Of a stretch of 64,000 bases of DNA, positions 1-64,000 are shown in pieces. Location: positions 94,713 through 158,712 of IMG/VR virus record IMGVR_UViG_3300047493_000037. One strand, 5' to 3'. The stretch is from a virus. Taxonomy: Duplodnaviria; Heunggongvirae; Uroviricota; Caudoviricetes. Within the stretch, counting starts at the first letter, position 1, and the number at the start of each line of letters is the position of its first letter. Both the position numbers and the translations under genes were made by a program. A model generated the notes under the pieces. The model did not search any database. It was not told the origin of the DNA and was given only the letters and a program-made list of their open reading frames with translations.

Positions 1-341
1 CTTGGATCAAGGACGAGCCTCTGCCTGTTAGGATCAATCTCTGCAACGCATGTTAGTAAGGTAGTGAATCCACTTCCGTCTGCTTTTAACTGTTTTATGT
101 ATCCAATGCCAAGCTCGTTTTCAAAGACATACATGTATTTGGTTGGCGTATCGGTTATGTGTGAAGTTCTTTCACTAACCCACTCTGTGTCGCCATACCC
201 CTTACGTTGCATAATCAAGATATCGCCAACATTGAACTTAAAATGTTCTTGATGTTTGATGAACTTAACGGTTTGATTATTCACTAAGTCATTGTTCTCA
301 GTGTTAGCGTCTTTTGCGGTTTTAACGTATTCTAACTTCAT
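1..341 (-). CDS. hypothetical protein, paralog family A (N-terminal 113 codons; gene runs off window start)
   Basis: Manual minus-strand translation from ATG at 339-341: MKLEYVKTAKDANTENNDLVNNQTVKFIKHQEHFKFNVGDILIMQRKGYGDTEWV...YMYVFENELGIGYIKQLKADGSGFTTLLTCVAEIDPNRQRLVLDP, collinear with ORFs 338..1093 and 2585..3343 (GD-IL, Y-Y-FENE-G-GY-K-LK-DGSG, RxVLDP motifs). ATGA overlap with stop of upstream gene at 338-341. Confidence 0.6.
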   Translation of the reverse strand, partial: MKLEYVKTAKDANTENNDLVNNQTVKFIKHQEHFKFNVGDILIMQRKGYGDTEWVSERTSHITDTPTKYMYVFENELGIGYIKQLKADGSGFTTLLTCVAEIDPNRQRLVLDP

Positions 342-1093
342 ACTCCGTCCTCTTTTAAGCTGTAAGGTTTCTTTGTCGAAATTGCATCCCAAGCAGCGAC
401 AAAGTTAGTTCTAGACCAATTTTCTTTTTGGCCAAGGTTAGACCAAGAAGGATCAAACACGCCATTTGCGTCATAGATGGTTTCCATCTCGAGTTTTTTA
501 TGATCTTTGCCGATAGATAGTATCTTAAATACTGTGTCGCCAACATCGTCTGGGCCATAACCAACATATATAGTGTCACCAATCTTTAGCGATTTCCACC
601 AGACAATGCAAGAAGCTTTATGGCTAGTATCAATGAGAAGTTGCTTATTTTTCTCTATTGCTTCATTTCTAAAGGTCGTGAGACGCTCCCTGTCTTTGTG
701 GTATTGATAATCACCTTCTCCAAGTAGTAAGTGCTCGGCATACCCTGGGTCAAGTACGAAGCGATGTTCTCCGGCGTCAAATCTTGCTATACAAATAGCA
801 GTAGCTCTAGTTGGACCTGAGCCATCGGGTTTTAACCTCTTAACGTACCCAACTCCCACTTCATTCTCAAAAATGTATACATACTGTACTGGGATGCCAA
901 TTTGGTCAGTTTCAGTTTCCCAGATAATCTTGCCGTTTTCATCTTCGTAAGACGACTTCTTAACTAAAATATCGCCAATCTTAAACTTAAGCTCATCTTG
1001 ATACTTTAAATAGCGAAGAATGGGAAGCTTTGAGCTTACCATGTCATCTTTTTCTTTTTTAATGTCTGCAGCTGATTTCTTTAAGTTCATCAT
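338..1093 (-). CDS. hypothetical protein, paralog family A
   Basis: 251-aa ORF; shares KFKIGDIL, YVYIFENEVGVGYVKRLKPDGSG and RFVLDPGYAEHLLL blocks with 2585..3343 and the partial gene 1..341. Confidence 0.7.
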   Translation of the reverse strand: MMNLKKSAADIKKEKDDMVSSKLPILRYLKYQDELKFKIGDILVKKSSYEDENGKIIWETETDQIGIPVQYVYIFENEVGVGYVKRLKPDGSGPTRATAICIARFDAGEHRFVLDPGYAEHLLLGEGDYQYHKDRERLTTFRNEAIEKNKQLLIDTSHKASCIVWWKSLKIGDTIYVGYGPDDVGDTVFKILSIGKDHKKLEMETIYDANGVFDPSWSNLGQKENWSRTNFVAAWDAISTKKPYSLKEDGV

Positions 1094-1326
1094 TCCATCC
1101 TAGCTGGACCCTTAGAAGGCTTTAACGGGCCGCATATGTCACAAACCATGGTCCACTTAACCAGGTTACCTTCTGTGTCTCTAATGTCTTGATAGCGCCA
1201 CTTATGCGGCGGGCAATTCTTGGCGATAGGTTCAATAACAAAGCTTGTCTGCTGTGTTTTAACTGCCTTTAAAAAGGTGTTCAGTAAAAGAAGTACAAAG
1301 ATCAACAAAAGTACGAATCCCATCAC
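1090..1326 (-). CDS. small membrane protein with Cys pairs (hydrophobic N-terminus, CPPH...CDIC)
   Basis: 78-aa ORF, N-terminal transmembrane segment MMGFVLLLIFVLLLL; start overlaps stop of next gene. Confidence 0.5.
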   Translation of the reverse strand: MMGFVLLLIFVLLLLNTFLKAVKTQQTSFVIEPIAKNCPPHKWRYQDIRDTEGNLVKWTMVCDICGPLKPSKGPARME

Positions 1327-1607
1327 TCACTCTCCTCAGAGGAACCTGTTAGACCAAGCTCTTCCCCATCACTGTAAATGGACAACCCGTCATCTTGCTC
1401 TTCAAGCTTGTCTACAAGCTCTCCAATAGAGACTACAAGATTTTTAACGAGTTGTTCAGGGAGCGGTTTGAAGCGCTTCACTTTAACCTTCTGAGTTACA
1501 AGTCCTCTAACGGGGCAAGTAAACGTAACGTCCTCTTCATATATTTCTTCTATGCGAGGATCTTTCTTTTGCTTGGCAGGTGCTTTTACTTTACTCTTCT
1601 TTTTCAT
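1323..1607 (-). CDS. hypothetical protein (basic N-terminus, acidic C-terminus)
   Basis: 94-aa ORF packed between neighbours with 4-nt overlaps. Confidence 0.5.
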   Translation of the reverse strand: MKKKSKVKAPAKQKKDPRIEEIYEEDVTFTCPVRGLVTQKVKVKRFKPLPEQLVKNLVVSIGELVDKLEEQDDGLSIYSDGEELGLTGSSEESE

Positions 1608-2134
1608 CGCCAGTCCGCATTCATCACTTGAGTGATAGCTTTTACATAGCTCTTTATAGGAGCTGGTAACTTAGTTTGATTACAGAATCTCTTCCATTCG
1701 TTATACGAACCGTGCACTATGATGGTTGTGTATGTGCTTATTGGGGTAAGCACTTGAGACACAAACCTATCGCAGCCGTCTTCTTGATACGCTTTGGGGT
1801 TGATGAGTAGAGCGTCGCTGGTAGCTTTAATATTGTCAGCGATGTCTTTGGAGAGATCGTGGGCCTTTGCAGCCACTTCTCCTAGATTAGGACAGTAAGA
1901 TTCCACCTCTGTCACAGGTACAGAGATTATTTTGAAGTCATGAGTTGATAAGTTAAGTTGCACAAACAGCGGACACTTCATCACAAGTGTGAGTGTAGAG
2001 ATTTCTCTCAGAAACTGAGAGTCATCTTTCTTAAAGAACTCCATTGCTACATCGTTTAACTTCTCAGATGTACATGAGCTCGCTATTTGGGCTACGTAGC
2101 CTTTATCCAGACAAGGAATCTTGTTCAGCAACAT
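1604..2134 (-). CDS. hypothetical protein
   Basis: ORF 1604..2272, but the N-terminal 46 codons overlap the 3' end of 2103..2570 in another frame; internal ATG at 2132-2134 preferred (alternative 2042-2044 or 2270-2272). Confidence 0.45.
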   Translation of the reverse strand: MLLNKIPCLDKGYVAQIASSCTSEKLNDVAMEFFKKDDSQFLREISTLTLVMKCPLFVQLNLSTHDFKIISVPVTEVESYCPNLGEVAAKAHDLSKDIADNIKATSDALLINPKAYQEDGCDRFVSQVLTPISTYTTIIVHGSYNEWKRFCNQTKLPAPIKSYVKAITQVMNADWR

Positions 2135-2558
2135 CTTCCGTCTTCTTTTCGTGTCTTGGGTCAGAACTTTCTTCTTCGGAGAGCAAACCAGCGCGGCAAG
2201 TAAATTCTTTTTGCTCATCGAACGCACCACCGAGCATAGCTTCAGTGATGATATCAGTGTGATGACACTCAATATAGTCGATGGTGTTCTCGTCCAGCAT
2301 CTCGACCTTCTTAAGCGGATCTTTGCCGCATAGGATCACCTTGGCATGATGCTGATGCGTGTTCCACATGTCGCCAACTTCCTGGACCATCTCAGTGAAG
2401 TCATATGGGCCATGAATCGTGCTGCACAAGAACTTTACACCGTCTGGCTTACCAGTTGCTACTGCAACCAAAAACTTACTCTCTTTGATGTGCGAGAGAT
2501 CCATCACCTCTGCTTCTGCGAGGAAATTGTCCTTCTTAACCGGCAAGTCTTTGTTCAT
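2103..2558 (-). CDS. hypothetical protein (His/Cys-rich)
   Basis: ORF 2103..2570; GGGAG Shine-Dalgarno sits inside codons 1-4, so start at second ATG (MNKDLPVKK) 2556-2558 is likely. Confidence 0.5.
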   Translation of the reverse strand: MNKDLPVKKDNFLAEAEVMDLSHIKESKFLVAVATGKPDGVKFLCSTIHGPYDFTEMVQEVGDMWNTHQHHAKVILCGKDPLKKVEMLDENTIDYIECHHTDIITEAMLGGAFDEQKEFTCRAGLLSEEESSDPRHEKKTEDVAEQDSLSG

Positions 2559-2584
2559 AATTGCTCCCATGGAGAAATATAGAT

Positions 2585-3343
2585 TCAGATATTAAGTTCT
2601 TTGTAGGAGCGAGGTCTGGTTTTATAGAGAGCTTTTCCCCAGAAGAAATCAGGCGGAATTTCCTTTTCTTTTGAGTTCTTGTCTCTTACAGTGAGAATAG
2701 TGATCGGTGCAGATTGCTTAAGTCTTGTGCAATCCTTCCACTTTCTGTTCTCGTTAAAGTCTTTAGCAAATATTGTTTTCTTGCCTTGAACTAGGTAAAA
2801 GCTAGTGTTTGAGGTCCAAAGCGTGTCCCCGACATTAACAGTTTGAAAGAATTGGTCTACTACCATCATTGTGCTGGTGTTAATCTTGTTCGCTTTGTTA
2901 TGTTGAGTTACGGCTTTAAAAATGTCTTGCTTAGATTTGTGTAGTTGAGCTGGATCGTACTTGTCTTCTAGCAAAATAGCATCTGCATAGTCTGGATCAA
3001 GGACAAACTCAAACCTTTGACCTGGGTCTCTAAATGTGTCGCTATCTAGCCCACCGATGCAGGAAAATAAGCGGCCAGTTGGTGTACCGTTTTTGTTAAC
3101 ACGCTTAACAAAAGGAATGCTATGCTCAGAGCTATAAACAACTTTGTACTTTATCGGAGCTCCATAAGAGTTCGTTTGAACTTTCATCTCAGCGGCTTGG
3201 TTTCCTACATACAGGATTAGAAAGTCACCCACTGAGATCTGCTTTGCTTTTTCCATGGCATCGAGACCGGCTTTAAATTTATCATTAAAGTCTTGCACGA
3301 CCTTTTGGTCGTCTGATGACATTTTTTCTACTTCGTCGCTCAT
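2585..3343 (-). CDS. hypothetical protein, paralog family A
   Basis: 252-aa ORF sharing QRFEFVLDPDYADAILLE and central blocks with 338..1093. Confidence 0.7.
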   Translation of the reverse strand: MSDEVEKMSSDDQKVVQDFNDKFKAGLDAMEKAKQISVGDFLILYVGNQAAEMKVQTNSYGAPIKYKVVYSSEHSIPFVKRVNKNGTPTGRLFSCIGGLDSDTFRDPGQRFEFVLDPDYADAILLEDKYDPAQLHKSKQDIFKAVTQHNKANKINTSTMMVVDQFFQTVNVGDTLWTSNTSFYLVQGKKTIFAKDFNENRKWKDCTRLKQSAPITILTVRDKNSKEKEIPPDFFWGKALYKTRPRSYKELNI

Positions 3344-4137
3344 AGTCCAAGTGCCTTCTTGATCTTTTCTTCATCACGTTCATAGCAATGCAAGCTGTGT
3401 ACCGTATGCGTGTAAGTGCCCTTAGTGAGATTAGGGTAATGTGGCTTCAACTCCTCTACCATCCTGTCGATGAGAGACATGAACCATGGCAAGTCATAAG
3501 TTAGTCCTAGCCACAAATCATTAGAGCGCATAACCACAGAGAGATTTAACTTGTCGTCCCTTATGAGAAAGTTGCCATGTGTTGTGCAGGTGAAATCTTT
3601 GTTACCAACCCAGAAGTGTTCAGGCAATGAGAATCGCATCAAGGCTTGACGAGTATCCTTGTCAGCGATAAGTGATTGCTTTGCCCATTCCCATGGAGTT
3701 CTATCTGCTGCCCCACGCCGCTTAACGTTGTTCCAGTAGGTGACATCGTCTGCGGCAATATCAAAAGCACTACCAACTTCAAAGTTGGGATTACCGTGAC
3801 TTCTGTTTTCCCAAATTAAGTAACCATAAGCAGAATTAACAGTTCCATCTGGGTTGGCAAGCTTTTCCCAGAACTTAGAAGCCTTTGCAAAGTCAGCTGC
3901 CTTATTCGTGCAGGAATTGTAAAGTTCGACTTCTTTGTCGGTGTAGTCAGCAATAACTTTATTGCGTTCTTCATCCTTAGTTAGGATCGACTCATTGGTT
4001 GGATTCTCTACGCGAAATGTGTAGTCAGTCTTCTCTCTAACCGGGAGTCCTCTGGGGGCAGAGCGATATTCATAGTTAAAGTAGACGTCGTGGAGAGTGC
4101 CGAGATATGCTTCGTGAATGTTATTGTAAGTCTTCAT
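3340..4137 (-). CDS. thymidylate synthase (ThyA) family enzyme, predicted pyrimidine (dCMP) hydroxymethylase/methyltransferase
   Basis: Aligns to ThyA core: catalytic Cys in FTCTTHGNF (vs PCHAFF), RSNDLWLGLTYDLPWF vs RSCDVFLGLPFNIASY. The Asn177-equivalent is Asp, the substitution known to switch TS from dUMP to dCMP. ORF-track Met is a TTG; ATG at 4135-4137 (MKTYNNIHE) preferred. Confidence 0.7.
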   Translation of the reverse strand: MKTYNNIHEAYLGTLHDVYFNYEYRSAPRGLPVREKTDYTFRVENPTNESILTKDEERNKVIADYTDKEVELYNSCTNKAADFAKASKFWEKLANPDGTVNSAYGYLIWENRSHGNPNFEVGSAFDIAADDVTYWNNVKRRGAADRTPWEWAKQSLIADKDTRQALMRFSLPEHFWVGNKDFTCTTHGNFLIRDDKLNLSVVMRSNDLWLGLTYDLPWFMSLIDRMVEELKPHYPNLTKGTYTHTVHSLHCYERDEEKIKKALGL

Positions 4138-4245
4138 ATTTTGTAACTTTAGAGATAGAAACCCAATCGTGTTGATAACACCACTTACGCCCAATTAGTA
4201 CGTCTACTCTGCATAGAAGTTTTAATAAGTTTAAGGTTTTAGTGT

Positions 4246-4299
4246 ATGGATATTTTATTCTTTGTCGGTTTCCCGCAAGATGTTCGTGAATGTTATAAG
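4246..4299. repeat. chimeric duplication of flanking gene ends (3' end of 4412..4876 gene fused to translation-initiation region of ThyA-family gene)
   Basis: ttattctttgtcggtttccc at 4254-4273 repeats 4416-4435 (stop region of upstream gene); ttcgtgaatgttat-aagtcttcat at 4275-4299 repeats 4108-4135 including GGAAGG SD + ATGAAGACTTATAAC (MKTYN). Confidence 0.6.
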
Positions 4300-4411
4300 T
4301 CTTCATTACGCCTTCCAAGGAGGGATTGTACAAAGAAATATAGTTTAAAGTGGCGCCATTTGTGGTTGCTATATTTGAGCTTGTCTTGCTTTACAATTAA
4401 ACTATAGACAC

Positions 4412-4876
4412 TTATTCTTTGTCGGTTTCCCATAGGGTTTCTTCTAGGTTAGAACTCCATACACCATAGCCATAACGTTTCTTTGTAAGACGCTTCATCA
4501 TCTGACCGATGCGATTAAAAAGATGCTGAAACACAAAAGTGCTCTCTTTAACAGAGCGCCCCTCTTTAGTGCGATAATCTGGGTTGTAGTTTTGAAGCGC
4601 CACGCACACTTCAGCTCTCAGGTGCTGACGAATGTCATTCACTGTTAATCCTGAGTTGCCTAAAGCAACATCGCCTCTGTTTTTACTAGTGCTTGCTTCA
4701 TTCCAGTTCTTAACTACACTATCACGAATGTACTTTTCAACCATTGGCTCGTACTTAAGAACGTCCTCGTTGGTAAGTATGCGCTTTGCTTTTACCGGTT
4801 TTTGCTCTTCAACCTTCTCAATAGATTCACTTAAATATGCGCCACCTTCTTCGTTCCATCTATCAAATATGCTCAT
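4412..4876 (-). CDS. hypothetical protein
   Basis: 154-aa ORF, lysine-rich, 14-nt overlap with upstream gene. Confidence 0.6.
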   Translation of the reverse strand: MSIFDRWNEEGGAYLSESIEKVEEQKPVKAKRILTNEDVLKYEPMVEKYIRDSVVKNWNEASTSKNRGDVALGNSGLTVNDIRQHLRAEVCVALQNYNPDYRTKEGRSVKESTFVFQHLFNRIGQMMKRLTKKRYGYGVWSSNLEETLWETDKE

Positions 4877-5339
4877 GCTTTTCCCTCATCAGCTCAAGTA
4901 TCGCATGCACATTCTTGACATGTGGATTGCTAGTGTCTCTGCAGTACTCGATGTTGTTGTTCTTAATGTATCTATACAGGGTGATAAGTCCATCTATCGA
5001 TGGGCTATTATACAAATTGCCATTCGCAAGCCATTTGTAAATTCTTGATTGTTTCGGGTTTTTTAGAGAAGAGCTGCAAACAGTAAACTCTCTAATCGTG
5101 GAGAGTATTTCTCTATGTGCGCCACGTATGTCTATGTTAGGCTTAATGCTTTTGTCTCTCACATCTAGCTGTTGATGGTGATAAGCCACAAGCAAATTCC
5201 AAGCAGGATCTGAATTTGCTTGTGGCTTATAAGCATCTTTAACTTCGAAGTGAACTTCTTTTCTATTAGAAGAAACAGTGACCTTAAACACGGGCTCACC
5301 GTTTTTAAAGTTTTTTGCTAGCTCATCCAGGATGCTCAC
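4863..5339 (-). CDS. hypothetical protein
   Basis: 158-aa ORF; ATGA overlap with 5336..6040. Confidence 0.6.
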   Translation of the reverse strand: MSILDELAKNFKNGEPVFKVTVSSNRKEVHFEVKDAYKPQANSDPAWNLLVAYHHQQLDVRDKSIKPNIDIRGAHREILSTIREFTVCSSSLKNPKQSRIYKWLANGNLYNSPSIDGLITLYRYIKNNNIEYCRDTSNPHVKNVHAILELMREKHEHI

Positions 5340-6040
5340 ACTTCCTCCTTAACGGAGTAGATCGGCATATTGTTGTGAGTCATCACCTTAAGTTTACATA
5401 GATTGGTAAAAGCGGCAAGGTTGCCGTCAATGGCATACTCCTTGATCCAGAAACTTACCTTGTTGGCTAAGTTCATGTCCCTAATGCGCCACTCGTTGGT
5501 GGCAAATATTTGGCGAAGTCTGGCGATAATTTGTTCGTTCTTTTTTCTAGTCGAACGATTCTTGATAGTTTCGCTACATCCACCTAATAAGTCTAAGATC
5601 TCATTGAGTCTCTCAACCGGCGCATCTCTAGAGATTCTACTAAGCATATCAATGCCTCTAGAGCCCATAAGAGGCTGTAAGTCTTCATCTGACAATGTCT
5701 TAACGGTTTTGACTAAGGCTAGTTGACCTGATAATGTATTGTTTTTTAGGTCTAATTCGATCGCTTCACTTCCTTCAAAGTGAAAGCATTTAGAGATTAT
5801 TCTCTCTTCTTCCCAAGAGACGGTACGACCGCCATCAACATTTTCAACTAAACGCCTAACCAAGCCAGTGAGAGAAAGATTCAACGAGTAATTGCCGCTC
5901 TGGCTAACAATCATGCTTGGTGTTATTTCTAGTCTATCGGGCAGTTGAGCAAGAACAGTATTCAAGTCAGAGTCAATGGTCTCAGTCATCTGAGTCATCC
6001 AGTCTAGTTGCTCTAACTTATCGTCGGAAAATACTCCCAT
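5336..6040 (-). CDS. hypothetical protein
   Basis: 234-aa ORF. Confidence 0.6.
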   Translation of the reverse strand: MGVFSDDKLEQLDWMTQMTETIDSDLNTVLAQLPDRLEITPSMIVSQSGNYSLNLSLTGLVRRLVENVDGGRTVSWEEERIISKCFHFEGSEAIELDLKNNTLSGQLALVKTVKTLSDEDLQPLMGSRGIDMLSRISRDAPVERLNEILDLLGGCSETIKNRSTRKKNEQIIARLRQIFATNEWRIRDMNLANKVSFWIKEYAIDGNLAAFTNLCKLKVMTHNNMPIYSVKEEV

Positions 6041-6046
6041 AATGCC

Positions 6047-6286
6047 TCAAATTTCCTTAGGACCTGGAACTTGCAACAATGTTCGCTCCAGCACTTCGTC
6101 CTCTGCCTGGCGCAGCATCTCCTTAGAAGTTTCTAAGGTTTTATGTGCAATGCTTCCAACTCGCCAGCTGGTTTTCTGCAAATCGTCTATCTCTGCTTTT
6201 AGGTTGACTATAAACTTTTCCAAGTCTTCAACCGTTAAGTACTTTAAACCCTGCACCTTCTGCTTCCTTAATAGAGAGGTCTCCAC
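6047..6286 (-). CDS. hypothetical coiled-coil protein
   Basis: 79-aa ORF; 59-nt overlap with 6228..6515 lowers confidence. Confidence 0.4.
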   Translation of the reverse strand: METSLLRKQKVQGLKYLTVEDLEKFIVNLKAEIDDLQKTSWRVGSIAHKTLETSKEMLRQAEDEVLERTLLQVPGPKEI

Positions 6287-6515
6287 GCTTCTCGTGTGAC
6301 CTTCTGGTTCTTACGTAAGAGATCTTTTCGAAGTAAACAAACTTTCCATCTGGAATAACAACCTTGTATACAGTACCTTGGTCATCTTGAAAGAAGCCAC
6401 CGATGCCAACTTCCTTTGACACTGCTTCGGTCGCTGCGTTCAACTCATCGAAGTATTTTTTAACTTCTTCTTTCTTACGTTCCAACTCTACAAATCGTCT
6501 CTGTGCTTCAGTCAT
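6228..6515 (-). CDS. hypothetical protein
   Basis: 95-aa ORF. Confidence 0.5.
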   Translation of the reverse strand: MTEAQRRFVELERKKEEVKKYFDELNAATEAVSKEVGIGGFFQDDQGTVYKVVIPDGKFVYFEKISYVRTRRSHEKRGDLSIKEAEGAGFKVLNG

Positions 6516-6850
6516 TTTGCCTCCGCTAGTGCAGTTTCAAAAACTTTGTCTAGCATCTCTCTGTCGGTTGCGTTTGATTGTTCTTTAAGTTGCCTAACAA
6601 TTTCTTTAATGGCATTTACCACTTCTTGAGAATTGGCATACGTAAGGTGATGAATTTGACCTATGCCACGACTAATAAAGTGAATAGCCATTCTGTGCTT
6701 AGTTTGCTTATCCACCGTAGGCGGGTTATCCCAAGTTCTTGGATCATGCCAGACAACATTGGATTTAGTAGTTACTGCATCTTCGCTTGTGTAGTAAAGG
6801 TTTGTAACCTTTTCACACTCTAGGTAATAGAATGGCAAGACTATGATCAT
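6512..6850 (-). CDS. hypothetical protein
   Basis: 112-aa ORF with 4-nt overlaps on both sides. Confidence 0.6.
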   Translation of the reverse strand: MIIVLPFYYLECEKVTNLYYTSEDAVTTKSNVVWHDPRTWDNPPTVDKQTKHRMAIHFISRGIGQIHHLTYANSQEVVNAIKEIVRQLKEQSNATDREMLDKVFETALAEAK

Positions 6851-7260
6851 TTTTCGCTCTCGTGAAAGTCAGTGAGAAACCTCTCAGCGAGCTCGTTGAG
6901 GAACTTATGATCTGGGATTTGCTCTCTGATCTGACCAACTACATCAGAGAAGAGTGCTTCAGCAGCAGCTTTACCCCTAAGAGTAATACTCACAGTGGCC
7001 GTTTCGCTGTTCCTAGAAGAATTACTGCTGCTGCTGTTAGCAGTAGGAGAAGGAATAAAATCGATTGTCAAGCTGTATATCCTGAAGTTCTCCAGTTGAT
7101 CCCTCTGGGAGCTAGTGAGCGGCATAATTTTGCCCTTGCTCTTCCTCAACTTAAGTTTTACTTCTTCATAGTAAGTGTCGCTGTCGCCTTCATTTAGGGA
7201 CATGTAGTTGATAGATTCGCAGAGCAAGTAGCATTTATCCGTTACAATTACCAGTGACAT
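6847..7260 (-). CDS. hypothetical protein (Ser-rich segment)
   Basis: 137-aa ORF. Confidence 0.55.
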   Translation of the reverse strand: MSLVIVTDKCYLLCESINYMSLNEGDSDTYYEEVKLKLRKSKGKIMPLTSSQRDQLENFRIYSLTIDFIPSPTANSSSSNSSRNSETATVSITLRGKAAAEALFSDVVGQIREQIPDHKFLNELAERFLTDFHESEK

Positions 7261-7571
7261 TAGCTGTTCCTTATTGCGTTCTCTAGAGTTGCAGACATGT
7301 TTTCCAACTCTAATTCTTTTATTTGGCCTAAGACTTCTTCTTGTATCTTTGTTGCGCGATCTAGGTCTTTTATGCCATATAGCTTAAAACTAGTATCTTT
7401 TCCGTCGATATCCCTGTAGAAGACCTTGACAGCGAAAGTTGTTTCCTCTGTCAATGTTTTTGGTTTCCAAAAGCCATTATCTTTTGAGGTCTTTGTAACC
7501 TCTTCTAGCATCTCGACCCTAAGGATCCGCGTGACATTAATTGCCGTAGTTGGTCCAATTTTTATCAACAT
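7260..7571 (-). CDS. hypothetical protein
   Basis: 103-aa ORF. Confidence 0.55.
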   Translation of the reverse strand: MLIKIGPTTAINVTRILRVEMLEEVTKTSKDNGFWKPKTLTEETTFAVKVFYRDIDGKDTSFKLYGIKDLDRATKIQEEVLGQIKELELENMSATLENAIRNS

Positions 7572-8113
7572 CAGTGCGTTGTCCCGTCATCCTTACCGCC
7601 TTTATACACAACGAATTTTCCAGCCTTTCGCGGCTGGTTTGGATCGGTCGGCGTAGTGGGAAGTTTTGTCCCGTGGTTTTCATTGAGCATCCCACTTGCC
7701 TGATTGACATAAGCGGATAGAGGTACTTCCTCTCTTGTTCCGCTCTCATTAATGATAGTGATCATTGGGTCAAAACCTTCTGCTAGCACAGTGCGAAGCA
7801 GCTGAAGCTTTTCCTCTTCCATGTCGTAGATTTCACCAGCTAAGCCGTTCTTGTACCTTGAGTGAAGACCATTCTGTGACGGTGCTTCCATCTGAGCCTT
7901 GAGAGCAAGTTGCTGTTGAGCAAGCTCAGAGGCTTTCTTAAGGCGATCAGCGATAGAGTTACGCTTCTCATCCAGCTCCTTCGCCTTATCTTTAAGTTGA
8001 GCGATCAGCGACTCTTTAGCTTTTTCAAGCTTTCTAGCCTGCAAGAACCCGTAGAACGTAAATAGAGAACCACCAAAAAGAACACCCAAAAAGAACGAGA
8101 TTACCACTTCCAT
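7571..8113 (-). CDS. membrane-anchored coiled-coil protein
   Basis: 180-aa ORF; N-terminal TM (VVISFFLGVLFGGSLFTFYGFL) then Ala/Lys/Glu-rich coiled coil. Confidence 0.6.
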   Translation of the reverse strand: MEVVISFFLGVLFGGSLFTFYGFLQARKLEKAKESLIAQLKDKAKELDEKRNSIADRLKKASELAQQQLALKAQMEAPSQNGLHSRYKNGLAGEIYDMEEEKLQLLRTVLAEGFDPMITIINESGTREEVPLSAYVNQASGMLNENHGTKLPTTPTDPNQPRKAGKFVVYKGGKDDGTTH

Positions 8114-8121
8114 CTTTACTC

Positions 8122-8619
8122 CTAATATCCTTTAAGGAACTTCTGGTGCTTGCTAAGAACAAGGCTTCTTTTAACTGGCCCAAGTTGGTCTATATACAAC
8201 TTGCCATTGAGGTGGTCCATCTCATGCTGCACTGCAAATGCGCGAAAACCAGTGAACGTCTCTTGCTTCTCGATGCCAAACCTGTCAAACCATTTTAGCT
8301 TCAGAGTAGAGTATCTCTTAGTTGTTGCTAGTGCTCCAGGTATAGAGAGACAAGCTTCGCCCTCAAAAGGGACGAGGTCGGATTGGCTTAAAATTTCTGG
8401 GTTGATGAACTCGTTAAATGAGGTCTCGTTTTTAAGGATGAACACCTTAACAGATACGCCAATCTGGTTTGCTGCGAGTCCAACGCCGTTGGATGCAACC
8501 ATAGTCTCGTTCATGGCTTCAAGCAAACCAACAATGAACGTGTGGTCTTCTAGGAAGTTAACGGGGTCGCATGGAGTGCGAAGCACTGAATCTGAGACTA
8601 ATCTCACTCTCTCAGGCAT
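8122..8619 (-). CDS. def: peptide deformylase
   Basis: All three PDF motifs: GVGLAANQIG, EGEACLSIPG, QHEMDHLNG; 165 aa; GAGGAA SD upstream. Confidence 0.9.
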   Translation of the reverse strand: MPERVRLVSDSVLRTPCDPVNFLEDHTFIVGLLEAMNETMVASNGVGLAANQIGVSVKVFILKNETSFNEFINPEILSQSDLVPFEGEACLSIPGALATTKRYSTLKLKWFDRFGIEKQETFTGFRAFAVQHEMDHLNGKLYIDQLGPVKRSLVLSKHQKFLKGY

Positions 8620-8753
8620 AATTCCTCATTCTGTAGGCTCCACAGCAGTTGAAAACTCCAACAAACAAGCTGAAGAAGCTGCCACTCACTAAGAATGCTA
8701 GTAGATTAAATATGGCAAAACCAACATTCAGCCAAAACAATAACTTTCCACTG

Positions 8754-9149
8754 TTATTCATGATTGTTACTCGTTTCAGATTTTGCAGACCTTTCGAACA
8801 GCTCTGTCATGATCGCGTCGATAGTGGTCTGAGCTCGCTTCTGCTTGCCTTCTTGAAAGAATTTTAAGATGGCGGAGAGTCTTTTTGAGGACATCTGGCA
8901 GATGTGCTTTCTGTATAGGTCATTAACTTCTGGCTTGATTTCTTCTCGCCAGTCAAACCTAATAAGCATAACGATGTCTTGAGTGCGCATCTTCTTTTCT
9001 TTTTGACTCAGTTTGTCCTTGTAGACATCGAGAAGTGCTTTCTTGTAGCAAGAATTAGTCCACAGGAGCTGCTGTGCTGCCCTAGGTATCTTTTTGCGTC
9101 TTCTCATGTTAGAGCTCGTCCAACTTGGCAATCTCTCCATCGCGAACAT
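8754..9149 (-). CDS. hypothetical protein
   Basis: 131-aa ORF. Confidence 0.5.
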   Translation of the reverse strand: MFAMERLPSWTSSNMRRRKKIPRAAQQLLWTNSCYKKALLDVYKDKLSQKEKKMRTQDIVMLIRFDWREEIKPEVNDLYRKHICQMSSKRLSAILKFFQEGKQKRAQTTIDAIMTELFERSAKSETSNNHE

Positions 9150-9519
9150 ACTTATCGTATAACCTGTAATAGATTAGTTGACGACGCTTTGCTTCAGCTT
9201 TTTCTGGGGTAGATAGAACCCAGCGGTCGACTTGGCCTTGGCGAGACACCTTGGAATAGACTACGTGATTAGTGTTTTCAATCAGAACTTCGTAGTCATC
9301 GCCAAACTCTGGGATGCCATGAGTGTCCACAACACTTAGATCCTCAGCGATGAGTCTTGCCCTGAGCTGATCTCGCTCTAGGAGAGCAGCTCTTTCTTTT
9401 ACTTCGCGCTTAGTCATTGCTTCTGCAAGAGAGGCTGCCTCGCGCTCGTATTTATCTCTTAGAGCTTGAGGTAAAGAGTCATTGTCTAGCTGATCTTCTA
9501 ACCAAGAGAGCCTGTTCAT
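9109..9519 (-). CDS. hypothetical protein
   Basis: 136-aa ORF, ATG at 9517-9519. Confidence 0.55.
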   Translation of the reverse strand: MNRLSWLEDQLDNDSLPQALRDKYEREAASLAEAMTKREVKERAALLERDQLRARLIAEDLSVVDTHGIPEFGDDYEVLIENTNHVVYSKVSRQGQVDRWVLSTPEKAEAKRRQLIYYRLYDKYVRDGEIAKLDEL

Positions 9520-9551
9520 GTGTATTTATATGATCGGGGAAATATTTGATG

Positions 9552-9815
9552 TTATCTAACTAATCTATAATGAGTCCAATTTACAACAATTGGTGTTCCA
9601 CTCTTGTCTTTTTTGAATGGATTATTTGTTCGTTCAATGGTAACAGTTATGTATTTTTCTTTCACAAGTTCTGTTACTGCATCTTTAACTTTATCGGGCA
9701 TTAAGTTACACTCTTTACAAATTTTTTCTATTGAAGGAATAGCATACCCGAAAGTCATCATTTGTGGAAATAGATAACCATATACAACAGAAGCTTTATG
9801 CGTTAATTGATTCAT
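9552..9815 (-). CDS. hypothetical protein
   Basis: 87-aa ORF; TGTATAAT -10 element 8 nt upstream (9826-9831 complement). Confidence 0.5.
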   Translation of the reverse strand: MNQLTHKASVVYGYLFPQMMTFGYAIPSIEKICKECNLMPDKVKDAVTELVKEKYITVTIERTNNPFKKDKSGTPIVVNWTHYRLVR

Positions 9816-9853
9816 ATAAGAATATTATACAATCATTATTTTAAAGAGATTTT

Positions 9854-9923
9854 GTGGCAGGAGATAAGTGAGTCGAACACTTTTTTCCGGTTTTGGAGGC
9901 CAGAATCCTTCCGAAGGATCTCC
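9854..9923 (-). tRNA. tRNA-Trp: tRNA, tentative Trp (anticodon CCA), reduced D-arm
   Basis: Acceptor GGGAGAU/AUCUCCU, T-arm AAGUG-UUCGACU-CACUU, encoded CCA; 70 nt; anticodon loop CUCCAAA tentative. Confidence 0.4.
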
Positions 9924-9928
9924 CACAT

Positions 9929-10003
9929 TTGGAGCACTCGCTGGGAATCGAACCCAGTCTTTTCGCTTTGCAGGCGAGACCTCATCCCAATCAGGCACGA
10001 GTG
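9929..10003 (-). tRNA. tRNA-Cys: tRNA-Cys (GCA)
   Basis: Acceptor GCACUCG/CGAGUGC, T-arm CUGGG-UUCGAUU-CCCAG, loop CUGCAAA, CCA encoded. Confidence 0.7.
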
Positions 10004-10008
10004 CAAAT

Positions 10009-10084
10009 TTGGTACCCAGTAAAGGAATCGAACCTTTATCAACTGATTCGTAGTCAGTTATCCTAATCCATTGAACGAACTGGG
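10009..10084 (-). tRNA. tRNA-Arg: tRNA-Arg (ACG)
   Basis: Acceptor GCCCAGU/ACUGGGU, anticodon stem ACUGA/UCAGU, loop CUACGAA, T-loop UUCGAUU. Confidence 0.7.
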
Positions 10085-10089
10085 CAAAC

Positions 10090-10164
10090 TTGGAGCGAGG
10101 TGTGGAATCGAACCACTCTTTCCGTTTTTGGCGGCAGTGCTGCCATTACACTAACCCAAGCAAC
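10090..10164 (-). tRNA. tRNA-like element (T-arm + CCA present, acceptor stem does not pair; possible pseudo-tRNA)
   Basis: GUGG-UUCGAUU-CCAC T-arm, 3' ACCUCGC-U-CCA, but no complementary 5' strand found. Confidence 0.3.
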
Positions 10165-10240
10165 TTGGTTGCTCTGAAAGGACTCGAACCTTCATATAAC
10201 GGCTTATGAAACCGCTGCCTAACCTCTCGGCACACAGAGC
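10165..10240 (-). tRNA. tRNA-Met: tRNA-Met (CAU)
   Basis: Acceptor UGCUCUG/CAGAGCA, T-arm GAAGG-UUCGAGU-CCUUU, loop UUCAUAA. Confidence 0.6.
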
Positions 10241-10249
10241 ATCTTAAAT

Positions 10250-10325
10250 TTTGGAGGTCCCACTCAGAATCGAACTGAATTCTCAGCCTTACAAAAGCCG
10301 TGCGTCACCATTTACGCTTTGAGAC
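10250..10325 (-). tRNA. tRNA-Thr: tRNA-Thr (UGU)
   Basis: Acceptor GGUCUCA/UGGGACC (one G.U), T-loop UUCGAUU, loop UUUGUAA. Confidence 0.55.
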
Positions 10326-10326
10326 C

Positions 10327-10400
10327 GTGGAGCAGATATCAAGAATCAAACTTGAGCCACTATGATACCAACATAGTATTCTATCACTAAACTATACCTG
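10327..10400 (-). tRNA. tRNA-Thr: tRNA-Thr (GGU)
   Basis: Acceptor GCAGGUA/UAUCUGC, anticodon stem CUAUG/CAUAG, loop UUGGUAU, T-loop UUUGAUU. Confidence 0.55.
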
Positions 10401-10406
10401 CAAACA

Positions 10407-10481
10407 TTGGAGCTCTGCGGTGGACTTGAACCACCTACTGCTGATTACGAAACAGCGATTATGCCAGGTTAACTAGCAGAG
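10407..10481 (-). tRNA. tRNA (anticodon tentatively CGU, Thr)
   Basis: Acceptor GCUCUGC/GCAGAGC, T-arm GGUGG-UUCAAGU-CCACC, CCA encoded. Confidence 0.5.
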
Positions 10482-10790
10482 CAAATTTTTTAACAAAACT
10501 TCTTGGTTGTCTTCGAAGAACCTCTTTGCGTCTTTAGGTGCTTCGCTTATAAGCTTATTTAACATCGACACCGCTTCGCTCTTCGCCTTGAATCTTCCAA
10601 CCAACTCGAAGTTCAAGAATACGCCAATGTCTCCGCTCTCGTTCCACTCTTCTCCACTTATGATGCAAGCATCAAATATTTCTAGTGTCCCGTAGACCTT
10701 ATAGTCTATAAAGGAGAAACTGTCCCTGAAGTCGTTGAGCACACCTATCCGATACCTAAAATTAAAAGCGCACGTTTTTAAAGTTCTCAA
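10473..10790 (-). CDS. hypothetical protein
   Basis: 105-aa ORF between tRNA array and LAGLIDADG gene; 3' end overlaps tRNA 10407..10481 by a few nt. Confidence 0.35.
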   Translation of the reverse strand: MRTLKTCAFNFRYRIGVLNDFRDSFSFIDYKVYGTLEIFDACIISGEEWNESGDIGVFLNFELVGRFKAKSEAVSMLNKLISEAPKDAKRFFEDNQEVLLKNLLC

Positions 10791-11260
10791 ATGTTGTCAT
10801 GTGTATATTTACCGTTTTTAATGTGACCGACTGTGCTTTTGTCTACATCAACTTCAGCTGCTATTTTTCTAAGACTTAATCCCGTGCTAATGAGCTCTTT
10901 AATCTTATCAAGTTTATGCTTGGTTAACTTTACTCGTTTAACTTTATATCCACTCATCGCCTTATCTATTTGTTCTTGCCTTCGTATGCCCATCAACGGT
11001 CTTAGTTTTGCCATTAAGTCATATGCAAGTTGCCCCGATAAGCGAATCGAGTATACGGTTTTATAATGCGGCAGGTCGCTCTTCCTGCGTTTTTGTTTGT
11101 GACATTTTACCTTTAGAAGCGTAGAAAGTTTTTCAATAATGTCTTTATCTGTTGACGCTCCATTGATAGCGCACATGTTTGGCATTGATGGACATCCATG
11201 AAGAAACGAACCTTCTCCTTCTAACCATCCAGCAAGCCAATACAAATCTTTGTCTTCCAT
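10787..11260 (-). CDS. LAGLIDADG homing endonuclease with C-terminal HTH
   Basis: YWLAGWLEGEGSF (LAGLIDADG motif) and C-terminal sigma-70 region-4-like HTH (LSLRKIAAEVDVDKSTVGHI); start taken at ATG 11258-11260 (MEDKDLY, AAGGT SD) rather than track start 11305. Confidence 0.75.
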   Translation of the reverse strand: MEDKDLYWLAGWLEGEGSFLHGCPSMPNMCAINGASTDKDIIEKLSTLLKVKCHKQKRRKSDLPHYKTVYSIRLSGQLAYDLMAKLRPLMGIRRQEQIDKAMSGYKVKRVKLTKHKLDKIKELISTGLSLRKIAAEVDVDKSTVGHIKNGKYTHDNI

Positions 11261-11275
11261 AAATACCTTATACTT

Positions 11276-11350
11276 TGGCGGAACCAGAGGGAGTCGAACC
11301 CTCACTTCACCTTAGACAGAGGTGTGTCATAGCCGCTAGACCATGGCTCC
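11276..11350 (-). tRNA. tRNA-Asp: tRNA-Asp (GUC)
   Basis: Acceptor GGAGCCA/UGGUUCC, T-arm GAGGG-UUCGACU-CCCUC, anticodon stem CACCU/AGGUG, loop CUGUCUA. Confidence 0.6.
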
Positions 11351-11356
11351 AAACTT

Positions 11357-11431
11357 GGGGTGTAAACTCGGTTACGATCCGAGACCTACTGCTTCACAGG
11401 CAGTCGTGCAAGCCACTACACAATAAACACC
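11357..11431 (-). tRNA. tRNA-His: tRNA-His (GUG) with extra 5' G(-1) and discriminator C
   Basis: Anticodon stem ACUGC/GCAGU, loop CUGUGAA; D-arm GUGU-AGUGGCUU-GCAC; 3' end ...ACAC-C-CCA. Confidence 0.55.
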
Positions 11432-11439
11432 ATCTAAAC

Positions 11440-11515
11440 TGGTCGGCAGTAGAGGGATCGAACCTCTGACCTTGATCTTGTAAGGATCCTGCTGCTTCCG
11501 CTGAGCTAACCGCCG
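11440..11515 (-). tRNA. tRNA-Val: tRNA-Val (UAC)
   Basis: Acceptor CGGCGGU/ACUGCCG, T-arm AGAGG-UUCGAUC-CCUCU, loop CUUACAA. Confidence 0.6.
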
Positions 11516-11520
11516 AAACT

Positions 11521-11596
11521 TGGTACGCGTAGAAGGAGTCGAACCTTCTTTTCTCGTGTATCAAACGAGTGTACTAAACCGGTGTACGATACGCGC
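11521..11596 (-). tRNA. tRNA-Ile: tRNA-Ile (GAU)
   Basis: Acceptor GCGCGUA/UACGCGU, anticodon stem CUCGU/ACGAG, loop UUGAUAC, T-arm GAAGG-UUCGACU-CCUUC. Confidence 0.65.
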
Positions 11597-11597
11597 A

Positions 11598-11709
11598 CAT
11601 TAAAAACACGGGAGGTGTCCTACCACTAGACGACAGCTGCTTGCGCAGCCGGCAGGATTCGAACCTGCGTTTCCACCCTCTCTGTCAAGACTCCGCGGAG
11701 TCTCTAACT
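11598..11709 (-). tRNA. aberrant tRNA-like element (canonical T-arm + acceptor-like hairpin with GCAA loop + D-arm-like segment in non-canonical order)
   Basis: GCAGG-UUCGAAU-CCUGC T-arm followed by CGGCUGC-GCAA-GCAGCUG hairpin and GUCU-AGUGGUA-GGAC; no canonical cloverleaf could be built. Confidence 0.25.
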
Positions 11710-11786
11710 TGGTCGGGATGGTGAGAATCGAACTCACTCGATGTTCTACCTCCAAAGTAGACGGCTCACCTTTAGCCCACATCCCG
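11710..11786 (-). tRNA. tRNA-Pro: tRNA-Pro (UGG)
   Basis: Acceptor CGGGAUG/CAUCCCG, anticodon stem UCUAC/GUAGA, loop UUUGGAG, T-loop UUCGAUU. Confidence 0.7.
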
Positions 11787-11798
11787 AAACTTAAACTT

Positions 11799-11875
11799 TG
11801 GTCCCCTCGGTCGGATTCGAACCGACAACCTTCGGCTTCTAAGACCGACACCTCTGCCAGTTGGGTTACGAGGGG
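11799..11875 (-). tRNA. tRNA-Leu: tRNA with Leu anticodon UAG but class-I (short variable arm) architecture
   Basis: Acceptor CCCCUCG/CGAGGGG, loop CUUAGAA, variable arm 5 nt, T-arm GUCGG-UUCGAAU-CCGAC; D-arm UAACCCAACUGGCAGAGGU shared with three other Leu-anticodon tRNAs. Confidence 0.5.
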
Positions 11876-11877
11876 AT

Positions 11878-11925
11878 CTTGAGAACATCATACTTCGCAC
11901 ATGCAATGCTTTCGCATGTTCTCAA
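11878..11925. repeat. 10-bp inverted repeat hairpin between tRNA genes (TTGAGAACAT...ATGTTCTCAA)
   Basis: Perfect 10-bp stem with 27-nt loop between tRNAs at 11875 and 11929. Confidence 0.5.
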
Positions 11926-11928
11926 ACT

Positions 11929-12002
11929 TGGAAGGGAATGAGTGAATCGAACACTCGTTGACAGGGTCAGAACCTGTTAGCTTACCACTAGCTGAATTCC
12001 CA
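11929..12002 (-). tRNA. tRNA-Gln: tRNA-Gln (CUG)
   Basis: D-arm AGCU-AGUGGUA-AGCU, anticodon stem ACAGG/CCUGU, loop UUCUGAC, T-arm GAGUG-UUCGAUU-CACUC; U1 start. Confidence 0.55.
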
Positions 12003-12012
12003 ACATAAACTT

Positions 12013-12086
12013 TGGAGCGAATAGAGAGAATCGAACTCTCGAAGCCTGCTTGGAAGGCAGGGGTTTTACCACTAAACTACATTCGC
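12013..12086 (-). tRNA. tRNA-Gly: tRNA-Gly (UCC)
   Basis: Acceptor GCGAAUG/UAUUCGC, anticodon stem CCUGC/GCAGG, loop CUUCCAA. Confidence 0.7.
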
Positions 12087-12088
12087 AC

Positions 12089-12162
12089 TGGCAGGGAAAC
12101 ATGGAATCGAACCAAGATTGGCCGGGTCAAAGCCGGCTGTCTTACCACTAGACGATTTCCCT
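12089..12162 (-). tRNA. tRNA-Gln: tRNA-Gln (UUG)
   Basis: Acceptor AGGGAAA/UUUCCCU, D-arm GUCU-AGUGGUA-AGAC, anticodon stem GCCGG/CCGGC, loop CUUUGAC. Confidence 0.65.
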
Positions 12163-12174
12163 ACTTTTAAAACA

Positions 12175-12248
12175 TGGAGCGCGAAGAGAGAATCGAACTC
12201 TCGACCGATGTCTGGCAGACATCTATTTTTCCATTAAACTACTCGCGC
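12175..12248 (-). tRNA. tRNA-Gly: tRNA-Gly (GCC)
   Basis: Acceptor GCGCGAG/UUCGCGC, anticodon stem GAUGU/ACAUC, loop CUGCCAG, T-arm GAGAG-UUCGAUU-CUCUC. Confidence 0.6.
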
Positions 12249-12256
12249 TCGAAAAC

Positions 12257-12799
12257 CTAGCCACTTTCCAATTCTGTCGTCCAATACTCTAACGACTTTA
12301 AATCAACATAAGGTTCCCATTCTTTTGGCAGCACCTTCATCTTAACGATCATCTGAACCGGCAACCACTTTGGCTCAATTGGCTTCTTGAGAAGCTTCAT
12401 CTTTGCCTGCTCAGGAGTTTTGTCCTCTTTTGAGCTGTTGCATGGTCTGCATGCAGTTACGATGTTAGTCCAGTTTGTCTGGCCGCCTTGAGCCCGGGGC
12501 AACACGTGGTCGAACGTTAGCTCTTTCACGGGTTTCCTCTCTCTGCAGTATTGGCAAGTCCACTCATCTCTCATGTAGATGTTGATCCTGCTAAACTGAA
12601 CCTTTCCCTTCCTCTTGAACTTCTTAAGTTGTCTAATTACGCTAGGTAATTTCCACTCCAGATAAGCTGATCTAATCAGCTGACTAGACTCTTCTACAAC
12701 TTCTGCATCGCCGGTGACGATTCTATGCATTGCGTCCTCCCAGCTAATCACTTTGAGAGGCTCATATGTGGAATCGAGTAATAGCACTGCCATATTCAT
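12257..12799 (-). CDS. HNH homing endonuclease
   Basis: TFDHVLPRAQGGQTNWTNIVTACRPCNSSKEDK (HNH: DH...N...C..CN..K); embedded between tRNA genes. Confidence 0.8.
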   Translation of the reverse strand: MNMAVLLLDSTYEPLKVISWEDAMHRIVTGDAEVVEESSQLIRSAYLEWKLPSVIRQLKKFKRKGKVQFSRINIYMRDEWTCQYCRERKPVKELTFDHVLPRAQGGQTNWTNIVTACRPCNSSKEDKTPEQAKMKLLKKPIEPKWLPVQMIVKMKVLPKEWEPYVDLKSLEYWTTELESG

Positions 12800-12898
12800 A
12801 TCCTCTCATTATACGTTGGTGCACCAGCAAGGTAACGATCCTTGTTCCACGGATTAAAAGTCCGCTGCTCATCCTGTTAAAGCTTTCAAGTGCAAATT

Positions 12899-12973
12899 TG
12901 GTAGGACTACGGAGAATCGAACTCCGGTCTACTGGTTAAGAGCCAGCAGCTTTACCACTAAGCTATAGTCCTA
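12899..12973 (-). tRNA. tRNA-Lys: tRNA-Lys (CUU)
   Basis: Acceptor AGGACUA/UAGUCCU, D-arm GCUU-AGUGGUA-AAGC, anticodon stem GCUGG/CCAGU, loop CUCUUAA. Confidence 0.7.
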
Positions 12974-12992
12974 TGTTATTCCTTCTAAAGTT

Positions 12993-13067
12993 TGGTGGAC
13001 AGCTGGGAAATCGAATCCCACCAACCGCAGTGCAAGTGCAGTTCGCCACCTTGGTACATGGCCGCCC
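12993..13067 (-). tRNA. tRNA, tentative Ala (UGC)
   Basis: Acceptor GGGCGGC/GCUGUCC with two G.U pairs, T-arm UGGGA-UUCGAUU-UCCCA, anticodon stem CUGCA/UGCGG, loop CUUGCAC; weak D-stem. Confidence 0.4.
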
Positions 13068-13245
13068 GAATTATTTAATTGTTACTTAGTTTCCGCTAGT
13101 GTATTTATTATTACGCCCAAAGCGGGAGGCGTTTGGTAAGTGGCTTAATGCCATCAGTACCTTGAACACATGGGAGTGCGGTGGCGCAATCGCGCTGCAT
13201 CCCTTTTAGACTTGAGTGTGTGTGTACAAACGTGTTCATAAAATG

Positions 13246-13280
13246 ATTATACCGTGTATTTCCATTAGATTCAGAAATTA
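13246..13280 (-). promoter_or_regulatory. sigma70-like promoter (GGTATAAT -10) upstream of tRNA array 1
   Basis: Minus-strand reading cacgGTATAATca at 13244-13256, same motif as upstream of arrays 2 and 3. Confidence 0.45.
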
Positions 13281-13460
13281 TTTTTTAGAGTGCTCTTTTT
13301 GCAAAACGAACAGCATTACCACCATAGCAATGGGCCATAGAAGTACGCCTAGAATTAGGCCCTTCATTAGGTCTATAAAACTAGCACCATCGTAAGTCTT
13401 AAATCTGGTGATAGCTAAAATAAGGTAGAAAATCCAACCAATTAGGAGATAAGCGCTCAT
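13278..13460 (-). CDS. small membrane protein (two predicted TM helices)
   Basis: 60-aa hydrophobic ORF. Confidence 0.45.
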   Translation of the reverse strand: MSAYLLIGWIFYLILAITRFKTYDGASFIDLMKGLILGVLLWPIAMVVMLFVLQKEHSKK

Positions 13461-13843
13461 TCGATTAACTTCTTTTCTAGCTCTAAAAAGAACTGTATTT
13501 CAGCGATAACTTCATGTCTAACTTCGCTATTATCGCACGGCATCCAATCAGTCCAATCTTTGTCTTCTATTGGATTATTGTATTTTGCATACACTGAGTG
13601 TTTAACGTAAAACTTCTCATTCTCAATCATCCATCTTGCATAAGATGGGCCGGTTATTAGCCAACTTTCAAGTACATATGTTCCATCGTCGTACACAATG
13701 ATGTCTTGATCAGCGCGAGTGTTAACTCTTCCCTTAAAGATGATTCGCTTATCGGTCATTGGGCTTTTTAGGGACAGGCAACTTGCGAGAGTAACGAACA
13801 ACGCCTTGGTACGAAAGAGTTCCTTGAGGGTTGTCATATACAA
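13457..13843 (-). CDS. hypothetical protein
   Basis: 128-aa ORF, ATGA overlap with 13278..13460. Confidence 0.55.
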   Translation of the reverse strand: MYMTTLKELFRTKALFVTLASCLSLKSPMTDKRIIFKGRVNTRADQDIIVYDDGTYVLESWLITGPSYARWMIENEKFYVKHSVYAKYNNPIEDKDWTDWMPCDNSEVRHEVIAEIQFFLELEKKLIE

Positions 13844-13912
13844 GTCGAGTGTCTTCGCCGTTAGCCTTCAAATAGTTGAGACAGAGTTGAAACATGAGCG
13901 TTACTAGATATT

Positions 13913-14332
13913 TCATTTGAGCAAGTTTCTTTCCATGTTGCGACTTAAGAGCTCCTCACGAATAATTTCTACGTAAGAGGTATCGAGGGTAATAAGCTTT
14001 AGGCGATAAGCCTTGATGAGTATTTTAAGGTCGCTCTCGGGAATTCGAATGGTGTCGCTTCTCTCAAACTTGTGTTTCTTATTTATGTCCCACTCATCGA
14101 TGACAGACATCGCCTGTTCACGAATTAATTTTGCACGCGCTTGTGAAACCTGATCCCATCCTTGTAGGGCGAAAGAGATTGGCCAAAAGAACACTACCAA
14201 CGCAAGAAGGAGGCCGTCACCTTTTTCATCTAAGTCAATATGCGTTTTGCTATCGTCTGGATCAATGACGATGATGCTATATATTACAGGCATCACGAAG
14301 GCGCTAATTAGGTAGTAAGTAAACCAACTCAT
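13913..14332 (-). CDS. membrane protein
   Basis: 139-aa ORF with two hydrophobic segments. Confidence 0.55.
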   Translation of the reverse strand: MSWFTYYLISAFVMPVIYSIIVIDPDDSKTHIDLDEKGDGLLLALVVFFWPISFALQGWDQVSQARAKLIREQAMSVIDEWDINKKHKFERSDTIRIPESDLKILIKAYRLKLITLDTSYVEIIREELLSRNMERNLLK

Positions 14333-14341
14333 TGTTGATTA

Positions 14342-14545
14342 TTAGAATCGGAAATTTGTGAAGTGCGATAAGTTAATATACCAGTCTTTTGCTTTAAGAC
14401 TATTACAATCTCTACATCTAGGATTTAACCTAGACTTACTGTTTTTATCGTTTGAGAAGTTAGATTCGTCTAGATCTTGTTTGCAAGAAGAACATGTCAT
14501 TCTTGCATTATACAGTGGTGTTTCCAGCGGGGTTCGAACCCGCAT
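14342..14545 (-). CDS. small Cys-rich (zinc-ribbon-like) protein
   Basis: 67 aa with CSSCKQ...CRDCN. Confidence 0.35.
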   Translation of the reverse strand: MRVRTPLETPLYNARMTCSSCKQDLDESNFSNDKNSKSRLNPRCRDCNSLKAKDWYINLSHFTNFRF

Positions 14546-14591
14546 TTATCGATTGAAAGTCGATTTTCCTAAGCCAATTAGAAGATGGAAA
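14516..14591 (-). tRNA. tRNA-Glu: tRNA-Glu (UUC)
   Basis: Acceptor GUUUCCA/UGGAAAC, anticodon stem AUCGA/UCGAU, loop CUUUCAA, T-arm GCGGG-UUCGAAC-CCCGC. Confidence 0.7.
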
Positions 14592-14593
14592 CG

Positions 14594-14669
14594 TGGAAGC
14601 GCCAATGGGAATCGAACCCATCTTTTCGCATTGAGAATGCGAGGTCCTTAACCAATAGACGATGGCGCC
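14594..14669 (-). tRNA. tRNA-Glu: tRNA-Glu (CUC)
   Basis: Acceptor GGCGCCA/UGGCGCU, anticodon stem UCGCA/UGCGA, loop UUCUCAA, T-arm AUGGG-UUCGAUU-CCCAU. Confidence 0.65.
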
Positions 14670-14781
14670 ATTTTAAGCTGTGATGGGAGATTTAGGTGTA
14701 CGAAGTGAAAACAACGCACACCAAGCGTTCTTGCTCAGATTCCATGAATTGGATTGTGATGTTTGCGTTGTTCATGTGATT

Positions 14782-14815
14782 ATTATACCACGTTTAATTC
14801 TAATGCATCTTCTAA
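14782..14815 (-). promoter_or_regulatory. extended -10 promoter (TGGTATAAT) upstream of tRNA array 2
   Basis: Minus-strand aacgTGGTATAATaa (plus attatacc at 14782-14789). Confidence 0.5.
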
Positions 14816-15028
14816 GGCGCCGTGAGTTCTTTTGTACAGTCTTTCAGCACCTTTTTCAGCTAGTCTTTCAGTGCGATACACTGCCGTGTAAGCCATTTTG
14901 CCTTCTAACTCGCCGTCTTTGTACTCAATGACGTACTTTATCTCCGGATCTCTGCCCATCCCTACTAGCCACATGTAGGTGATAGTAGTTATGCAATAAT
15001 AGTGGCGCCACATGTCATTCACGCCCAT
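14783..15028 (-). CDS. hypothetical protein
   Basis: 81-aa ORF. Confidence 0.4.
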   Translation of the reverse strand: MGVNDMWRHYYCITTITYMWLVGMGRDPEIKYVIEYKDGELEGKMAYTAVYRTERLAEKGAERLYKRTHGALEDALELNVV

Positions 15029-15492
15029 GAAGGTTTAGTGCCGTTCTTCCAAGTAGGAGCTCTCTTGTCTGCAAGCCACTTCTCTTTCATCGTAAGCTTG
15101 TATGCCTCAACAACCTCCATATCCTTATGAGGACTGCAGTTGGCAAACGGAGTTTGAGGTCCTTGAGGCATGAGCACTCTGCCGTCGAATAGAGTGCTAA
15201 AGTATTCGTGGCACTTGTGAATTTTGCCATATCTTAAAGTGTACTGCGCGAGCAAGGAATTAAGGTGAAGAAGTAGCCATACATAATTTCCACGAGAAGC
15301 TCTCACCCAGACAGAGCACGGATGATTTGCGTGAGTTGTCTTATAAGGTCCAGCTCCTCCGGAGAGGTTAATTGCTGTAGATAGCATCTGCGTTGACTCA
15401 AGGATCATCTTGATGACGCGCTTGTCGTCAAGATGATGAGCTGAGATTGCAGGGTCGACATCTGTTACAAATATATTCATCACCAATACCAT
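15019..15492 (-). CDS. denV: T4 endonuclease V-like pyrimidine-dimer DNA glycosylase
   Basis: N-terminus MNIFVTDVDPAISAHHLDDKRV vs T4 DenV [23 protein letters not shown] and C-terminal KRAPTWKNG vs QRPTWYKYYG; similar length. Confidence 0.5.
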   Translation of the reverse strand: MVLVMNIFVTDVDPAISAHHLDDKRVIKMILESTQMLSTAINLSGGAGPYKTTHANHPCSVWVRASRGNYVWLLLHLNSLLAQYTLRYGKIHKCHEYFSTLFDGRVLMPQGPQTPFANCSPHKDMEVVEAYKLTMKEKWLADKRAPTWKNGTKPSWA

Positions 15493-15728
15493 CCAGATAA
15501 TGTTTTCTTAGCAGATTGAAGACCAAGTTTTGCTAAGATAGTGAACACTAAACCTTGTCTCACTTCGGCCATACTAGGCGTATGATAGTACTCTTCCGCC
15601 CCATAAAGAAAGTCAAAGTACTCATCCCACTTCAGCGAATCTTCTTCGCTCGCTTGTTCTTTTATAGAATCAGAAGCACTTTTTGACCTATTGTATTTGC
15701 CTTTTAATTCTTTACTATTTAAACTCAT
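15480..15728 (-). CDS. hypothetical protein
   Basis: 82-aa ORF. Confidence 0.5.
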   Translation of the reverse strand: MSLNSKELKGKYNRSKSASDSIKEQASEEDSLKWDEYFDFLYGAEEYYHTPSMAEVRQGLVFTILAKLGLQSAKKTLSGWYW

Positions 15729-15824
15729 AATTTCATTCTACTAGGTTAAGAAAAATAAATCTAATTCCATCTTGTATTTTTGAACTTTTGTGTTAGAATC
15801 TAGTTATCACCCCAAGGAGGACTT
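15729..15824. promoter_or_regulatory. divergent intergenic region (minus gene 15480..15728 / plus gene 15825..16136)
   Basis: AT-rich 96 bp with TTGAAC and TAGAAT elements and AGGAGG SD before the plus-strand ATG. Confidence 0.35.
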
Positions 15825-16136
15825 ATGAGTCAGACCGTTAATAAGGGTGCCATATCAAAGCTTTGCATCAAGAACAAAGCTCCAGGCACTATTTCCACAG
15901 GCGCAAATACAGAAGTAACACTCGACGGCCAAAAGCTAGGCGGAGTTTCTTTTCTAAAGATGGAGTTTAAACCTAAGAACGTTGTCAAGATTACTATGGA
16001 GATGTATTGTGAAGTTGAAGTCGATGTCGACGTTCAACTAGAGCAAACATCTATCAACCCAGACGAAGAGATTAAGATAGGCGATGCTGTCTATGTCTTA
16101 GGTAAGTACGAAACAGTTGGTTTCCCTAAGAAGTAA
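15825..16136 (+). CDS. hypothetical protein (plus-strand)
   Basis: 103-aa ORF with perfect AAGGAGG SD 6 nt upstream of ATG. Confidence 0.6.
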   Translation: MSQTVNKGAISKLCIKNKAPGTISTGANTEVTLDGQKLGGVSFLKMEFKPKNVVKITMEMYCEVEVDVDVQLEQTSINPDEEIKIGDAVYVLGKYETVGFPKK

Positions 16137-16229
16137 TGGCGGAAGGTAGGGGAGTTGAACCCATGGGCGTTTTTTAGGCGCCGGCAGTTTAGCAAACTGC
16201 TGTGGAAAACCGACATCCACGTACCTTCC
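16137..16229 (-). tRNA. tRNA-Ser: tRNA-Ser (GCU), class II with long variable arm
   Basis: Acceptor GGAAGGU/ACCUUCC, D-stem GUGG/CCAC, anticodon stem GCAGU/ACUGC, loop UUGCUAA, long variable hairpin; 93 nt. Confidence 0.6.
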
Positions 16230-16230
16230 A

Positions 16231-16548
16231 TTAATCCTCAAACGTTAGACCAATTGCTTGCTCAAGTGTCTTATCGATCCAGTTTTGATAGGCTGCATCA
16301 AGTATCTTTTGCTTATCTTTGTTGGCAAAGAAACTTTGCGCCCCAATCAGCCGTTTCCTGACAGTTTCTAACTTACACACCTTATCGTTTTCTATAGCTA
16401 GTAAGCGAACTGTCACCATTTGGTCATGAAATATTGGTTCTTCAGGATCTAACCTTGCAGACATGTTGTCAAAGTTAAAATACCAACAGTCTACTAATAC
16501 TTCTGTTTGTTGAACAACGTTTTGTTTCTTCTTGCTAAATGGCCACAT
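16231..16548 (-). CDS. hypothetical protein
   Basis: 105-aa ORF fitting exactly between two tRNA genes. Confidence 0.5.
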   Translation of the reverse strand: MWPFSKKKQNVVQQTEVLVDCWYFNFDNMSARLDPEEPIFHDQMVTVRLLAIENDKVCKLETVRKRLIGAQSFFANKDKQKILDAAYQNWIDKTLEQAIGLTFED

Positions 16549-16553
16549 AAATT

Positions 16554-16624
16554 TGGTGTCCCCGACAGGAATCGAACCTGCCTATCAGCTTTAGGAAAAC
16601 CGAGACCTATCCTTAGGCGGGGAC
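16554..16624 (-). tRNA. tRNA (71 nt; anticodon arm not resolved)
   Basis: Perfect acceptor GUCCCCG/CGGGGAC, T-arm GCAGG-UUCGAUU-CCUGU, CCA encoded; middle region shares GGAUAGGU element with tRNA 16811..16881. Confidence 0.45.
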
Positions 16625-16625
16625 A

Positions 16626-16702
16626 TGGTGCTCGAGATGGGAGTCGAACCCACAACACCTAGGCTCTCGACCTAGTACCTCTTCCAGTTGGGTTACTCAA
16701 GC
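16626..16702 (-). tRNA. tRNA-Leu: tRNA with Leu anticodon GAG, class-I architecture
   Basis: Acceptor GCUUGAG/CUCGAGC, anticodon stem CUAGG/CCUAG, loop UCGAGAG (C33), D-arm UAACCCAACUGGAAGAGGU. Confidence 0.45.
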
Positions 16703-16810
16703 AAATTTTTTACTCTTGTACACCGGGTACGACATAAATACCCGCCATTCAAGTTTTTCGTCTATTACTTCTAGCTTTTTAAGCAAATTTAATAGATCTG
16801 TCATCATATC

Positions 16811-16881
16811 TGGTGGTCCCAGAAGGAGTCGAACCTTCTTCCCAAGCTTAGAAGGCTCGGTACCTATCCACAGGTGGGACC
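16811..16881 (-). tRNA. tRNA (71 nt; anticodon arm not resolved)
   Basis: Perfect acceptor GGUCCCA/UGGGACC, T-arm GAAGG-UUCGACU-CCUUC, CCA encoded. Confidence 0.45.
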
Positions 16882-16967
16882 AATATTTGCCCGACTAGGA
16901 GTTCAACTACCGCGCCGGGACTTCAGCGTCGCCAACGTCTTTTCAGGGCGTTCTTACGCTTTTATCT

Positions 16968-17044
16968 TGGTGCTCCGAGAGGGATTCGAACCCTCAACAT
17001 TTCGTTTTTGAGACGAACGACTCTTCCAGTTGGTCTACCGAAGC
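16968..17044 (-). tRNA. tRNA-Leu: tRNA with Leu anticodon CAA, class-I architecture
   Basis: Acceptor GCUUCGG/UCGGAGC, anticodon stem UUCGU/ACGAA, loop CUCAAAA, D-arm UAGACCAACUGGAAGAGUC, T-arm GAGGG-UUCGAAU-CCCUC. Confidence 0.5.
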
Positions 17045-17050
17045 AAATTT

Positions 17051-17126
17051 TGGTGCCCACCATCGGATTCGAACCGATACTGTACGCGTTTTAAGTGCGC
17101 TGACTCTGCCATTGGTCTACGCGGGC
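17051..17126 (-). tRNA. tRNA-Leu: tRNA with Leu anticodon UAA, class-I architecture
   Basis: Acceptor GCCCGCG/GGUGGGC (6/7), loop CUUAAAA, D-arm UAGACCAAUGGCAGAGUC, T-arm AUCGG-UUCGAAU-CCGAU. Confidence 0.5.
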
Positions 17127-17132
17127 AAATTT

Positions 17133-17209
17133 TGGTGGGGCCATTCCATTAGTCGGACTGCAGCGACCCCTAGTTGGACTAATCAACTCTCGACGATCTA
17201 TCGAGAATT
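17133..17209 (-). tRNA. degenerate tRNA-like element (CCA end and acceptor-like hairpin, no T-loop)
   Basis: Begins like neighbouring tRNAs (aaattttggtgggg) but folds only into GGGGUCG...UGGCCCC hairpin plus short stem-loops. Confidence 0.2.
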
Positions 17210-17300
17210 TGGTGGAGCGTGAAGGATTTGAACCATTCGTCTACCAACCCTACTTATTTTTCGACAGCGGTTTTACAGACCGTCGTAGGGAACACACTCC
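17210..17300 (-). tRNA. tRNA-Tyr: tRNA-Tyr (GUA), class II
   Basis: Acceptor GGAGUGU/ACGCUCC, anticodon stem CGGU/ACCG, loop CUGUAAA, long variable region, T-loop UUCAAAU; 91 nt. Confidence 0.5.
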
Positions 17301-17305
17301 AAATT

Positions 17306-17391
17306 TGGCGGAAGGTGGACGAATCGAACGCCGGACCTTTCGGTCCCCTCAGGGTTCAAACCTGATTGCCAACCATTTAGCGGCACCTTCC
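17306..17391 (-). tRNA. tRNA-Ser: tRNA-Ser (UGA), class II
   Basis: Acceptor GGAAGGU/ACCUUCC, anticodon stem UCAGG/CCUGA, loop UUUGAAC, variable hairpin GGACC-GAAA-GGUCC. Confidence 0.6.
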
Positions 17392-17597
17392 ATAAACTAA
17401 TTGAGACAAGCTATAGCCGCGATTCTGTCTTCGCCTCGCGGCGGAGAACATCATTCGTCTAGGAGAGTTGTCGCCAACTCCCTCAAGCTTGGTACCCGTA
17501 AGCACTACGAGCCGTAGTATAGCTTACCTATTTCCAATTGCTGCACGTAAAGATTGCTCGTTTCAACCCGCACTGAAGCGGTTACGTTCCTGTAGCT

Positions 17598-17999
17598 CTA
17601 ATTCTCAGGTCGCCCTGGGCAGTTGTTATCTGCTACGTTGCTCTCACAGTCGCGAACTTCCTCGACCCTTGGAAGGATCGCGATGTTCTCGCTCATCTCA
17701 AACTTATTAGACTTCTTACTATTTTCCTCTAATGTTAGAAGTTGTAAATTCCAAGGCACATGAAGTCCGCTAACATTTTCGCCATTCACTGGGACGATAT
17801 GGTCCACAGTTAGGTTTAACTCTTTAGCTGATTTATAAAGAGCCTTCATTTTATCTTTTTGCTCTTTTGTTAACCATTTTGGACTAGCCAAACGTCGTTT
17901 CGCCCTATATTCAGCAGTTAAAAAGTTCTTAATATGTTGATTTTCACTTCGCCATTTTCTTTGACGACCTTTTTCGTCAGTATCTGCTCTATATTGCAT
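17598..17999 (-). CDS. HNH homing endonuclease
   Basis: LTVDHIVPVNGENVSGLHVPWNLQLLTLEENSKK (HNH motif); between tRNA arrays. Confidence 0.7.
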   Translation of the reverse strand: MQYRADTDEKGRQRKWRSENQHIKNFLTAEYRAKRRLASPKWLTKEQKDKMKALYKSAKELNLTVDHIVPVNGENVSGLHVPWNLQLLTLEENSKKSNKFEMSENIAILPRVEEVRDCESNVADNNCPGRPEN

Positions 18000-18054
18000 A
18001 ATTCTTTTTTTATTAGACTTATAATAATTTGCACCCGCACCTCTTGTGCAAATT

Positions 18055-18131
18055 TGGTGCCGATTGTTGGTTCCGCCCCAACGATCTTCTCCTCTTCAGG
18101 GAGACGCTTCCACTAGGTTAGCTTAATCGGC
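18055..18131 (-). tRNA. tRNA-Phe: tRNA-Phe (GAA) with non-canonical T-loop (GGCGGAA)
   Basis: Perfect acceptor GCCGAUU/AAUCGGC, anticodon stem UCUCC/GGAGA, loop CUGAAGA; T-stem GUUGG/CCAAC, but the loop lacks the UUCRANY consensus. Confidence 0.45.
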
Positions 18132-18140
18132 ATGTAACTT

Positions 18141-18216
18141 TGGCTGGGAAGGCAGGGATCGAACCTGCGACGTCTTGATTAACAGTCAAGCGGACTACCA
18201 ACTGTCCTACTTCCCA
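18141..18216 (-). tRNA. tRNA-Asn: tRNA-Asn (GUU)
   Basis: Acceptor UGGGAAG/CUUCCCA, D-arm GGAC-AGUUGGUA-GUCC, anticodon stem CUUGA/UCAAG, loop CUGUUAA, T-arm GCAGG-UUCGAUC-CCUGC. Confidence 0.7.
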
Positions 18217-18412
18217 ACATTAAACTTTTTTGGCGATCCAGGATGCCTCGCGACACCCTGGATCATATAAACTTTGTCTTTTGATTTTCCCCGTGTAAGC
18301 GGACGGAGTAGCCTGCGTATTATAGTCTATTAAAACTATACAATGACACGCTGGAGCTCGAAGAGTTCCTTAAGAAGAGGTTATTTGTAATAACATGCGT
18401 TGTCATAAATTT

Positions 18413-18442
18413 ATTATACCACGTGTTTTTATTAAGTCTCAA
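18413..18442 (-). promoter_or_regulatory. sigma70-like promoter TTGAGA-18-TGGTATAAT upstream of tRNA array 3
   Basis: Minus-strand reading TTGAGActtaataaaaacacgTGGTATAAT; -10 = complement of 18413-18418, -35 = complement of 18437-18442. Confidence 0.6.
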
Positions 18443-18713
18443 TTATTTTTCTAAGTGCTAATTCAGCATCTAAAAGACGATATATTTCTTCTGACTTTTC
18501 CCAAGTATGCCATCGATCTAGTTCTACTTGGCGTGAATACTCTAATTTGTCATGTTGCAGTCGCCAATAGCTTCTATCGGTGTAAGTCCAATGAAGATAC
18601 TTATAGGTTCCGTCTATGTAGAAAACAGCCGTAAAAGATTTACCTTCCAAGCGTGGGTTTTGCTCTACATATGAAACCAATATCTCATCACTGAATTTGC
18701 TCATTGCCTTCAA
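18432..18713 (-). CDS. hypothetical protein, small paralog family B (copy 3)
   Basis: 93 aa; FYIDGTYKYLHWTY...W...KLEY...ELALRKIIE shared with the two upstream copies. Confidence 0.55.
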   Translation of the reverse strand: MKAMSKFSDEILVSYVEQNPRLEGKSFTAVFYIDGTYKYLHWTYTDRSYWRLQHDKLEYSRQVELDRWHTWEKSEEIYRLLDAELALRKIIET

Positions 18714-19011
18714 TCATGTCGTAAGTTGCTACTGCCAGCTCTAACTCTTCTGGTATACCAGAGGTTGTAAGTACTTCCTCTTCCCAGTCGTGCCAATGAG
18801 TGTGATGCTGTCCATTAACAGGATCACCATTTGCTTCTTGACTGCCAGCTATCCAGTAAAGCTTTTTGTCTGCAAGTCTCCAAAACCAATAAACGCCTTC
18901 TGCCCAGTTGTCGCCACGATAGGAACCATCTCTATAGAATCTTAGAGTTATAGGATTGTTGCGTGGATCTGTGTCAACAACTGTGTAAACTAGCAGGTCA
19001 TCTTTGTTCAT
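18688..19011 (-). CDS. hypothetical protein, small paralog family B (copy 2)
   Basis: 107 aa; RFYRDGSYRGDNW...YWFWRLADKKLYW motif. Confidence 0.55.
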   Translation of the reverse strand: MNKDDLLVYTVVDTDPRNNPITLRFYRDGSYRGDNWAEGVYWFWRLADKKLYWIAGSQEANGDPVNGQHHTHWHDWEEEVLTTSGIPEELELAVATYDMIEGNEQIQ

Positions 19012-19289
19012 TTTTCAAGTATGTTTCTAAGAGCCAGTAAGCCCGTGAGTTCTTCTGCCCAACATGGATTGTTGGTACCTGCCCAAGGTATAAAGGTTTT
19101 ATCATCAGTGTGCCTATAATATAGCCGACCGTCTATTACAGTCCAACTACTGCCAATTGCACTTCTTTCCATTAGATTTTTACTTCCATCTATGTGGACC
19201 CTGTCGTATGTTCCGTCTACGTAGAATGTGTAAACTCTATCTTTATCGGGCAAGGACTTAACAAGAAGAACTTCTTTATCTTCGCTCAT
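19008..19289 (-). CDS. hypothetical protein, small paralog family B (copy 1)
   Basis: 93 aa; FYVDGTYDRVHIDG...W.VIDGRLYY...LLALRNILE. Confidence 0.55.
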   Translation of the reverse strand: MSEDKEVLLVKSLPDKDRVYTFYVDGTYDRVHIDGSKNLMERSAIGSSWTVIDGRLYYRHTDDKTFIPWAGTNNPCWAEELTGLLALRNILEK

Positions 19290-19311
19290 CTATTGATATT
19301 TAGAATCGGAA

Positions 19312-20223
19312 TTACTTACCGGTTGCGTGCTTTGCGATTGAGTAACAGTACTTCGAGAAGTTAGTCTTCTGAAGCTTGTTATCGTTTAGAAACTGTGAGA
19401 GCCAGTCAGGATAGTTGCCACCGTGATGCTTGATCTCAACTATGATGTGCTCCTTGGGAGAATAGTTGTCGATCATAGACATGAGAGCGCTCTTCTCTTC
19501 ACTAGCCTTGCTAAGCTCAGCGCTGATCCCGCTAGGGATAACATCGAGAACCTTATACTGAACTCCCTCGTCAAATGTTACCCTAAGTCCTGCATCGTTA
19601 GCAGTGCCGTCTGTGTAAGCGCGACGAACATACTCAGTCTCGCAAGAGGGACGGAGGTGGAAGAGTTCTAAAGCTTGATTGATGTCAGCCACGCGTTTCA
19701 CCAAGTCTGGGAGAGCAACGTTGGGATTCATCTTGGCTAGTTGAATGGTTGGAGTAAGTGGAGCACCCTTCTTAAAGGTCTCCATCGTGTCCTTAGGAAC
19801 CTTGATGCGAAACTTGTCAGAGATGTCGCCGTGTTTTGCCTTGATCTCTAGGAAAGCGAAGTCGTTCTTCTGCAGCTTCCCGTTAGGTGCGTACTCTCTA
19901 GTCCTGAGTTTAAACCTGCTGTTTGCCTTGGACATATGATGTTGAACCATGTCAAGGTTAGAGGAATCAAAGTAGACGGACTTCATTAAGTTGAAGTTGG
20001 TGCCCTTATCTGGATAATCAGCCTTCATGTGCTTGCTAAGGAGTCTAACAAGCTCATCCTTAAAGGCCTTTGGGATCAAGTACTTATCTTCAAAACGTCT
20101 AAATAAAGAAGTATCAGAAGACTTCATCAAACCTTCTACGATGTACTTATCTGCGTAAGATTTTGCGAATGTCTCTGTCGTGATTGGTTCTGGTGTTGCC
20201 CACTGATTATTGTTCTTATGCAT
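19312..20223 (-). CDS. VTC/CYTH-like triphosphate tunnel metalloenzyme domain protein (polyphosphate-polymerase-like)
   Basis: 303 aa; RFEDKYLI start motif plus alternating charged strands (FKLRTREY, AFLEIKAK, LRVTFDEG, IIVEIKHH) typical of TTM/VTC domains; assignment tentative. Confidence 0.5.
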   Translation of the reverse strand: MHKNNNQWATPEPITTETFAKSYADKYIVEGLMKSSDTSLFRRFEDKYLIPKAFKDELVRLLSKHMKADYPDKGTNFNLMKSVYFDSSNLDMVQHHMSKANSRFKLRTREYAPNGKLQKNDFAFLEIKAKHGDISDKFRIKVPKDTMETFKKGAPLTPTIQLAKMNPNVALPDLVKRVADINQALELFHLRPSCETEYVRRAYTDGTANDAGLRVTFDEGVQYKVLDVIPSGISAELSKASEEKSALMSMIDNYSPKEHIIVEIKHHGGNYPDWLSQFLNDNKLQKTNFSKYCYSIAKHATGK

Positions 20224-20235
20224 CTTTCTATTATA

Positions 20236-20664
20236 TCATTCTTCAATATCTAGGTCAAATGCCATCTCCATGAGGCGACTCATGAGTGCATCTGAGTCAA
20301 GCATAAATTGCTGCCTAGTTGCGAGCTTGTCTTTTTCTTTGCTTTCGATGCGATCGTCTGGGTCGCTCCACGAAGTTCTCTTTTGATAAAAGCACCAAAT
20401 GTAAAGTGGATCGTGAAGCTGCGCATAAACGTTCTCAAAATGTTTAACAAGCTCGCGGCCGCGCATCTTGTGGTAACCTTTTACGCCTTGCTTTAACGCA
20501 GTCTCTAAGGCACTAACGATGCTGCATGTTGAGCAGATTTCTATGTCAACAAGTATAGCAGAAATATCCTTGTGAAGAGCTTTCTTTCTTAAGATGAGCT
20601 CTCTAGCTTTCTTCATGGCTTGCTTACGTTTTAAGTTTCTTTCTTTCATTGCCGCGTTATCCAC
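20236..20664 (-). CDS. hypothetical protein
   Basis: 142-aa ORF, basic N-terminus. Confidence 0.55.
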   Translation of the reverse strand: MDNAAMKERNLKRKQAMKKARELILRKKALHKDISAILVDIEICSTCSIVSALETALKQGVKGYHKMRGRELVKHFENVYAQLHDPLYIWCFYQKRTSWSDPDDRIESKEKDKLATRQQFMLDSDALMSRLMEMAFDLDIEE

Positions 20665-20815
20665 TCAGGTCTTCCTATGATGCCCCATTTAAGTCCATGT
20701 GCACTAACCCAACCTTTTTGGTTTAATGACTTTAGTTTGAACAACATGTCCAATAAGTACGTGGTTGATTTGAGTTTTATTGAGACCTTTTGTAGGTCTC
20801 GTTCATATTTACTCA

Positions 20816-21595
20816 TCATTTGCTCTGATAATACTTCTTGCCAGGATAAACCAGGCACGTCAGCGGACGATTACCCTTGCCGCAACCAGTATCGATGAAA
20901 GCTCTATCCTTAAATATGCGAGGGTTCTTGTAGTGCCCAGGTTGATGACCGCAAACCCTGAACTTGTCGATGCAAGGAATGGCTTTGTCCTCGTCGGTGA
21001 ATTGCCATAAAATCTCGTATTCCAACTTCTCTAGGAGATAGTGGAAGTTTGGGTTGTTTGCGCGTTCTTTATACTCTTCCTCGTAGTAATCTCCACCATT
21101 CATCATGACAGCAGTGTAGTCAAGAGGAGCGTGTGTTGCTAGGATCTCATTGGTCTCGTAGTAAGGTATCATGCGCGATGTGATCTCTTTGAAGCCCTTG
21201 CTCATTAGGGCTTGAGTGATCGTGTCCGGGTTGATGTCTGGCAAGTTCCACTTATCCTTGTAGTCGTTAAGCGTTACCTGCAAGTAGCTCATCCAGCCAT
21301 TGCCACCGCCCATGAGATAGTGCTGAAGCATCCAGTCGTGGTTGCCTCTAATAAAGAAGACTTGGTCTGGATATTTCTTAGCGAGATCAACTAACGCCTC
21401 TACAGTGAGAGCAGCTTGTGCACCGCGATCTACTAAGTCTCCGCAGAATACAATATGGTCTTCCGGAGTTATGAGAGGTAGAATCTGGTCGAGCACGTCC
21501 ATCAGCTTGTCAGCTTCATTATGAACATCGCCAAATAGATACACCTTGCCGAAGGGATGATAGAGAAGTCGATGACCGTATTGGATGTCACTCAT
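20816..21595 (-). CDS. calcineurin-like metallophosphoesterase (lambda Ser/Thr phosphatase / ApaH-like)
   Basis: GDVHNE...VFCGDLVDRG...FIRGNHD metallophosphatase motifs; 259 aa. Confidence 0.85.
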   Translation of the reverse strand: MSDIQYGHRLLYHPFGKVYLFGDVHNEADKLMDVLDQILPLITPEDHIVFCGDLVDRGAQAALTVEALVDLAKKYPDQVFFIRGNHDWMLQHYLMGGGNGWMSYLQVTLNDYKDKWNLPDINPDTITQALMSKGFKEITSRMIPYYETNEILATHAPLDYTAVMMNGGDYYEEEYKERANNPNFHYLLEKLEYEILWQFTDEDKAIPCIDKFRVCGHQPGHYKNPRIFKDRAFIDTGCGKGNRPLTCLVYPGKKYYQSK

Positions 21596-21730
21596 ATTTT
21601 AAGTCCCGCCATTCTCAAGAAGCTAGCTTTTTCTAGGTGCCACACGTTGCTAACAACGGGTAGATGAACATACTCTGTTACATGCAGTTTTCTAAGCAAC
21701 GTGATAAGGTTGCCGAACGCCTGACGCTTC

Positions 21731-22102
21731 TTACTCATGATCGTCAACTAAAGCTTGCTCAGCAATGATCTCTTTTGCAGATGGAACAATATCGCATATG
21801 ATGTTCTCTAGTGTGGAAGTTGTGTTAGTCATCTTGCAGTATATAGCGACTGCGTTATCGTACATCTTTCGTTCACTGCTAAAAAACCAAGGTTTGCGAC
21901 ACATTAAAGATGCTATTGTCCCAATAGAGACATAAGCGTACGTTGGCTCTAAAGATATGTATATATGCTTATCTGTTGCGTGACCTGGATAGTAAGATAC
22001 GTGACTAGACTTAATTGAGAAAAATTCTTTACTGGTTGCATATTCCCGCTCAAGAGAATGCATCAACAAGCTGAATTCCTTCACTGAAATCGTGTCTGTC
22101 AT
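21731..22102 (-). CDS. hypothetical protein
   Basis: 123-aa ORF. Confidence 0.5.
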   Translation of the reverse strand: MTDTISVKEFSLLMHSLEREYATSKEFFSIKSSHVSYYPGHATDKHIYISLEPTYAYVSIGTIASLMCRKPWFFSSERKMYDNAVAIYCKMTNTTSTLENIICDIVPSAKEIIAEQALVDDHE

Positions 22103-22416
22103 GATTGGATTATACGGTCAGGATTTAACGAGGTGTGGAGATCAGCGGTTGCTCTCTCCCTGAACGGCTCAAGCTCTAGGTCAACTTTGCTTAACAAGTC
22201 ACCGCCGTCCTCAAATAGGGCTGCGTGCTCGATTGCTTCGTGGTAATACTCTTCTGCGACCATGAACACTGCAACCTTGCGGTGAGCGTCCTTCTCTTCT
22301 ATGGCAAGATCGTAAGATGCGGCGGCTCGAGAAGCCCAAGTAATGGCTGTGTCTTTTTGAATCTCTAGGTAAGATTTATGTTTTAATTCTTCTTTAGCTT
22401 TTTGTAGGTTTAGCAT
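22099..22416 (-). CDS. hypothetical protein
   Basis: 105-aa ORF. Confidence 0.55.
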   Translation of the reverse strand: MLNLQKAKEELKHKSYLEIQKDTAITWASRAAASYDLAIEEKDAHRKVAVFMVAEEYYHEAIEHAALFEDGGDLLSKVDLELEPFRERATADLHTSLNPDRIIQS

Positions 22417-22419
22417 TTT

Positions 22420-22590
22420 TAGCCTCTTTTTGAAGTAAATCTCTCTTAATTTTAGCTTCTCGCATTTTGGCTATTGATTCTTCGGTATGTTTACGTCCCT
22501 TACCAGCGGCACTAATTTTTGCTTTTGCTTCATCGGAATGCTTTTTACCTACGTTAATAACGCTTAGTTTGACCTACATAAACCTTTCCA
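22420..22590 (-). pseudogene. homing endonuclease remnant (two NUMOD3 DNA-binding motifs, no start codon)
   Basis: Minus-strand frame after a TAG reads VKLSVINVGKKHSDEAKAKISAAGKGRKHTEESIAKMREAKIKRDLLQKEAKNAKPTKS* (tandem GKKHS-E-K-KIS / GR-HTEE-K-KM); ~55 codons without ATG/GTG/TTG. Confidence 0.45.
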
Positions 22591-22621
22591 TTGATATTAT
22601 TCGTTATTTTATAAATAAACA

Positions 22622-23176
22622 TTATTCTTTTGATTCTACGTCGTTATTATTTATCCAATTTGAAAGATCATTGGGGTGCATCTGGTCAAGCAGTGTCAAC
22701 AATTCTTGATCATTAGTTTCTTGAGCTTTAACCAAACACATTGTGTAAAATTGCTCATCCGTAAGATCTGTTTTCTTTAAGCGCTTGCGCCAATTGGCTA
22801 GCTTCTTCTCATCAACGTGATGACGACCTCTATTAAGCTTTTCTGGTACCATACGAGTATTGGAAGCTGCGTAACCTTTTCCATTGTTCTTACGATCTGG
22901 CGACAGTTTTTGTCCAGTCTTCTTTTCCGCTGATTGAGTCTGTTTGACGATAGATTCTCTACTGCCCAACCCCGAAGACTTCTTGTGTGCTGTTCCATTC
23001 TTGCCCTTTTGGCGGCGCAAGGCATCGTCTGCCTTTGTTTGCGCTCTTTGCCAGGATCCTGGCTTCTTCTTATCGCTAGATAACTTGTCTAAGTGATGTC
23101 TGCAGCGACCCGCAGGATTGCTAGAGTTTGCGCTGGCTCCACCACATCTAGGGCATTTTTTCTCAAGAGGTTCCAT
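22622..23176 (-). CDS. basic protein with N-terminal zinc ribbon (CPRCG...CRHH)
   Basis: 184-aa ORF, Lys/Arg-rich. Confidence 0.5.
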   Translation of the reverse strand: MEPLEKKCPRCGGASANSSNPAGRCRHHLDKLSSDKKKPGSWQRAQTKADDALRRQKGKNGTAHKKSSGLGSRESIVKQTQSAEKKTGQKLSPDRKNNGKGYAASNTRMVPEKLNRGRHHVDEKKLANWRKRLKKTDLTDEQFYTMCLVKAQETNDQELLTLLDQMHPNDLSNWINNNDVESKE

Positions 23177-23184
23177 GGCTTAGA

Positions 23185-23436
23185 TTATACCATGGCACGC
23201 TCTAATAAAATTGTTGCTGCTGCGTCTATGACTTCAGTAGACCAACCGCCGTCATCCTTAATATTAGGTCCAATAAGTACCATTCTTTCCAAGGCTTTAG
23301 TGCTAAGCTTGTGAAGGTTTTGACATATGTACGCTCGCCAAGGCTCACCCCACAAATGATCAGTGGGCTTAGTTCTTAACTTTGCGTCAAACTCTTCGTC
23401 AAATGCTTCTTTGGTCATTCCTTGCTCATTAGACAA
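23185..23436 (-). CDS. hypothetical protein
   Basis: 83-aa ORF. Confidence 0.45.
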   Translation of the reverse strand: MSNEQGMTKEAFDEEFDAKLRTKPTDHLWGEPWRAYICQNLHKLSTKALERMVLIGPNIKDDGGWSTEVIDAAATILLERAMV

Positions 23437-23678
23437 GCTTCAGCTAGTGCAGTTTCAAGATCTGCAACATAGCTAGAGAGCTCTTCAACCTTACTCTCAA
23501 GAGAGTAAACTTGGTTGTTCAATTCAGTGATCTCCTTGTCCTTGTCGTAGATTTTACTTTCCAAGTAGTTGCACTCGTCCTCGAGCTCAAGTATTCTATG
23601 CTCGTTCTTCTCTATCTCTTTTTCGCAGGCAATGACTTCGCCACGACAAGCAGTATGCGGATCAAGTATCTTAGACAT
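23415..23678 (-). CDS. coiled-coil protein
   Basis: 87 aa, heptad-like Glu/Leu repeats. Confidence 0.5.
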   Translation of the reverse strand: MSKILDPHTACRGEVIACEKEIEKNEHRILELEDECNYLESKIYDKDKEITELNNQVYSLESKVEELSSYVADLETALAEACLMSKE

Positions 23679-23680
23679 AG

Positions 23681-23980
23681 TTACTTCTTAGATTCTTCCT
23701 TGGACCTTCTTGCCAGCTCATCATGCAGCTTATCCAACCTAGATACAAGGTTCTGAATATGGTCATCGCAGTCACCACAGTCATTTTGATCCCTGAAGCT
23801 GTCAATCTGACCATGAACCCTCTCAAGCTCGTGGTTAAGAACCTGCATGATGGTAGGTGGAGGTGGCGGAACATACGGCTGAGGCGGAAGTGGAGGCGGA
23901 GGAGGAACGAACAAGGTTCCGGGTTGGCCAGTGATCCATTGCCAAAAAGTAAGCGGTTGACGTAGTGGGGTATCGCTCAT
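23681..23980 (-). CDS. proline-rich protein
   Basis: 99 aa with PPPPPLPPQPYVPPPPP. Confidence 0.5.
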   Translation of the reverse strand: MSDTPLRQPLTFWQWITGQPGTLFVPPPPPLPPQPYVPPPPPTIMQVLNHELERVHGQIDSFRDQNDCGDCDDHIQNLVSRLDKLHDELARRSKEESKK

Positions 23981-24507
23981 ACTATCTCCTTAGTCTTCTT
24001 AGCCCGAGGCTTCTTCTCTTTAGGTGGACGACCGGCAAAAGCATCCATCAGAGACTTATACATCTTAGGAGTACGAATCTCTGGCTTCACGAACGGAGGC
24101 ATAGCTACTTGCTCCCCACCAAGAAGAGCTTGCTCCATGAGTTCAACCCCAATGCGATCTAAGTCCTTAGACTCCACACGAAGTTGTCTACGCCACGGAA
24201 AAGTCACTTCTGCCCTGCAGTCCCAAGACTTGCCGTAGTGATAACCTTTCATAAGGAAGGTAAAGGGCACTGAAGTATTGGGGAAATACTCAGTGAGCTC
24301 CTTGCGGATCATGGTAGATGCAGCTTTTTCAACGCCGATCTCAGAGACTTGACGACCAAGCTCGTTGAAGAAGTTTAAGATCTCTGCAGTGGGTCTCTTA
24401 GTAACGTCTTGAAGCAGATACATCAAAAACGAATCAAAGCTGTAGCTAAGATTGATTTTTGGCTTCATGCCTCCGTTAAGTGCGTCATCTCCGCCGCTGT
24501 TACTCAT
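23977..24507 (-). CDS. hypothetical protein
   Basis: 176-aa ORF, lysine-rich C-terminus. Confidence 0.55.
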   Translation of the reverse strand: MSNSGGDDALNGGMKPKINLSYSFDSFLMYLLQDVTKRPTAEILNFFNELGRQVSEIGVEKAASTMIRKELTEYFPNTSVPFTFLMKGYHYGKSWDCRAEVTFPWRRQLRVESKDLDRIGVELMEQALLGGEQVAMPPFVKPEIRTPKMYKSLMDAFAGRPPKEKKPRAKKTKEIV

Positions 24508-24734
24508 TAAAAGTCCTCATCCTCTACGTCTTCATCAGAGCCATTGAGCTCAATCTCGTCTTCGAGACCAAGGTCGTCCGGGTCAGAGAGCTCATCAGTT
24601 TCAATCTCAAGGTCAAGAAACGTGTCGAGCTGATTCTTAAGCCATTCAACTTCGTTGTTCTGCAGCGAAGTGAGTGAGATACCAAGGCGATCTTGGACCT
24701 GATTAGCGATATTCTGTGCTTTCTTAAGAGACAT
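24507..24734 (-). CDS. acidic protein
   Basis: 75 aa, Asp/Glu-rich C-terminal half. Confidence 0.45.
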   Translation of the reverse strand: MSLKKAQNIANQVQDRLGISLTSLQNNEVEWLKNQLDTFLDLEIETDELSDPDDLGLEDEIELNGSDEDVEDEDF

Positions 24735-24736
24735 GT

Positions 24737-25174
24737 TTACTCCTTAAATTCTTCCCAGTCTACGGTTTCTACGTCTTTGCAAGGCATGCGCTTGCCGTTC
24801 AAGTCTAGATAAGATCTTTTGGTCCATACTGCAGCAGGAAGGTCGTCAATAATCCACTTTGGCTTAGCCATAACCATATCAACATGGTCAGCAAGTCCAA
24901 GCTTCTTAACAACTTCAGCTGCCCACTGTGGTCCACCCTGAGACCAAACAATGACAAATTGTCCACGAACCTTAAATTGCTTCAACAACTTGATATGCTC
25001 GTGGTGAGGAAGAAGGTTCTCTGAGAACCCAAAATTATCAAACTTGATAGTTTCGCTTTCACGACCGGCTGGTATGTTCCATACCACTAACGTATCGTCT
25101 ACATCAAAGCAGACCATATTCTCGTTATCTATTACTTTCAATGTTCTACTTCCATGCTGTGTTTCAAAAGCCAA
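24737..25174 (-). CDS. HAD-superfamily phosphatase
   Basis: VCFDVDDTLV (HAD motif I DxDxT) near N-terminus; 145 aa. Confidence 0.6.
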   Translation of the reverse strand: MAFETQHGSRTLKVIDNENMVCFDVDDTLVVWNIPAGRESETIKFDNFGFSENLLPHHEHIKLLKQFKVRGQFVIVWSQGGPQWAAEVVKKLGLADHVDMVMAKPKWIIDDLPAAVWTKRSYLDLNGKRMPCKDVETVDWEEFKE

Positions 25175-25431
25175 CTTACTTCCCTTTCTGATCTGTCAAA
25201 GCCGGAACCATTGCAAGCAGGGCAAATATTGGCACCGCAGACCATCCGCTCAAGATCCTCTTTTGAGGCAGTAAGTTGGCCGATTCCTTTACAGGTTAAA
25301 CAAATGCACTTATCAAGTGCATTAGCTACTCTGCTGTGTTTACTCCAGATTGCCATTATCTTACTAGCTTCCCGATGAGAGTGAGTGTAGTGACAATGAT
25401 AGCACCTGCTGCAAAGAGGGCAATCACCCAA
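25138..25431 (-). CDS. DnaJ-type zinc-finger (CxxCxGxG repeats) protein
   Basis: CPLCSRCYHC, CLTCKGIG, CPACNGSG motifs; 97 aa. Confidence 0.45.
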   Translation of the reverse strand: MGDCPLCSRCYHCHYTHSHREASKIMAIWSKHSRVANALDKCICLTCKGIGQLTASKEDLERMVCGANICPACNGSGFDRSEREVSWLLKHSMEVEH

Positions 25432-25453
25432 ACAAGCTCAGTGAAGAACTCTT

Positions 25454-26854
25454 TCATCTGCGCCCCTTGTTGGCTGCGGTATCCGGAATTTGAACTGTAT
25501 CCCCTAAACGTTTCAAAGGATGGTCTTTGGTCCCGCCTTTAGAGATGATGAACAACGTAGTTGGCCACTTCTCACCAGGCTTCATCCAAGACTCCACGGG
25601 AACATCGCCGTAGCATCCGTCGGTAATAACCACGCTGAGATCCGGCTTCTTTTTGAGGATTTCCGCCATCACTGGAGTGAGGTCAGTGCCTCCACTCTGG
25701 ATGTCCTCGCGCTTGATGCGCGTACCAACGCGGTACTCCTCATTCTTGTATAGAGCTGTGTGAAAGAAACCAAGTTTGCACTTGCGTGCACCAACCCTAA
25801 GGAACTGATCCACCACCTCGAGAAACTCGTTAGCTTCCTCGATGGAGATCGACCCAGAAGTATCGATGAAGTTCTGCAACTTAGGCAAATCGCCAACCTT
25901 AGTTCCTGGAGCTTTGTTGCCAAAGCGCTTACTCTTGCGAGTCCAGGTGTTCTTGCGATCGTGACCTGCAGCGTGCTTCTTCATAGCCAAGAGCAAGAGA
26001 GCTTTGTAGTTCAGCTCTGCACGGCGAGACTTGATATCCTCAAGAAGCTCCTTGACAGAGTCAGGCAAGCTCGAGTAGTCAAGGCGAGCCTTAACCATGG
26101 CGCGCTTGACAAGCTCCTCGGTGGCATCGAGCATCTCGCCTTCTTCAGCAGCTCCATCCCACATGTGCTCGTCGAGAGTCTGAGGCAAATCGCCTGTGTC
26201 AGCTCCACCACCGGCATTGCCTTCTCCATCGCCTTCACACTCGTCATCTTTGTCAGGGTCGTCAAAGCGCTGAAGCAACTTCTCGTAATAATATTCCATG
26301 GTTTTGTTCTTGTCCCAAGGAATCTGCTTCTGAGTCTTAACGTCGATGTCAAAATAGTCTTCGACAAAGATGCCGCGACCTGGACACATGTCATTCTCAC
26401 AAGGCTTGCGCTCCTCAGGCTTAGGGCACTGAGTGCAACCTTTTGGCAAGTTCTTGATGTACTGATTGATCGCCATGTCTGCTGCAACGTTCATCAGCAT
26501 GCGCTTGCGAGCGGAGATCTTGAGGAAGGGAACACGGAGTGGATGTTTGTGAGTAATGTGGCTCAACTCATGGAGTAAGACCGCTTTCTGCTCAAGAAGA
26601 TTGAGCTTCTTGCAGAAGAAATATGGGTTGATGATCATGTCCCAGCGCTTTGCATCAGTGTTAAACATGATGCCTGCAGTTGGGATGACGTGCCCATAGC
26701 TGATCGTGAGGCACTGAAGAACAGAACCAAGGAATGGGTGAGTCTTGGAACACTCGTAGATGGCCGAAGCCAACGCACGCGTCTTCAACTCAACCGAAAC
26801 TTGCTCGTGATCCAACAACTCTTTAGTAATCTTTGGACGAACGCGTGATGACAT
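25454..26854 (-). CDS. VWA-domain protein with N-terminal putative HExxH metallopeptidase domain (CobT-like / MoxR partner)
   Basis: LLHELSHITHKH (HExxH) N-terminal; C-terminal MIDAS DTSGSIS...T...D; 466 aa; lies next to MoxR ATPase gene. Confidence 0.75.
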   Translation of the reverse strand: MSSRVRPKITKELLDHEQVSVELKTRALASAIYECSKTHPFLGSVLQCLTISYGHVIPTAGIMFNTDAKRWDMIINPYFFCKKLNLLEQKAVLLHELSHITHKHPLRVPFLKISARKRMLMNVAADMAINQYIKNLPKGCTQCPKPEERKPCENDMCPGRGIFVEDYFDIDVKTQKQIPWDKNKTMEYYYEKLLQRFDDPDKDDECEGDGEGNAGGGADTGDLPQTLDEHMWDGAAEEGEMLDATEELVKRAMVKARLDYSSLPDSVKELLEDIKSRRAELNYKALLLLAMKKHAAGHDRKNTWTRKSKRFGNKAPGTKVGDLPKLQNFIDTSGSISIEEANEFLEVVDQFLRVGARKCKLGFFHTALYKNEEYRVGTRIKREDIQSGGTDLTPVMAEILKKKPDLSVVITDGCYGDVPVESWMKPGEKWPTTLFIISKGGTKDHPLKRLGDTVQIPDTAANKGRR

Positions 26855-27210
26855 TAATTATCTCCCTGGGCTTCTATAGTTTCGGAATCGATGTTAAATA
26901 ACGTAACTTCTACAAACCAAGTTTCTAGCTTGGCAATAAATTCGTCAATTTCTGGGCCTTGCATGCCGTGAAAGAAGTCGCCCCAATCGCCACGACTGTA
27001 TCTTACTTCTTTAAATTGCAGCCTTTTTATACCACAGTCTTCGTGTATTCGCCAGATGCGCTCTTTGCTTTGCAGTTGATCTTGCGACGAGCCATCAAAT
27101 GTGTACGTGCAGTCCTCATTAAATCGAATTGAGGTCCTCATGTTATCTTCAAGAATTATACTTCTCATGGAATATCCGTCGTTGTACCAAATTGAAAAGA
27201 GCCTAAGCAC
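26854..27210 (-). CDS. hypothetical protein
   Basis: 118-aa ORF (start may be internal ATG at 27166-27168). Confidence 0.45.
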   Translation of the reverse strand: MLRLFSIWYNDGYSMRSIILEDNMRTSIRFNEDCTYTFDGSSQDQLQSKERIWRIHEDCGIKRLQFKEVRYSRGDWGDFFHGMQGPEIDEFIAKLETWFVEVTLFNIDSETIEAQGDN

Positions 27211-27386
27211 TTCTCACAGGTTACATCTCTAAAGTTGTTAGAGCCGTCGTCACCCCGATCAGCGCACAGGTAGATGTTCTCGTCCCATCTCCTATAGAAG
27301 TGAACTGGCTTTACTTTCTCGCTGCTGAATAATCTAAGTAGTTTTTTGATCACAGAATAAAAAGACCGGGAGCAGTGGAGGAACAT
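27165..27386 (-). CDS. doubtful small ORF (5' end overlaps terminator hairpin)
   Basis: 73-aa ORF whose first 8 codons span the 27363-27401 hairpin + T-tract. Confidence 0.2.
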   Translation of the reverse strand: MFLHCSRSFYSVIKKLLRLFSSEKVKPVHFYRRWDENIYLCADRGDDGSNNFRDVTCEKCLGSFQFGTTTDIP

Positions 27387-27401
27387 CCGCTCCCGGTCAA
27401 C
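27363..27401 (-). terminator. rho-independent terminator after MoxR ATPase gene
   Basis: Minus-strand GACCGGGAGC-ggatgttcctccact-GCTCCCGGTC (10-bp GC-rich stem) followed by TTTTTATT. Confidence 0.7.
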
Positions 27402-27407
27402 TTGGGC

Positions 27408-28547
27408 TTACTTACCAGCTTTCCCTGCGTCCACTGCCCTCGACAACTTCAGGTTTGCCTTGAGCACATCGATGAGCTCAGGATGGCGCTTGCAGAAGTC
27501 GTTGAAGAAGTCACTCATGCGACCTTTCGTCTGCTTGAAACCGCACTGCTTGATGAGGTTAACTGCGTAATCGGCGGGGATGATCTTGGCAACTTCTGCC
27601 ATCGTATCCTCGTCGATTTGGTCAGTCTTGCAGTCTTTCTTTGCTCCGCCGTACGCCTTCGTGATGCTCTCGACCGTAGCCGCAAGCATGTCGCCCTTGT
27701 ACGTATCAGGGTGAGAGTGTTCCTTCAGCTTAGCCAAAGCAGCACCCTTGTCTTTCAAGATCTCGGTTGCCGTGACTGGAGCTTGGTCATAGCAATACTT
27801 ATGGTACTCGTTACCGATGTCTTTGCCGAGGATCGCGCCAACCACGATGCGATGGAGTTGGCGATTCTTGCGAACACCAGCTTTTTCAGCAGCTTGGACT
27901 TTGGACCAGGTACGAGGCGAGATGTACTTGCCGCCCTGACCAAGTTCCTTGGTGGTTTTGTAGATCCAGATTGCGTCTCCGACGAAGCGCTGGACGCTTT
28001 CGTTCCAGTTGTTGTTGTCCATGAACTCCATGAACGTCAACGGATCATAGTCGATCTCGTACTCTTCGAAGCGATCCTTGAGAGCAGCGTCCATGGTGTT
28101 AACGTCATACTCAGACGAATCAGGGTTGATGCAACCAGCAATCAACCAGCCGGGAGGAAGAGTGTAGTTGTGGATCTTGCGATCGGTGAGAACCTGCATG
28201 AGGCAGTTCATGACGCCGGTCGTGCCACGATTTGGCTCTTCGAGAAGGATCAAGCCTTCGCCTTCGGTTGGCCAGAACTCAGGGAGACGATGGCAGGTAC
28301 GAACCACGCCATTTGCGTCTTTAGCAGTTTCTGGGAAGCCAATGAGATCGGGAGCTTCCATGTAGGCGATGCGAAGATCAACGAAGCCGAAGTTCGGATT
28401 GCGTTCTTTCTGCTTCTTAACCCACTGCTGACAGATTTGGCTCTTGCCAAGACCTGCTTCGCCAGTGAACAAAGGATTCATCACTTCGTCCGCCTTTCGT
28501 GCTGCAAGTGCGGTATCCATGATAGTCATGATATGGGACGGTTTCAT
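27408..28547 (-). CDS. MoxR-family AAA+ ATPase (CobS/CbbQ/NorQ-like)
   Basis: Walker A GEAGLGKS, Walker B LILLEEPNR; 379 aa. Confidence 0.85.
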   Translation of the reverse strand: MKPSHIMTIMDTALAARKADEVMNPLFTGEAGLGKSQICQQWVKKQKERNPNFGFVDLRIAYMEAPDLIGFPETAKDANGVVRTCHRLPEFWPTEGEGLILLEEPNRGTTGVMNCLMQVLTDRKIHNYTLPPGWLIAGCINPDSSEYDVNTMDAALKDRFEEYEIDYDPLTFMEFMDNNNWNESVQRFVGDAIWIYKTTKELGQGGKYISPRTWSKVQAAEKAGVRKNRQLHRIVVGAILGKDIGNEYHKYCYDQAPVTATEILKDKGAALAKLKEHSHPDTYKGDMLAATVESITKAYGGAKKDCKTDQIDEDTMAEVAKIIPADYAVNLIKQCGFKQTKGRMSDFFNDFCKRHPELIDVLKANLKLSRAVDAGKAGK

Positions 28548-28596
28548 TACATTTCCTCCAAGTTATGGTTCGATACAACTAACAATAGTTTCAGAA

Positions 28597-28920
28597 TTAA
28601 TGAACTTCACGCGAGGTGGGTTCACCAATTTCTGCCACAGTTTTGAACTTCTCGTAAAGCAGCGCAGAGAGCTGCGAACGAGCAAGGTAGGCTTCTGCGG
28701 TGACAAGGTCACCATCTTTCTCACAGTTTCGAGACATCTTGTCGAAGATCTCAACGGAGAAAGCTAAAATCTGAATAGCTGATAGGATCTCGTCGGTGCG
28801 AAGCTCCATCGAGAAACTACCTTCCTGGATAGGCGGCTTCGGATCAAAGGACGCAAGCTTGGCTACTGTAATCTCACTCTGAATCTTCTTCGTCTTCTTC
28901 GTTTTCTTCTTTGTTGGCAC
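28597..28920 (-). CDS. hypothetical protein
   Basis: 107 aa, basic N-terminus (KKKTKKTKK). Confidence 0.5.
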   Translation of the reverse strand: MPTKKKTKKTKKIQSEITVAKLASFDPKPPIQEGSFSMELRTDEILSAIQILAFSVEIFDKMSRNCEKDGDLVTAEAYLARSQLSALLYEKFKTVAEIGEPTSREVH

Positions 28921-29215
28921 TGATCACCTCATCTACATATTTTTTTCTCAACGCTTCAGGTAATGCTGACAAATCAATAGTTGGTGCGGCTTTCTTGGCC
29001 TTCTTAACTTTCGCTTCTCCGTGGTAGAGATCAGCTTCATCCATGGTGATAATGGTTGCTGCACCACCTCCACCGCTCACAGTTGACTTAACATAGTCAC
29101 TCTTACCGTGAGCGTTAGCAGGCACAACTGTGACCTTACCGCCTTTTGCTAGGAATTCTTCAATGGTTTGAGTCTTTAACAATGTATGTTCTCCAGACAA
29201 AGCGTCGCCAATCAT
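28874..29215 (-). CDS. hypothetical protein, small family C (EF-x-AKGGK N-motif, IDLSALPEAL C-motif)
   Basis: 113 aa; EEFLAKGGKVTVVP and TIDLSALPEALRKKY shared with 59520..59717; acidic tail. Confidence 0.5.
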   Translation of the reverse strand: MIGDALSGEHTLLKTQTIEEFLAKGGKVTVVPANAHGKSDYVKSTVSGGGGAATIITMDEADLYHGEAKVKKAKKAAPTIDLSALPEALRKKYVDEVISANKEENEEDEEDSE

Positions 29216-29351
29216 TGGTCAAATTTAATCTAAACAGCAATTTGAACAAGTTGTCTTGTCCCTGTCGTTTCAGAAATTGCAACTCTTCGGATGGAATTTT
29301 GACAATCTTTCCACCACGAGCTATGAACTCGTGAATTGATTCATTTCTCAC
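29160..29351 (-). CDS. family C N-motif fragment (possible frameshifted extra copy)
   Basis: Begins MRNESIHEFIARGGKIVKIP, then overlaps 28874..29215 out of frame. Confidence 0.3.
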   Translation of the reverse strand: MRNESIHEFIARGGKIVKIPSEELQFLKRQGQDNLFKLLFRLNLTNDWRRFVWRTYIVKDSNH

Positions 29352-29370
29352 AATGAAATATAGATTCGGA

Positions 29371-29841
29371 TTACTTGTCTAGAAGGTGGGTGTCGAGCGT
29401 GTCTGGAAAGACAGAGGAGAGCTTGTTAAGGTAGGTGAGATTTTCTTTGCGCTTATCTCTAGCTACAATTAGGTCCCTAAGCTTGAGGAACTTCCTGTAG
29501 TTGCCTCTCCACTTCTCAAAGGAGCGCTTGGAAACCATTATGCAATCTGGAACTTGTCCACTTAAACTAGTTAAGTCAGCTCTAGCGTTGAGAAATAGGT
29601 AACAGGTGAGTTCATTTAGGTTATGGTTAAAAGAGACCACGACGGCGTGGTTATTGTTGGGATCCTGCACTGTGGCAGAGGTGATATCGCCTAGTTGGAC
29701 CTTAGGTTGCCAAAATATGGTTGGACTCATGCTACTGTTGACTTTTCTAGTCTCATCGTAGTACTCAAACGACTCAGGACTACTGGCGAAGTGGTCGATG
29801 AGCTTTTGTATGGTGATTGCTACTAGAGCGTGCTTATCCAT
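29371..29841 (-). CDS. hypothetical protein
   Basis: 156-aa ORF. Confidence 0.55.
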   Translation of the reverse strand: MDKHALVAITIQKLIDHFASSPESFEYYDETRKVNSSMSPTIFWQPKVQLGDITSATVQDPNNNHAVVVSFNHNLNELTCYLFLNARADLTSLSGQVPDCIMVSKRSFEKWRGNYRKFLKLRDLIVARDKRKENLTYLNKLSSVFPDTLDTHLLDK

Positions 29842-29894
29842 GGCTTCCTAACAGGTATAATGAAGACGTACCCTAATATTGTACCTTAAGGAAC

Positions 29895-30722
29895 ATGATG
29901 GCTGAAAAGAGCGAATTAACAGATAGCCTAATTTATGGCATCGACTTAAAGGCCCGCCGTATCTACTTTGGTGCAGCTGGTGACGTCTCAGAGGACACAC
30001 CAGGGGACTTTACCCAAGCCTCTGTTGAGCTTGCTATCAGGTCAATGCACAAGATGGCCTTAGAAGCACCAGGGAAGCCTATAGAGATACATATGAATAG
30101 CTACGGCGGCGATCCATATGCCATGCTTAGATTGCATGATGAGATCCTGAGTTGCCCATGTCAGGTTAAGTTCTTTGGGGGTGGCGCTATCATGTCTGCT
30201 GCTACCTGGATTATGGTGGCATGCGATGAGCGATACCTATATCCTCATGCCACTGTTATGGTCCATGATGGCTCAGAGGGCTACGAAGGCAAGCACACAG
30301 ACGTTCAAATTAACGCAGCAGAGAACAGACGCTTGCAGGACTTGCTTTACGACATATATACTAGCAACACTAGGATGCCTAAAGAATTCTGGCAAGATGT
30401 ATGTCAGCGCGATTTATACTTAACTGCTGGCGAAGCAGTGTCACTTGGCATGGCTGATAAGGTAGTTGAACCTAGGAAACGCGGCAACCTAAGAAAGGCT
30501 AGGCAAGCTGCTCTCAAGAAGGCTCCAGATGTCGACATGCGTGCGCTCATCACTGATATATATACTAGGTTGAACAAGGTGAAAGTGCCAAAGCTCGAAC
30601 TTAATCCTATCGCCAAAGAACCGGTTGATCCTCAGCTGGTCGTTGACGATCGTCCACTAGAAAATGAAAAAGCTCCACAACCAGCGGTTGCAGAGCCTCT
30701 CAAGAATACTCCTAACACTTAA
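29895..30722 (+). CDS. ClpP-family (S14) serine protease-like protein with C-terminal extension
   Basis: IEIHMNSYGGDPYAML (cf. IYLYINSPGG), Ser in GGAIMSAAT, His in MVHDGSEGYEG, Asp in CQRD region; 275 aa, plus strand. Confidence 0.7.
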   Translation: MMAEKSELTDSLIYGIDLKARRIYFGAAGDVSEDTPGDFTQASVELAIRSMHKMALEAPGKPIEIHMNSYGGDPYAMLRLHDEILSCPCQVKFFGGGAIMSAATWIMVACDERYLYPHATVMVHDGSEGYEGKHTDVQINAAENRRLQDLLYDIYTSNTRMPKEFWQDVCQRDLYLTAGEAVSLGMADKVVEPRKRGNLRKARQAALKKAPDVDMRALITDIYTRLNKVKVPKLELNPIAKEPVDPQLVVDDRPLENEKAPQPAVAEPLKNTPNT

Positions 30723-31144
30723 TTGCAAGACCCGTCGTTGTCGTCTGTCTTATCGACGTCGATGGTGCTATACACTACGTCGTGAAAGCAAGTGTAGGCT
30801 TTTCCATCTTTGCATCTCCAAAAACTAGCACCACATGGATCATTTTGAGAGCACTTACAGATTGTGTTATGGAACACGTAGTTTGTAACCTTCTCAGGTT
30901 CGGGTGATGCTTCTGGCACTGGTGGATTCTCAACGGCTTGCTGCTCTTCATGAGCTTTCTGCATAGCCTGCTCAGCTTCCTGTTCTTTCTTTTCTTGAGC
31001 TTCTCGAGCCTCTTCCTTCTCGATTCGTTGCTGCCTTGCAACTCGAGCCTCTTGCTCTTTGTCAGTGCAACCACCAAAACCGCCCAAGGCACCAATCAGC
31101 CCAACAACAATAACGCTATTAAGGAGTAGGAGGCGTAGAGTCAT
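30719..31144 (-). CDS. secreted/membrane-anchored protein with coiled coil and Cys-rich C-terminus
   Basis: Start at ATG 31142-31144 (MTLRLLLL signal-like), Glu/Lys-rich middle, C-terminal Cys cluster. Confidence 0.5.
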   Translation of the reverse strand: MTLRLLLLNSVIVVGLIGALGGFGGCTDKEQEARVARQQRIEKEEAREAQEKKEQEAEQAMQKAHEEQQAVENPPVPEASPEPEKVTNYVFHNTICKCSQNDPCGASFWRCKDGKAYTCFHDVVYSTIDVDKTDDNDGSCN

Positions 31145-31366
31145 CTTTGTTATCCTTGCTGGGTGGAGTGGTGAGCAACTGACGAGCAACACCAAACAAA
31201 AGAAAAGCTCCGGCCAAGACGAAAACTGCTAGCGCGATATCGAGTAATGCAGGCATAGTATCTCCTTTTAAAATGTGCCCCTGTGGACTTTAACCACTCC
31301 GTCCGCGAGGCCCACAGACTTTTACCCGGACTAGAGGCGCGACCTCGGTTGGGATAAAAACTTCAC

Positions 31367-32568
31367 TTACTTAGAGTCACCATGAGAAAGCTTCTCATTG
31401 ATGCGCATCAGGCTTTCAAGACCAACGGCTTCGAACGGATCAGCAGTTTTGCCGCCCGCACTTCCGCCAGTGACCATCATGGTTGGCAGGGTAATGCTAG
31501 CGAGCTCGTGAGCGACGCCAATAGCAGTTTCCTTGGCAATGGTGGCCTTCTCAAGAGGAGTCAAGCCTGCAGCAACCTTGAGGCGATTGACGTCGGCCAG
31601 GGCTTTACCAGCCGTGACTTCCGCAATGGCATCCTGCTCAGCTTGCTTGCGCTTGAGCTGGGAGACCTCGAACTCCTTCTCAGCGATCGTCACTTCTTTG
31701 ATCTTCTGCACGTCTTGCTCAGCCTTCTCGATTGCGATCTTGGCATTGCCTTGCTCGCGAGCAGTGATGGCATCTTGCTTCGCTTTTTCAGCGTTAGCAC
31801 GAGCCACAACCTTCATCTGCTCAGCTTCCTTCTTCTTCTGAATGAGTGCTTCGATGGTAGGATCGAAGTCCAATTCCTTGATGGTGAAGGAGACAACTTC
31901 AATGCCGTACTGGGTCAAAGGAGAAGTCTTGCGAATGATAGGTTGACCCTTGTCATCGCGCTTCACAAACACTTCGTGATCAATGAGCTCATTGCCGTCA
32001 GCATCCTTGGACTTGATCTCACGAGCGGTGACATCGTAGATGCCGTTCTTGATCTGGTCTTCCACGAGTGACGTGAACTCTGAGCGTCGAGTCGAATAAG
32101 ACTCTTCAGCTTTCATGAGAGTGGCAGTTTGCATCATCGCTTCTGCGACAGTTTGGCGGATAAGGTCGTGTTTCAAGGCTTCGTAGGATTTGAAGTCTTG
32201 GTGAACCTTGAGCCGTTTGACTCCATCAACAGGGAGTCGATACTTGATAGCGCCGCTGATATCAGCAGTACCACCGTCGTTGAACCTAACGTGAATCGGA
32301 TCAGACTCAGCACCATCGCCACCGTCGAGCTTCGACTTGGAGAAGTAATGCATGTCAGAGATCTGATACGTAGTGACGTCTGCGAACAGACGAGCGTACG
32401 AACCAGGTTGGTCAATGACAGTCATGTTACCGGTCACTGCGGCTTGCTTGATCTGATAGAAGCCGGCGTTATTAGTGCCGACCAAGCTTCGGCCAACGCC
32501 GACGAGCAAGAAGAGACCTACCACACCTGCAACGAGGAGGGATAGGAGTTTCACTTTACGAAAATCCA
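31367..32568 (-). CDS. SPFH/band-7 (flotillin/YqiK)-like membrane protein
   Basis: N-terminal TM after ATG 32566-32568 (AAAGGAAA SD), globular domain then ~120-aa Ala/Glu/Lys coiled coil typical of flotillin-like proteins. Confidence 0.5.
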
Positions 32569-32701
32569 TATTGTTTCCTTTCGGGGAACTGGGATTAAGA
32601 CGTTGACTGACTGCTGCCATTTTTACACACCTCTAATACTAAAATGCCCACCACAGAATATATCTGTGATAGGCATCATTAGTTTCGGAATTTTATTTAG
32701 A

Positions 32702-33040
32702 TTACAGAGTCTCTTCCCAGTCAGGGCCATGCTTCTTGCGAAGCTTCAAGGCCTTGATGACGCGAGTGCGTGGATGTCTGCCGAGCTTGCGATTATAGAA
32801 GTTCTTCTTGTTATTTGCATCGTTGATGTCGACAATGTTACCGATGAAGCCAACAAGTGCCTCTTCTCGAGCAGGACTAGCAGGATTGCCGATCTCGTCA
32901 TAAGCTCCTGCCCAACCAACAGCGCAGTATTTCTGCTTGCCGTCCTTGCCAATATATGCGGCTTGACCACAAACCCACTCACTTGGCTTAGTGTTCTCGA
33001 AGAAGTTAATAAAATAGTTTAGAGTATATCCCTTGTGCAT
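32702..33040 (-). CDS. hypothetical protein
   Basis: 112-aa ORF. Confidence 0.5.
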   Translation of the reverse strand: MHKGYTLNYFINFFENTKPSEWVCGQAAYIGKDGKQKYCAVGWAGAYDEIGNPASPAREEALVGFIGNIVDINDANNKKNFYNRKLGRHPRTRVIKALKLRKKHGPDWEETL

Positions 33041-33263
33041 CTGGTTTTCCTTAATTTGTTTGTGTTCGAATTGAACTTGACGAGAGGATTATACGAAATG
33101 AATATTTTTAGGGTTTGGAATAGGTTGGCAACTGTTTCTCTTTATATTGAGTCATGATGCCAACCCCTATCTAACCCGTATCATAAGTAGAAACTCGCTA
33201 TCAAGATAGCTTTGGCAAGTCTCTATCCATGTTTATAAGTATATGCAGCCGCAAACATGGAAA

Positions 33264-33503
33264 CTATCCGGCTACATTGGTCAAGCTCATAAAGGATTTC
33301 TCCGTGAGCTTGATAAGTTTCTTGTATTTTCTTTTTGCTTGCTTTACAGCGTACTTGTAATCCCTGTAGTTGCCAACAGGTTCATTGTTGTGAATATTAA
33401 TCACATCATAGCTGAGATGAAACACAGAGCCAAGATCACCATCGTAGGTGTATGTTTCTTTCTGTCTTACTTCAAATAATGTTTTCCAAGCAACATCAGT
33501 CAT
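33264..33503 (-). CDS. hypothetical protein
   Basis: 79-aa ORF. Confidence 0.45.
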   Translation of the reverse strand: MTDVAWKTLFEVRQKETYTYDGDLGSVFHLSYDVINIHNNEPVGNYRDYKYAVKQAKRKYKKLIKLTEKSFMSLTNVAG

Positions 33504-33621
33504 ATTTGGTCCCGCTGATCGATTCGGACGATCTCGCTACGGATAGCTTCCATGTGGTACGAGCACCTTTCAGGCCTTAGTCGACGTATCTCCATACTCG
33601 TCTCGCACCGCGGGTAATAAA

Positions 33622-33698
33622 TTTGGTCCACCACCCAGGAATCGAACCTGGGTCAAAGGCTTATAAGACCCCTTGGAGCAACCAGCCCCGACCATGGT
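33622..33698 (-). tRNA. isolated tRNA, tentative anticodon UAU (Ile, AUA-reading)
   Basis: Acceptor CCACCAU/GUGGUGG, T-arm CCAGG-UUCGAUU-CCUGG, CCA encoded, loop CUUAUAA; TGTATAAT -10 immediately upstream (33708-33713 complement). Confidence 0.45.
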
Positions 33699-33700
33699 GG

Positions 33701-34045
33701 TTATTCCTTATTATACATCGACAAGGAAATGGGGATGAAATCTCCGTCGATATATGTGCACTTGTCTTTTACAGTGCAAATTTCTTTAGTTTCAGTGACA
33801 TAAGCGTAACCAGGCACCTTGGAGATTACGTCTCTCTTGGCAAACTCTATTGCTAGGTTCTCATCAGGCGCAAGAACAACGGCCCAACCGTGCTTCTTGG
33901 TGTTCTTGTTATGCCAGTGAAATCTTACCTTGAAGACCTTCATTAGATGAAAGTGACCACAAGGCAGTACGCAGCGAAGATGCCAGTGAGATACAGATAC
34001 CAGCGAGGATATATGTGAGGGTTCTTGTATGCTTGAAAACACCAA
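33701..34045 (-). CDS. hypothetical protein
   Basis: 114-aa ORF; real start may be internal (MKVFKV at 33941-33943). Confidence 0.4.
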   Translation of the reverse strand: MVFSSIQEPSHISSLVSVSHWHLRCVLPCGHFHLMKVFKVRFHWHNKNTKKHGWAVVLAPDENLAIEFAKRDVISKVPGYAYVTETKEICTVKDKCTYIDGDFIPISLSMYNKE

Positions 34046-34099
34046 TAACTGTTAACGCCAGCGAGTGCTAAGTCCATAAGCGAAAGAGCCAAATGCATA

Positions 34100-34555
34100 C
34101 TATTCTCCTGCTAGTTCTTGACGCACTTGCATCAGTGCCTTGCCAAGTAGGTTTTGCCCAGTTCCAACTCCACCCTTTTCGCCAGTGCCCCAGACTTTGT
34201 CATAAGGCGAATCTTCGTAGATGAGAGCATCTCCAGTGGATAGAAGGATCTCTTTAAGCTTGGGATTGTTGCCAAACTTGGCCGTGAGAGCATCAAGCAT
34301 GACATCATACTTAACATCGTCCCAGTCAGTGCGAAGCGTGATCACTCTGCCCATCCGCTTGGCATCAAGCGGAGTTGCTGCCTTGCGAATTCCTTCTTGC
34401 TCCTCTTCGTTTAGCGTCTTCTGAGCAGCAAAGTAGTGCTCTGTAGTCGGCCAAGACTTCCCGTCGATCTCAAAAGGACCAGCATAAAAGTTTGAGAAGC
34501 AACCGTATTGCTCCTTGTCATCTTCAGACCAGAAGAAAATCTTTTGTCTTGCCAT
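34100..34555 (-). CDS. NADAR (YbiA/DUF1768) domain protein
   Basis: Near-collinear with E. coli YbiA: FSNFY..PF..DGK.WPT.EHYF.AQK, AKRMGR, KF..NP.L...LL.TG...L.E....D..WG.G..G.G.N.LGK.LM.VR. Confidence 0.85.
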   Translation of the reverse strand: MARQKIFFWSEDDKEQYGCFSNFYAGPFEIDGKSWPTTEHYFAAQKTLNEEEQEGIRKAATPLDAKRMGRVITLRTDWDDVKYDVMLDALTAKFGNNPKLKEILLSTGDALIYEDSPYDKVWGTGEKGGVGTGQNLLGKALMQVRQELAGE

Positions 34556-35553
34556 TACATTCCCATCCCCATGCCCAAGGAACGCTTCTCTTCGAAGTTC
34601 TTCTTGTACTTCTTAGAGTGCTCAACAAGCTCAAGAACAACTTCTTTGTAAGACTTGTCGTGCAGAAGGCTGCGAACGGCGACTTCCTCAAGGTGTGCAA
34701 TGCTGAAGTCTTCAGTACCCTTCATGCCGATGCAGTCCTTCTCTTCTTGCGTGAGTTCACGCTTAGAGATGAAGTGAAGCAACTCGATCTTTTCTGCATG
34801 GGTTGGCGGAGCCAAAGCAAGCATCAGATCGAAGCGACCTGGACGATCAGCAAGAGATTCAAGAAGATTCTCGGGATGATTGGTTGTTGCGACGATGAAC
34901 GTAGGCAAACGGAAGGTGACGCCAACACCGTCAAGCAAATTGAGCAAACCAGAGTCAACAGCTGAGCGACCATGATCTCCGTCACGCTCTCCGCCTCCGA
35001 TATCTTCGATGATGAGGACAAGGCGAGTGCATTCCTTTGTGTACTCGCTCCGCGAGCTCAAGAAGCGACAGACAGAATCTGCTTCGACGTCCGAAGTTGG
35101 CCAGATAATAACTACGGTGCCCGCATCTTCAGCTACCGCGTCCCCGCAGAACTTCTCGATCGCAGACGTCTTACCCATTCCTGGGCGAGAGTAAAGCAGA
35201 ACACCGCGCTTCTTAGGACGACCAAGCTGCTCGTACACGTGAAGCTTGTTGAAGAAGGTACGAGCTTCCTTGATGATTTGCTTAGTGTTATCAACAGTCT
35301 CAAGCAGGCCGCGCTTCTTGAGCTCAACCTTGGTAGTGACCAAGCCTGAAGAGGTCTCAGTGAAGGTGTAGATGCCTGGCTTGATCTCGTACTTCTTATC
35401 TTCCTCGGAGCGCTCGTACTTCATCTGAACGATAGTTTCTTCGTTCTGGAAGCAGAGATCACTCTCTGGGAGCTCCAAGATCTGGTTCTCGACAAGATCT
35501 TTGAACTTAGTGATCTTCTTAATTCTAAACTTGCCTTCAGCAGTTTCTGCCAT
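34555..35553 (-). CDS. AAA+ ATPase (classic AAA clade)
   Basis: Walker A SRPGMGKTS, Walker B LVLIIEDIG, second region of homology FDLMLALAPP; 332 aa. Confidence 0.8.
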   Translation of the reverse strand: MAETAEGKFRIKKITKFKDLVENQILELPESDLCFQNEETIVQMKYERSEEDKKYEIKPGIYTFTETSSGLVTTKVELKKRGLLETVDNTKQIIKEARTFFNKLHVYEQLGRPKKRGVLLYSRPGMGKTSAIEKFCGDAVAEDAGTVVIIWPTSDVEADSVCRFLSSRSEYTKECTRLVLIIEDIGGGERDGDHGRSAVDSGLLNLLDGVGVTFRLPTFIVATTNHPENLLESLADRPGRFDLMLALAPPTHAEKIELLHFISKRELTQEEKDCIGMKGTEDFSIAHLEEVAVRSLLHDKSYKEVVLELVEHSKKYKKNFEEKRSLGMGMGM

Positions 35554-35554
35554 G

Positions 35555-35839
35555 TTATTCCCTTCCTCTTACGAGGACCTTGAGTTTGCTCATCTTGTCG
35601 GTCTTAGAATCGTTCACTAAACTTATCTTCTTAACAATGCTCACCGCTTGATGGCGTTTACCGTCAAAGGAAGAGATCGCTACATTGTCAGCATCAAACA
35701 TGGTAAAGCTATAGTATCTTTTAGAGACCTTTGTAGTAGCTTTAACGTTGTGTACCTCCAACCCCTCACATGGGTCAGATGGAGCCCAAAACCTATCGAA
35801 TGTTGGCCTTCTGCGCCTTTTTCTTCTCTTACCCGCCAC
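35555..35839 (-). CDS. hypothetical protein with Arg-rich N-terminus
   Basis: 94 aa, KRRKRRRRP N-terminus. Confidence 0.45.
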   Translation of the reverse strand: MAGKRRKRRRRPTFDRFWAPSDPCEGLEVHNVKATTKVSKRYYSFTMFDADNVAISSFDGKRHQAVSIVKKISLVNDSKTDKMSKLKVLVRGRE

Positions 35840-36083
35840 TTACAAAACCTCTGCAAATGTCTACAAAAAACTTATCAGAGACTCGGTGTTCCATCTTAGA
35901 GAGACCAATCACCTGAAACGGTATGTTTTTAACACCGACACAGCTAACAGCTGCCTCGCAAGAGAACTCCTCAGAGTAAGAAGATACGTAGAAGTTGCGA
36001 TTATTAATGCGTCGCCTCTTCATAACTTCATGCTCGTCGGTGGAGACTTTTCTAAAAGAAGGACGACCTGGGGTTCTCATCAC
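35829..36083 (-). CDS. hypothetical protein
   Basis: 84 aa; weak similarity to 35555..35839. Confidence 0.4.
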   Translation of the reverse strand: MMRTPGRPSFRKVSTDEHEVMKRRRINNRNFYVSSYSEEFSCEAAVSCVGVKNIPFQVIGLSKMEHRVSDKFFVDICRGFVSGG

Positions 36084-36292
36084 TCTCCAATATACTTAAA
36101 ACGTGGCAACCCACCATCTTCAGAGTCCTCCATGACTCTTGACGTGAAGTCCTTCAATAGACGCGTGTAATAAGTTCCATGCATCTCGTTCATGTAAACG
36201 ACCGTAGGTTGATTCGTTTCAGAATTAACCGCCGTGAATAGAACTCTATAGATGCCACCTTTATAGTGCTTGTATTTTCCTGGTTTTACCAT
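36080..36292 (-). CDS. DUF1653-family protein
   Basis: GKYKHYKGGIYRVLFTAVNSETNQPTVVY matches the DUF1653 signature (KHYKGG.Y...A.HSET.E..VVY). Confidence 0.65.
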   Translation of the reverse strand: MVKPGKYKHYKGGIYRVLFTAVNSETNQPTVVYMNEMHGTYYTRLLKDFTSRVMEDSEDGGLPRFKYIGE

Positions 36293-36400
36293 GGACTCCT
36301 AGTTTTCTTAGAAGAAACTTAACATTTCTTTCTGCTTGAAGTCCATGGACCCAGATATCCAACTCACTTGGCTCTGATTTGAACAAGTTTATTAACCAAT

Positions 36401-37867
36401 TCATCTCAAATTGCTGAGTAAGCGCTTACGAATATCGCCAAGACTGTCATCGCGAAGCAGCTTACCGTTTAGATAAACAGGCTGCAACAACCCACCCTTT
36501 TCTTCGGCAGGAGTAACTTGCTGACTCAGAGTGAGATCCTCGTTGACTCGCAGCAAACCCTTTGCAGACTTCTTGACGCCAGAGTCTGTTTTAGGAGCCT
36601 TGAACATGTCGACTGGAGTACCGTTGATAACACCGTACGTTGCTTTAAGAGCCATGCCAAACGTGTCACGGGTGTTATACTGATACGTATACGAGCCGAT
36701 GCCCAAAACAACGTTGGTAGAAGCAAAGCCTTTAGCCTTGAGACCAGCAATGATTTGTTCAGCGCGTTCCAGGGTGATAGAGTCTCCATAGATCAAGCCA
36801 ACGTGCGGATCAAGGCGTTTGTATCCAGTAGACGTAGTCGTTCCACCGAAGATGTCCCAGAGCGTCTCGATGCTACCCTTATACTGAGGTGAACCAGCAG
36901 GTGCGTCAGGATCGCCGCAGATGATCTTTACAGGATCACCGGAGTCAGGACGGAAGACCAGCTTACCTGGGCGAGCCATAATAACTGGCTTCAACTCGGT
37001 TGCCTTATTAGTGATAGTGTCCCAGTAGTCCCACGTGTCAGAGACAACAGAGAGCACTGCAGAGAGCGGATAAACGTCCTTGAGAAGGCGTAGGAAGGTT
37101 TCCACTTCAGTTTCTTGACCACCCATGCACATGACGGAGTGCTCTGTGGCAGGCACGGAGCCACCGATGAGTTCCTTCTCACAGTCGGCATTGTAATAAT
37201 CTTCAAGATAGTCGATCGAAGGGATCGTATCAGTGCCAGTGAAGCTCAAGAGGTGAGCAGCACCAGAGCGAGCCGCGCTCTCAGGCCCATCCATGCCGCG
37301 GAAGGAGAAGTCGTGACCTTGCCACTGGACGAATCCTTCAACCAGCTCAGGATCAGTTTCTTTGGCTGCTGCCGTGAGAACCTTACGATACTCAAACGCG
37401 ATCGTAGCGTTAGTGGATTGCTTCCAAGTGTAAGAAGACAAGACAGTCTCAAGGAAGTTAGGAACCCAGAAGAAGTCTGGGAGAGTGTTGGTGATCGTGA
37501 ACACAGGAACGCCGATCGGAACCAAAGTGCCCTCTGGAAGCGCTTTCACTTCGATGGGAAGGTAACCAAGGTCGTGAAGAGCCGCGATGTGATCGTAGGT
37601 GACCGCACCTGGTCCGAGATAGTTGTCGATGCGGCGCTTGTAGCGGAGAAGAACCTTATCCCTTGGTTGGCTGAAGAAGCTGTCTTGCCAAACTTGATGA
37701 AGCTCTTTCAAGCCGCCTTGCAAACCAAACAACACAGTTGATGTATAGCGTGAATCGCGAGCGCTGCGAAAGGTTGCATTAGTGTAAACCTTCTGCGAAC
37801 CCTTTGGGTATTGACTGCGATGATCGACCTTGTATCCATCTTTCAAATTAACTGCATTCAACTTCAT
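36401..37867 (-). CDS. nicotinamide phosphoribosyltransferase (NAMPT/NadV) family protein
   Basis: 488 aa; N-terminal DGYKVDHRSQYP (cf. TDSYKVTHYKQY) and overall NAMPT-like length and organisation; ATGA overlap with upstream PRS-family gene. Confidence 0.8.
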   Translation of the reverse strand: MKLNAVNLKDGYKVDHRSQYPKGSQKVYTNATFRSARDSRYTSTVLFGLQGGLKELHQVWQDSFFSQPRDKVLLRYKRRIDNYLGPGAVTYDHIAALHDLGYLPIEVKALPEGTLVPIGVPVFTITNTLPDFFWVPNFLETVLSSYTWKQSTNATIAFEYRKVLTAAAKETDPELVEGFVQWQGHDFSFRGMDGPESAARSGAAHLLSFTGTDTIPSIDYLEDYYNADCEKELIGGSVPATEHSVMCMGGQETEVETFLRLLKDVYPLSAVLSVVSDTWDYWDTITNKATELKPVIMARPGKLVFRPDSGDPVKIICGDPDAPAGSPQYKGSIETLWDIFGGTTTSTGYKRLDPHVGLIYGDSITLERAEQIIAGLKAKGFASTNVVLGIGSYTYQYNTRDTFGMALKATYGVINGTPVDMFKAPKTDSGVKKSAKGLLRVNEDLTLSQQVTPAEEKGGLLQPVYLNGKLLRDDSLGDIRKRLLSNLR

Positions 37868-38655
37868 ACCTTGTATCCATCCTTATTTCTAGTTAAACTA
37901 TTAGTAGTATACACAGTGTCAATTCCGTTAGCCAATAGAAGCTCTTGACCTTTACTGAACAGTCCGTGGGTCACACAGAGATCAACCTTAATATTGTGGT
38001 CTTGGCTTCTCAAGAGCTTTGCCACGCTTAGGAACGTAGCTCCTCCGTCACATAAGTCATCAACGATGAGAAACCTTTTACCAGGTTTTCCTTCATCCTT
38101 AAAGACAACCTTGTGCCCAGTGATCTCACCGGTGAGTTGGTTTCGAGTCTTATCGCAGACGATGTGAGAGTATTGATTGAGGTCTTCGTTGTAGCGATCT
38201 TGCGCTCCAACATCCGGGAAGACGATGTAATCAGGCTCAGAAGCCTTGATAACATATTCCTGGAACTCAGTAGGATAGATATTGACAAAGTTCTTGATAA
38301 GACTTCCAGCCTTAAGAGGGTTATGAACGTCGTTGGAAGAAACCTTATAGAAGTTCATCGAGTTAATAAGGTCCGCTATGACTTCAAAATTAAACGTTGA
38401 GGAGTTAGAGACCTCCTTGTCTTGACGAGCGTAAGGCATGTACGGGACATGCAAGCTCACCGCAGCAAGCGGTCCAAGGAGTTTCCTTAGCGAGAGTAGG
38501 TCAAGCACTTCACGCTCGCTCTCAAACCGCCAGTCAATGTCGACACTGCTACTTAGTAGGATGTCCTCTGGAAGCTTCCACACCTGAGAAGTACCATCGG
38601 GAAAGATGGTAGGCTTAAGGACGTAAGAACTATTTGCGGTTGCAACTGTGATCAT
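37864..38655 (-). CDS. ribose-phosphate pyrophosphokinase (PRS) family protein
   Basis: PYMPYARQDK (cf. Prs PYFGYARQDR) and type-I PRT motif FLIVDDLCDGGATF; 263 aa. Confidence 0.75.
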   Translation of the reverse strand: MITVATANSSYVLKPTIFPDGTSQVWKLPEDILLSSSVDIDWRFESEREVLDLLSLRKLLGPLAAVSLHVPYMPYARQDKEVSNSSTFNFEVIADLINSMNFYKVSSNDVHNPLKAGSLIKNFVNIYPTEFQEYVIKASEPDYIVFPDVGAQDRYNEDLNQYSHIVCDKTRNQLTGEITGHKVVFKDEGKPGKRFLIVDDLCDGGATFLSVAKLLRSQDHNIKVDLCVTHGLFSKGQELLLANGIDTVYTTNSLTRNKDGYKV

Positions 38656-38815
38656 CTTTTTCCTCTTCTACTTGAACGCGGTTTAAATCTTTGTTGCACG
38701 TAGGGTCATCGTTTCGGAATGAGCCATCATCGCGGTAGCAATGAGAGCCCAAGCGAAGATTGACAGTGGTGCAACTAGCTAGTGACAGGAGTAACAGGAT
38801 CGGCAGGAGTTTCAT
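38630..38815 (-). CDS. small putative lipoprotein
   Basis: MKLLPILLLLSLASC signal + lipobox-like Cys; 61 aa. Confidence 0.4.
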   Translation of the reverse strand: MKLLPILLLLSLASCTTVNLRLGSHCYRDDGSFRNDDPTCNKDLNRVQVEEEKDDHSCNRK

Positions 38816-39248
38816 CTTTGACTTCCTCTAATACAGAGACACGATACGTAATCTTATGTGGTACGGTTTCGACGATTTCTAAGTGGGCAACTCTACCCGT
38901 CCAGGCAACAGTAGGATCTTGCGGGTCGTCAACGATCTTTTCTATGCTGTTAGGATCAAGGTTGAAAAGAAACGCCTTGTAAGCTTCAACAGAGGTAGTG
39001 ACGTATGGTTCGCTAACAGTGATAGGTTTTGGTATATTGTATAGCAAAAAAACCTTGTCAACAAACTGATCTACTGAGCCATAAAATTTAGTGTGGACTT
39101 CTCTACCATCATCAAAGATGACTAATGCTGTAGTGATGCCTACCTCAAACTCTTTATCTATGTACACGATATTAGCTGCAGTGGTAGCTTTCATTACCAC
39201 TCTCTCTTGAGTAGACTTGTTAGACCAGAATCCACTAAAGAAGCTCAT
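38775..39248 (-). CDS. hypothetical protein
   Basis: 157-aa ORF. Confidence 0.55.
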   Translation of the reverse strand: MSFFSGFWSNKSTQERVVMKATTAANIVYIDKEFEVGITTALVIFDDGREVHTKFYGSVDQFVDKVFLLYNIPKPITVSEPYVTTSVEAYKAFLFNLDPNSIEKIVDDPQDPTVAWTGRVAHLEIVETVPHKITYRVSVLEEVKDETPADPVTPVTS

Positions 39249-39703
39249 TTAATGTAGACCCTCACTTCAACCGGACCAGATTCTTCTTCAATAATCTGAG
39301 CAATGATATCCCAGTTACCACCAGCGAGTCCAGCTCCTATTTTAGGCATAGCAAAGCCGTTGGGCCAAGATTTAACTAAGTTTTTAATAACAGCCCTAAT
39401 AGCTGGATAAGAAACATAAGGGCCTTCGTCGGGCTTTCCATATCTCTGTTGGGTAGCGCAATTTGCAATGATGATCCCAGAGCCGTCTCCCACACCAACC
39501 AACTGTGTTTCCCCGAGTTTCCAACCTCGCGTGTTATACCTATGTAGATAAGCTTCCCGTGCCGCGGGAAAATTTCCCGCCACGCTCTTAGCAAATCCGG
39601 ATCCAAATCCGCCGCTACAATTACATCCGTGGGCAATAAGCTTTTCATCTGTTAAGAAGATGTCTCCCTGCTTATAAACGATCACAAATCTAAGTCTTCC
39701 CAC
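39245..39703 (-). CDS. macro domain (ADP-ribose binding/processing) protein
   Basis: GDIFLTDEKLIAHGCNCSGGFGSGFAKSVAG and IGAGLAGGNWDII match macro-domain Gly-rich motifs; 152 aa. Confidence 0.65.
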   Translation of the reverse strand: MGRLRFVIVYKQGDIFLTDEKLIAHGCNCSGGFGSGFAKSVAGNFPAAREAYLHRYNTRGWKLGETQLVGVGDGSGIIIANCATQQRYGKPDEGPYVSYPAIRAVIKNLVKSWPNGFAMPKIGAGLAGGNWDIIAQIIEEESGPVEVRVYIK

Positions 39704-40032
39704 TCAATACCAATGTGGGCTTTTTGCACAGAGTTAATATATAAGCCATGAGACTTGCGATAACGTGTGCGCACCTTATTAATAAACTGATTTAAGCCCT
39801 TCTCAGTGAAGAAGTCATAATCTAAGTCGCGCTCACCAAAGCCGCTGCCAGAACTAGTTTCTTCGCCTGAATTTCGCTTAGCGAGCTCATCTAGTTTCAT
39901 ATCTAAGCCACTGTCGAAACCGTCATAAGACAAATAGAGCTTGAACGGCGCATGCTTATCGCCATCTCTGTCTACAAAGTATTTCTTCTTAAACTTAAGA
40001 TGATTCTTGGTCTTCTTTGTTTTCTTCTTCAT
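39682..40032 (-). CDS. hypothetical protein
   Basis: 116-aa ORF. Confidence 0.5.
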   Translation of the reverse strand: MKKKTKKTKNHLKFKKKYFVDRDGDKHAPFKLYLSYDGFDSGLDMKLDELAKRNSGEETSSGSGFGERDLDYDFFTEKGLNQFINKVRTRYRKSHGLYINSVQKAHIGIEWEDLDL

Positions 40033-40292
40033 TCTAGCTCCTCACATGTTGCATCAGTGTGATCGCTTGCCCACCAGCGATAATCCTTAAGAAACTCTTT
40101 GTCTGCTTTAGACTTCGGGTAATAAGGCATAGCCCAACCAACAGAGAACCGTCCCTGCCATTGTTGTGCTACATCTGCTACAAGTTTAGCGTGAGCTTCG
40201 CTAAAAGCTTTTACCTTGAAGACTTCATCGTCATCGCGGTTGGTAGCATTGTTCATGTAAACAAAGTATGTCTTAAGTTTTGCCTTCTTCAT
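40029..40292 (-). CDS. hypothetical protein
   Basis: 87-aa ORF. Confidence 0.5.
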   Translation of the reverse strand: MKKAKLKTYFVYMNNATNRDDDEVFKVKAFSEAHAKLVADVAQQWQGRFSVGWAMPYYPKSKADKEFLKDYRWWASDHTDATCEELE

Positions 40293-40590
40293 GATTACCC
40301 CTTAATACACCGATTGAATTTTCATTAACCTTGTGTGGCATACCATCTTTTTCGCGATTTGGTTCGCCAAACCAATACGTATCCTGACCAGCGCCGCTGC
40401 CAAACATCCGCTTAAAGAGCTTATACTCTGGCAATTCGATCAAGCCCTCGTGGCCTTCGACGCCTGCTGCCAATTGTATATAGCGGCAGCAACCAGACGC
40501 ATGATATGTTTTCCGCTTAGAAGTCCAAGTGAGTTCTCTCTCTAAGAACTTAATAGCTTTCTTATAGATGCCAACTCTAAGTTTGTTCAT
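40273..40590 (-). CDS. hypothetical protein
   Basis: 105-aa ORF. Confidence 0.5.
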   Translation of the reverse strand: MNKLRVGIYKKAIKFLERELTWTSKRKTYHASGCCRYIQLAAGVEGHEGLIELPEYKLFKRMFGSGAGQDTYWFGEPNREKDGMPHKVNENSIGVLRGNHEEGKT

Positions 40591-41000
40591 GCTTCACCTA
40601 ACAAAACTTTGAGCCACTTCTCTTTGTCCTTGACCTTGTCGTCCTTGAGGTTCTCAACGGCTTCAAGCTTATTAAGAACAGTTTGCGTGCGAGCGTAGTC
40701 TTCCTTAGACTTAAGCATCACATAGCAGAAGCTTTGGCTTTTGCCTTCATAACCAGTATAAGCGAGACCACTCAAGCCAACATGGGCAGTTTCTCTGTCT
40801 TCGTCAGTGAGATCAAGAATCTTTTCGACAGGGTCCAAGGTGTGCCCATAAGTTCCAACCTTGAACATGTACTCAGCATACTTCACCTTGGAAGCTGCGC
40901 GCTTATCAGTCTCATCAAGAGCTTTGAGCTCGGCGGCGAGGGCGGAATACTTCTTTTGAGTTTCGTTCATCTCAGTGCGGATTTCGACTCTGCGACTCAT
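40587..41000 (-). CDS. hypothetical protein
   Basis: 137-aa ORF. Confidence 0.55.
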   Translation of the reverse strand: MSRRVEIRTEMNETQKKYSALAAELKALDETDKRAASKVKYAEYMFKVGTYGHTLDPVEKILDLTDEDRETAHVGLSGLAYTGYEGKSQSFCYVMLKSKEDYARTQTVLNKLEAVENLKDDKVKDKEKWLKVLLGEA

Positions 41001-41281
41001 TTTTTAACCCTCTCTTTGCGAAGTCTATTCTTTTGGACTTTAAGTTTAGAAACATATAGTCCTCTAGTTTGTCCGAGGTGTTTGATAGCAGCCTCAATAG
41101 TTCCATGTGCCTTCTGATATTTAACTAATGACCTTATCTCTTCAGAGACATATTCAATCTCATTTTTAATGAAGTCTGTAGAGTTGGCTTTTTCAGCAAC
41201 GTCGTGAGCTACTCGAGCATTAAAGGCCAGTTCTTCTTCTGGAGTCATTACTCTACTCATACTTCGTATCTTCCGTTTCAC
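40997..41281 (-). CDS. hypothetical protein
   Basis: 94-aa ORF. Confidence 0.5.
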   Translation of the reverse strand: MKRKIRSMSRVMTPEEELAFNARVAHDVAEKANSTDFIKNEIEYVSEEIRSLVKYQKAHGTIEAAIKHLGQTRGLYVSKLKVQKNRLRKERVKK

Positions 41282-41633
41282 TCACAATGAGCTCAGAGGC
41301 CGCTTCAGGAGTCTCGCCAAGCAAGATGTAGTCAATCTGCCTATCATCGTGCCAGTCCTTAAACTCTTTCTGAATACTCCCTTGGATGTAGGTGAGCTTA
41401 CCCATCTTAGAGGTCATATACAGGTTCACTGTCTTTGGGCACTTGCAAGTCTTGTGGGTGGGAATGCCGCTGCTGTTCACGCACTCTTTGTCTAGGATCG
41501 CTCTAATCTTGCCGAAAGAGGACTCAGAAGCGGACGTGGCTCGAACCCATTCCGGACTCCACCAATATGGGACTCCACGCTTGCTCACGTGGTCAGGTTC
41601 GCGGAGTGGACGATCAATCTTTTGTTTTGCCAC
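41253..41633 (-). CDS. hypothetical Cys-containing protein
   Basis: ORF 41253..41711 trimmed to GTG at 41631-41633 so as not to overlap the lipoprotein gene. Confidence 0.4.
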   Translation of the reverse strand: MAKQKIDRPLREPDHVSKRGVPYWWSPEWVRATSASESSFGKIRAILDKECVNSSGIPTHKTCKCPKTVNLYMTSKMGKLTYIQGSIQKEFKDWHDDRQIDYILLGETPEAASELIVSETEDTKYE

Positions 41634-41634
41634 G

Positions 41635-41847
41635 TTATTTACTCTTATATTGCAAGCAATAATCACCAGAGATATTCTCGGGTTGATTAATGTGATAACA
41701 AAGTTTATCACCGTTAGCTGCCGCCTTGATTGCCAAGGTGTGAAGTCCTTCTATATCTAGACTGGAAAATGGTTTCACTAATGCGGTTGGCTTTTTACTG
41801 CATCCAACTAACAAAAGAACCAACAACGCAAATGTCAATTTCTTCAT
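41635..41847 (-). CDS. lipoprotein
   Basis: MKKLTFALLVLLLVGCS signal peptide + lipobox; 70 aa. Confidence 0.55.
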   Translation of the reverse strand: MKKLTFALLVLLLVGCSKKPTALVKPFSSLDIEGLHTLAIKAAANGDKLCYHINQPENISGDYCLQYKSK

Positions 41848-42555
41848 ATGTAAATATATGATCAGAATTATAGGAGTTTACCGAGCAGATGGAATAAGCT
41901 GTAGTAGGTCTGGTGGTTTCCTACGAATATGCCACCGCAACGTTTTATGATGATGTCATCTGCTCTATCAAGAATTGCATTTTTGGTATTAAACAACACG
42001 CGTGTTTATATAATCAGAATAAGCGGCCACGAAGCAGTGTCAAGGTATTAATCTTGTAACCCTAAGTTTGGATAACAATAAGACCACATAGTACGTAGAA
42101 ACTTCTTTATTATAGGTATCTAACTCATCGAACAATAAAGCAAACGATTTTATGACACGATCTGGCTTACGATAGCTCTTCATGAGCACATCTCGCAACC
42201 GATGTCGCAGAAGCCGCACTCTGCACAGCCATAGCCGACCGGCCACTCATACATATAAAGACAAGGATCAACACTGAGACGCCTGAGGAGAAGTATCAGT
42301 CTAGTTTTCGCTTGGTGATCTGTTTGAAAGCGCATCACAGACGATCCGCATTAATGAAGATAACGCGGCCACGCTGTCTCCTACTGATTATAGTGAGATG
42401 CATCATTAGACGGGTAAGATCCGATATTGAGATATAGTGCCGATGCGTAAAACGCATAGAGAATTTGGTTGCAAGGCCAGTAGTCGAAACTGGTACACCT
42501 TCATGCTTATGAGGCATGCGAGCCGCCGTTGCTCGATCCTTGCGATCTAAATTAT

Positions 42556-42600
42556 ACCATTAAAAACAATTAACTTAAAATTATCGGTGCCAAGGACAAC
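42556..42600 (-). promoter_or_regulatory. extended -10 promoter (TGGTATAAT) firing leftward into the ORF-poor region
   Basis: Minus-strand ttaaTGGTATAATttag (plus attatacca at 42555-42563). Confidence 0.4.
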
Positions 42601-42723
42601 CTTGGTTTAGAGGAATTCGACTCCGCATGCTGCCTCAAATTAGCAGCCACCGTGCGCGCAACTTATTTCTTGCTTGCGAGAAGCAGTACAATGACAATTA
42701 ATAGAAATATAACCATGTGTATA

Positions 42724-43092
42724 TTATACAAACGTTTTCACATACGCTTTCAAATCATCTGGCAAGATGCTCTCATCAATAAGGCTCAATGCTTTCGGTG
42801 CCTTAGATGTAGACACAGCCGGTCCAACTCCGTAAATTTGATCGCCGTTAAGTTCCTTAGCCTTCTTAAGGTGATTCATCACCATAGAACGAGCATAAGC
42901 AAACACTTCTCCGCTGTTAGTGCGGTCTTTGCTGTACTCTATAGTCCCGGTGTAGATACCTAGGCCGATTTCGTGCTTAAGACTTTCTAGCTGTACGTTT
43001 GTCAGCATCACTAGTGCTATCTCTTTGTTTAGCTTCAATGACGGTAACATTCTCTGTACTGCTTCGATCACTGCTTGCTTCTGGCCTATCAT
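42724..43092 (-). CDS. hypothetical protein
   Basis: 122-aa ORF with AAGGTAGGA SD; 5' end overlaps next ORF. Confidence 0.45.
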   Translation of the reverse strand: MIGQKQAVIEAVQRMLPSLKLNKEIALVMLTNVQLESLKHEIGLGIYTGTIEYSKDRTNSGEVFAYARSMVMNHLKKAKELNGDQIYGVGPAVSTSKAPKALSLIDESILPDDLKAYVKTFV

Positions 43093-43330
43093 TAGTTCCT
43101 ACCTTTTGGGCTAACTCTGCCAACTTAGAATGCTTAATCTCGTAACAGGATAGCATGGCGGACCTATGCTTGCTTCTGATCCACTCTCCACCCAATGGGC
43201 GAAACCAAACGCTTCCCACGTTAAGGTATTGACCGCTGCCTCCAGGTGGAACTCCTGCGTCAGCGTGCGTTACCTCAATCTCAAAACCGTCTTCAGTCTT
43301 CACTGTTATGCCAGTCATATATAGAACCAA
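42977..43330 (-). CDS. hypothetical protein
   Basis: 117-aa ORF; 3' end overlaps 42724..43092 by 116 nt. Confidence 0.4.
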   Translation of the reverse strand: MVLYMTGITVKTEDGFEIEVTHADAGVPPGGSGQYLNVGSVWFRPLGGEWIRSKHRSAMLSCYEIKHSKLAELAQKVGTNDRPEASSDRSSTENVTVIEAKQRDSTSDADKRTARKS

Positions 43331-43441
43331 CTTAACCTTTTACGTTTTGCACTCGATATGATGCCAAGCTTATGGATTACTTGTATCAAGTTATACTTGT
43401 ACCAGTCAAGCTTAGAAATTCCATTATCGATGAAGACTTGC

Positions 43442-43738
43442 TTAGTAACCAAAAGAGAATTCTCTCTGAACTCTATCCGTTACGACCATGATCTTGATGC
43501 GCTCCAACGGCAGTACAATCCATTCAAATTCTAGGAGTTGGAGCTTCTTTGCCTTGGAGAGTGCAACCAATCTTGTGTGCAGCATCTTAGGAACCTCCGC
43601 CGTAGACCTAATAGCCCTTGCTTCTTCGCGAGTCATGAGGTCTTCCTTTATGAGAAAGTCCATCACCTCGTCGTAGATAGAACACAGCTCATCTAGGCGA
43701 GCAAGACATTCAATCTCTGTGCTAGTTTTGCTACTCAT
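43442..43738 (-). CDS. hypothetical protein
   Basis: 98-aa ORF. Confidence 0.5.
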   Translation of the reverse strand: MSSKTSTEIECLARLDELCSIYDEVMDFLIKEDLMTREEARAIRSTAEVPKMLHTRLVALSKAKKLQLLEFEWIVLPLERIKIMVVTDRVQREFSFGY

Positions 43739-43894
43739 CTTGCTGCTCTCTTATTCATCAGTCGACTAATCGACCACCATATTAACCCATAGAATGCAAA
43801 TACACCAAGCATAGTGGGCTTAAGATATATGCAGTAGGCTAATGCACACACAAGATTAACAGAGAGAATACTTAGAAACGTGATTGCAAATACA

Positions 43895-44083
43895 TCAAGT
43901 GCTTTGTTCATCATCCATCTTTATACAAACAGACGTCCAACTTGAGGCCCACGCTTTGGCTTTTGTCATTGCCTCTTCTTGGTTAGCGCACCTGTTGAAT
44001 GAGGTTAATGAAAAGCCTTTACTCGAAACTAGCTCGTACTCTCCATGTCCCACATCCTTAAGGATGAACTCGTGGTCGTACAT
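43895..44083 (-). CDS. hypothetical protein
   Basis: 62-aa ORF ending 1 nt before exonuclease gene. Confidence 0.4.
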   Translation of the reverse strand: MYDHEFILKDVGHGEYELVSSKGFSLTSFNRCANQEEAMTKAKAWASSWTSVCIKMDDEQST

Positions 44084-44664
44084 TAAAGTAAACTCTCAAG
44101 TTTCTTAACTACAGCAATACCAGCATAGTTATCGCCGCGGGCCGTATGCCAATCAGCGTCGATGTTAAAGAACTTAGCAAGACCAGAGAGACTCTCTGGC
44201 GCCATCGGGTCAAGTTTACCCTTACGTTTCAGCAAGGTTACAATAGTGGTGATATCATAGTGACGGTAGGATACAAACTCGTTCCAGGTCTTAGAGCCAA
44301 GAAGGTTGTCATTCACCCACTTAACATCGCCACCGATGTTCTTGCCCACGGGCATTAGCTTGATCTTGCCGTTAGAGCTATACTTCCACAAGAAGCTGCG
44401 AAGCTCTTGTCCCGCAGCGCTAGGATGTAGCGCAACCTTGTTGTGCTCGATGAGATCGATCTTGTTAATCTCCAGCGCAGACGCAGTGACCTTATAAATA
44501 GTGCTTCCCGTCTCGTCTACGTCTTTTGGCTTTAGCTTCAAGTCAAGTTCGTCGATGACACTAAAATCCTTATCGCACACGGCAAAGTGAGCTGATAGTA
44601 GAGAGATCTCGGTGCCGATGCCGCCAGATTCACAGTCAAAGGGTAGATATAATGCTTCGCTCAT
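44083..44664 (-). CDS. DEDDh 3'-5' exonuclease (DnaQ/RNase T-like, DexA-like)
   Basis: LPFDCESGG (Exo I D-x-E) and HTARGDN (Exo III H...D); 193 aa. Confidence 0.75.
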   Translation of the reverse strand: MSEALYLPFDCESGGIGTEISLLSAHFAVCDKDFSVIDELDLKLKPKDVDETGSTIYKVTASALEINKIDLIEHNKVALHPSAAGQELRSFLWKYSSNGKIKLMPVGKNIGGDVKWVNDNLLGSKTWNEFVSYRHYDITTIVTLLKRKGKLDPMAPESLSGLAKFFNIDADWHTARGDNYAGIAVVKKLESLL

Positions 44665-44882
44665 TTAATGTTTGCTCTTTTCTTTCCGGTTGCTCTCTCG
44701 AATAATTCTGTTAACGCTGCAGTTTTATACTCTTCCACATAATATCCAGTGGAGAGTGCGATAGTGTCTAGTTGATACTTAGTGAGATATGTGCATATAA
44801 GTGTATACTCTGCTGCACTTGACGCACGCTGGCTAACAAGCTTGCGCGCCCGCAAAATATTCCAAACATCTTTCTCACTCAT
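44661..44882 (-). CDS. hypothetical protein
   Basis: 73-aa ORF. Confidence 0.45.
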   Translation of the reverse strand: MSEKDVWNILRARKLVSQRASSAAEYTLICTYLTKYQLDTIALSTGYYVEEYKTAALTELFERATGKKRANIK

Positions 44883-45048
44883 TTTTGGGCAAAATCACAT
44901 CAAGAGCAACATCGAGCACGAGCATAACAAGCATTGCAGAAACACTACCAATAAATGCCCCAAATAGGGTTGCATGCAGAACGCCCAAATTGATAACAAA
45001 GCCAGCAAGCGCGCCAACAGAACAACCAAGCATGGATAAATGCTTCAT
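44875..45048 (-). CDS. small membrane protein
   Basis: Start at ATG 45046-45048 (MKHLSMLG...) giving ATGA overlap with ligase stop; two hydrophobic helices. Confidence 0.45.
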   Translation of the reverse strand: MKHLSMLGCSVGALAGFVINLGVLHATLFGAFIGSVSAMLVMLVLDVALDVILPKNE

Positions 45049-46184
45049 ACGAACCTCTCTCCCACTGGGAAAATCGGGCAACCATAAACACTGATATACT
45101 GATACTTGACCACAAGTTCCTTACCCTTCCAAAGTTTAGGATTCTTAAGGAATTCTTTGAGTCTTTCTTGTGGTCCGCGCATCTTAACCTTAAAGGTACA
45201 CTCATTGCACAAGCAATCCTTGTGTGGAGCAGTTGGGATTAGACACCTAAAGATGCCGCACTTAGCGTATGTTCCCTTGCCTTCAAAGCAATCCACGATG
45301 GGATAGTTGTCATCTTGGAACTCTTTGATCTTCTGCAAGTTGTAGCTGCGCTTGCTCTCATATAAGCCGTCAGCGTTACGAGCCATCCCGCCTTCATAAC
45401 CCAAAGCCAAGAACTGGTCGAACACTTCCATCATCTCATCCTCATCCTTGATGAGAATGGTTTGCACTAACTTCAGGTGCTTGAGGTTTCCGTGCTTCTT
45501 TTCGTATGTGTGCAACTCTGTTCCAAGTCGCTCGATTCGAGCCCCAAATCCGCTTTCCATTCTTTTATCATAGACGTGGTATTCGACATCGGCATGGTCT
45601 GGGAGAGGCACTTCTTGTCTAATGAGGTGAGTAATATGCTCAAAACCATCCTTGTAGGCATGGTTATACAACTCTCCGTCAATCTCGTGATAGCCTTTAG
45701 GATAAACATCTTGAAGCTCCTTCACAATGTGAGGCATGCTGGTGATAGGTTTTCTAGTTCTGCTCCAAAGAGTGGCAACACCGTTGTCAACAATGGCAAG
45801 ACACCTATGTCCGTTGAGCTTAGGTTGCTCATAGGCTGGAAACACAATCTTGTGCCCATGGTCAGCATACTTATGAGCAAGCATGCAGTCATAACCGCCA
45901 TCGATATCTTTCTCGCCGGCTTCAGCTCTGTTTACATCCTCAACGTAGCCGCTCTTGATCTTGCCTTCCCAGCGAGAAGTGGCCTCAGCTAAAGCTTGCT
46001 CGGCAGGAGTAGTCTCGTTGGATTTACCAATGTTCTTGCCAACCTTAATGGTTTCAACCTTGCGCTGGATCTTTCCACCTTGCTGCCCATGGTTAACAAC
46101 GATGTCATTCTTGTCGACTCCGATAGTCCACGTTTGGATCTTACCGGTAGATGCTTTTTTGAACAATGTGGGCAATGTAATCAC
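45045..46184 (-). CDS. ATP-dependent DNA ligase (T7-like size)
   Basis: Motif I KLNGHR (Asn in place of the usual Asp), motif III HEIDGELY, motif IV EGGMARN.DG, motif V LYESKRSYNLQKIKEF; 379 aa. Confidence 0.8.
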   Translation of the reverse strand: MITLPTLFKKASTGKIQTWTIGVDKNDIVVNHGQQGGKIQRKVETIKVGKNIGKSNETTPAEQALAEATSRWEGKIKSGYVEDVNRAEAGEKDIDGGYDCMLAHKYADHGHKIVFPAYEQPKLNGHRCLAIVDNGVATLWSRTRKPITSMPHIVKELQDVYPKGYHEIDGELYNHAYKDGFEHITHLIRQEVPLPDHADVEYHVYDKRMESGFGARIERLGTELHTYEKKHGNLKHLKLVQTILIKDEDEMMEVFDQFLALGYEGGMARNADGLYESKRSYNLQKIKEFQDDNYPIVDCFEGKGTYAKCGIFRCLIPTAPHKDCLCNECTFKVKMRGPQERLKEFLKNPKLWKGKELVVKYQYISVYGCPIFPVGERFV

Positions 46185-46227
46185 CTTGTGCCTCCAAATA
46201 TATCACATAGCATAATTAGGTACAGTT

Positions 46228-46665
46228 TCATAAAAACTTCTCCGCTAAGTATGCTAACGTTATTGCATGCAAGAGCTGATCAAAGCCAATAGTGGCGTAG
46301 AACCAATGATCTTCCCAGAATTGCCACTCTCCACCGTCACTCATTAGTGAATGATGTGGCTTACCCTGCATCAAACTTTTCCACTTATTGCCAAAACCAT
46401 CATAAAGTCTTTGACCTACGAACCACTTATATCCGCGCCAAATATTCCAGTCAATAACGCCATGGATCAAGGCATTGGCCGTAGCAAATTGCCAGTTAGT
46501 AAATAGTGCAAATATTGTCCACTGAATTGCTAGATGACCTGCGAGCCAAGAGAGATGAGAAGATTTCTTCTTTCCCATCTCCCTCGGCTGTAGTAAAAAG
46601 TCTGCAGTAAAATGCAAAGCTAGTAGCTTTGCAAACAGCTGGCATGCTTCGGAAGAGATTATCAT
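46228..46665 (-). CDS. membrane protein (Trp-rich, DUF3307-like)
   Basis: 145-aa ORF with several hydrophobic segments. Confidence 0.5.
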   Translation of the reverse strand: MIISSEACQLFAKLLALHFTADFLLQPREMGKKKSSHLSWLAGHLAIQWTIFALFTNWQFATANALIHGVIDWNIWRGYKWFVGQRLYDGFGNKWKSLMQGKPHHSLMSDGGEWQFWEDHWFYATIGFDQLLHAITLAYLAEKFL

Positions 46666-46685
46666 GATTTATTATACGATCGGGA

Positions 46686-47357
46686 TTACAGCTTGACCGA
46701 TTTCTTGAGTGCTTCCACGTTCGCGAGGATAGCACGTCCTTGTTCGGTCTGCTCGAGGATCTTCTTGGTGAGCTCGGCGCGAACCGTAGCTCCACGCTTG
46801 CTCAAGCGTGCAACTTCATCGTTGAGGGCAGAGTATCTCTGACCGACATCTTTGTAGGAAGCAACGAGCGTTGCTGCGATTTTCTCTTTTTCCGCCTTGA
46901 CGGACTTTGAGAAGTCACCGTGGATGCTGAGCGTGTTATTGTCATACTGTTGTCTCCAGACGCGCAAGCGAGCGCTGCTTTCAAAATACTGAATAACCCC
47001 TTCTTCGTCATTGCGGTTCCGGGAGCGAGGATCGGCGCGCAACTCAATGTACGCATCCACAGTGACTGTTGCCTTGGGAAACTTGGCCTTGAAAGCCTTG
47101 GTGAGCGCGGAATACTCAGACAAGACGGCCTTCTTAAGTTCTTCGCCGCAAGAAGTCTTGAAGTCCTTGATTTGCTTGCCGATAGCTTCGTTCTCTTCCC
47201 TGGTGGTTTGGAGCAAGACATCAAGCTGAGCGCGACGCTCCTCAATGACCATGTCGACGAGGTCACTCTTGGACAATTTCATGTCCACCTGAGAGAGCAC
47301 TTCCGTGCTGAGAGCCATGCTGGGTACGGTAACGACTTCCTTAATTTCCTTTTTCAT
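46686..47357 (-). CDS. hypothetical coiled-coil protein
   Basis: Start at ATG 47355-47357 preceded by GGAGGAAA SD; track start 47492 adds a hydrophobic extension with no RBS. Confidence 0.6.
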   Translation of the reverse strand: MKKEIKEVVTVPSMALSTEVLSQVDMKLSKSDLVDMVIEERRAQLDVLLQTTREENEAIGKQIKDFKTSCGEELKKAVLSEYSALTKAFKAKFPKATVTVDAYIELRADPRSRNRNDEEGVIQYFESSARLRVWRQQYDNNTLSIHGDFSKSVKAEKEKIAATLVASYKDVGQRYSALNDEVARLSKRGATVRAELTKKILEQTEQGRAILANVEALKKSVKL

Positions 47358-47394
47358 TCGATTTCCTCCACAGTTAAATCGAATCAGAACAGAG

Positions 47395-48132
47395 TTAATC
47401 GCCGATACCAAAGCTAGAAAGAATGCCAAGTGTTGGGGTATAAGCGCTTCCGCCGCCATCAGTAGCATAATAGACTTGAACATTAAGTCCAACTACTTCA
47501 CCTTCTTTGTCAAACACTGGCCCACCGCTCATACCAGGTTGAAGAACACCATTGAGACACTTGATGAGGAAGGCATCGTTGGACTTGGGAAATAGGTTTT
47601 CGCAGTGAATAAAATGAGAACCCTGAGGATAGCCGCAGGCGAACACTACAGGCTCAATCTTAAGCTGCGTGGAGACTAGAATTGCGCCAGGAATAACGGA
47701 GAAATTACCATGAATCAAACCCCAATCCATGCGCGTGTTTACGCCGACTAGCTGTCCTTTGATGACAGCGCTACCGTCGTCGTTTACAACTCCCAGCTCT
47801 TGATCCTTCATCTTGCCTTCTTCATCAACTAGGCAATGTGCTGCAGTGAGAACATAGTTATTACCAATGACAACCCCAGTACAGACGAAGTCTCCACGGG
47901 CGTACAACCTAACAATTGATCTAGTTGGATCTACTTTAGAGCTTGGTGCTAGCTTTGGAAGGTTTTTGAACACTTGATGGCTTGAAACGGCGGCGGGAGG
48001 GAGAAGCATGCTAGTGAGAAACACTAGTCCAATTGCCATGTATGCTAAAGTGAAGACCAGCATTACTCCTTTTATGCAAGAACCTGTAAACTTAGCGAGA
48101 CCCTTAGCGAAGGAGATGAGTTGTGATAGCAT
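47395..48132 (-). CDS. trypsin-like (S1) serine protease with N-terminal signal anchor
   Basis: His motif LTAAHC, Ser motif GMSGGPV, N-terminal TM; 245 aa. Confidence 0.8.
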   Translation of the reverse strand: MLSQLISFAKGLAKFTGSCIKGVMLVFTLAYMAIGLVFLTSMLLPPAAVSSHQVFKNLPKLAPSSKVDPTRSIVRLYARGDFVCTGVVIGNNYVLTAAHCLVDEEGKMKDQELGVVNDDGSAVIKGQLVGVNTRMDWGLIHGNFSVIPGAILVSTQLKIEPVVFACGYPQGSHFIHCENLFPKSNDAFLIKCLNGVLQPGMSGGPVFDKEGEVVGLNVQVYYATDGGGSAYTPTLGILSSFGIGD

Positions 48133-48186
48133 GATGGCCTTTCAAATTAGATTGCTAATCTAATTTTACCTCGCAACGAGTAAGTA

Positions 48187-48996
48187 TCACCTGCTGAGCG
48201 CTTCTCTCACAAGCTTTCCAGTAGCAACTGCAGTAGCTTGTGAAGTGCCAGTCATGCGTCCAAACTTTCCGCCAGGCAGAGTTGAGAGAACTTCCGTACC
48301 AATTTCCCAGCGCTTAATATAGCTACCATAGTTAGAACTAGGCGCACGCTTAACTTCATCGATGTTGTCTTGTAAGTTACCAACAACCACAATCCTGTCG
48401 TCGTAGCAAGCAGGGAAGTAGTCGCATTTACTCGGAGCTGGTTCATCTGGGATTACACTTAATGGTCCAGGAAGCGCGTGATAGTTTGGTGCCTTGCTTG
48501 CACCGTCTAACGCATTCTTGTCACCAAGATCCGTGTGCTCATTGCCTGCGGCAACTACCACCTTAATACCTTTATTCAAGGCATCAACAATGAGACTATA
48601 CTCGTCTGAAGACCAACCAGGTCCACCACCAGAAATGTTGATGAAGTCAACCTTGATGTTAATAGCGTACTGAATCGCCTCAAGCAATGCACGCTTGTTC
48701 TGATAGCCAGTGTGGTACTCAGAGAAGTACTTGATGGCGACCAGACAATAATCACCAAAGCCAGCATTAGAACTCACTAACCCAGCAATGTGAGTGCCAT
48801 GCCCATTAGTGTCTTCGGTTGGACTCAAGAGAGTGCGGCCGCGATAGGCGAAAGACTTATGACCCATCTTGCAAAGATTGGGCAATGTCTTATCGACACC
48901 GGTATCAATGATAGCGATGGTGATAGTTTTGCTGTATGCCAACGCGGGCATCACGAACATCGAGGCTAAAACAGCGAGTTTAAGTGCTTTCACCAT
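48187..48996 (-). CDS. subtilisin-like (S8) serine protease, secreted
   Basis: Asp IAIIDTGVD, His NGHGTHIAGL, Ser GTSQATAVATG; signal peptide MVKALKLAVLASMFVMPALA; start ATG 48994-48996 with GGAGGA SD. Confidence 0.85.
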   Translation of the reverse strand: MVKALKLAVLASMFVMPALAYSKTITIAIIDTGVDKTLPNLCKMGHKSFAYRGRTLLSPTEDTNGHGTHIAGLVSSNAGFGDYCLVAIKYFSEYHTGYQNKRALLEAIQYAINIKVDFINISGGGPGWSSDEYSLIVDALNKGIKVVVAAGNEHTDLGDKNALDGASKAPNYHALPGPLSVIPDEPAPSKCDYFPACYDDRIVVVGNLQDNIDEVKRAPSSNYGSYIKRWEIGTEVLSTLPGGKFGRMTGTSQATAVATGKLVREALSR

Positions 48997-49189
48997 GAGA
49001 TCCTCCAATGATCTTTAAGATCATTGAGTATATCTCGTTTCGGTATTCATCGCCAGGTTCAACAGAGGCACAGACGCTCTTGATATCACCGTCAGTGTAG
49101 CCTTTAGCGCGCATAGATTCAAACAGCTCGTAAGCTTCATTGTGAATTCTATTCTTACTTCTGATCCTGTCGTCTTCGTACATTCCCAT
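48980..49189 (-). CDS. hypothetical protein
   Basis: 69-aa ORF. Confidence 0.4.
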   Translation of the reverse strand: MGMYEDDRIRSKNRIHNEAYELFESMRAKGYTDGDIKSVCASVEPGDEYRNEIYSMILKIIGGSHGEST

Positions 49190-49198
49190 TGCAGGGTT

Positions 49199-49483
49199 CT
49201 ACTTTCTCTTGTTGGACTTCACTGGTGCAAAGTCTCCAGCCAACAAAGCAGCAACCTCACCCTTCGTGTAGGTTTGATAGTTGTAATCTGCTGGTGGTCT
49301 TTCAGGTTCAACGTACGGAGAAGTAGATGCTTCAACTAGAGCGTTGACTTCATCTTGGTCGATAAGATAACTAAGTACCATTCGATACTTAGACCTAGGT
49401 TGTTCTTCGTACTCTTCTTGCTCGAATTCGGGTTCGTACTGACGTACGGGTTCCCTAGTCTTCTGTTTATTTTTTTTGGCCAA
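49199..49483 (-). CDS. hypothetical protein
   Basis: 94-aa ORF. Confidence 0.5.
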   Translation of the reverse strand: MAKKNKQKTREPVRQYEPEFEQEEYEEQPRSKYRMVLSYLIDQDEVNALVEASTSPYVEPERPPADYNYQTYTKGEVAALLAGDFAPVKSNKRK

Positions 49484-49535
49484 GAAGTCTCCCTTTAGGA
49501 CATTGTATCACTCCGAAGAGTGAGCGAACCTAAGG

Positions 49536-49898
49536 TTAAGTCTTCGTGGTCGCAACTGCTTCCGTGCCCAGGGTTTGCTCAAGAGCTTCATCGAAACCCA
49601 TATCGTAAGTGACATTACGGCACTCTTCCACGATTTCCTTGAACATTTCGTCCTGGAACGCTTCGTGCTCAGTGTAACCGATCGCCTTGCAGACCTGCAA
49701 CTTAACTTCGTTCTGGTTCTCCCAAGTAGGTTCCTTAGAGAACTTCTCGAAAGCTGCCTTCAATGCTGGAGGCATAGGAACTTCGAAGTGAGTCCAGAAG
49801 TCAGCCGCACCGCTGCAATCTTCAGGCGTGATCGACACCGTTTTCGAAACTTCCTGCAGCGCGTTGTTCTCAGACTCTTTAACTTCATTATTAGCCAT
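49536..49898 (-). CDS. hypothetical acidic protein
   Basis: 120-aa ORF. Confidence 0.55.
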   Translation of the reverse strand: MANNEVKESENNALQEVSKTVSITPEDCSGAADFWTHFEVPMPPALKAAFEKFSKEPTWENQNEVKLQVCKAIGYTEHEAFQDEMFKEIVEECRNVTYDMGFDEALEQTLGTEAVATTKT

Positions 49899-50000
49899 AT
49901 TAATTCTCCTCGATGATGTGCTAGTTTCAGATTTTTACCCTCTGTATTTTCCACCAGTTAGCTCGCAGTGATCAACTTAGGTACATGATAATATAGGAGA

Positions 50001-51038
50001 ATGACAAAAGTTGACGAGTTAATTAAGAAGTTTCAAGAGTTTAAAGAAGAGCTTAACAAGAACGGCGTCAATATGTCTTGCACGTCAATGCCTAACGCAA
50101 CCACGGGAACTTCTGGTGGTGAAGGCGGAATGTATCGCTCTGAAGTAGATAAGGCAGAAGCTACTAAAGACGCAAAAGTTATCTCAACCAATAAACTTAT
50201 CAAGCCAAGCCAAGTAGAAGATCAGGGCGCATCTAACTTCAAGATTAAGTCTCCTAAAGGAACAAAGATTTCTGGTGGTTCTCGTCACCCAATGACTCAA
50301 GATGTTCCACAGCTAAGACAAAGTGAAGTAGACAAATGTGGCGAAGATATGATGGCCATGTCTGAAGACGTAATTAAGTTTGAGAAGAACGGCCAATGGA
50401 GTTTGAACAAGAGCGCATTCAAAACACTTCAAGGCAAGATCGAGCGTGAAGGCCATAGCAAGGAATCTGCGGGTGCAATTACTGCTTCAATAGGCAGGAA
50501 AGAACTTGGTCAGAAAGAGATGACTGCAAGATCTAAGGCTGGCATGAACAAGGTTGACCCAGATGAGAATGTCAATATCGCCCATCCTCAAGGCAAGGCT
50601 AAGATGGCTAACGGCGTTAACAAAGGCGAAGACGGTATCGACAACGCAAGAGAAGGTACGAGCCAGCGCATTGCTAATCCCCCTGTTAAGGATGTCGGAG
50701 ATGCTCGTGGCAAGATTCACATGGTTAAAGATGAAGGCATAAATGAGAAAGCTGCCTCTTCTAAGCCACACAATAAAGGCAAGTTTAAGGTGATGGACGA
50801 AGTCACTGAAAAAGAATCTAAGAAAGAAAAAGTCACTGGACTACCTTATAGTGGTGATGACAAGAAGATGCATAAGGCGGATGGCACCAACCATGAAGCA
50901 ACAATGAATGCAACAGCTCCAAAAGACCCTAAGGGTCAAGTTCACGTCGTGCAGCACAAAGGCACTGGACCTCAAGGTAACAATGCTAAAGGCAATGACG
51001 AGAACAAAGCTCCTGGCCGCGGAACGCTAAGCGTTTAA
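50001..51038 (+). CDS. Lys/Gly-rich low-complexity (likely disordered) protein
   Basis: 345-aa plus-strand ORF with TAGGAGA SD 5 nt upstream. Confidence 0.65.
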   Translation: MTKVDELIKKFQEFKEELNKNGVNMSCTSMPNATTGTSGGEGGMYRSEVDKAEATKDAKVISTNKLIKPSQVEDQGASNFKIKSPKGTKISGGSRHPMTQDVPQLRQSEVDKCGEDMMAMSEDVIKFEKNGQWSLNKSAFKTLQGKIEREGHSKESAGAITASIGRKELGQKEMTARSKAGMNKVDPDENVNIAHPQGKAKMANGVNKGEDGIDNAREGTSQRIANPPVKDVGDARGKIHMVKDEGINEKAASSKPHNKGKFKVMDEVTEKESKKEKVTGLPYSGDDKKMHKADGTNHEATMNATAPKDPKGQVHVVQHKGTGPQGNNAKGNDENKAPGRGTLSV

Positions 51039-51691
51039 CTCCAATTTAAGGCAGCAGCCACATCAGGAAGTCTACCCTTGAGTAGGTTTCTGCACTCTAT
51101 CGCTATGTCAGCGTGTTCCTTCTGTGTTCCATTACCGGAACGCAACTCAATATAATGAATCCAAGAGCGCACCGACCCGCTCATATAAATAATAGTAGCT
51201 GTATTTAGCGGAAGTAGAAACCTAGCTTGCTCCTTTGCTACACCCTTTGCCAACGCGTCTTCATAAAGCTTATACTGACGCTCCCATGTTTCTTTCTGCG
51301 TGTGCTCAAACCAATTCTTGGTTGTCTCGTCCATGTCATCTATTGAGTTTTGTCTGTTCTTACTATCTTGTCTACGAGCAGGATAAGGAATGTACTCTGA
51401 GGATGCAGCATACCTCTGGCTAAACTCTTGAAACGTGAAAGAGCGATGGCGAAGTATCTGGGCAGCAATGGCACGAGAAGTTTTAATCTCCATCGTAGCG
51501 AACGAGTGCTCGAAGATGCTCCAGTGTTCGTGCGTGATACAATACTTAATAAGCTTACTTCCTGTCTCAAAGCTCATCTGATTATTCGGATTACTCACCC
51601 GTGCGACGTACGAGATTATATCTTGCGCGCTCTTCCCCACAAGATCTTCTACACCTTCCGTTATCGCAACTAATTTTACGCTTTGATCCAT
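51035..51691 (-). CDS. thyX: flavin-dependent thymidylate synthase
   Basis: ThyX motif RHRSFTFQEFS (RHR-x7-S); start at ATG 51689-51691 with AGAGGGA SD (219 aa); track start 51910 would overlap nrdJ. Confidence 0.85.
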   Translation of the reverse strand: MDQSVKLVAITEGVEDLVGKSAQDIISYVARVSNPNNQMSFETGSKLIKYCITHEHWSIFEHSFATMEIKTSRAIAAQILRHRSFTFQEFSQRYAASSEYIPYPARRQDSKNRQNSIDDMDETTKNWFEHTQKETWERQYKLYEDALAKGVAKEQARFLLPLNTATIIYMSGSVRSWIHYIELRSGNGTQKEHADIAIECRNLLKGRLPDVAAALNWS

Positions 51692-51721
51692 TTTTATCCC
51701 TCTGTTAATGCGTTCAACTGG

Positions 51722-51760
51722 TAAAATAATTATACTTACCGCATGATAAATAATCATACA
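51722..51760 (-). promoter_or_regulatory. putative thyX promoter in divergent thyX/nrdJ intergenic region
   Basis: Minus-strand aaGTATAATtattt about 30 nt upstream of thyX ATG. Confidence 0.3.
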
Positions 51761-53407
51761 AATACTCTCAGGAGAGACAACTTGGAAAACGACTTCGACG
51801 TATTCTCGAGCAAGTTCGCATATGACATATATATGCAAAAATACAGCATGAATGGCACTGAGAGATGGGCAGACACTTGTCAAAGAGTTGTCAGCGCTGT
51901 ATGTGGTCAATTAATTGATACCAAGTCTAAGAACAAGATTCTTAAGTACATGGTTGAGAGAAAGTTTATTCCTGGTGGCAGATACTTATATTCTGCTGGC
52001 AGAAGCTTTCACCAGGTCAACAATTGCTTCCTGTTCAGAGCAGAGGATAGCAGAGAAGGTTGGGCAGATCTCATGTTTAGCATCACCTCTGGTCTCCTTA
52101 CAGGCGGAGGAATTGGAGTGGACTACACCAACATTAGGTATAAGGGCGCGCCTATTAAGCGCACTGGCGGAGTTTGCACTGGTCCGACTAGCTTGATGCA
52201 TATGGTCAATGAGAGTGGCCGACATATTATGCAAGGCGGACAACGTCGCTCTGCAATCTGGGCTGGACTTACTTGGTCGCATAAAGACATTCCAGAGTTC
52301 ATGACTGTAAAGAACTACAATGATGACCTTAGGGAACTCAAGAGAAAAGACCCTATGTTCCCACTCCCAATGGAGTTCACCAACATCTCTGTTATATACG
52401 ACACAGAGTTCTTTATAGCAGTTGAAGACGAGAGTCACCCTAGGCATGCTGAATCTAAGGCTATCTGGTTACAAAACTGTAGACAAGCCTTTTCCACTGC
52501 CGAGCCAGGCATGTCGTTCAACTTTAGAAGAGACAGCGAGTCCCTAAGAAATGCCTGCACTGAAGTTGTTAGCGAGGACGATAGTGACAAGTGTAATCTT
52601 GGCACAGTATGGATGAACAGGTGTATAGACAAGAAGGAATTTGCGGACGTGTGTAAGTTTGCAGTGTTGTTCCTACTGTGCGGCAGCATCTACAGCGATC
52701 TCCCTACTAATAAGATTCAACAGGTTGGCAAGATGAACAACCGTATTGGCCTAGGGTTAGGCGGCATTCATGAGTGGCTAATGACCAGAGAATACGGCTA
52801 TGAGTGTGTCCCAGAGCTTCATAAGTGGCTTGCTACGTATGAGCGCGAGAGCGATTCGGCTGCATTCATTGGAGCTAAGCAACTTGGAGTTGCAGTGCCT
52901 AAGGGCGTAAGAGCTATTGCGCCCAATGGAACTATTGGAATCATAGCTGAGACTACTACAGGAATTGAGTCCCTCTTCTGTAAGGCATATAAGCGTAGCT
53001 ACTTGAAAGACGGTAAGTGGGTCTATCAGTATGTGGTAGACGGTGCAGTTAAGAGACTACTTGGCCTTGGTATTAAGATTGAAGACATACAAGACTCTTA
53101 CGACATCTCATTCAAGGATAGAGTGAAGTTCCAAGCTGACGTGCAGCAATATGTAGACATGGCTATCTCTTCTACCTGCAACCTACCTATGTGGGGTTCA
53201 GAGAAGAATAGTGAGGACACGCTGGAAGAGAATGCAGCTATCCTACTTAAGTATGCCAGAAGACTTAGAGGTTTCACTGCTTACCCTGACGGATGCAGAG
53301 ATGGACAACCTCTCGTTAGGGTAGACTTGCAAGAGGCTCTCTCGAACGAAGGTGTACTATTTGAAGACAAACAGGTAGAATGTACCAATGGTGTCTGCGG
53401 AATCTAA
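51743..53407 (+). CDS. nrdJ: class II (adenosylcobalamin-dependent) ribonucleotide reductase
   Basis: GGGIGVDYTNIRYKGAPIKRTGGVCTGPTSLMHMVNESGRHIMQGGQRRSAIWAGLTWSHKDIPEFMTVK matches the NrdJ active-site block (GGG.G.s.s.lRpkG....G....SGPvSFM......s..vkQGG.RRgA). Start may instead be TTG near 51782 with AGGAGAG SD. Confidence 0.75.
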   Translation: MINNHTNTLRRDNLENDFDVFSSKFAYDIYMQKYSMNGTERWADTCQRVVSAVCGQLIDTKSKNKILKYMVERKFIPGGRYLYSAGRSFHQVNNCFLFRAEDSREGWADLMFSITSGLLTGGGIGVDYTNIRYKGAPIKRTGGVCTGPTSLMHMVNESGRHIMQGGQRRSAIWAGLTWSHKDIPEFMTVKNYNDDLRELKRKDPMFPLPMEFTNISVIYDTEFFIAVEDESHPRHAESKAIWLQNCRQAFSTAEPGMSFNFRRDSESLRNACTEVVSEDDSDKCNLGTVWMNRCIDKKEFADVCKFAVLFLLCGSIYSDLPTNKIQQVGKMNNRIGLGLGGIHEWLMTREYGYECVPELHKWLATYERESDSAAFIGAKQLGVAVPKGVRAIAPNGTIGIIAETTTGIESLFCKAYKRSYLKDGKWVYQYVVDGAVKRLLGLGIKIEDIQDSYDISFKDRVKFQADVQQYVDMAISSTCNLPMWGSEKNSEDTLEENAAILLKYARRLRGFTAYPDGCRDGQPLVRVDLQEALSNEGVLFEDKQVECTNGVCGI

Positions 53408-53726
53408 TATCATTACAGTGACAGAGAAGGCATTAGCAAGGCTAGCTTCCATAAGAGAGGAAGGTAAAGCTTTGCGCATTGCCGTTGTTGGTGGTGGCTG
53501 CAGCGGGATGAGCTATAAGCTCTCTTGGGTCACTTTAGGTGAAACAACCTTGGCAGATAAGAGCGAAATTCATGGCGAAATCTCAGTGGTTATAGATCCA
53601 AAGAGTGCCTTGTTTCTGAGGGGAATTACTTTAGATTACAGTGATGGATTGAATGGACAAGGATTTGAGTTCAATAATCCTAATGCGAAGCGTTCATGTG
53701 GCTGTGGCTCAAGTTTCTCTACGTAA
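53388..53726 (+). CDS. IscA/HesB-family iron-sulfur cluster assembly protein
   Basis: Collinear with E. coli IscA: GGGCSGMSY, FEFNNPNAKRSCGCGSSF C-terminal Cys motif; overlaps nrdJ 3' end by 20 nt. Confidence 0.8.
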   Translation: MVSAESNIITVTEKALARLASIREEGKALRIAVVGGGCSGMSYKLSWVTLGETTLADKSEIHGEISVVIDPKSALFLRGITLDYSDGLNGQGFEFNNPNAKRSCGCGSSFST

Positions 53727-53948
53727 TAAGTTTTTACACCCCGGACAGTTATCAGTTGAAACTACATTGTTGATATGATAAGAATGATAATGTTTAGCAA
53801 AACCTAGCGTAAACACATCTAAGTAAGTTAAAAAATAAATCATCGTACTAGTCATTGTTGCATCTTTAAAAGCAGGAACCATGCTAGTTTTAGTACAAGC
53901 ACACTTTCTAAGTTTGCACTTCCATGCTGCCCACTGAGATTGTTTCAC
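53709..53948 (-). CDS. hypothetical Cys-containing protein
   Basis: 79-aa ORF convergent with iscA-like gene. Confidence 0.35.
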   Translation of the reverse strand: MKQSQWAAWKCKLRKCACTKTSMVPAFKDATMTSTMIYFLTYLDVFTLGFAKHYHSYHINNVVSTDNCPGCKNLLRRET

Positions 53949-54220
53949 TTATTGTTCCTTAGCATGTATGCATCAACTGCATCTTTTGCTTCTTTTAAAC
54001 CTATCCCATAAGATAAACCACTACGCCACGGTGGTCTAGGCGCTGGCCATTGTTTAGGCCTATTTCTCGCTATCTCATCATGATCAACAACAAAATTACG
54101 AAAGCCCAAGGCGCCTAAAAGCTTAGTAAGACTACGGAAGGATTTGATCAACTCTATCCTTCTCTTTGCTGCTTCCATTTCCGTTTCGCGCTGCTTTTGC
54201 AAGCTCATCGCAGCGTTCAT
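53945..54220 (-). CDS. hypothetical basic protein
   Basis: Track ORF 53945..54265 trimmed to ATG 54218-54220 (GGAGAG SD) to reduce overlap with the RNase H gene. Confidence 0.4.
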   Translation of the reverse strand: MNAAMSLQKQRETEMEAAKRRIELIKSFRSLTKLLGALGFRNFVVDHDEIARNRPKQWPAPRPPWRSGLSYGIGLKEAKDAVDAYMLRNNK

Positions 54221-54587
54221 TATTGGGCTCTCCGGCGTGACCTTTTTCCCAACGGGCTTTGGCATTGAGAGACCTAAATACCTTTCTAAGTCTTAGCACG
54301 TAAGGTAGCAGGTGCATCTTCTTTACGTTATATTCGCCAGTGGCAAACCTAAGAACAAGTTGACTATCTGAAATTATAGTGACGTCCTCACATTGAGGAT
54401 AAGTGGCTGCAGTGTATTCTAGTCCTTCAATGGCTGCTAATAATTCACAAGTGTTATTGGTTGCTTTTTGCTCTGAACCACTAGCTTCGTGAACCTTAAC
54501 TCCATCAACGACTACAACAAACGCCCAACCACCAACTCCACCGGTCTTACCGTTACTTGAACCGTCACTATACACTTGAATTATCAT
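54132..54587 (-). CDS. rnhA: ribonuclease HI
   Basis: VYSDGSS, TNNTCELLAAIEGLE, IISDSQLV, NERCDELAKAA reproduce the RNase HI catalytic D/E/D/D blocks. Confidence 0.8.
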   Translation of the reverse strand: MIIQVYSDGSSNGKTGGVGGWAFVVVVDGVKVHEASGSEQKATNNTCELLAAIEGLEYTAATYPQCEDVTIISDSQLVLRFATGEYNVKKMHLLPYVLRLRKVFRSLNAKARWEKGHAGEPNNERCDELAKAARNGNGSSKEKDRVDQILP

Positions 54588-54740
54588 ATTATTAGTATAT
54601 CCAAGTTTTAGCGGACATATCGCTGACAGTTGGATCTTTCATTAAAGCAACCCACTTATCTATGCTTTCTCTGGTCCACGTAACTCCACGGTACTGTTTC
54701 CTTCTAATAAGGAAAGCCACTAGAACTTGAATATTAAACA

Positions 54741-54950
54741 TTACTTGTTGTTCTGCAAGTATTCGTTCGCCTGCTTAGTGCAGTAATCGAGCATCTTAGC
54801 TTCATCTGGAACTAAGCCAACACTCTGAAGCATCATGCGAGCGGTTTCCCTGCAACCTTCAATATAAGCATTCTTTTCGGCTTCACGTGAACCTTTACAG
54901 CCAGAAAGCACACCAACCATCAACAAAGCGATAAGACAATTTTTAAGCAT
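54741..54950 (-). CDS. lipoprotein
   Basis: MLKNCLIALLMVGVLSGC signal + lipobox; 69 aa; GGTATAAT -10 upstream at 54972-54977 (complement). Confidence 0.5.
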   Translation of the reverse strand: MLKNCLIALLMVGVLSGCKGSREAEKNAYIEGCRETARMMLQSVGLVPDEAKMLDYCTKQANEYLQNNK

Positions 54951-54959
54951 ATTATTTCC

Positions 54960-54998
54960 TTTTCTAACAAGATTATACCTATCATTCCTTGGTATAAT
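54960..54998 (+). promoter_or_regulatory. back-to-back extended -10 promoters (minus: AGGTATAAT at 54971-54979; plus: TGGTATAAT at 54990-54998)
   Basis: Two copies of the GGTATAAT motif in opposite orientation between divergent genes; the plus copy ends 6 nt before ATG 55005 (leaderless-like). Confidence 0.45.
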
Positions 54999-55004
54999 GT
55001 CACT

Positions 55005-55271
55005 ATGCCACTAGTAGCCGCTGAAATGAAAGCAAAATTCCAAAGTAGAATTCACGATGGCTTGAAAAGAACCTTCGGTAATGATACCGACTCTCAAGCT
55101 GATGCTCAATGGGCAAAGATGGCAGATGCCATCAGCGATATCGCAATGGATATCGTCACCGAACTAACAACTAACGCTATGGTTGTTCCAGGTCAACAAA
55201 TTGTTGGCGTTGGCGGCGGAATTCCAGGACCTGTAAGTGGAACCACTGTCACTCCTGGTCAAATACTTTAA
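55005..55271 (+). CDS. hypothetical Gly-rich protein
   Basis: 88-aa plus-strand ORF. Confidence 0.45.
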   Translation: MPLVAAEMKAKFQSRIHDGLKRTFGNDTDSQADAQWAKMADAISDIAMDIVTELTTNAMVVPGQQIVGVGGGIPGPVSGTTVTPGQIL

Positions 55272-55552
55272 GTCTTCTTCCACACTAAGTCTCTAGTAGT
55301 CATCACTGTGAGTCTTGCAGGTCTATTCTCAGAATCTGCAAACACCTCTAACGTATACTCATGAGTTGTATCTGTCTTCACGTCGTCGTAACTTGACGGC
55401 GTTGATACACCGCTGCCGCGAAGAACAAGACACTCGCCTAACACACCATTTTCGATATTTTCTTCTCGAACGCTAATGTCTAACTCTGTCTGAGGACTGA
55501 GTCCTCTAAGTTGACCTAGCGACTTCTCAAGTTGAGCATACTTAATCTTCAT
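55268..55552 (-). CDS. hypothetical protein
   Basis: ORF 55268..55633 trimmed to ATG at 55550-55552 (MKIKYAQLEKS). Confidence 0.45.
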   Translation of the reverse strand: MKIKYAQLEKSLGQLRGLSPQTELDISVREENIENGVLGECLVLRGSGVSTPSSYDDVKTDTTHEYTLEVFADSENRPARLTVMTTRDLVWKKT

Positions 55553-55925
55553 AAGGAACATCCAGAATTTGGCGTACAAACCACTCATCCGCACTCGAAT
55601 AGCCCTTTTCAAAGCGAGTATTGATAGACTCAACCGCGTTTAAAGCTTGATATACTCCGAGCATATAGTATCTATTGGATCTGCTGAATAACTCAAACCT
55701 AGGTTTCAAGGTCTTAGAAGCCTCTCTGGCAATCTTAAGAAGCTCTTCTCTCATCTTCATTGTGTCGCCTCTGTTCTGCTTCTCTGAGCAGACAGCGAGG
55801 CACCTACTCATCGCTCTAACATAGGCAAATCTATTCTTCTCGTTGCTGATATGGCACGCTGTATAAGCGCAAGTAGAATTGATGAGAATTCTAGCAAGAT
55901 CAGCTACTTCCTTCTTTAGGTTCAT
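55542..55925 (-). CDS. hypothetical protein
   Basis: 127-aa ORF. Confidence 0.5.
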   Translation of the reverse strand: MNLKKEVADLARILINSTCAYTACHISNEKNRFAYVRAMSRCLAVCSEKQNRGDTMKMREELLKIAREASKTLKPRFELFSRSNRYYMLGVYQALNAVESINTRFEKGYSSADEWFVRQILDVPYED

Positions 55926-56097
55926 AGCTCACCCTGTGAGATAATAGGTGACATGACTATATGCAACTCATGCCATCTAGGATGCTTGGAACCGCACCCT
56001 GAGTTGTATTTTTGGTGTAAGTGTAACATATGCGCCTATAGTTGCCTCAATCCAGATTTATCCAAAGAGAACCAAGCTAACGCTGACAAGCACCCAC

Positions 56098-56355
56098 TCA
56101 TGCGTCTTCCTGACGTTGCCGCTCTGGCACTAATCGAGGAACAGCAGCTGGATCTATATGTGAGATCATTACCAAGTCCTTCCACTTCTTCACGTAAGGG
56201 ATGTGACCAGCAGGAACTTCAAGCTCAAACAATCGACCCTCAGCGCTTTGAAGAGTGACGTACGTATCTCCAGTGCCTAAAAAGGGCGAGTACATATTAT
56301 CCATAACCCGTACTCGCATATCTCGCTGCTCATCATTGACGTAATAAATCTTCAT
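56098..56355 (-). CDS. hypothetical protein
   Basis: 85-aa minus ORF; competes with Cys-rich plus ORF 55953..56258 that has an AGGTGA SD. Confidence 0.4.
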   Translation of the reverse strand: MKIYYVNDEQRDMRVRVMDNMYSPFLGTGDTYVTLQSAEGRLFELEVPAGHIPYVKKWKDLVMISHIDPAAVPRLVPERQRQEDA

Positions 56356-57062
56356 ATACCTATCCCGTAAGAGGCACCAACTATGCTAGTTGGAACTCCT
56401 CTGTCTTGCATTGGAAACGAACCAGAAAGCGACAAACCGATGTGACCTAAAAGGGTCTTGCTAAAGCTAGTCGTGAATGCTTGCTGATTAGCAGAGAAAC
56501 TTGCATTCACTAAAAATGAAGACACAGCGAGAGACGCATTTCTGCCCTCCACGCTTCCACCCACTATCACCTTAGTACCTGATGCTATATCAAATGGAAC
56601 ACTTGCTCCCTTGTAGATGCTGTACGCGCCGCCAACTAGCACTGCAGGCACCTTAGTAACGTCTTCTATCTTAAGAACCGTGGGATTGTCTTTCAGCTTA
56701 CCAAGAACAGCGTTCCTCTGTGTAGTCATCTGATAAGACTTAATCTCTGAGAACACATTAGAGCTAAAGCTTGTCATCGCGTTAATGTAAGCAATTTGAT
56801 CGTTGATTCCCATAATGCCGTAGTTGGAACGCATCTCATAGTAGCGATTAGCATCAGCATACTGCTGACTAAGTTGCAACTGCCTATTCTTATCAAGGAT
56901 AACAATATCACTGCCAGGAGAAGAGTACTTGGTATCTAGCAAATAGGATTCATTTGCTTGGATGCCAGCAAACTCAGCTGCATTCGCATTGGAGGCGGAG
57001 AGCATTAGAATAAGTTTAGCCAGTCTTCGCACGCTTTTTCCTAGGTTTCTTAGGCTTCTCAT
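56352..57062 (-). CDS. secreted protein (signal peptide, Ser/Gly/Ala-rich, beta-rich)
   Basis: 236 aa, N-terminal signal LILMLSASNANAAEF. Confidence 0.55.
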   Translation of the reverse strand: MRSLRNLGKSVRRLAKLILMLSASNANAAEFAGIQANESYLLDTKYSSPGSDIVILDKNRQLQLSQQYADANRYYEMRSNYGIMGINDQIAYINAMTSFSSNVFSEIKSYQMTTQRNAVLGKLKDNPTVLKIEDVTKVPAVLVGGAYSIYKGASVPFDIASGTKVIVGGSVEGRNASLAVSSFLVNASFSANQQAFTTSFSKTLLGHIGLSLSGSFPMQDRGVPTSIVGASYGIGI

Positions 57063-57567
57063 AGTTAAAAATCTTAATGCCCTTTGGGGACATGCACCTT
57101 GGCATCTTAATCTTTGGTAGCATAGGTTCTAGCTTATGATCAGCACCAAAGAACCTATTCTCCATGCGATTAATGATGTTGTTATTAAGCTCTTTACCTT
57201 CCAAGAAGATGTGAGCCTTCCTTGACTTAGAGGGCTTCACCAATAGAGGTGATGCCTTGGCATAATAACTCTCAGACCACGCACCCATACTCTCATTTAG
57301 CTTACAGATGCTAAGCTTAAAGAATATAGGTGAACCAGGATAGAAACCTCGCATCAACCATATCCTAAGCTTTTTCCCAGTGTAATTATAGTTAGGTGGA
57401 CAAGCGAGCATGGCTTGAATCTGTGCAGCAAAGAACCCCGCAAACTCCTCAAGATCAATGCCGAGCACGGTTGCCTGTATCAGCAACTCTGACATTATTT
57501 TAAGTCTATAAGGCTGCGCATCTGCTTCTTCAGGCGATTCCAAGCTTCTCGAATCCTGTGTTGTCAC
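57016..57567 (-). CDS. hypothetical protein
   Basis: 183-aa ORF. Confidence 0.5.
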   Translation of the reverse strand: MTTQDSRSLESPEEADAQPYRLKIMSELLIQATVLGIDLEEFAGFFAAQIQAMLACPPNYNYTGKKLRIWLMRGFYPGSPIFFKLSICKLNESMGAWSESYYAKASPLLVKPSKSRKAHIFLEGKELNNNIINRMENRFFGADHKLEPMLPKIKMPRCMSPKGIKIFNYEKPKKPRKKRAKTG

Positions 57568-57784
57568 TTTGTGTGAATGCTCCGTTAGTTACGCTGAAAA
57601 CTGCATGAGCAGTTCCACGAGAGGCCATATCGATGAGAGCGTAGTCGATCTCTTCATCTGGTACACCAAGACCTTCAAGGTGATCTGCAGCAGACTCAAT
57701 CGTGTTAAAAACTTCCGGCTCTTTGCTAAGACGAGAAGTAACCACCCAGCAAATCTTTGAAACCTTGAACAAGTTGGTATCCAT
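57530..57784 (-). CDS. hypothetical protein
   Basis: 84-aa ORF. Confidence 0.45.
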   Translation of the reverse strand: MDTNLFKVSKICWVVTSRLSKEPEVFNTIESAADHLEGLGVPDEEIDYALIDMASRGTAHAVFSVTNGAFTQSDNTGFEKLGIA

Positions 57785-58022
57785 CTATTCCTCTTTTGTT
57801 AGAAGGTCAATGCGCTTGTCGATTAAACTCTGTATCTCCATCTTGGATTGCTTATCTGTCTGAATCTCTTTGAGCTTTTTAAGAGCTTCAAGCTCTCTAT
57901 CCTCTTTAATTTTCTTTCTTAACTCTTCAACAACTGGGCTTCCGCCATCTCGAACGCTCATAATATCTCCTGTTGTGATAACGTATTGATATTATACAAT
58001 TTTTCAAAAATGGATGTTTTAT

Positions 58023-58268
58023 CTAGGTAGTTGGTTTGATCTCGTCACGTTCTTGGTCTTCGTTCCAGTAGTCATGATCCCAATCAAGGGGATTGCACTC
58101 GCAGTTATCGTGACCAACCATGCCGCAGTCACCGCAACTAGCCCAATCAGCTTCATAGCTGTCTACAAATTCGTCAAAGGCAGCTGCAGCACTTAAAAGT
58201 TTCAACGTATACATAAAATCAAGAAGAGAATAGACAGACTCATAATGCTCTGGACTAGTAATCTTCAT
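58023..58268 (-). CDS. Cys/Asp-rich small protein
   Basis: 81 aa, CGDCGMVGHDNCECNP. Confidence 0.45.
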   Translation of the reverse strand: MKITSPEHYESVYSLLDFMYTLKLLSAAAAFDEFVDSYEADWASCGDCGMVGHDNCECNPLDWDHDYWNEDQERDEIKPTT

Positions 58269-58564
58269 GAGTTACTTTCTTTTTGCGCTTATAATCTTTT
58301 TTAGTCTTATGGCGCTGCCTAGGAGGAGCAACTGGAATACGCCTTTTAACGACTTTTTTCTTTTTCTTGGGTTTCATAACCTATCTTTCAGACGGTTTAA
58401 AGCCTGACATTTTCTTTACTTCTTTGTCAACCTCTTCGACGATGTCTTCAACCTCTTCCTCTAAGCGACATAGGGCGCAAACGCCACCCCTACACTCTTC
58501 GTATTCACCGCAAACATCACAGTCTTGGCGCATATATCTTTCTGTTGTTAGATAGGATCAGGGG

Positions 58565-58831
58565 TTAAGTTGAATCTTTCTTTTTACGAGTCTTGCGCCT
58601 TGGCTTATCGATGACAGGTGGACCCATAACTAGTTTAGTTTTTCCATGGTGTCCGTGGATTTCTTCAACATCTCCGATGTTCTTATAGTGGTTGATTGAG
58701 GAGTGGAAAGTGCACCACTCCAGAATGCAAGTACCAGAAGGCAGCACAACACCACGAGCAACCACACCAGTGCCGCTGATTCCCGTCTCGTCCTCAAGTC
58801 TAACCAGATGAAACTCTTTAATGAGGTCCAT
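58565..58831 (-). CDS. hypothetical protein with basic C-terminus
   Basis: 88-aa ORF (alternative frame 58630..58887 judged less likely). Confidence 0.4.
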   Translation of the reverse strand: MDLIKEFHLVRLEDETGISGTGVVARGVVLPSGTCILEWCTFHSSINHYKNIGDVEEIHGHHGKTKLVMGPPVIDKPRRKTRKKKDST

Positions 58832-59244
58832 AACGATGTCATCTCCAGGGTTCCGCCACTATATTCGGTGACTGACAGAGTCCACATTGCTTGGATTCTG
58901 ATTTGCGAACAACCAATCGTATTCTACAATCTGAACAAACAGTAAGCGTGCTAAGAATTTCACCTCTAAGAGAAATCTTCTTTTTCTTGGTTTTCTTTTT
59001 CATTATTGCGCTCCTTAACGAAGGTGAAAATTCTAATACCCCAGGCGAACTCATAGTCGACGCAAATACCAAGTCTGAATAGCAGACTTAGTAATCGATT
59101 AGTCGACACATATCTATCAGAGTCACTCATGCATTGACCGCTTAACAAAGTTTCCAGCTTCTTTCATGTTTATCTTCAGCGTAATAACTTCCTTAGAAAG
59201 TTTAACCCACAGGGTTACAGTGCTAACTAAAAAATAAGTTGCTC

Positions 59245-59445
59245 TTAATTTAAGGATATACTGACACGATATTCTGCCTCAGCTAAGTTTGTCTTAGCGT
59301 TTATTACAGCAGTTTGGGCACTTGACAGTCTATATGCTAGATCGTCTCTAAGTTTGCTATGTCGTTCTTTATCTTTTTCTTTGCTCATCCACTCTCCAAG
59401 CGTACTCGTCAAGATCTTCTGGGTTTGCGGGCGGAAAACTTGCAA
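59245..59445 (-). CDS. hypothetical protein
   Basis: 66-aa ORF. Confidence 0.4.
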   Translation of the reverse strand: MQVFRPQTQKILTSTLGEWMSKEKDKERHSKLRDDLAYRLSSAQTAVINAKTNLAEAEYRVSISLN

Positions 59446-59519
59446 TATCTAAGAGAGCTACAAGTGCAAATAAACAAAAAGTTGCAAGTCCACCCTGTTG
59501 CACTCTAGAGAGCTTTGAC

Positions 59520-59717
59520 TTATCGAACCCCATACTTGATCTTCAGAGCTTCCGGAAGTGCGCTGTAATCAATCTCTTTGACCACTTCCACTTCCTTCTC
59601 GTAGCCCATCTGCTTGGGTGTAAGGCGCTTATGCGCTTTGGTTGCAACCTTAGCGATTTTTCCGCCACGCGCCATGAATTCAGCAACACTCTCAGTCTTA
59701 ATGGTATTCTTTTGCAT
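59520..59717 (-). CDS. hypothetical protein, small family C (EFMARGGK N-motif, IDYSALPEAL C-motif)
   Basis: Start at ATG 59715-59717 (MQKNTIKTESVAEFMARGGKIAKV) with AAGGAG SD; C-terminal EIDYSALPEALKIKYG matches 28874..29215. Confidence 0.55.
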   Translation of the reverse strand: MQKNTIKTESVAEFMARGGKIAKVATKAHKRLTPKQMGYEKEVEVVKEIDYSALPEALKIKYGVR

Positions 59718-59727
59718 AATGATCTCC

Positions 59728-60021
59728 TTAGATATTATTAGGATCGGATTCTTGGTCAAGCACAGAGTCCACGGCGTCCATGAATTCGAGCTCTTGCTGC
59801 CATTCACTAACAATATTTGATATTTTTATCATGTCATCAACCTCATCAAAGAATTTGCGCCAACCATCATAGTTATTAGGTTGATATAGTAATCCGCCCG
59901 CAGTCATCCTCCAGCGCCACTTTTCTGGGATGCTATTTCTAATGTAAGTACCATCTTCAAAGAATGTAAACACTATTTCACAACTATAAAATTGACTACC
60001 AACAATCTTTAGCTCTCTCAT
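59728..60021 (-). CDS. hypothetical Trp-rich protein
   Basis: 97-aa ORF. Confidence 0.5.
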   Translation of the reverse strand: MRELKIVGSQFYSCEIVFTFFEDGTYIRNSIPEKWRWRMTAGGLLYQPNNYDGWRKFFDEVDDMIKISNIVSEWQQELEFMDAVDSVLDQESDPNNI

Positions 60022-60482
60022 TCGTATCTCGTTTTAACCTTGCTAAGAGCCTCTTTAGCCATCTTTTCAATAGCATCGAGAGTGGTAGACTCATACTGCA
60101 CCACTCTAGGGTCTGACTGCTTCTTAGCTGGCCAATATAACCAACCAAGGGTGAGTTTTTTAAGCGCTTGTTGCAGGATAGCAATGTTCTCTTCCAGCTT
60201 GGTTGTGTATCGCTTAGTCTCATCTGGTGCTCCATAACCAGATACGACATCGATGTGAGCATGCAGCTTAACAGTTTCAAGAAACGCCTCTGGGATATTC
60301 CCATTAGCCATCAAACTCTGAATATCTTGAAGCTTCCTCTTGATTAGAAGCGAAGGCTCGAGACGTCGCTCCAAAGAGTGAGCATAATCTCGACATTGAG
60401 TATCTGCTTGAATCCAAACCTTAGTTGCGGTATTGCGTTCATCGAGTTGCTTTTGCCACTCTTTGCACTTCTCACAGCTCAT
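60018..60482 (-). CDS. hypothetical protein
   Basis: 154-aa ORF. Confidence 0.55.
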   Translation of the reverse strand: MSCEKCKEWQKQLDERNTATKVWIQADTQCRDYAHSLERRLEPSLLIKRKLQDIQSLMANGNIPEAFLETVKLHAHIDVVSGYGAPDETKRYTTKLEENIAILQQALKKLTLGWLYWPAKKQSDPRVVQYESTTLDAIEKMAKEALSKVKTRYE

Positions 60483-60691
60483 GAATCCCTCTTTTCAAAG
60501 ACTTCATCTACTGCTCGTTCAGCTTTATAGCGGAACCTAGAATAGGCAAGACGCTCGTCATATTCTTTTGTTTGCTGTTCACCAGCAACGTTAACACAAA
60601 CAGTGCAACTCACATTCACTGTTCCTTCCCATCTTGGGAGAGAACAAGCAGAACACGTATTGCTGCTTAACTCATCTATTAATGTTGACAC
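60479..60691 (-). CDS. Cys-rich small protein
   Basis: 70 aa, CSACS...CTVCVN. Confidence 0.45.
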   Translation of the reverse strand: MSTLIDELSSNTCSACSLPRWEGTVNVSCTVCVNVAGEQQTKEYDERLAYSRFRYKAERAVDEVFEKRDS

Positions 60692-60801
60692 AGAGATTCC
60701 TCTGGTGTTTATATAAGATCGGGATAGGGTGGCTCCGGCGTAGCAGTGTCAGTCACTATGCCGGGTGAGGCATAGTGACCAACTTTATTGTTTAGAGTTG
60801 C

Positions 60802-61479
60802 TTAGTGATAGAAGCCAGCAGAACTCATCAGCGCGCCATCTTCGTTGAGGATGAGCGCTTCGTTGCCGGCACCTTGCAAGTAGTCAAGTTCAAAGCTGTA
60901 GAAGCCATACTTGAGGTACTTGGACTTTGACACAGTTTGAGCTCCGTGCATGCCATCATTGTTGATGAGCAAGCCGCTAACATAGAGATTGGCACCATCG
61001 TCGCTGGTGAGATCAAACTCATGCCAGTTGTCATCAGAGACCACGAGATCCCCAGTGCACTTCACGATGTACCAAGTCTGGTATACGTTCTGCATGCCAG
61101 CCGGAAGGATATTCAGTCCTGCAGAGGTTGGTCCATTGGCTTGGTTGAATTGACCAGCGTAAGAGAAGCTTCCAACACCGGTGAGCACTGGAGCAGTTCC
61201 ACCGTTGGCTGCTGCGGTGATGCCCGTCGTGGTCGTAGGAACCGTGTAGACGTTGCAGTCAAGGCCAGGAACGAGAGCTTCTTGTCCGACATTGAGACGA
61301 TAGTTGTTCTCGGTGTCCACCATTACTTGGACAGCGCTTTCGGTTGGGGTGGGAGATGGAGTCGCCGCGGGTCCAGTTGCACCCGGAGCTCCTACAGGAC
61401 CTTGAGGTCCAAGATCACCCTGATTACAAGCCGCTACGCTAAACGCCATCAAGAACACGAGCATACCAAGATTCTTCAT
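60802..61479 (-). CDS. lipoprotein with collagen-like G-x-y tract and PA14-like beta domain
   Basis: Signal + lipobox MLVFLMAFSVAAC, GPQGPVGAPGATGPA repeats, C-terminal YGFYSFELDYLQGAGNEALILNEDG resembling PA14/GLEYA carbohydrate-binding domains. Confidence 0.55.
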   Translation of the reverse strand: MKNLGMLVFLMAFSVAACNQGDLGPQGPVGAPGATGPAATPSPTPTESAVQVMVDTENNYRLNVGQEALVPGLDCNVYTVPTTTTGITAAANGGTAPVLTGVGSFSYAGQFNQANGPTSAGLNILPAGMQNVYQTWYIVKCTGDLVVSDDNWHEFDLTSDDGANLYVSGLLINNDGMHGAQTVSKSKYLKYGFYSFELDYLQGAGNEALILNEDGALMSSAGFYH

Positions 61480-61495
61480 ACTTCTTCCTCCATTG

Positions 61496-61930
61496 TTATT
61501 CGAACAGCTTTCTTAACATCACATCTAAACCCGTTGAGTAGTAATAAAAAGGATTGTTGATCAGCGGGTTCATAATGTTCTCTGCGTCAGTGGTGTGATA
61601 CAGATTCAACACGCAATGACCAAACTCATGATAAGCAAGAATAAGTTGTAAGTCAGGACCAGCTTGGTTCCAAAACCCTGGATCGATAGTGACCGTTCCT
61701 CCACCATAGCCAACGGAGGAACACTCGCCAATCACCTCACCTAGGGTAGTTTGCTCTTCAAGCTTAGAAAACTGAACCGTTAATCCTTGGTTAGATTGAA
61801 GTTGATGGCCGTACGTACCTGAATCCTTAATGAATTGGTCGTAGATCGGCTGCAATGCGGGATCGATGTTATTCGGACCTTGTCCGCACCCGCAAAGCGT
61901 CATTGATAATGCAACAACCATCATTTTCAT
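61496..61930 (-). CDS. lipoprotein zinc metallopeptidase (HExxH)
   Basis: Start at ATG 61928-61930 (MKMMVVALSMTLCGCGQ signal/lipobox), LAYHEFGHCVL zinc-binding motif. Confidence 0.5.
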   Translation of the reverse strand: MKMMVVALSMTLCGCGQGPNNIDPALQPIYDQFIKDSGTYGHQLQSNQGLTVQFSKLEEQTTLGEVIGECSSVGYGGGTVTIDPGFWNQAGPDLQLILAYHEFGHCVLNLYHTTDAENIMNPLINNPFYYYSTGLDVMLRKLFE

Positions 61931-62093
61931 GATGAAATCTAGATTCAGATTTAAGTGATCGATTGATAAGTCTGCGGGTAATTTCGCCAAGCACAAAGCC
62001 AGATATAACAGCGTATAGAACGTAGTAGATAAGTAGCATAGTTTTTGGGGTGGACGTTTTTAAGCAGAACGTCCAAACTGTTATCCGAATGGA

Positions 62094-62588
62094 TTATGAG
62101 TTGACGAGGTGCTGCAACTCGGGAGGGAGAGCAGAGACATCGATCTGTTTGACAGGCTTGCGAGAGGCTTTCACTTCTGCAATGCGAGTGTCGATGAAGG
62201 ACTGAATCTCTGCCTTCTCAGCTGGATCAGTCTTCGTATCGAGCAAGAGTCGCATGGCGGTGAGTTGGGCATCTTTGGAGCCAACGCGGGTGCCAGGATT
62301 TTTAGCAATATACTGAACGCCACCATTCAAACGCTTGTCCTTGCGCAGCCAGTTGCTCGTGAGGCCAGAGCAGTAGGTGCGAAGATCAGCTTCGGACTCA
62401 AAGCTCTTATCAAGAGCGATGTTGCCACCGTTGAAACCTTCAACGAGGATGTTGGTGACTTGAGCGCGAAGTTCGCGATCGAGGTGCTCAGCATAGTTAC
62501 CACCTTCAGGCACAGTGATACCAGCTTCAGCGAGAACAGACGAGATAGCAGAGAATACTGCTTCTTTTTGGGACGTAGGCACACTCAT
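62094..62588 (-). CDS. hypothetical protein with family-C-like C-terminal motif (IDVSALPPELQHL)
   Basis: 164-aa ORF; C-terminus shares the ID-x-SALP-x-EL motif with 28874..29215 and 59520..59717. Confidence 0.55.
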   Translation of the reverse strand: MSVPTSQKEAVFSAISSVLAEAGITVPEGGNYAEHLDRELRAQVTNILVEGFNGGNIALDKSFESEADLRTYCSGLTSNWLRKDKRLNGGVQYIAKNPGTRVGSKDAQLTAMRLLLDTKTDPAEKAEIQSFIDTRIAEVKASRKPVKQIDVSALPPELQHLVNS

Positions 62589-62878
62589 AAAATTCCTTTC
62601 AAGGAAAGAGTTGTTTGTTATCGGACATCTACGAATTTTAATAGTTTCAGAAATTTTCTATGAAGAGATAAAAAGATTCCACAGCAATCTAGTTAAAGAT
62701 CTACGTATATTAGTATGCTCATCAACGCGAGCATTAACTTGAACTACCATAAAATACCACTCAGCTTTAGTTTTCATTAGCACATTAACTTATAAAGAAA
62801 ACGAAGAAGTCGAGATCGCAGGATATTGACATTTTTTTATGCCCAATAGCGTTAGCTAGCATTTCGTACCATTCATGC

Positions 62879-63214
62879 TTACTCTTCACCGACAATTTCC
62901 CTTAATGCATCATCTACTTCCGTGCTGAATATTCTCTCCATAATGCTTTTAGCTTCTTCGTATTCTGGCATTCCAAGTGTGTTGCTTAATTCATCTCTAT
63001 TAATTGAATAAAGCGCCTTGATATGAGCCCAACGCTGATACTGATCAACCCTAAGACGACGTTGCTCTTCCTTCTTGTGCTCCTCAGGATGATGCGGATT
63101 AAGTCTAAGTCGCATGTTATAAGCATTATCCATGCCTACTATGTAATCCATAGTAGTTTTAATATGTTGCCATTTGGCCTCTGTAGATTTAGTAGCAAAC
63201 TCTTCTTCAGTCAC
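62879..63214 (-). CDS. hypothetical protein
   Basis: 111-aa ORF. Confidence 0.5.
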   Translation of the reverse strand: MTEEEFATKSTEAKWQHIKTTMDYIVGMDNAYNMRLRLNPHHPEEHKKEEQRRLRVDQYQRWAHIKALYSINRDELSNTLGMPEYEEAKSIMERIFSTEVDDALREIVGEE

Positions 63215-63444
63215 AGTTTGTTCTTTCCGTATATGTTAAGCCATAACCTAATCATGTCATCTTGATACTGAGTCATGATGTACGCAGCGTTAACATCCAT
63301 GCCTATTGGACCAAAAATTTGCAACTTCTTTAGTAAGACCATCAAGTTAATGCAGACATCTTCCATGTCAATCCACTGCTCTTTATCTGTATACCCTTCG
63401 CTAGAAGTACGTAAGTTCATGGAGTCCAAATCTTTAGTTTCCAT
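63211..63444 (-). CDS. hypothetical protein
   Basis: 77-aa ORF, ATGA overlap. Confidence 0.45.
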   Translation of the reverse strand: METKDLDSMNLRTSSEGYTDKEQWIDMEDVCINLMVLLKKLQIFGPIGMDVNAAYIMTQYQDDMIRLWLNIYGKNKL

Positions 63445-63623
63445 AGAAACTCTTGAAGACGATATGTACGTCTATATCTTGTTAGTGCTTCTACCTCTGT
63501 AGACGCCCATCTTTTACTAAATCGACCACATTTTATGGAGTATTTAGTAAACCAGGGACTGTCAAATTCAGTGATAACATTTCTATGTGCAAGTCCTCTA
63601 GAGACTACCTTTGGTTTTTTCAT
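63417..63623 (-). CDS. hypothetical protein
   Basis: 68-aa ORF. Confidence 0.4.
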   Translation of the reverse strand: MKKPKVVSRGLAHRNVITEFDSPWFTKYSIKCGRFSKRWASTEVEALTRYRRTYRLQEFLWKLKIWTP

Positions 63624-63631
63624 TCGTACTT

Positions 63632-64000
63632 CTAAGAATTAATAATGTTGTCAAGAGTGTAAGCCGCAAGTTTCTCCCTGAACTCATCCGCAATCATGCT
63701 ATGATACTCATTCTGATTATCAAACCATCTTACAGATGGAACTGGAAGATCGTTCTCTACCCAAAACCTCATGATGACGCACCTGTAGGCAACAACTCTA
63801 GGTTTTGATCCTGGAGACATATAGGAGTTAATTTCTCTGACAACAAACATCTTGTTGCTGCTCATGTCAAACATGCTAATTATCCCATTGCTTTTACAAT
63901 AGAAGGTATAAGGAAAAGTGTGTCTTGCGCCATAGTCAGTGATGATTAAGGCAGCCTTATTTGGCTCAGAGATCCTTACAGATACAGCATCAAACTCATT
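63632..64000 (-). CDS. hypothetical protein (reading frame stays open to window end; start may lie beyond window)
   Basis: Minus frame open from 64000 through ATG 63872-63874 to stop at 63632. Confidence 0.45.
   Translation of the reverse strand, partial: NEFDAVSVRISEPNKAALIITDYGARHTFPYTFYCKSNGIISMFDMSSNKMFVVREINSYMSPGSKPRVVAYRCVIMRFWVENDLPVPSVRWFDNQNEYHSMIADEFREKLAAYTLDNIINS

What the first reader, a model, noticed from the sequence alone, without database searches (positions are those of the whole stretch)
34100..39703. NAD+/ADP-ribose module: overlapping PRS-family + NAMPT-family gene pair flanked by macro domain, NADAR, DUF1653 and an AAA+ ATPase
A 263-aa PRS homolog (PYMPYARQDK, FLIVDDLCDGGATF) overlaps by ATGA a 488-aa NAMPT homolog in one operon. 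Within 3 kb lie a macro domain, a NADAR (YbiA) protein, DUF1653 and an AAA+ ATPase. Such PRS+NAMPT pairs have been read as NadV-type NAD+ salvage. A recently described alternative is that a PRS-like kinase pyrophosphorylates ADP-ribose and a NAMPT-like enzyme condenses it with nicotinamide, rebuilding NAD+ after NAD-depleting defence. The co-clustered ADP-ribose-handling proteins (macro and NADAR, which can remove ADP-ribose from proteins or DNA) fit an ADP-ribose/NAD-centred counter-defence island. The extra members suggest a larger system than the two-gene pathway.
Basis: partly seen in the sequence, partly recalled or inferred. Interest (0 to 1): 0.75.

Follow-up and report, generated by a model that had tools for sequence, protein, structure and literature searches.

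The report
Phage NAD+ rebuilding operon (NARP1) with helpers
An uncultivated large phage carries the already-described two-enzyme pathway that rebuilds NAD+ from ADP-ribose and nicotinamide after a bacterial defence destroys it, next to a macro-domain helper that is also already described; the other neighbours are mostly bystanders, so this is a new example of a known system rather than a new one.

Summary
All genes lie on the minus strand in this order: Macro, ORFan, PRS-like (263 aa), NAMPT-like (488 aa, ATGA overlap), DUF1653, two small ORFs, AAA+, NADAR.

The pair is NARP1 (Adps + Namat), not housekeeping Prs/NadV. The NAMPT-like protein carries the published Namat signature GSYTYQYNTRD and all NAD+-contact residues. 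It scores 528 bits against the SPbetaL1 Namat structure and about 210-220 bits against canonical Nampt. The PRS-like protein fails every NCBIfam Prs cut-off. It scores like validated Adps on a profile built from 106 Namat-linked homologues.

The Macro protein belongs to the NARP1-associated Macro family (Adpp, "NARP1-AP", 2026 preprint).

The "larger system" idea is only partly supported. Close relatives replace NARP1 with a NARP2 pair in the same slot, or delete it, yet keep Macro and AAA+. AAA+ is a backbone gene of the phage group. DUF1653 shows no consistent link.

NADAR recurs near NARP1 in 11 of 124 lineages. It is gene-adjacent in 3 of them. I found no paper that reports this. It is a modest lead that NADAR may be another enzyme feeding ADP-ribose into NARP1.

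Verdict: a new member of a known kind, of low to moderate interest.

The parts
37864..38655 (-). Adps: PRS-like ADP-ribose pyrophosphokinase (ADPR + ATP -> ADPR-PP + AMP), 263 aa
   Evidence: It fails all NCBIfam Prs cut-offs; the best is TIGR01251 at 81.5 bits against a cut-off of 113. PHROG 619 gives 215 bits. A profile of 106 Namat-linked homologues gives it 238.6 bits, against 271 for SPbetaL1 Adps, 242 for ICP1 Adps and 139 for E. coli Prs. The equivalents of ICP1 K185, R87, H121, D161 and D212/D213 are kept, and the PP loop reads CDGGAT. It lacks the Prs N-terminal insert and the C-terminal helices.
36401..37867 (-). Namat: NAMPT-like nicotinamide ADP-ribose transferase (ADPR-PP + nicotinamide -> NAD+), 488 aa; its start overlaps the Adps stop (ATGA)
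   Evidence: PDB 9w5x/9w5w score 528 bits; their sequence matches the SPbetaL1 Namat ORF of L001, which also scores 528.5 bits. Human NAMPT scores 210 bits and Xanthomonas Nampt 191 bits. The NARP2-type Nampt of L094 scores 218 bits. The SCH motif GSYTYQYNTRD matches the published Namat consensus. The equivalents of R40, D13, Y15, F189, R192, D215, H245, R306, D308, T398, R399 and D400 are kept.
39245..39703 (-). Macro-domain protein of the NARP1-associated Macro (Adpp) family; predicted ADPR-1''-phosphate phosphatase, 152 aa
   Evidence: It is 30% identical to the assayed Vibrio phage Gary Adpp (E 1e-10). All 11 invariant columns of the alignment with Table S1 macros are kept. PDB ranking is BT1257 62 bits, SCO6735 45, Poa1p 39, DarG 29. 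It lies two genes upstream of Adps here. In relative L002 it lies 358 nt from the Adps ORF with no homologue of the ORFan between them.
38775..39248 (-). Lineage-specific ORFan between Macro and Adps; function unknown
   Evidence: No Pfam, NCBIfam or PHROG hit. Only 2 homologues among 5.8 billion proteins. No homologue was detected in relative L002. The AlphaFold2 model is unusable, with pLDDT 52.
36080..36292 (-). DUF1653 protein, 70 aa; neighbour of unknown function, with no consistent link to NARP1
   Evidence: PF07866 at 1.4e-14. It is kept next to the NARP2 pair in L094 and lost in L096. Outside the window's family it lies 3-5.7 kb from NARP1, in L110, L148 and L180 only.
34555..35553 (-). 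AAA+ ATPase, 332 aa; backbone gene of this phage group and not part of the NAD module
   Evidence: PF00004 at 2.4e-8. It is kept in relatives with NARP2 (L094) and with no NARP (L096). It occurs at 50% identity in L092 and L093, which lack Macro, NARP1 and NADAR and place it among ligase and ClpP-like backbone genes. Isolate phages give only 9 distant hits.
34100..34555 (-). NADAR protein of the YbiA subfamily, 151 aa; predicted N-glycosidase that releases ADP-ribose from N-linked adducts. Probably a separate counter-defence gene, possibly a feeder of ADPR to NARP1
   Evidence: PF08719 at 1.7e-42 and TIGR02464 at 141 bits. E. coli YbiA (2b3w) scores 122 bits and NADAR 8bau 66 bits. The YbiA-type Glu is present in ...IYEDSPYDKVWG. 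It is absent from relative L094 and kept in L096. NADAR recurs near NARP1 in 11 of 124 lineages.
35555..36083 (-). Two small ORFs (35829-36083 and 35555-35839) of unknown function between DUF1653 and AAA+
   Evidence: No hits for 35555-35839 in any family library; 35829-36083 was not scanned. Homologues of the 94-aa ORF travel with AAA+ in relatives, and a 106-aa ORF sits in the same position before AAA+ in L093.

Best explanation
The PRS-like and NAMPT-like genes are Adps and Namat, the two enzymes of NAD+ reconstitution pathway 1 (NARP1). They sit in an uncultivated, tRNA-rich phage that is probably about 177 kb long.

Mechanism, inferred from characterised homologues. A host NADase defence (TIR, SIR2, DSR or similar) cleaves NAD+ into ADP-ribose and nicotinamide. 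Adps transfers the beta,gamma-pyrophosphate of ATP to the 1'' hydroxyl of ADP-ribose, giving ADPR-PP. Namat condenses ADPR-PP with nicotinamide to give NAD+ directly, with no need for an NMN adenylyltransferase.

The Macro protein upstream belongs to the NARP1-associated Macro family (Adpp). It most likely dephosphorylates ADPR-1''-phosphate, the product of RES-type NADases, to ADP-ribose. That would extend the pathway to NARP1-AP.

The NADAR protein is a YbiA-type N-glycosidase. It is most likely an independent counter-measure against ADP-ribosylation of guanine in DNA, and its product is again free ADP-ribose. AAA+ is a backbone gene of the phage group. DUF1653 and the small ORFs are unexplained neighbours.

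Shown here: family and clade membership, signature residues, gene order, and how that order varies in relatives. Inferred: all enzymatic activities and the anti-defence phenotype.
For: Namat:
- 528 bits to PDB 9w5x/9w5w, whose sequence matches the SPbetaL1 Namat ORF (528.5 bits), against 210 for human NAMPT and 218 for a NARP2-type Nampt.
- Exact Namat SCH motif, and the SCL arginine is kept.

Adps:
- Below all NCBIfam Prs cut-offs.
- Scores like validated Adps on a profile of Namat-linked proteins, while E. coli Prs scores about 100 bits lower.
- Catalytic Lys and acceptor residues kept, and the Prs regulatory C-terminus is missing.

Pairing:
- ATGA overlap.
- An Adps homologue accompanies Namat in 114 of 124 lineages.
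- Both domains hit a single stop-to-stop frame in L060, and PHROG 12872 matches both window proteins, so fused forms probably exist.
- No NMNAT or Nudix gene was found in the window: phmmer with two NMNAT-Nudix queries against all ORFs of 40 aa or more, plus Pfam scans of 44 window ORFs.

Macro. In my sample Macro occurs in 21 of 124 NARP1 lineages, and in 15 of them within 750 nt. The preprint reports 15%.

NADAR.

AAA+ as backbone.
Against: - No activity was measured.
- Two Adps adenine-contact residues of ICP1, F92 and F223, are V and S here.
- Namat enzymes also use PRPP in vitro.
- Only 64 kb of the genome is visible, so an NMNAT gene elsewhere cannot be excluded.
- Macro is retained intact in relatives that carry NARP2 instead of NARP1, or no NARP at all. 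The same macro family sits away from any NARP1 in jumbo coliphages. Its role may therefore not depend on NARP1.
- E. coli YbiA hydrolyses guanine-ADPr in vitro but does not protect against DarT1 in vivo. The physiological substrate of YbiA-type NADARs is open.
Confidence: 0.78

Rival explanations
1. Classical NadV-type salvage. The PRS-like enzyme makes PRPP, the NAMPT-like enzyme makes NMN from PRPP and nicotinamide, and an NMN adenylyltransferase encoded elsewhere in the phage, or the host NadD/NadR, finishes NAD+.
For: Namat retains PRPP-dependent NMN synthesis in vitro. The closest database relative by score is an Acinetobacter chromosomal operon annotated prsA_2, putative nicotinate phosphoribosyltransferase, and bifunctional NMNAT/ADP-ribose pyrophosphatase, so an NMNAT sits next to a homologous pair. 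Only 64 kb of a genome of about 177 kb was inspected.
Against: The Namat-specific adenine clamp motif is intact. The PRS-like protein falls below all Prs cut-offs and has lost the Prs regulatory regions. No NMNAT or Nudix gene was found in the window. A close relative that does use the NMN route (L094) carries a clearly different, canonical Nampt (GMGGALLQQVNRD; NAMPT_N 91 bits against 30 here) together with an NMNAT-Nudix gene.
Confidence: 0.06
2. One integrated multi-gene system. Macro, Adps, Namat, DUF1653, AAA+ and NADAR act together as a single larger ADP-ribose/NAD counter-defence machine.
For: The gene order is conserved in two relatives with 88% and 71% Namat identity. NADAR recurs close to NARP1, in 8 of 124 lineages within 2.5 kb and in 3 gene-adjacent. 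A different AAA family is embedded in the NARP1 operons of L041 and L180. DUF1653 lies 3-5.7 kb away in three other lineages.
Against: The two syntenic relatives are simply related genomes. In other close relatives the parts vary independently. L094 has NARP2 in place of NARP1, no NADAR, and keeps Macro, DUF1653 and AAA+. L096 has NARP1 and DUF1653 deleted and keeps Macro, AAA+ and NADAR. AAA+ at 50% identity sits in backbone context without any of the others. The window's AAA+ shares only the P-loop core with the L041/L180 family, at 25% identity and E about 1e-3. The nearest outside relatives of the window's NADAR, at 45-50% identity, have no NARP1 within 10 kb.
Confidence: 0.1
3. The Macro protein is not an ADPR-1''-phosphate phosphatase feeding NARP1. 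It is a stand-alone de-ADP-ribosylase of DNA or protein (DarG/TARG1/SCO6735-like), for example against DarTG2-type toxins, and merely sits beside NARP1 in an anti-defence region.
For: It is retained intact, at 74-77% identity, in relatives without NARP1. The same family occurs in jumbo coliphages far from any NARP1, next to Nudix and tRNA nucleotidyltransferase genes. There is a weak match to the NCBIfam DarG model, and PDB SCO6735 at 45 bits outranks Poa1p at 39 bits. Phage DarG2-like macros with anti-DarTG2 activity are reported in an abstract listed (PMC13309987).
Against: It aligns end to end with the NARP1-embedded macro family, which includes the biochemically assayed Gary Adpp, and it keeps all invariant positions. 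In my sample 15 of 21 macro-containing NARP1 lineages have the macro within 750 nt of a NARP1 gene. The DarG model score is 32 bits against a cut-off of 250.
Confidence: 0.3

Closest known systems
NARP1 (Adps + Namat) of Bacillus phage SPbetaL1, Vibrio phage ICP1 (NrsA/NrsB) and coliphage Bas63 (bioRxiv 10.1101/2024.02.11.579819; PMC12774641; PMC13586617)
   Same: A two-gene operon with a PRS-like gene directly followed by a NAMPT-like gene. The Namat SCH motif GS[YF][TS][YF][QN][YF][NV]TRD, the SCL arginine and the catalytic core are present. The Adps catalytic Lys, the acceptor Asp/His/Arg residues, a CDGG-type PP loop and loss of the Prs regulatory C-terminus are present. Namat is 53% identical to SPbetaL1 and 49% to ICP1. 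Adps is 29% identical to ICP1 Adps.
   Different: Adps is shorter (263 aa) and replaces two adenine-contact aromatic residues of ICP1 Adps (F92V, F223S). The host and phage lineage are unknown, and no isolate phage matches the region by megablast.
NARP1-AP (Adps, Adpp Macro phosphatase, Namat) of Vibrio phage Gary (bioRxiv 10.64898/2026.01.28.702374)
   Same: A small macro protein of the same family lies within two genes of NARP1 on the same strand. The preprint's operational criterion is met. All invariant positions of the family are kept.
   Different: In Gary the Macro gene lies between Adps and Namat. Here it lies upstream of Adps with an ORFan in between. Identity to Gary Adpp is only 28-30%. 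Close relatives keep this Macro without NARP1, which the preprint's model does not predict.
NARP2 (Nampt + bifunctional NMNAT/Nudix) of Vibrio phage KVP40
   Same: The same purpose, restoring NAD+. A close relative of this phage (L094) carries a NARP2-like pair in exactly the slot that NARP1 occupies here.
   Different: The window lacks an NMNAT-Nudix gene. Its transferase has the Namat clamp rather than the canonical Nampt motif.
Phage NADAR anti-DarT factors (AdfN of T4, NADARs of Bas32 and Bas60; PMC11257639) and E. coli YbiA (PMC11125620)
   Same: A single-domain NADAR with conserved catalytic residues. All tested NADARs hydrolyse guanine-linked ADP-ribose on DNA.
   Different: The window protein is YbiA-like (122 bits to YbiA, passing the TIGR02464 cut-off). 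According to that paper, the phage NADARs shown to work in vivo are not YbiA-like, and E. coli YbiA did not protect against DarT1 in vivo.
RyDEP, the RyR-domain O-glycosidase next to NARP1 in mycobacteriophage DyoEdafos (bioRxiv 10.64898/2026.05.28.727677)
   Same: The concept of an accessory enzyme beside NARP1 that converts another NAD+-derived molecule into linear ADP-ribose for Adps.
   Different: No RyR-domain protein was detected here (Pfam scans). The analogy with NADAR is an inference only.

Membership tests
NARP1 | PRS-like protein of the Adps clade, not canonical Prs | tested here: met
   Below all NCBIfam Prs cut-offs (81.5 against 113). It scores 238.6 bits on a profile of 106 Namat-linked PRS-like proteins, similar to SPbetaL1 (271) and ICP1 Adps (242), while E. 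coli Prs scores 139. Pairwise phmmer gives 95 and 73 bits to the validated Adps proteins and 36 to E. coli Prs.
NARP1 | Adps catalytic and substrate residues (ICP1 numbering: K185, R87, H121, D161, D212, D213, PP loop 215-220; F18, F92, F221, F223) | tested here: met
   K185, R87, H121, D161, D212, D213, F18 and F221 are kept, and the PP loop CDGGAT compares with ICP1 CDGAAS. F92 is V and F223 is S. SPbetaL1 Adps also lacks both of those residues (residues taken).
NARP1 | NAMPT-like protein with the Namat selectivity clamp: SCH motif GSXphiXphiXphiTRD with aromatic X, plus an SCL stacking residue | tested here: met
   GSYTYQYNTRD is present, and the R40 equivalent is present in ...TFRSARD.... 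The canonical Nampt of L094 reads GMGGALLQQVNRD.
NARP1 | Namat catalytic core (F189, R192, D215, H245, R306, D308, R399') | tested here: met
   All are invariant in the alignment with SPbetaL1 and ICP1 Namat.
NARP1 | [quoted passage not shown] | tested here: met
   4-nt ATGA overlap.
NARP1 | ADPR + ATP -> ADPR-PP; ADPR-PP + nicotinamide -> NAD+; rescue from NAD+-depleting defences | not testable with these tools
   This needs enzyme assays and phage infection assays.
NARP1-AP | Macro-domain gene within two genes of the NARP1 genes | tested here: met
   Macro lies two genes upstream of Adps. In L002 it lies 358 nt from the Adps ORF with no homologue of the ORFan between them.
NARP1-AP | Homology of the Macro protein to Adpp/Poa1p-type macros | tested here: met
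   E 1e-10 and 30% identity to Gary Adpp. All 11 invariant columns of the family alignment are kept. Poa1p structures score 36-39 bits.
NARP1-AP | ADPR-1''-phosphate phosphatase activity that is needed, together with NARP1, to overcome aRES | not testable with these tools
   The indirect evidence is mixed. The Macro gene persists in relatives that carry NARP2 or no NARP.
NARP2 / NadV salvage | Canonical Nampt plus an NMN adenylyltransferase | tested here: not met
   The clamp motif is of Namat type. No NMNAT or Nudix gene was found in the 64-kb window. The rest of the genome was not seen.
Canonical ribose-phosphate pyrophosphokinase (Prs) | Score above the curated family cut-offs, plus the regulatory N-terminal insert and C-terminal helices | tested here: not met
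   All 11 NCBIfam Prs models that matched are below their cut-offs. The 17-residue N-terminal insert and about 35 C-terminal residues of E. coli Prs are absent.
Phage anti-DarT NADAR (AdfN-like) | NADAR fold with catalytic residues | tested here: met
   PF08719 at 1.7e-42. The EHYF motif and the Glu of the last strand are conserved.
Phage anti-DarT NADAR (AdfN-like) | Membership of a NADAR clade shown to neutralise DarT1 in vivo | tested here: inconclusive
   The protein is YbiA-like. The literature places AdfN and the Bas32 and Bas60 NADARs outside the YbiA clade, and reports that E. coli YbiA fails to protect in vivo. I made no direct comparison with T4 gp30.3.

The most novel reading that the evidence does not exclude
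NADAR may be a third kind of feeder enzyme for NARP1. The first two are the Adpp phosphatase and the RyDEP O-glycosidase. As an N-glycosidase, NADAR would release linear ADP-ribose from N-linked ADP-ribose adducts made by host defences. Candidate substrates are guanine-ADPr on DNA, histidine-ADPR, or N-glycosidic cyclic ADPR signals. It would disarm the adduct and hand ADP-ribose to Adps and Namat for NAD+ resynthesis.

The support is recurrent recruitment of at least two NADAR subfamilies next to NARP1 genes in unrelated phages:
- L017: Adps-Namat-NADAR, with overlapping ORFs.
- L042: NADAR starts 4 nt after the Adps ORF ends, in the order Adps-NADAR-Namat.
- L058: Macro-Namat-Adps-NADAR.
- The window's family: NADAR 1.8 kb downstream of Namat.

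No paper in the searched library links NADAR with NARP1.
Probability: 0.2. Interest if true: 0.6.

Novelty: new member of a known kind. Interest (0 to 1): 0.3.

Why it matters
The finding adds one more, fairly divergent, environmental example of phage NAD+ reconstitution, and it shows that published sequence rules can classify such pairs. Those rules are the Namat clamp motif, the Adps PP loop and the loss of the Prs regulatory regions.

Two by-products are more useful than the locus itself. First, closely related phages carry NARP1, NARP2 or nothing in the same genomic slot. This natural experiment shows the pathways are interchangeable cassettes, and that the neighbouring Macro, AAA+ and NADAR genes do not strictly depend on NARP1. 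Second, NADAR genes sit beside NARP1 genes in several unrelated phages. That suggests a cheap, testable hypothesis: another class of NAD+-derived defence product may be recycled through NARP1.

Tried and rejected
- Megablast of the 5.6-kb region against isolate phages found nothing.
- Exact-sequence look-ups of the source contig, using Namat and P0001, found nothing on record.
- The promoter and terminator scan of 33000-41500 was no better than shuffled sequence, so operon boundaries could not be set.
- ORFan 38775-39248 has only two homologues worldwide. Its AlphaFold2 model had pLDDT 52, so I ran no fold search.
- Jackhmmer with the AAA+ protein drifted to generic AAA ATPases. The L041 and L180 hits proved to be a different family, at 25% identity in the P-loop only. 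I do not count them as homologues of the window's gene.
- I considered and rejected RtcB- or Tpt1-linked RNA repair as the context for Macro. RtcB sits beside Macro in relative L094, but phmmer with that RtcB found no match among the window's ORFs.
- I considered DarG identity for Macro. It scores 32 bits against a cut-off of 250.
- The PDB copy did not return an Adps structure for the PRS-like protein; only canonical Prs entries appeared. No structural comparison with Adps was therefore possible.
- The best 'phage' hit for Namat, 'Acinetobacter phage MD-2021a', turned out to be bacterial chromosomal sequence. I did not use it as phage evidence.

Full report
**Observation**

In transcription order the genes are:

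| Gene | Coordinates | Key evidence |
|---|---|---|
| Macro | 39245-39703 | PF01661 1.5e-4; PHROG 335 'phosphatase' 1.5e-36 |
| ORFan | 38775-39248 | no family hit |
| PRS-like, 263 aa | 37864-38655 | PHROG 619 2e-63 |
| NAMPT-like, 488 aa | 36401-37867 | PF04095 2e-37 |
| DUF1653 | 36080-36292 | PF07866 1.4e-14 |
| two small ORFs | 35829-36083 and 35555-35839 | 35555-35839: no family hit; 35829-36083: not scanned |
| AAA+ | 34555-35553 | PF00004 2.4e-8 |
| NADAR | 34100-34555 | PF08719 1.7e-42 |

The ATGA overlap between the PRS-like stop and the NAMPT-like start is real. The whole 64-kb window is transcribed in one direction, so co-orientation carries no information. A promoter and terminator scan did no better than shuffled sequence.

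The window belongs to an uncultivated large phage:
- It carries ribonucleotide reductase, thymidylate synthases, DNA ligase, a ClpP-like protease and HNH endonucleases.
- It carries 26 tRNA genes.
- It has no close isolate relative.
- A protein identical to the ORFan over its whole 139-aa length is on record from a 176.8-kb JGI contig. That contig is probably the source of the window.

**The pair is NARP1, not Prs/NadV**

The literature held here describes NAD+ reconstitution pathway 1. Adps is a PRS-like enzyme that makes ADPR-PP from ADP-ribose and ATP. Namat is a NAMPT-like enzyme that joins ADPR-PP to nicotinamide to give NAD+ (bioRxiv 10.1101/2024.02.11.579819).

The structural paper on Namat (PMC12774641) gives a sequence rule. 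Namat has a 'selectivity clamp' made of the motif GS-X-phi-X-phi-X-phi-TRD, with aromatic X, plus a stacking residue in the beta1-beta2 loop. Canonical Nampt lacks both.

- The window protein reads GSYTYQYNTRD and keeps the loop arginine.
Ala362 is Ser, which is a backbone contact. Phe392 is Tyr, which the consensus permits.
- Against solved structures it scores 528 bits to PDB 9w5x/9w5w, 210 bits to human NAMPT and 191 bits to Xanthomonas Nampt. The 9w5x sequence shown in that output matches the SPbetaL1 Namat ORF of L001, which also scores 528.5 bits.
- Against a NARP2-type Nampt from a close relative it scores 218 bits.

The PRS-like protein behaves the same way.
- It falls below the curated cut-off of every NCBIfam Prs model; the best is 81.5 bits against 113.
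- I built a profile from 106 non-redundant PRS-like proteins found next to Namat genes in IMG/VR, leaving out the window's own family. The window protein scores 238.6 bits. The experimentally validated Adps of SPbetaL1 and ICP1 score 271 and 242. E. coli Prs scores 139.
- In alignment with ICP1 Adps (residues from PMC13586617) it keeps the catalytic Lys185, Arg87, His121, Asp161 and Asp212/213, and a CDGG-type PP loop.
- It lacks the N-terminal insert and the C-terminal regulatory helices of Prs.
- Two aromatic adenine contacts, F92 and F223, are not kept, but SPbetaL1 Adps lacks them too.

Phmmer with two NMNAT-Nudix queries against all ORFs of 40 aa or more found no NMNAT or Nudix gene in the window. 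Pfam scans of 44 window ORFs found none either. Across 124 distinct Namat lineages fetched from IMG/VR, an Adps homologue accompanies Namat in 114. In L060 both domains hit a single stop-to-stop reading frame, which suggests a fusion. PHROG 12872, a 547-position profile, matches both window proteins.

**The Macro protein**

A 2026 preprint (10.64898/2026.01.28.702374) reports three things:
- 15% of NARP1 phages carry a Macro gene within two genes of the operon.
- The Vibrio phage Gary protein (Adpp) converts ADPR-1''-phosphate to ADP-ribose. ADPR-1''-phosphate is the product of RES-type NADases.
- Adps, Adpp and Namat together ('NARP1-AP') overcome that defence.

I took sequences from its Table S1. 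The window's Macro is 30% identical to Gary Adpp (E 1e-10). It aligns end to end with twelve members of the family and keeps all eleven invariant positions. Its distance from Gary Adpp is within the family's own spread of 27-60%. By sequence the nearest solved structures are BT1257 and SCO6735, then yeast Poa1p, an ADPR-1''-phosphate phosphatase, then DarG. In my own sample Macro occurs in 21 of 124 NARP1 lineages, and in 15 of them within 750 nt. This part of the 'extra members' is already explained by known work.

**Natural variants argue against one large system**

Searching IMG/VR with the Macro, AAA+ and NADAR proteins and mapping all island genes gave five related contigs.
- Two contigs keep the window's order.
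- One contig (L094) keeps Macro, DUF1653, the small ORF and AAA+. Between Macro and DUF1653 it carries an NMNAT-Nudix protein and a canonical Nampt (GMGGALLQQVNRD), which is a NARP2 pair. It has no Adps and no NADAR.
- One contig (L096) keeps Macro, AAA+ and NADAR but retains only a 50-residue C-terminal remnant of Namat. It has no Adps and no DUF1653.
- One contig (L074) is cut at its start and shows only AAA+, NADAR and downstream genes.

The slot is thus a variable cassette site, and Macro, AAA+ and NADAR each persist without NARP1.

AAA+ also occurs at 50% identity in two more distant phages, where it sits among DNA ligase, ClpP-like and MoxR-like backbone genes with none of the NAD genes nearby. 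It is almost absent from isolate phages. I conclude that AAA+ is a backbone gene of this phage group.

DUF1653 is adjacent to NARP1 only in the window's family. Elsewhere it lies 3-5.7 kb away, in three lineages.

The ORFan between Macro and Adps has two homologues in 5.8 billion proteins and could not be modelled.

**NADAR**

The window's NADAR is YbiA-like:
- It scores 122 bits to E. coli YbiA.
- It passes the TIGR02464 cut-off.
- It has the Glu in the last strand.

The literature shows that all tested NADARs remove ADP-ribose from guanine in DNA. Some phage NADARs neutralise DarTG1 in vivo. E. coli YbiA does not protect in vivo. The default reading is therefore an independent counter-measure against DNA ADP-ribosylation.

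NADAR is nevertheless not randomly placed relative to NARP1. It occurs in the flanks of 11 of 124 lineages, within 2.5 kb in 8, and directly adjacent in 3:
- L017: NADAR overlaps the Namat stop.
- L042: NADAR starts 4 nt after the Adps ORF ends and lies between Adps and Namat.
- L058: the order is Macro-Namat-Adps-NADAR.

The adjacent NADARs form a non-YbiA clade that resembles PDB 8BAU. At least two NADAR subfamilies have therefore been recruited. No paper in the library links NADAR with NARP1.

Two NARP1 accessories are already known to convert other NAD+-derived molecules into linear ADP-ribose. Adpp is a phosphatase. RyDEP is an O-glycosidase acting on 2'/3' cADPR. An N-glycosidase feeder is a reasonable hypothesis. 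The numbers are small, though, and anti-defence genes cluster anyway. The closest outside relatives of the window's own NADAR are not near NARP1. I give this reading about 20%.

**Comparison and verdict**

The locus works like NARP1 and meets every membership feature that sequence can test. With lower confidence in the Macro's substrate, the same holds for NARP1-AP. It is not NARP2 and it is not housekeeping Prs/NadV.

Its main interpretation is right but describes a system published in 2024-2026. Its suggestion of a larger integrated system is supported only for Macro, which is already known, and remains open for NADAR. The evidence goes against AAA+, and DUF1653 shows no consistent link.

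Novelty: a new member of a known kind. Interest: about 0.3. That value rests mainly on the NARP1/NARP2/deletion series in related phages and on the NADAR lead.

Noticed in passing
L094:10716-14146 (IMG/VR contig 3300012943_000035), in the slot corresponding to window 36401-38655: A close relative (Macro 74% and AAA+ 76% identical) carries an NMNAT-Nudix gene and a canonical Nampt, a NARP2-like pair, exactly where the window has Adps-Namat. It also lacks NADAR. An RtcB RNA ligase gene lies just upstream of its Macro gene.
   Followed up: yes
L096:2898-6113 (IMG/VR contig 3300048784_000209): Another close relative has lost Adps, most of Namat and DUF1653. A 50-aa C-terminal remnant of Namat remains at 3386-3538. 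Macro, AAA+ and NADAR are intact.
   Followed up: yes
L017:3457-6352; L042:7928-11512; L058:9231-13119; also L047, L040 and L061: NADAR genes of a non-YbiA clade sit directly beside or inside NARP1 operons in unrelated phages. No paper in the searched library links NADAR with NARP1.
   Followed up: partly
L041:8886-10001 and L180:5789-7072: An AAA ATPase family, with the two members 33% identical to each other, is embedded in two NARP1 operons (Adps-Macro-AAA-Namat and AAA-Adps-Namat). It is unrelated to the window's AAA+ beyond the P-loop core. Its function is unknown.
   Followed up: partly
L060:9047-11464: Adps-like and Namat-like domains both hit one 806-codon stop-to-stop frame, an apparent fusion. 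PHROG 12872 matches both window proteins, which suggests such fusions recur.
   Followed up: no
L107 (CAKLQF020000015.1, labelled 'Acinetobacter phage MD-2021a'): The best 'phage' database hit for Namat is bacterial chromosomal sequence, flanked by ABC transporter and AraC regulator genes. Its operon is annotated prsA_2, putative nicotinate phosphoribosyltransferase, and bifunctional NMNAT/ADP-ribose pyrophosphatase. The transferase carries the Namat-type clamp motif (GSFTYNYLTRD), so the operon may be a bacterial NARP1 with an added NMNAT-Nudix enzyme.
   Followed up: partly
window 9930-18216; 33624-33700; 42466-42544: There are 26 tRNA genes, 24 of them in an array. Two solitary ones, tRNA-Ile(TAT) and tRNA-Met(CAT), bracket the roughly 9-kb stretch that holds the NAD genes.
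   Followed up: no
window 31367-32620: A 417-aa SPFH/Band-7 protein lies downstream of the island. It is conserved in all relatives, and an SPFH homologue also lies between Adps and Namat in L040.
   Followed up: no
window 47395-49008: Adjacent genes for a trypsin-like peptidase (245 aa) and a subtilase (273 aa). Also in the window: peptide deformylase (8122-8619), a DenV-like pyrimidine-dimer glycosylase (15019-15492), a calcineurin-like phosphoesterase (20816-21595), and two thymidylate-synthase-like genes (3340-4194 and 51035-51910).
   Followed up: no
window 38630-38815: A 61-aa ORF with a lipoprotein-like signal sequence (MKLLPILLLLSLASC) spans the gap between the ORFan and Adps and overlaps both. 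It is unclear whether it is expressed.
   Followed up: no

Follow-up and report, generated by a model that had tools for sequence, protein, structure and literature searches.

Predicted exported subtilisin-like and trypsin-like serine proteases form a conserved two-gene module in an uncultivated large-phage lineage

The window analyzed here, a stretch of 64,000 nucleotides from a Caudoviricetes phage genome of approximately 177 kb originating in peat or Sphagnum habitats (IMG/VR record IMGVR_UViG_3300047493_000037), carries two adjacent serine protease genes on its minus strand, to which we refer by peptidase family as S8 and S1. The S8 gene encodes a "mini-subtilase" (48187..48996) of 269 amino acids if translation begins at the ATG at 48996, or 273 if it begins at the TTG at 49008. 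The ATG is probably the true start since it is preceded by GGAGGA and the resulting 269 residues equal the size of P0001, a database protein 100% identical to S8 and encoded on a 176,837-bp contig. S1 (47395..48132) is a 245-residue PA-clan serine protease with an HtrA/DegS-like protease domain and no PDZ domain. All genes flanking the pair mentioned here lie on the minus strand as well. Directly upstream of S8 is a gene for 69 residues (48980..49189), followed by one for 94 residues that is conserved in relatives (49199..49483; homologues in L001, L002, L004, L087 and L113) and by one for a clade-specific acidic protein of 120 residues (49536..49898), which serves as the lineage marker. Downstream of the pair lies a DUF3307 membrane protein (46228..46665; Pfam PF11750, 8.5e-8; phrog_2470, "membrane protein"), which is syntenic in L001 and L089 and present there in some relatives. 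The small genes at 48980..49483 share one strand with S8 and show operon-like spacing, with no significant promoter or terminator among them; promoter- and terminator-like sites are no commoner than in shuffled sequence. A 10-bp, AT-rich hairpin separating the two protease genes was not significant either (z = -1.7).

The first-pass annotation had described these genes as adjacent S1 and S8 proteases with intact catalytic triads and N-terminal export signals. This description held, with the export signals as predictions: both proteins score above their Pfam cutoffs and the expected folds are modeled with confidence. S8 matches Peptidase_S8 (PF00082) at 2.7e-22 with 79.8 bits (cutoff 21.8), and it has the Asp-His-Ser order and the oxyanion Asn of peptidase S8, encoded at 48904-48906 (D), 48799-48801 (H), 48541-48543 (N) and 48241-48243 (S). 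These residues (D35, H70, N156 and S256) are invariant in an alignment of 28 sequences, and all four motifs were found in 114 of 120 matches. The AlphaFold2 model (pLDDT 85.7) has subtilisin BPN' as its top Foldseek match (E 1.8e-16; TM of approximately 0.65, 26-29% identity). Profile and predicted subtilisin fold together confirm the assignment to peptidase S8, with the order of the triad, the oxyanion Asn and the alpha/beta fold common to S8 being shared with BPN' and the S8A group.

In other respects, S8 differs from BPN'. It lacks approximately 20 N-terminal and 40 C-terminal residues of a canonical mature subtilisin: 11 residues precede the catalytic Asp in the mature chain, against 31 in BPN', and 17 follow the catalytic Ser, against approximately 54. 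Since the mature chain starts only 11 residues ahead of the Asp, there is no propeptide, in contrast to the I9 propeptide of BPN'. The same applies to the family, where a median of 27 residues lies ahead of the catalytic Asp motif among 115 relatives, i.e., the signal peptide alone, a layout outside the classical S8A/I9-propeptide type. The residue following the Ser is Gln instead of Met (GTSQATA), and two conserved cysteine pairs are a feature of the phage enzyme that BPN' does not share. Classical secreted subtilisins need their propeptide for folding and, with this element and the terminal segments missing, the activity of S8 is not guaranteed. A Pro-rich insertion of approximately 25-30 residues (48459..48533, minus strand; …DKNALDGASKAPNYHALPGPLSVIPDEPAPS…) is unique to the window protein, corresponding to a gap in 27/27 other aligned sequences, and is modeled with low confidence (pLDDT < 50 at residues 169-187). 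The S8 family is strongly conserved despite the missing propeptide and fold termini.

S1 matches Trypsin_2 (PF13365) at 2.4e-15 with 58 bits (cutoff 27.6), as well as the Pfam Trypsin family (4.2e-11). As a single query it retrieved no relative from IMG/VR; relatives were obtained through the neighbors of S8 genes and a large protein search. Its catalytic residues H99, D136 and S202 (codons 47836-47838, 47725-47727 and 47527-47529) are invariant among 32 aligned relatives, and the His and Ser motifs were found in 110 of 112 matches. The top Foldseek matches of its AlphaFold2 model (pLDDT 95.5) were MucD, HtrA and DegS-deltaPDZ; the His-Asp-Ser order and this predicted double beta-barrel fold of the HtrA/DegS type confirm S1 as a peptidase S1 of the PA clan. 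Membership of the HtrA/DegP/DegS group (S1C) is a different matter. The 245-residue chain stops at the protease domain with no PDZ, and the NCBIfam HtrA models give just 16-35 bits against cutoffs of 416-800 (for one curated HtrA model, 35 bits against 470). In its putative layout S1 resembles DegS, which is composed of an N-terminal inner-membrane anchor and a periplasmic chymotrypsin-fold domain, whereas HtrA proteins do not have the long, repeated basic motif found at the N-terminus of the phage S1.

Export was called for both proteases with a heuristic based on hydropathy, charge and cleavage motif. S8 has a predicted Sec-type signal peptide (48937..48996, minus strand; MVKALKLAVLASMFVMPALA, with cleavage ahead of YSK), and the same arrangement of a basic n-region, a hydrophobic core and an A-x-A-like site was detected in 110 of 115 relatives. 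The putative export or anchor region of S1 (47998..48132, minus strand), delimited by the heuristic, the alignment and AlphaFold2, is longer: a basic amphipathic stretch at residues 1-22 is followed by a hydrophobic helix at residues 23-45 and then by a conserved linker, LPxxxVSSxQ. AlphaFold2 models residues 2-43 as helix, and the N-terminal motif LKxxPxLxxSCLK is present in one to three copies. A hydrophobic segment (17 residues averaging 1.8 or more on the Kyte-Doolittle scale) with a net-positive segment upstream was found in 91 of 112 S1 relatives. Judging from sequence, this N-terminus may anchor the protein in N-in/C-out orientation or may be a signal peptide of unusual length.

The cysteines point in the same direction as the N-termini. 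In S8, the positions of C46 and C88 hold a cysteine in 114/114 and 112/114 relatives, respectively, and a second pair, that of a CxYFPAC motif, co-varies, with both cysteines in 94 relatives, neither in 13 and a single one in 3; S8 likely carries two disulfides. In S1, C84 and C100 are kept in all aligned relatives, and C166 and C177 are nearly invariant. By their spacing, C84 and C100 look like the positions of the chymotrypsin 42-58 disulfide, the "histidine loop" pair, and we know of no HtrA protease that has it. Both enzymes look exported and catalytically competent.

The pair occupies a fixed place. Gene order in the conserved block is RNaseH-HesB-RNR-ThyX-ClpP-two small genes-S8-S1-ligase-exonuclease, so that the proteases sit between clade-specific small genes and DNA ligase, inside a replication and nucleotide-metabolism module, and this position is held in every sufficiently related phage contig examined. 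The S8-S1 block recurs in many uncultivated phage contigs of 60-180 kb from peat and Sphagnum metagenomes, with identical gene order in L001, L002, L004, L005, L087, L092, L094, L113 and L175, and approximately 19 database matches of S8 and S1 fall on contigs of equal size. The acidic marker protein, 41-77% identical in 10 distinct IMG/VR loci, is always encoded upstream of the protease slot, and 10/10 of these loci have at least one exported or membrane protease there: S8 and S1 in six contigs, S1 alone in one, and S8 with a membrane-anchored ClpP/NfeD-like protein in three near-identical ones. Synteny is held though the S8 proteins of the contigs are only 37-57% identical, and catalytic residues are invariant across relatives of 40-57% identity. 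The S8 and S1 reading frames overlap in L094 and L175, which suggests translational coupling. On the other hand, a distant phage group has S8 without S1, directly behind a reading frame that, judged from sequence, encodes a DnaE-like protein (Pol III alpha), so the two enzymes need not act together. The listed neighbors with an assigned function are all DNA- or nucleotide-metabolism genes or proteases; beside the pair there are no recognizable lysis or exclusion genes. S8-S1 is a conserved two-gene module of a large-phage lineage and not stray cargo. When cultured relatives were sought by blastn and tblastn among 50,697 GenBank phage records, only the thymidylate synthase gene was matched, apart from distant matches to approximately 30% identical Bacillus phage S8 genes and to generic ligases.

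Other potentially exported proteins are encoded further along the window, where a lipoprotein with collagen repeats and a PA14 domain, an HExxH lipoprotein at 60802..61930 and a cluster of lipoproteins had been reported. Both lipoproteins were confirmed by motif; the range, however, spans two minus-strand genes and not one, and the word cluster is generous, with lipobox candidates dispersed over the window (30719, 38630, 54741, 60802 and 61496). The first gene (60802..61479), preceded by a strong GGAGGA ribosome-binding site, encodes the PA14/collagen-like protein, with a G-x-y run at residues 21-38 (61366..61419) and PA14 at residues 138-207 (60859..61068). PA14 (PF07691) is matched with 25.8 bits (cutoff 24), and most relatives are pre-annotated with it. 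The collagen part is less firm: only six G-x-y triplets are present in the window protein, which has no match to PF01391 (Collagen), whereas relatives have from 0 to approximately 15 triplets and three of them reach PF01391. All 84 relatives have the lipobox Cys (Cys18 in the window protein, invariant in 22 sequences, by motif only) and a variable G-x-y run, and some share phage contigs with S8. The second gene (61496..61930) encodes a 144-residue metzincin-like lipoprotein with the zinc motif HEFGHCVLNLYH at 61595..61630, followed by a Met-turn (IMNP). Invariant positions are H101-E102-x-x-H105-x6-H112 and M120, and conservation of the lipobox Cys15 reaches 90% or more (again by motif only). 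The HExxH…H zinc motif and the Met-turn recall the PF18894 and matrixin-like metzincins, from which the protein differs by a third His one residue further than in HExxHxxGxxH and by its lipoprotein signal. While 16/30 relatives match PF18894 (PhageMetallopep) and 13/30 match M10, the window protein stays under all Pfam cutoffs, with no PF18894 match and 20.9 bits for M10 (cutoff 24). The family has 1087 representatives in the library at E<=1e-3, and its profile shows a weak resemblance to the catalytic domains of matrix metalloproteinases. Both the PA14 and the HExxH lipoprotein belong to conserved families. A third protein, of 236 residues (56352..57062, minus strand), had been credited with a signal peptide, which is possible only if the ATG at 57062 is used; this start has a weak ribosome-binding site and a 47-nt overlap with the upstream reading frame, leaving the call uncertain. 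It had no match in Pfam, PHROG, NCBIfam or PADLOC and, as a single query, no relative in IMG/VR; a PHROG scan of ten small reading frames at 54.7-63.2 kb gave a single match, to a family with no assigned function.

As to origin, the closest S8 genes of cellular organisms lie on chromosomes of Bdellovibrionota. Among 185,579 species genomes, Bdellovibrionota account for 7/8 best cellular S8 matches, with 171-194 bits, while all other cellular matches reach at most 131 bits. Phage S8 clades adjoin the Bdellovibrionota clade in a neighbor-joining tree, and the S8 of L113, L112 and L110 fall inside it. The L113 protein, a full-length S8 in the same slot, is 61% identical over 352 residues to a Bacteriovoracaceae gene that is chromosomal and adjoins lnt; therefore, S8 was exchanged with bacteria at least once, and this replacement by a bacterial-type gene hints at the host. 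Envelope subtilases of Bdellovibrionota, encoded in MAGs next to lnt, and the phage S8 have in common a signal peptide and the signatures KYY…NL, INYSGGG and GTSQATA. The bacterial enzymes, however, are 310-480 residues long and retain the N- and C-terminal segments missing from the mini-S8, and the window protein is only approximately 33-35% identical to them. It should be kept in mind that the link to Bdellovibrionota comes from one gene family and a crude neighbor-joining tree.

We hypothesize that S8 and S1 are an exported module for envelope proteolysis in the periplasm of the infected cell, with envelope remodeling as its favored purpose, and we lean towards this reading with slightly better than even confidence. 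S8 and S1 would be transcribed together with the replication and nucleotide-metabolism genes and exported by Sec to the periplasm of a diderm host, where their disulfides would form; S1 may be exported or tethered to the membrane by its long basic N-terminal segment and hydrophobic helix. Their targets there would be proteins of the infected cell's envelope or periplasm. The host envelope, one of several options raised in the first-pass annotation, is the most plausible place of action, and the DUF3307 membrane protein possibly belongs to the same envelope-directed set. The phage S8 would descend from an envelope subtilase of Bdellovibrionota, with a full-length bacterial version now occupying the locus in one close relative. 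It is reasonable to assume from this descent and same-locus replacement that the phage S8 probably does the biochemical job of the bacterial enzyme under phage control. The least certain step is the purpose of the remodeling, which may be, for example, receptor removal or the exclusion of superinfecting phages.

Alternatively, S8 and S1 could be dedicated maturases of phage-encoded exported proteins, such as the PA14/collagen and metzincin lipoproteins or other secreted early proteins, and leave host proteins alone. Among curated families, S8 comes closest to processing subtilases of narrow specificity that have no propeptide (T7SS mycosin, 67.9 bits; QhpE, 38.3 bits), both far under the cutoffs. 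Several exported proteins are conserved in the same lineage, and the longest contig listed for a PA14 relative (P0246) is equal in size, at 85,654 bp, to that of an S8 relative (P0054), probably one and the same. However, a candidate substrate gene adjoins the pair in no locus, a distance of 12 kb and an unrelated set of small genes go with the PA14 and HExxH genes, and some phage groups with S8 showed neither lipoprotein in its vicinity, all of which makes such a role unlikely. Assistance in lysis, by severing envelope proteins, such as those that tether the outer membrane to peptidoglycan, and thereby complementing or replacing spanins, would suit the predicted periplasmic location and the putative S1 membrane anchor. 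The replacement of S1 in one sub-lineage by a membrane-anchored protease of a different family is in line with it too, suggesting that membrane-proximal protease activity is what counts. We find this quite improbable, though, considering that the genes lie within a replication module, that no endolysin or holin was recognized nearby in the window or in relatives, and that producing a lytic factor early or midway through infection would be risky for a phage. Secreted proteases are exceptionally numerous in Bdellovibrio genomes. If the host is Bdellovibrio-like, as the nearest cellular S8 genes and the 61%-identical full-length copy may indicate, S8 and S1 might be an auxiliary "predation" set, in which secreted proteases sustain prey digestion and feed phage replication; extracellular proteases of Bdellovibrio are documented (PMC3898049). 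We give this little credence: the host assignment is tentative, a plain Sec signal would reach only the predator's own periplasm, and the bacterial homologs adjoin lnt, a lipoprotein maturation gene, which points to envelope housekeeping rather than to prey digestion.

Two further possibilities, both raised in the first-pass annotation, fare worse. Serine prohead proteases are common in phages and PHROG calls both families just "protease", which would allow for work in virion or prohead maturation. Yet both enzymes have predicted export signals and disulfide-type cysteines, the pair lies far from head genes with no portal or capsid neighbor, and a ClpP-type protease, the usual class of prohead protease, is encoded separately; we regard this role as very improbable. 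The genes had also been called unusual cargo or, alternatively, part of a non-phage mobile element. As a sign of recent acquisition (a moron, or part of an inserted element) one could take the bacterial-type S8 in the slot of L113. Against this stand the synteny kept at such low S8 identity, an unremarkable base composition and GC content, the replication contexts in which more distant S1 relatives are likewise found in phages, and the fact that no adjoining integrase, transposase or flanking repeat was seen. Recent acquisition in either form is thus hardly credible.

Returning to envelope proteolysis, our literature search found no published description of such a phage protease pair. To our knowledge, lytic phages act on the host envelope via holins, endolysins, spanins and small exclusion proteins, and a lineage-wide pair of exported serine proteases would add periplasmic proteolysis to this repertoire. 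A more daring version is that this large uncultivated lineage of 150-180 kb phages infects predatory Bdellovibrionota and that S8 and S1 are a phage-run counterpart to the predator's own set of envelope and secreted proteases, which is possible but rather doubtful. For Bdellovibrionota, the same search returned no large phages, only small predator phages (a microvirus and dwarf myoviruses). Repeated exchange of S8 with these bacteria would provide a concrete host hypothesis for an abundant peatland phage group. On this more daring reading, the module would include a subtilase that folds without propeptide and terminal fold segments, and the phage would use it for receptor destruction or superinfection exclusion, for outer-membrane release at lysis or for sustained prey digestion to its own benefit. 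Independently of the host, S8 is a natural test case for the formation of the subtilisin fold without an intramolecular chaperone, and it could serve as a compact protease scaffold.

Secreted phage-encoded proteases have a precedent. Staphylococcal exfoliative toxin A is a secreted S1 protease encoded by phiETA, a temperate phage whose host is a Gram-positive pathogen, and its gene acts in lysogenic conversion. Exfoliative toxins are among the sequence matches of S1 (E 9e-6); in contrast to the toxin gene, S1 is a syntenic, lineage-wide part of a large-phage replication module. A part in anti-phage defense was rejected, with PADLOC giving only weak domain matches (LmuA, 31.9 bits; "subtilase", 36.5; IetS, 21.7). 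The S8 and S1 families themselves were already catalogued in phages, as PHROG 3677 and 9683 ("protease") and as subtilases of SPO1-like Bacillus phages and other phages, none with a described function. In a viral fold library, subtilase folds were seen in giant viruses and a few phages.

The window encodes two adjoining proteases on the minus strand, an S1 (trypsin-like) enzyme of 245 aa (47395..48132; Pfam Trypsin_2, 2.4e-15; Trypsin, 4.2e-11) and an S8 (subtilisin-like) enzyme (48187..49008; Peptidase_S8, 2.7e-22), and all three scores exceed the curated Pfam cutoffs; the PHROG label for either is merely "protease". Translation of S8 most likely begins at an ATG (48996) lying four bases downstream of GGAGGA, and the resulting 269-aa product is 100% identical to a database protein on a 176,837-bp public contig. 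The S1 gene starts at 48132 with GAAAGG ahead. Both proteins belong to their families, have the expected folds and keep the intact catalytic residues attributed to them in the first-pass annotation: D35, H70, N156 and S256 of S8 are invariant among 28 aligned relatives of 46-62% identity, all four motifs being present in 114 of the 120 best hits, and H99, D136 and S202 of S1 are invariant in 32 aligned relatives, with the His and Ser motifs in 110/112 hits. The AlphaFold2 model of S8 (pLDDT 85.7, the sole poorly modelled stretch being a Pro-rich insertion unique to this phage) matches subtilisin BPN' in Foldseek (E 1.8e-16, TM about 0.65); that of S1 (pLDDT 95.5) matches MucD, HtrA and DegS-deltaPDZ. 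In the spacer that separates the stop codon of S8 from the start codon of S1, an AT-rich hairpin with a perfect 10-bp stem and a loop of 3 nt occupies 48144..48166; in folding energy it does not reach significance (z = -1.7).

The phage S8 is a short subtilase. When aligned with its best cellular relatives and with Bacillus subtilases, it begins, after signal-peptide removal, 11 residues before the catalytic Asp and ends 17 after the catalytic Ser, and the phmmer alignment with BPN' covers BPN' residues 24-220 only. These extents indicate that the mature fold has lost about 20 residues at its N-terminus and about 40 at its C-terminus, and that the propeptide is missing too. The best curated-family matches, T7SS mycosin and QhpE (both far below cutoffs), are likewise propeptide-less subtilases, of narrow specificity. 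Export, judged by hydropathy, charge and motif heuristics across both families, is predicted for both proteases, as previously proposed. Of 115 full-length S8 relatives, 110 open with basic residues, then a hydrophobic core and a site of the A-x-A type; the median length before the Asp motif is 27 residues, so that the signal peptide leaves no room for a propeptide. In S1, 91/112 relatives have a hydrophobic segment of 17 residues, with a net positive charge on the residues before it. At the S1 N-terminus (window 48067..48132; database relatives P0131-P0157) a basic motif that contains a Cys, LKxxPxLxxSCLK, stands before the hydrophobic helix in a single copy or in two or three tandem copies, depending on the relative, and a conserved linker, LPGPxVSSxQ, follows; residues 2-43 are modelled as a single long helix. 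Two readings fit this segment: a DegS-like N-in/C-out anchor, or a very long signal peptide with its cleavage site after VSS. Conserved cysteine pairs in both enzymes would fit an oxidising compartment. In S8 relatives a cysteine occupies the C46 position in 114/114 and the C88 position in 112/114, and a second pair co-varies (complete in 94, absent in 13, reduced to a single cysteine in 3); in S1, C84 and C100, whose spacing matches the chymotrypsin 42-58 disulfide, are present in all aligned relatives, and C166 and C177 in nearly all.

The pair had been regarded as unusual cargo, possibly part of a non-phage mobile element. The first IMG/VR relative (L001, S8 46% identical) has the same gene order as the window (RNase H, HesB-like, RNR, ThyX, ClpP, two small clade-specific genes, S8, S1, DUF3307, ligase, exonuclease), and this order is repeated on 46-180 kb contigs of other samples. 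The ClpP just upstream of the S8 slot in relatives is a different paralogue from that of the window, which has no ClpP at that place. Using the 49536..49898 protein as a clade marker independent of the proteases, we retrieved ten distinct IMG/VR loci and inspected the interval from marker to ligase: S8 is followed by S1 in six, S1 stands alone in one, and three near-identical contigs (L089, L090, L091) carry a lipoprotein-type S8 with a lipobox (IIAGC) and then, instead of S1, a membrane-anchored ClpP/NfeD-like protein read from sequence (L089:8759-9451). The latter group appears to have swapped its membrane-proximal protease for one of a different family. In two loci (L094 and L175) the stop of S8 and the start of S1 overlap, and about 19 S8 and S1 database hits probably share contigs, judging by equal contig sizes. 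More distant S1 relatives (29-36% identical) also lie amid phage replication genes. In a second, more distant phage group, S8 is directly downstream of a ~1,200-aa ORF whose sequence we read as DnaE (Pol III alpha), with no S1 within 8 kb. GC content near the pair is ordinary and no mobile-element genes flank it, which, with the conserved synteny, leads us to reject a foreign element and makes mobile-element cargo unlikely. Since the two genes stayed in place through divergence to 37-57% identity, "cargo" is the wrong word for what is a conserved phage module.

The phage S8 is related to subtilases of Bdellovibrionota. In a scan of one genome per species (185,579 species), seven of the eight best cellular matches came from Bdellovibrionales, Bacteriovoracaceae, Oligoflexia, Pseudobdellovibrionaceae and Bdellovibrio MAGs; matches of this type score 171-194 bits with the phage-family HMM, against at most 131 bits for every other cellular sequence, and share the INYSGGG and GTSQATA signatures with the phage proteins. 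Two of these bacterial genes are on 287- and 581-kb contigs, and in two others, from MAGs (Bdellovibrionales, L007:3836-7179; Bacteriovoracaceae, L008:874-3715), lnt (apolipoprotein N-acyltransferase) comes directly after the S8 homologue and shows it to be chromosomal; the pairing may mean that the bacterial enzyme acts in the biology of the envelope or of lipoproteins. In a neighbour-joining tree of the catalytic core, the clades of the short phage form adjoin the Bdellovibrionota clade and three phage sequences fall inside it. One of the three is from L113 (IMGVR_UViG_3300049215_000227, 176,504 bp), a close syntenic relative of the window (marker protein 77%, ligase 72% and S1 54% identical), where a full-length 349-aa S8 occupies the slot of the short form (L113:7809-8858). 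Over 352 residues this protein shares 61% identity with a chromosomal Bacteriovoracaceae gene, against only 34% with the window S8; the slot has thus undergone an in-place xenologous replacement. This replacement argues that the short and full-length forms are functionally interchangeable and that these phages meet Bdellovibrionota genomes, making Bdellovibrionota, on the evidence of one gene family and a crude tree, a candidate host phylum.

Other exported proteins had been described as a lipoprotein cluster; the lipoprotein candidates are in fact spread across the window. The PA14 lipoprotein (60802..61479) has a strong ribosome-binding site and 84 relatives. All those that were aligned share the lipobox Cys, a G-x-y run that differs in length among them, and a conserved C-terminal domain whose last residues are (F/Y)YH. 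Relatives occur on ~175-kb phage contigs amid many small genes without known function. Two relatives have been deposited under the names of the mosses Sphagnum jensenii and S. balticum (P0239 and P0475; CAK9249688.1 and CAM6004834.1; contigs of 45 and 185 kb) and are probably from phage contigs within plant genome assemblies. The HExxH lipoprotein (61496..61930) belongs to a large family of ~150-aa lipoproteins (1087 representatives) with invariant HExxHx6H and Met-turn; 16/30 relatives match PF18894 PhageMetallopep and 13/30 matrixin, the window protein falling below threshold. The signal peptide proposed for 56352..57062 hinges on an uncertain start codon, and this ORF has no family or relatives in Pfam, PHROG, NCBIfam or IMG/VR.

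Phage subtilase and trypsin-like genes have been recorded before (PHROG 3677 and 9683; Bacillus and Lactococcus phages; giant viruses), and the S8 and S1 families themselves are not new. What is new is a predicted architecture in which an anchored S1 without a PDZ domain is paired with a subtilase that has no propeptide, is truncated at both ends and bears disulfides, the conservation of the pair as a module of a large uncultivated phage lineage, and its link to Bdellovibrionota; our literature search found no description of such a phage module. Both enzymes would be co-expressed with replication genes and exported through Sec to the periplasm of a diderm host, where their disulfides would form, and these predictions have good support. 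As to purpose, we tentatively favour cleavage of host envelope proteins that might remodel the infected cell, either by removing receptors or by excluding other phages. The reasons are that the genes are grouped with early and middle functions, that a protease of another family can stand in for the membrane-proximal partner, and that the lineage also retains several further proteins directed at the envelope. Alternatively, the pair may mature exported proteins that the phage itself encodes, may help in lysis or, should the host be a predator, may serve as an auxiliary in prey digestion; head maturation is unlikely.

The surrounding window is phage DNA. Roughly 80% of ORFs are on one strand, and a tRNA scan found 26 tRNA genes, all on the minus strand; a loose array at 9.9-18.2 kb (9930..18216) contains 24, and the others are at 33624..33700 and 42466..42544. 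The window codes for ribonucleotide reductase, RNase H, an ATP-dependent ligase and two thymidylate synthases of different types, a PHROG match that is probably ThyA-type (3340..4194) and ThyX (51035..51910). Against a 50,697-record phage collection, DNA similarity is confined to a thymidylate synthase gene and protein matches are all distant. Nicotinamide phosphoribosyltransferase and ribose-phosphate pyrophosphokinase genes lie side by side as an NAD salvage pair (36401..38655). A ClpP-type protease (plus strand), a lipoprotein candidate (30719..31195) and an SPFH/Band-7 membrane protein (31367..32620) form a group (29895..32620) resembling bacterial NfeD-SPFH pairs. A DUF2201 metallopeptidase/VWA-like protein is encoded near a MoxR-like AAA ATPase (27408..28547, within 25454..28547), and the same pair occurs near a distant S1 relative in another locus (L180). 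Lineage relatives also carry a FlgM-like anti-sigma factor and a protein matching Pfam Acb5 (L005:3630-4013, L167:10665-10931). Unusual for a phage is a VTC-domain gene (19312..20223; 4.1e-34), a domain associated with polyphosphate polymerases.
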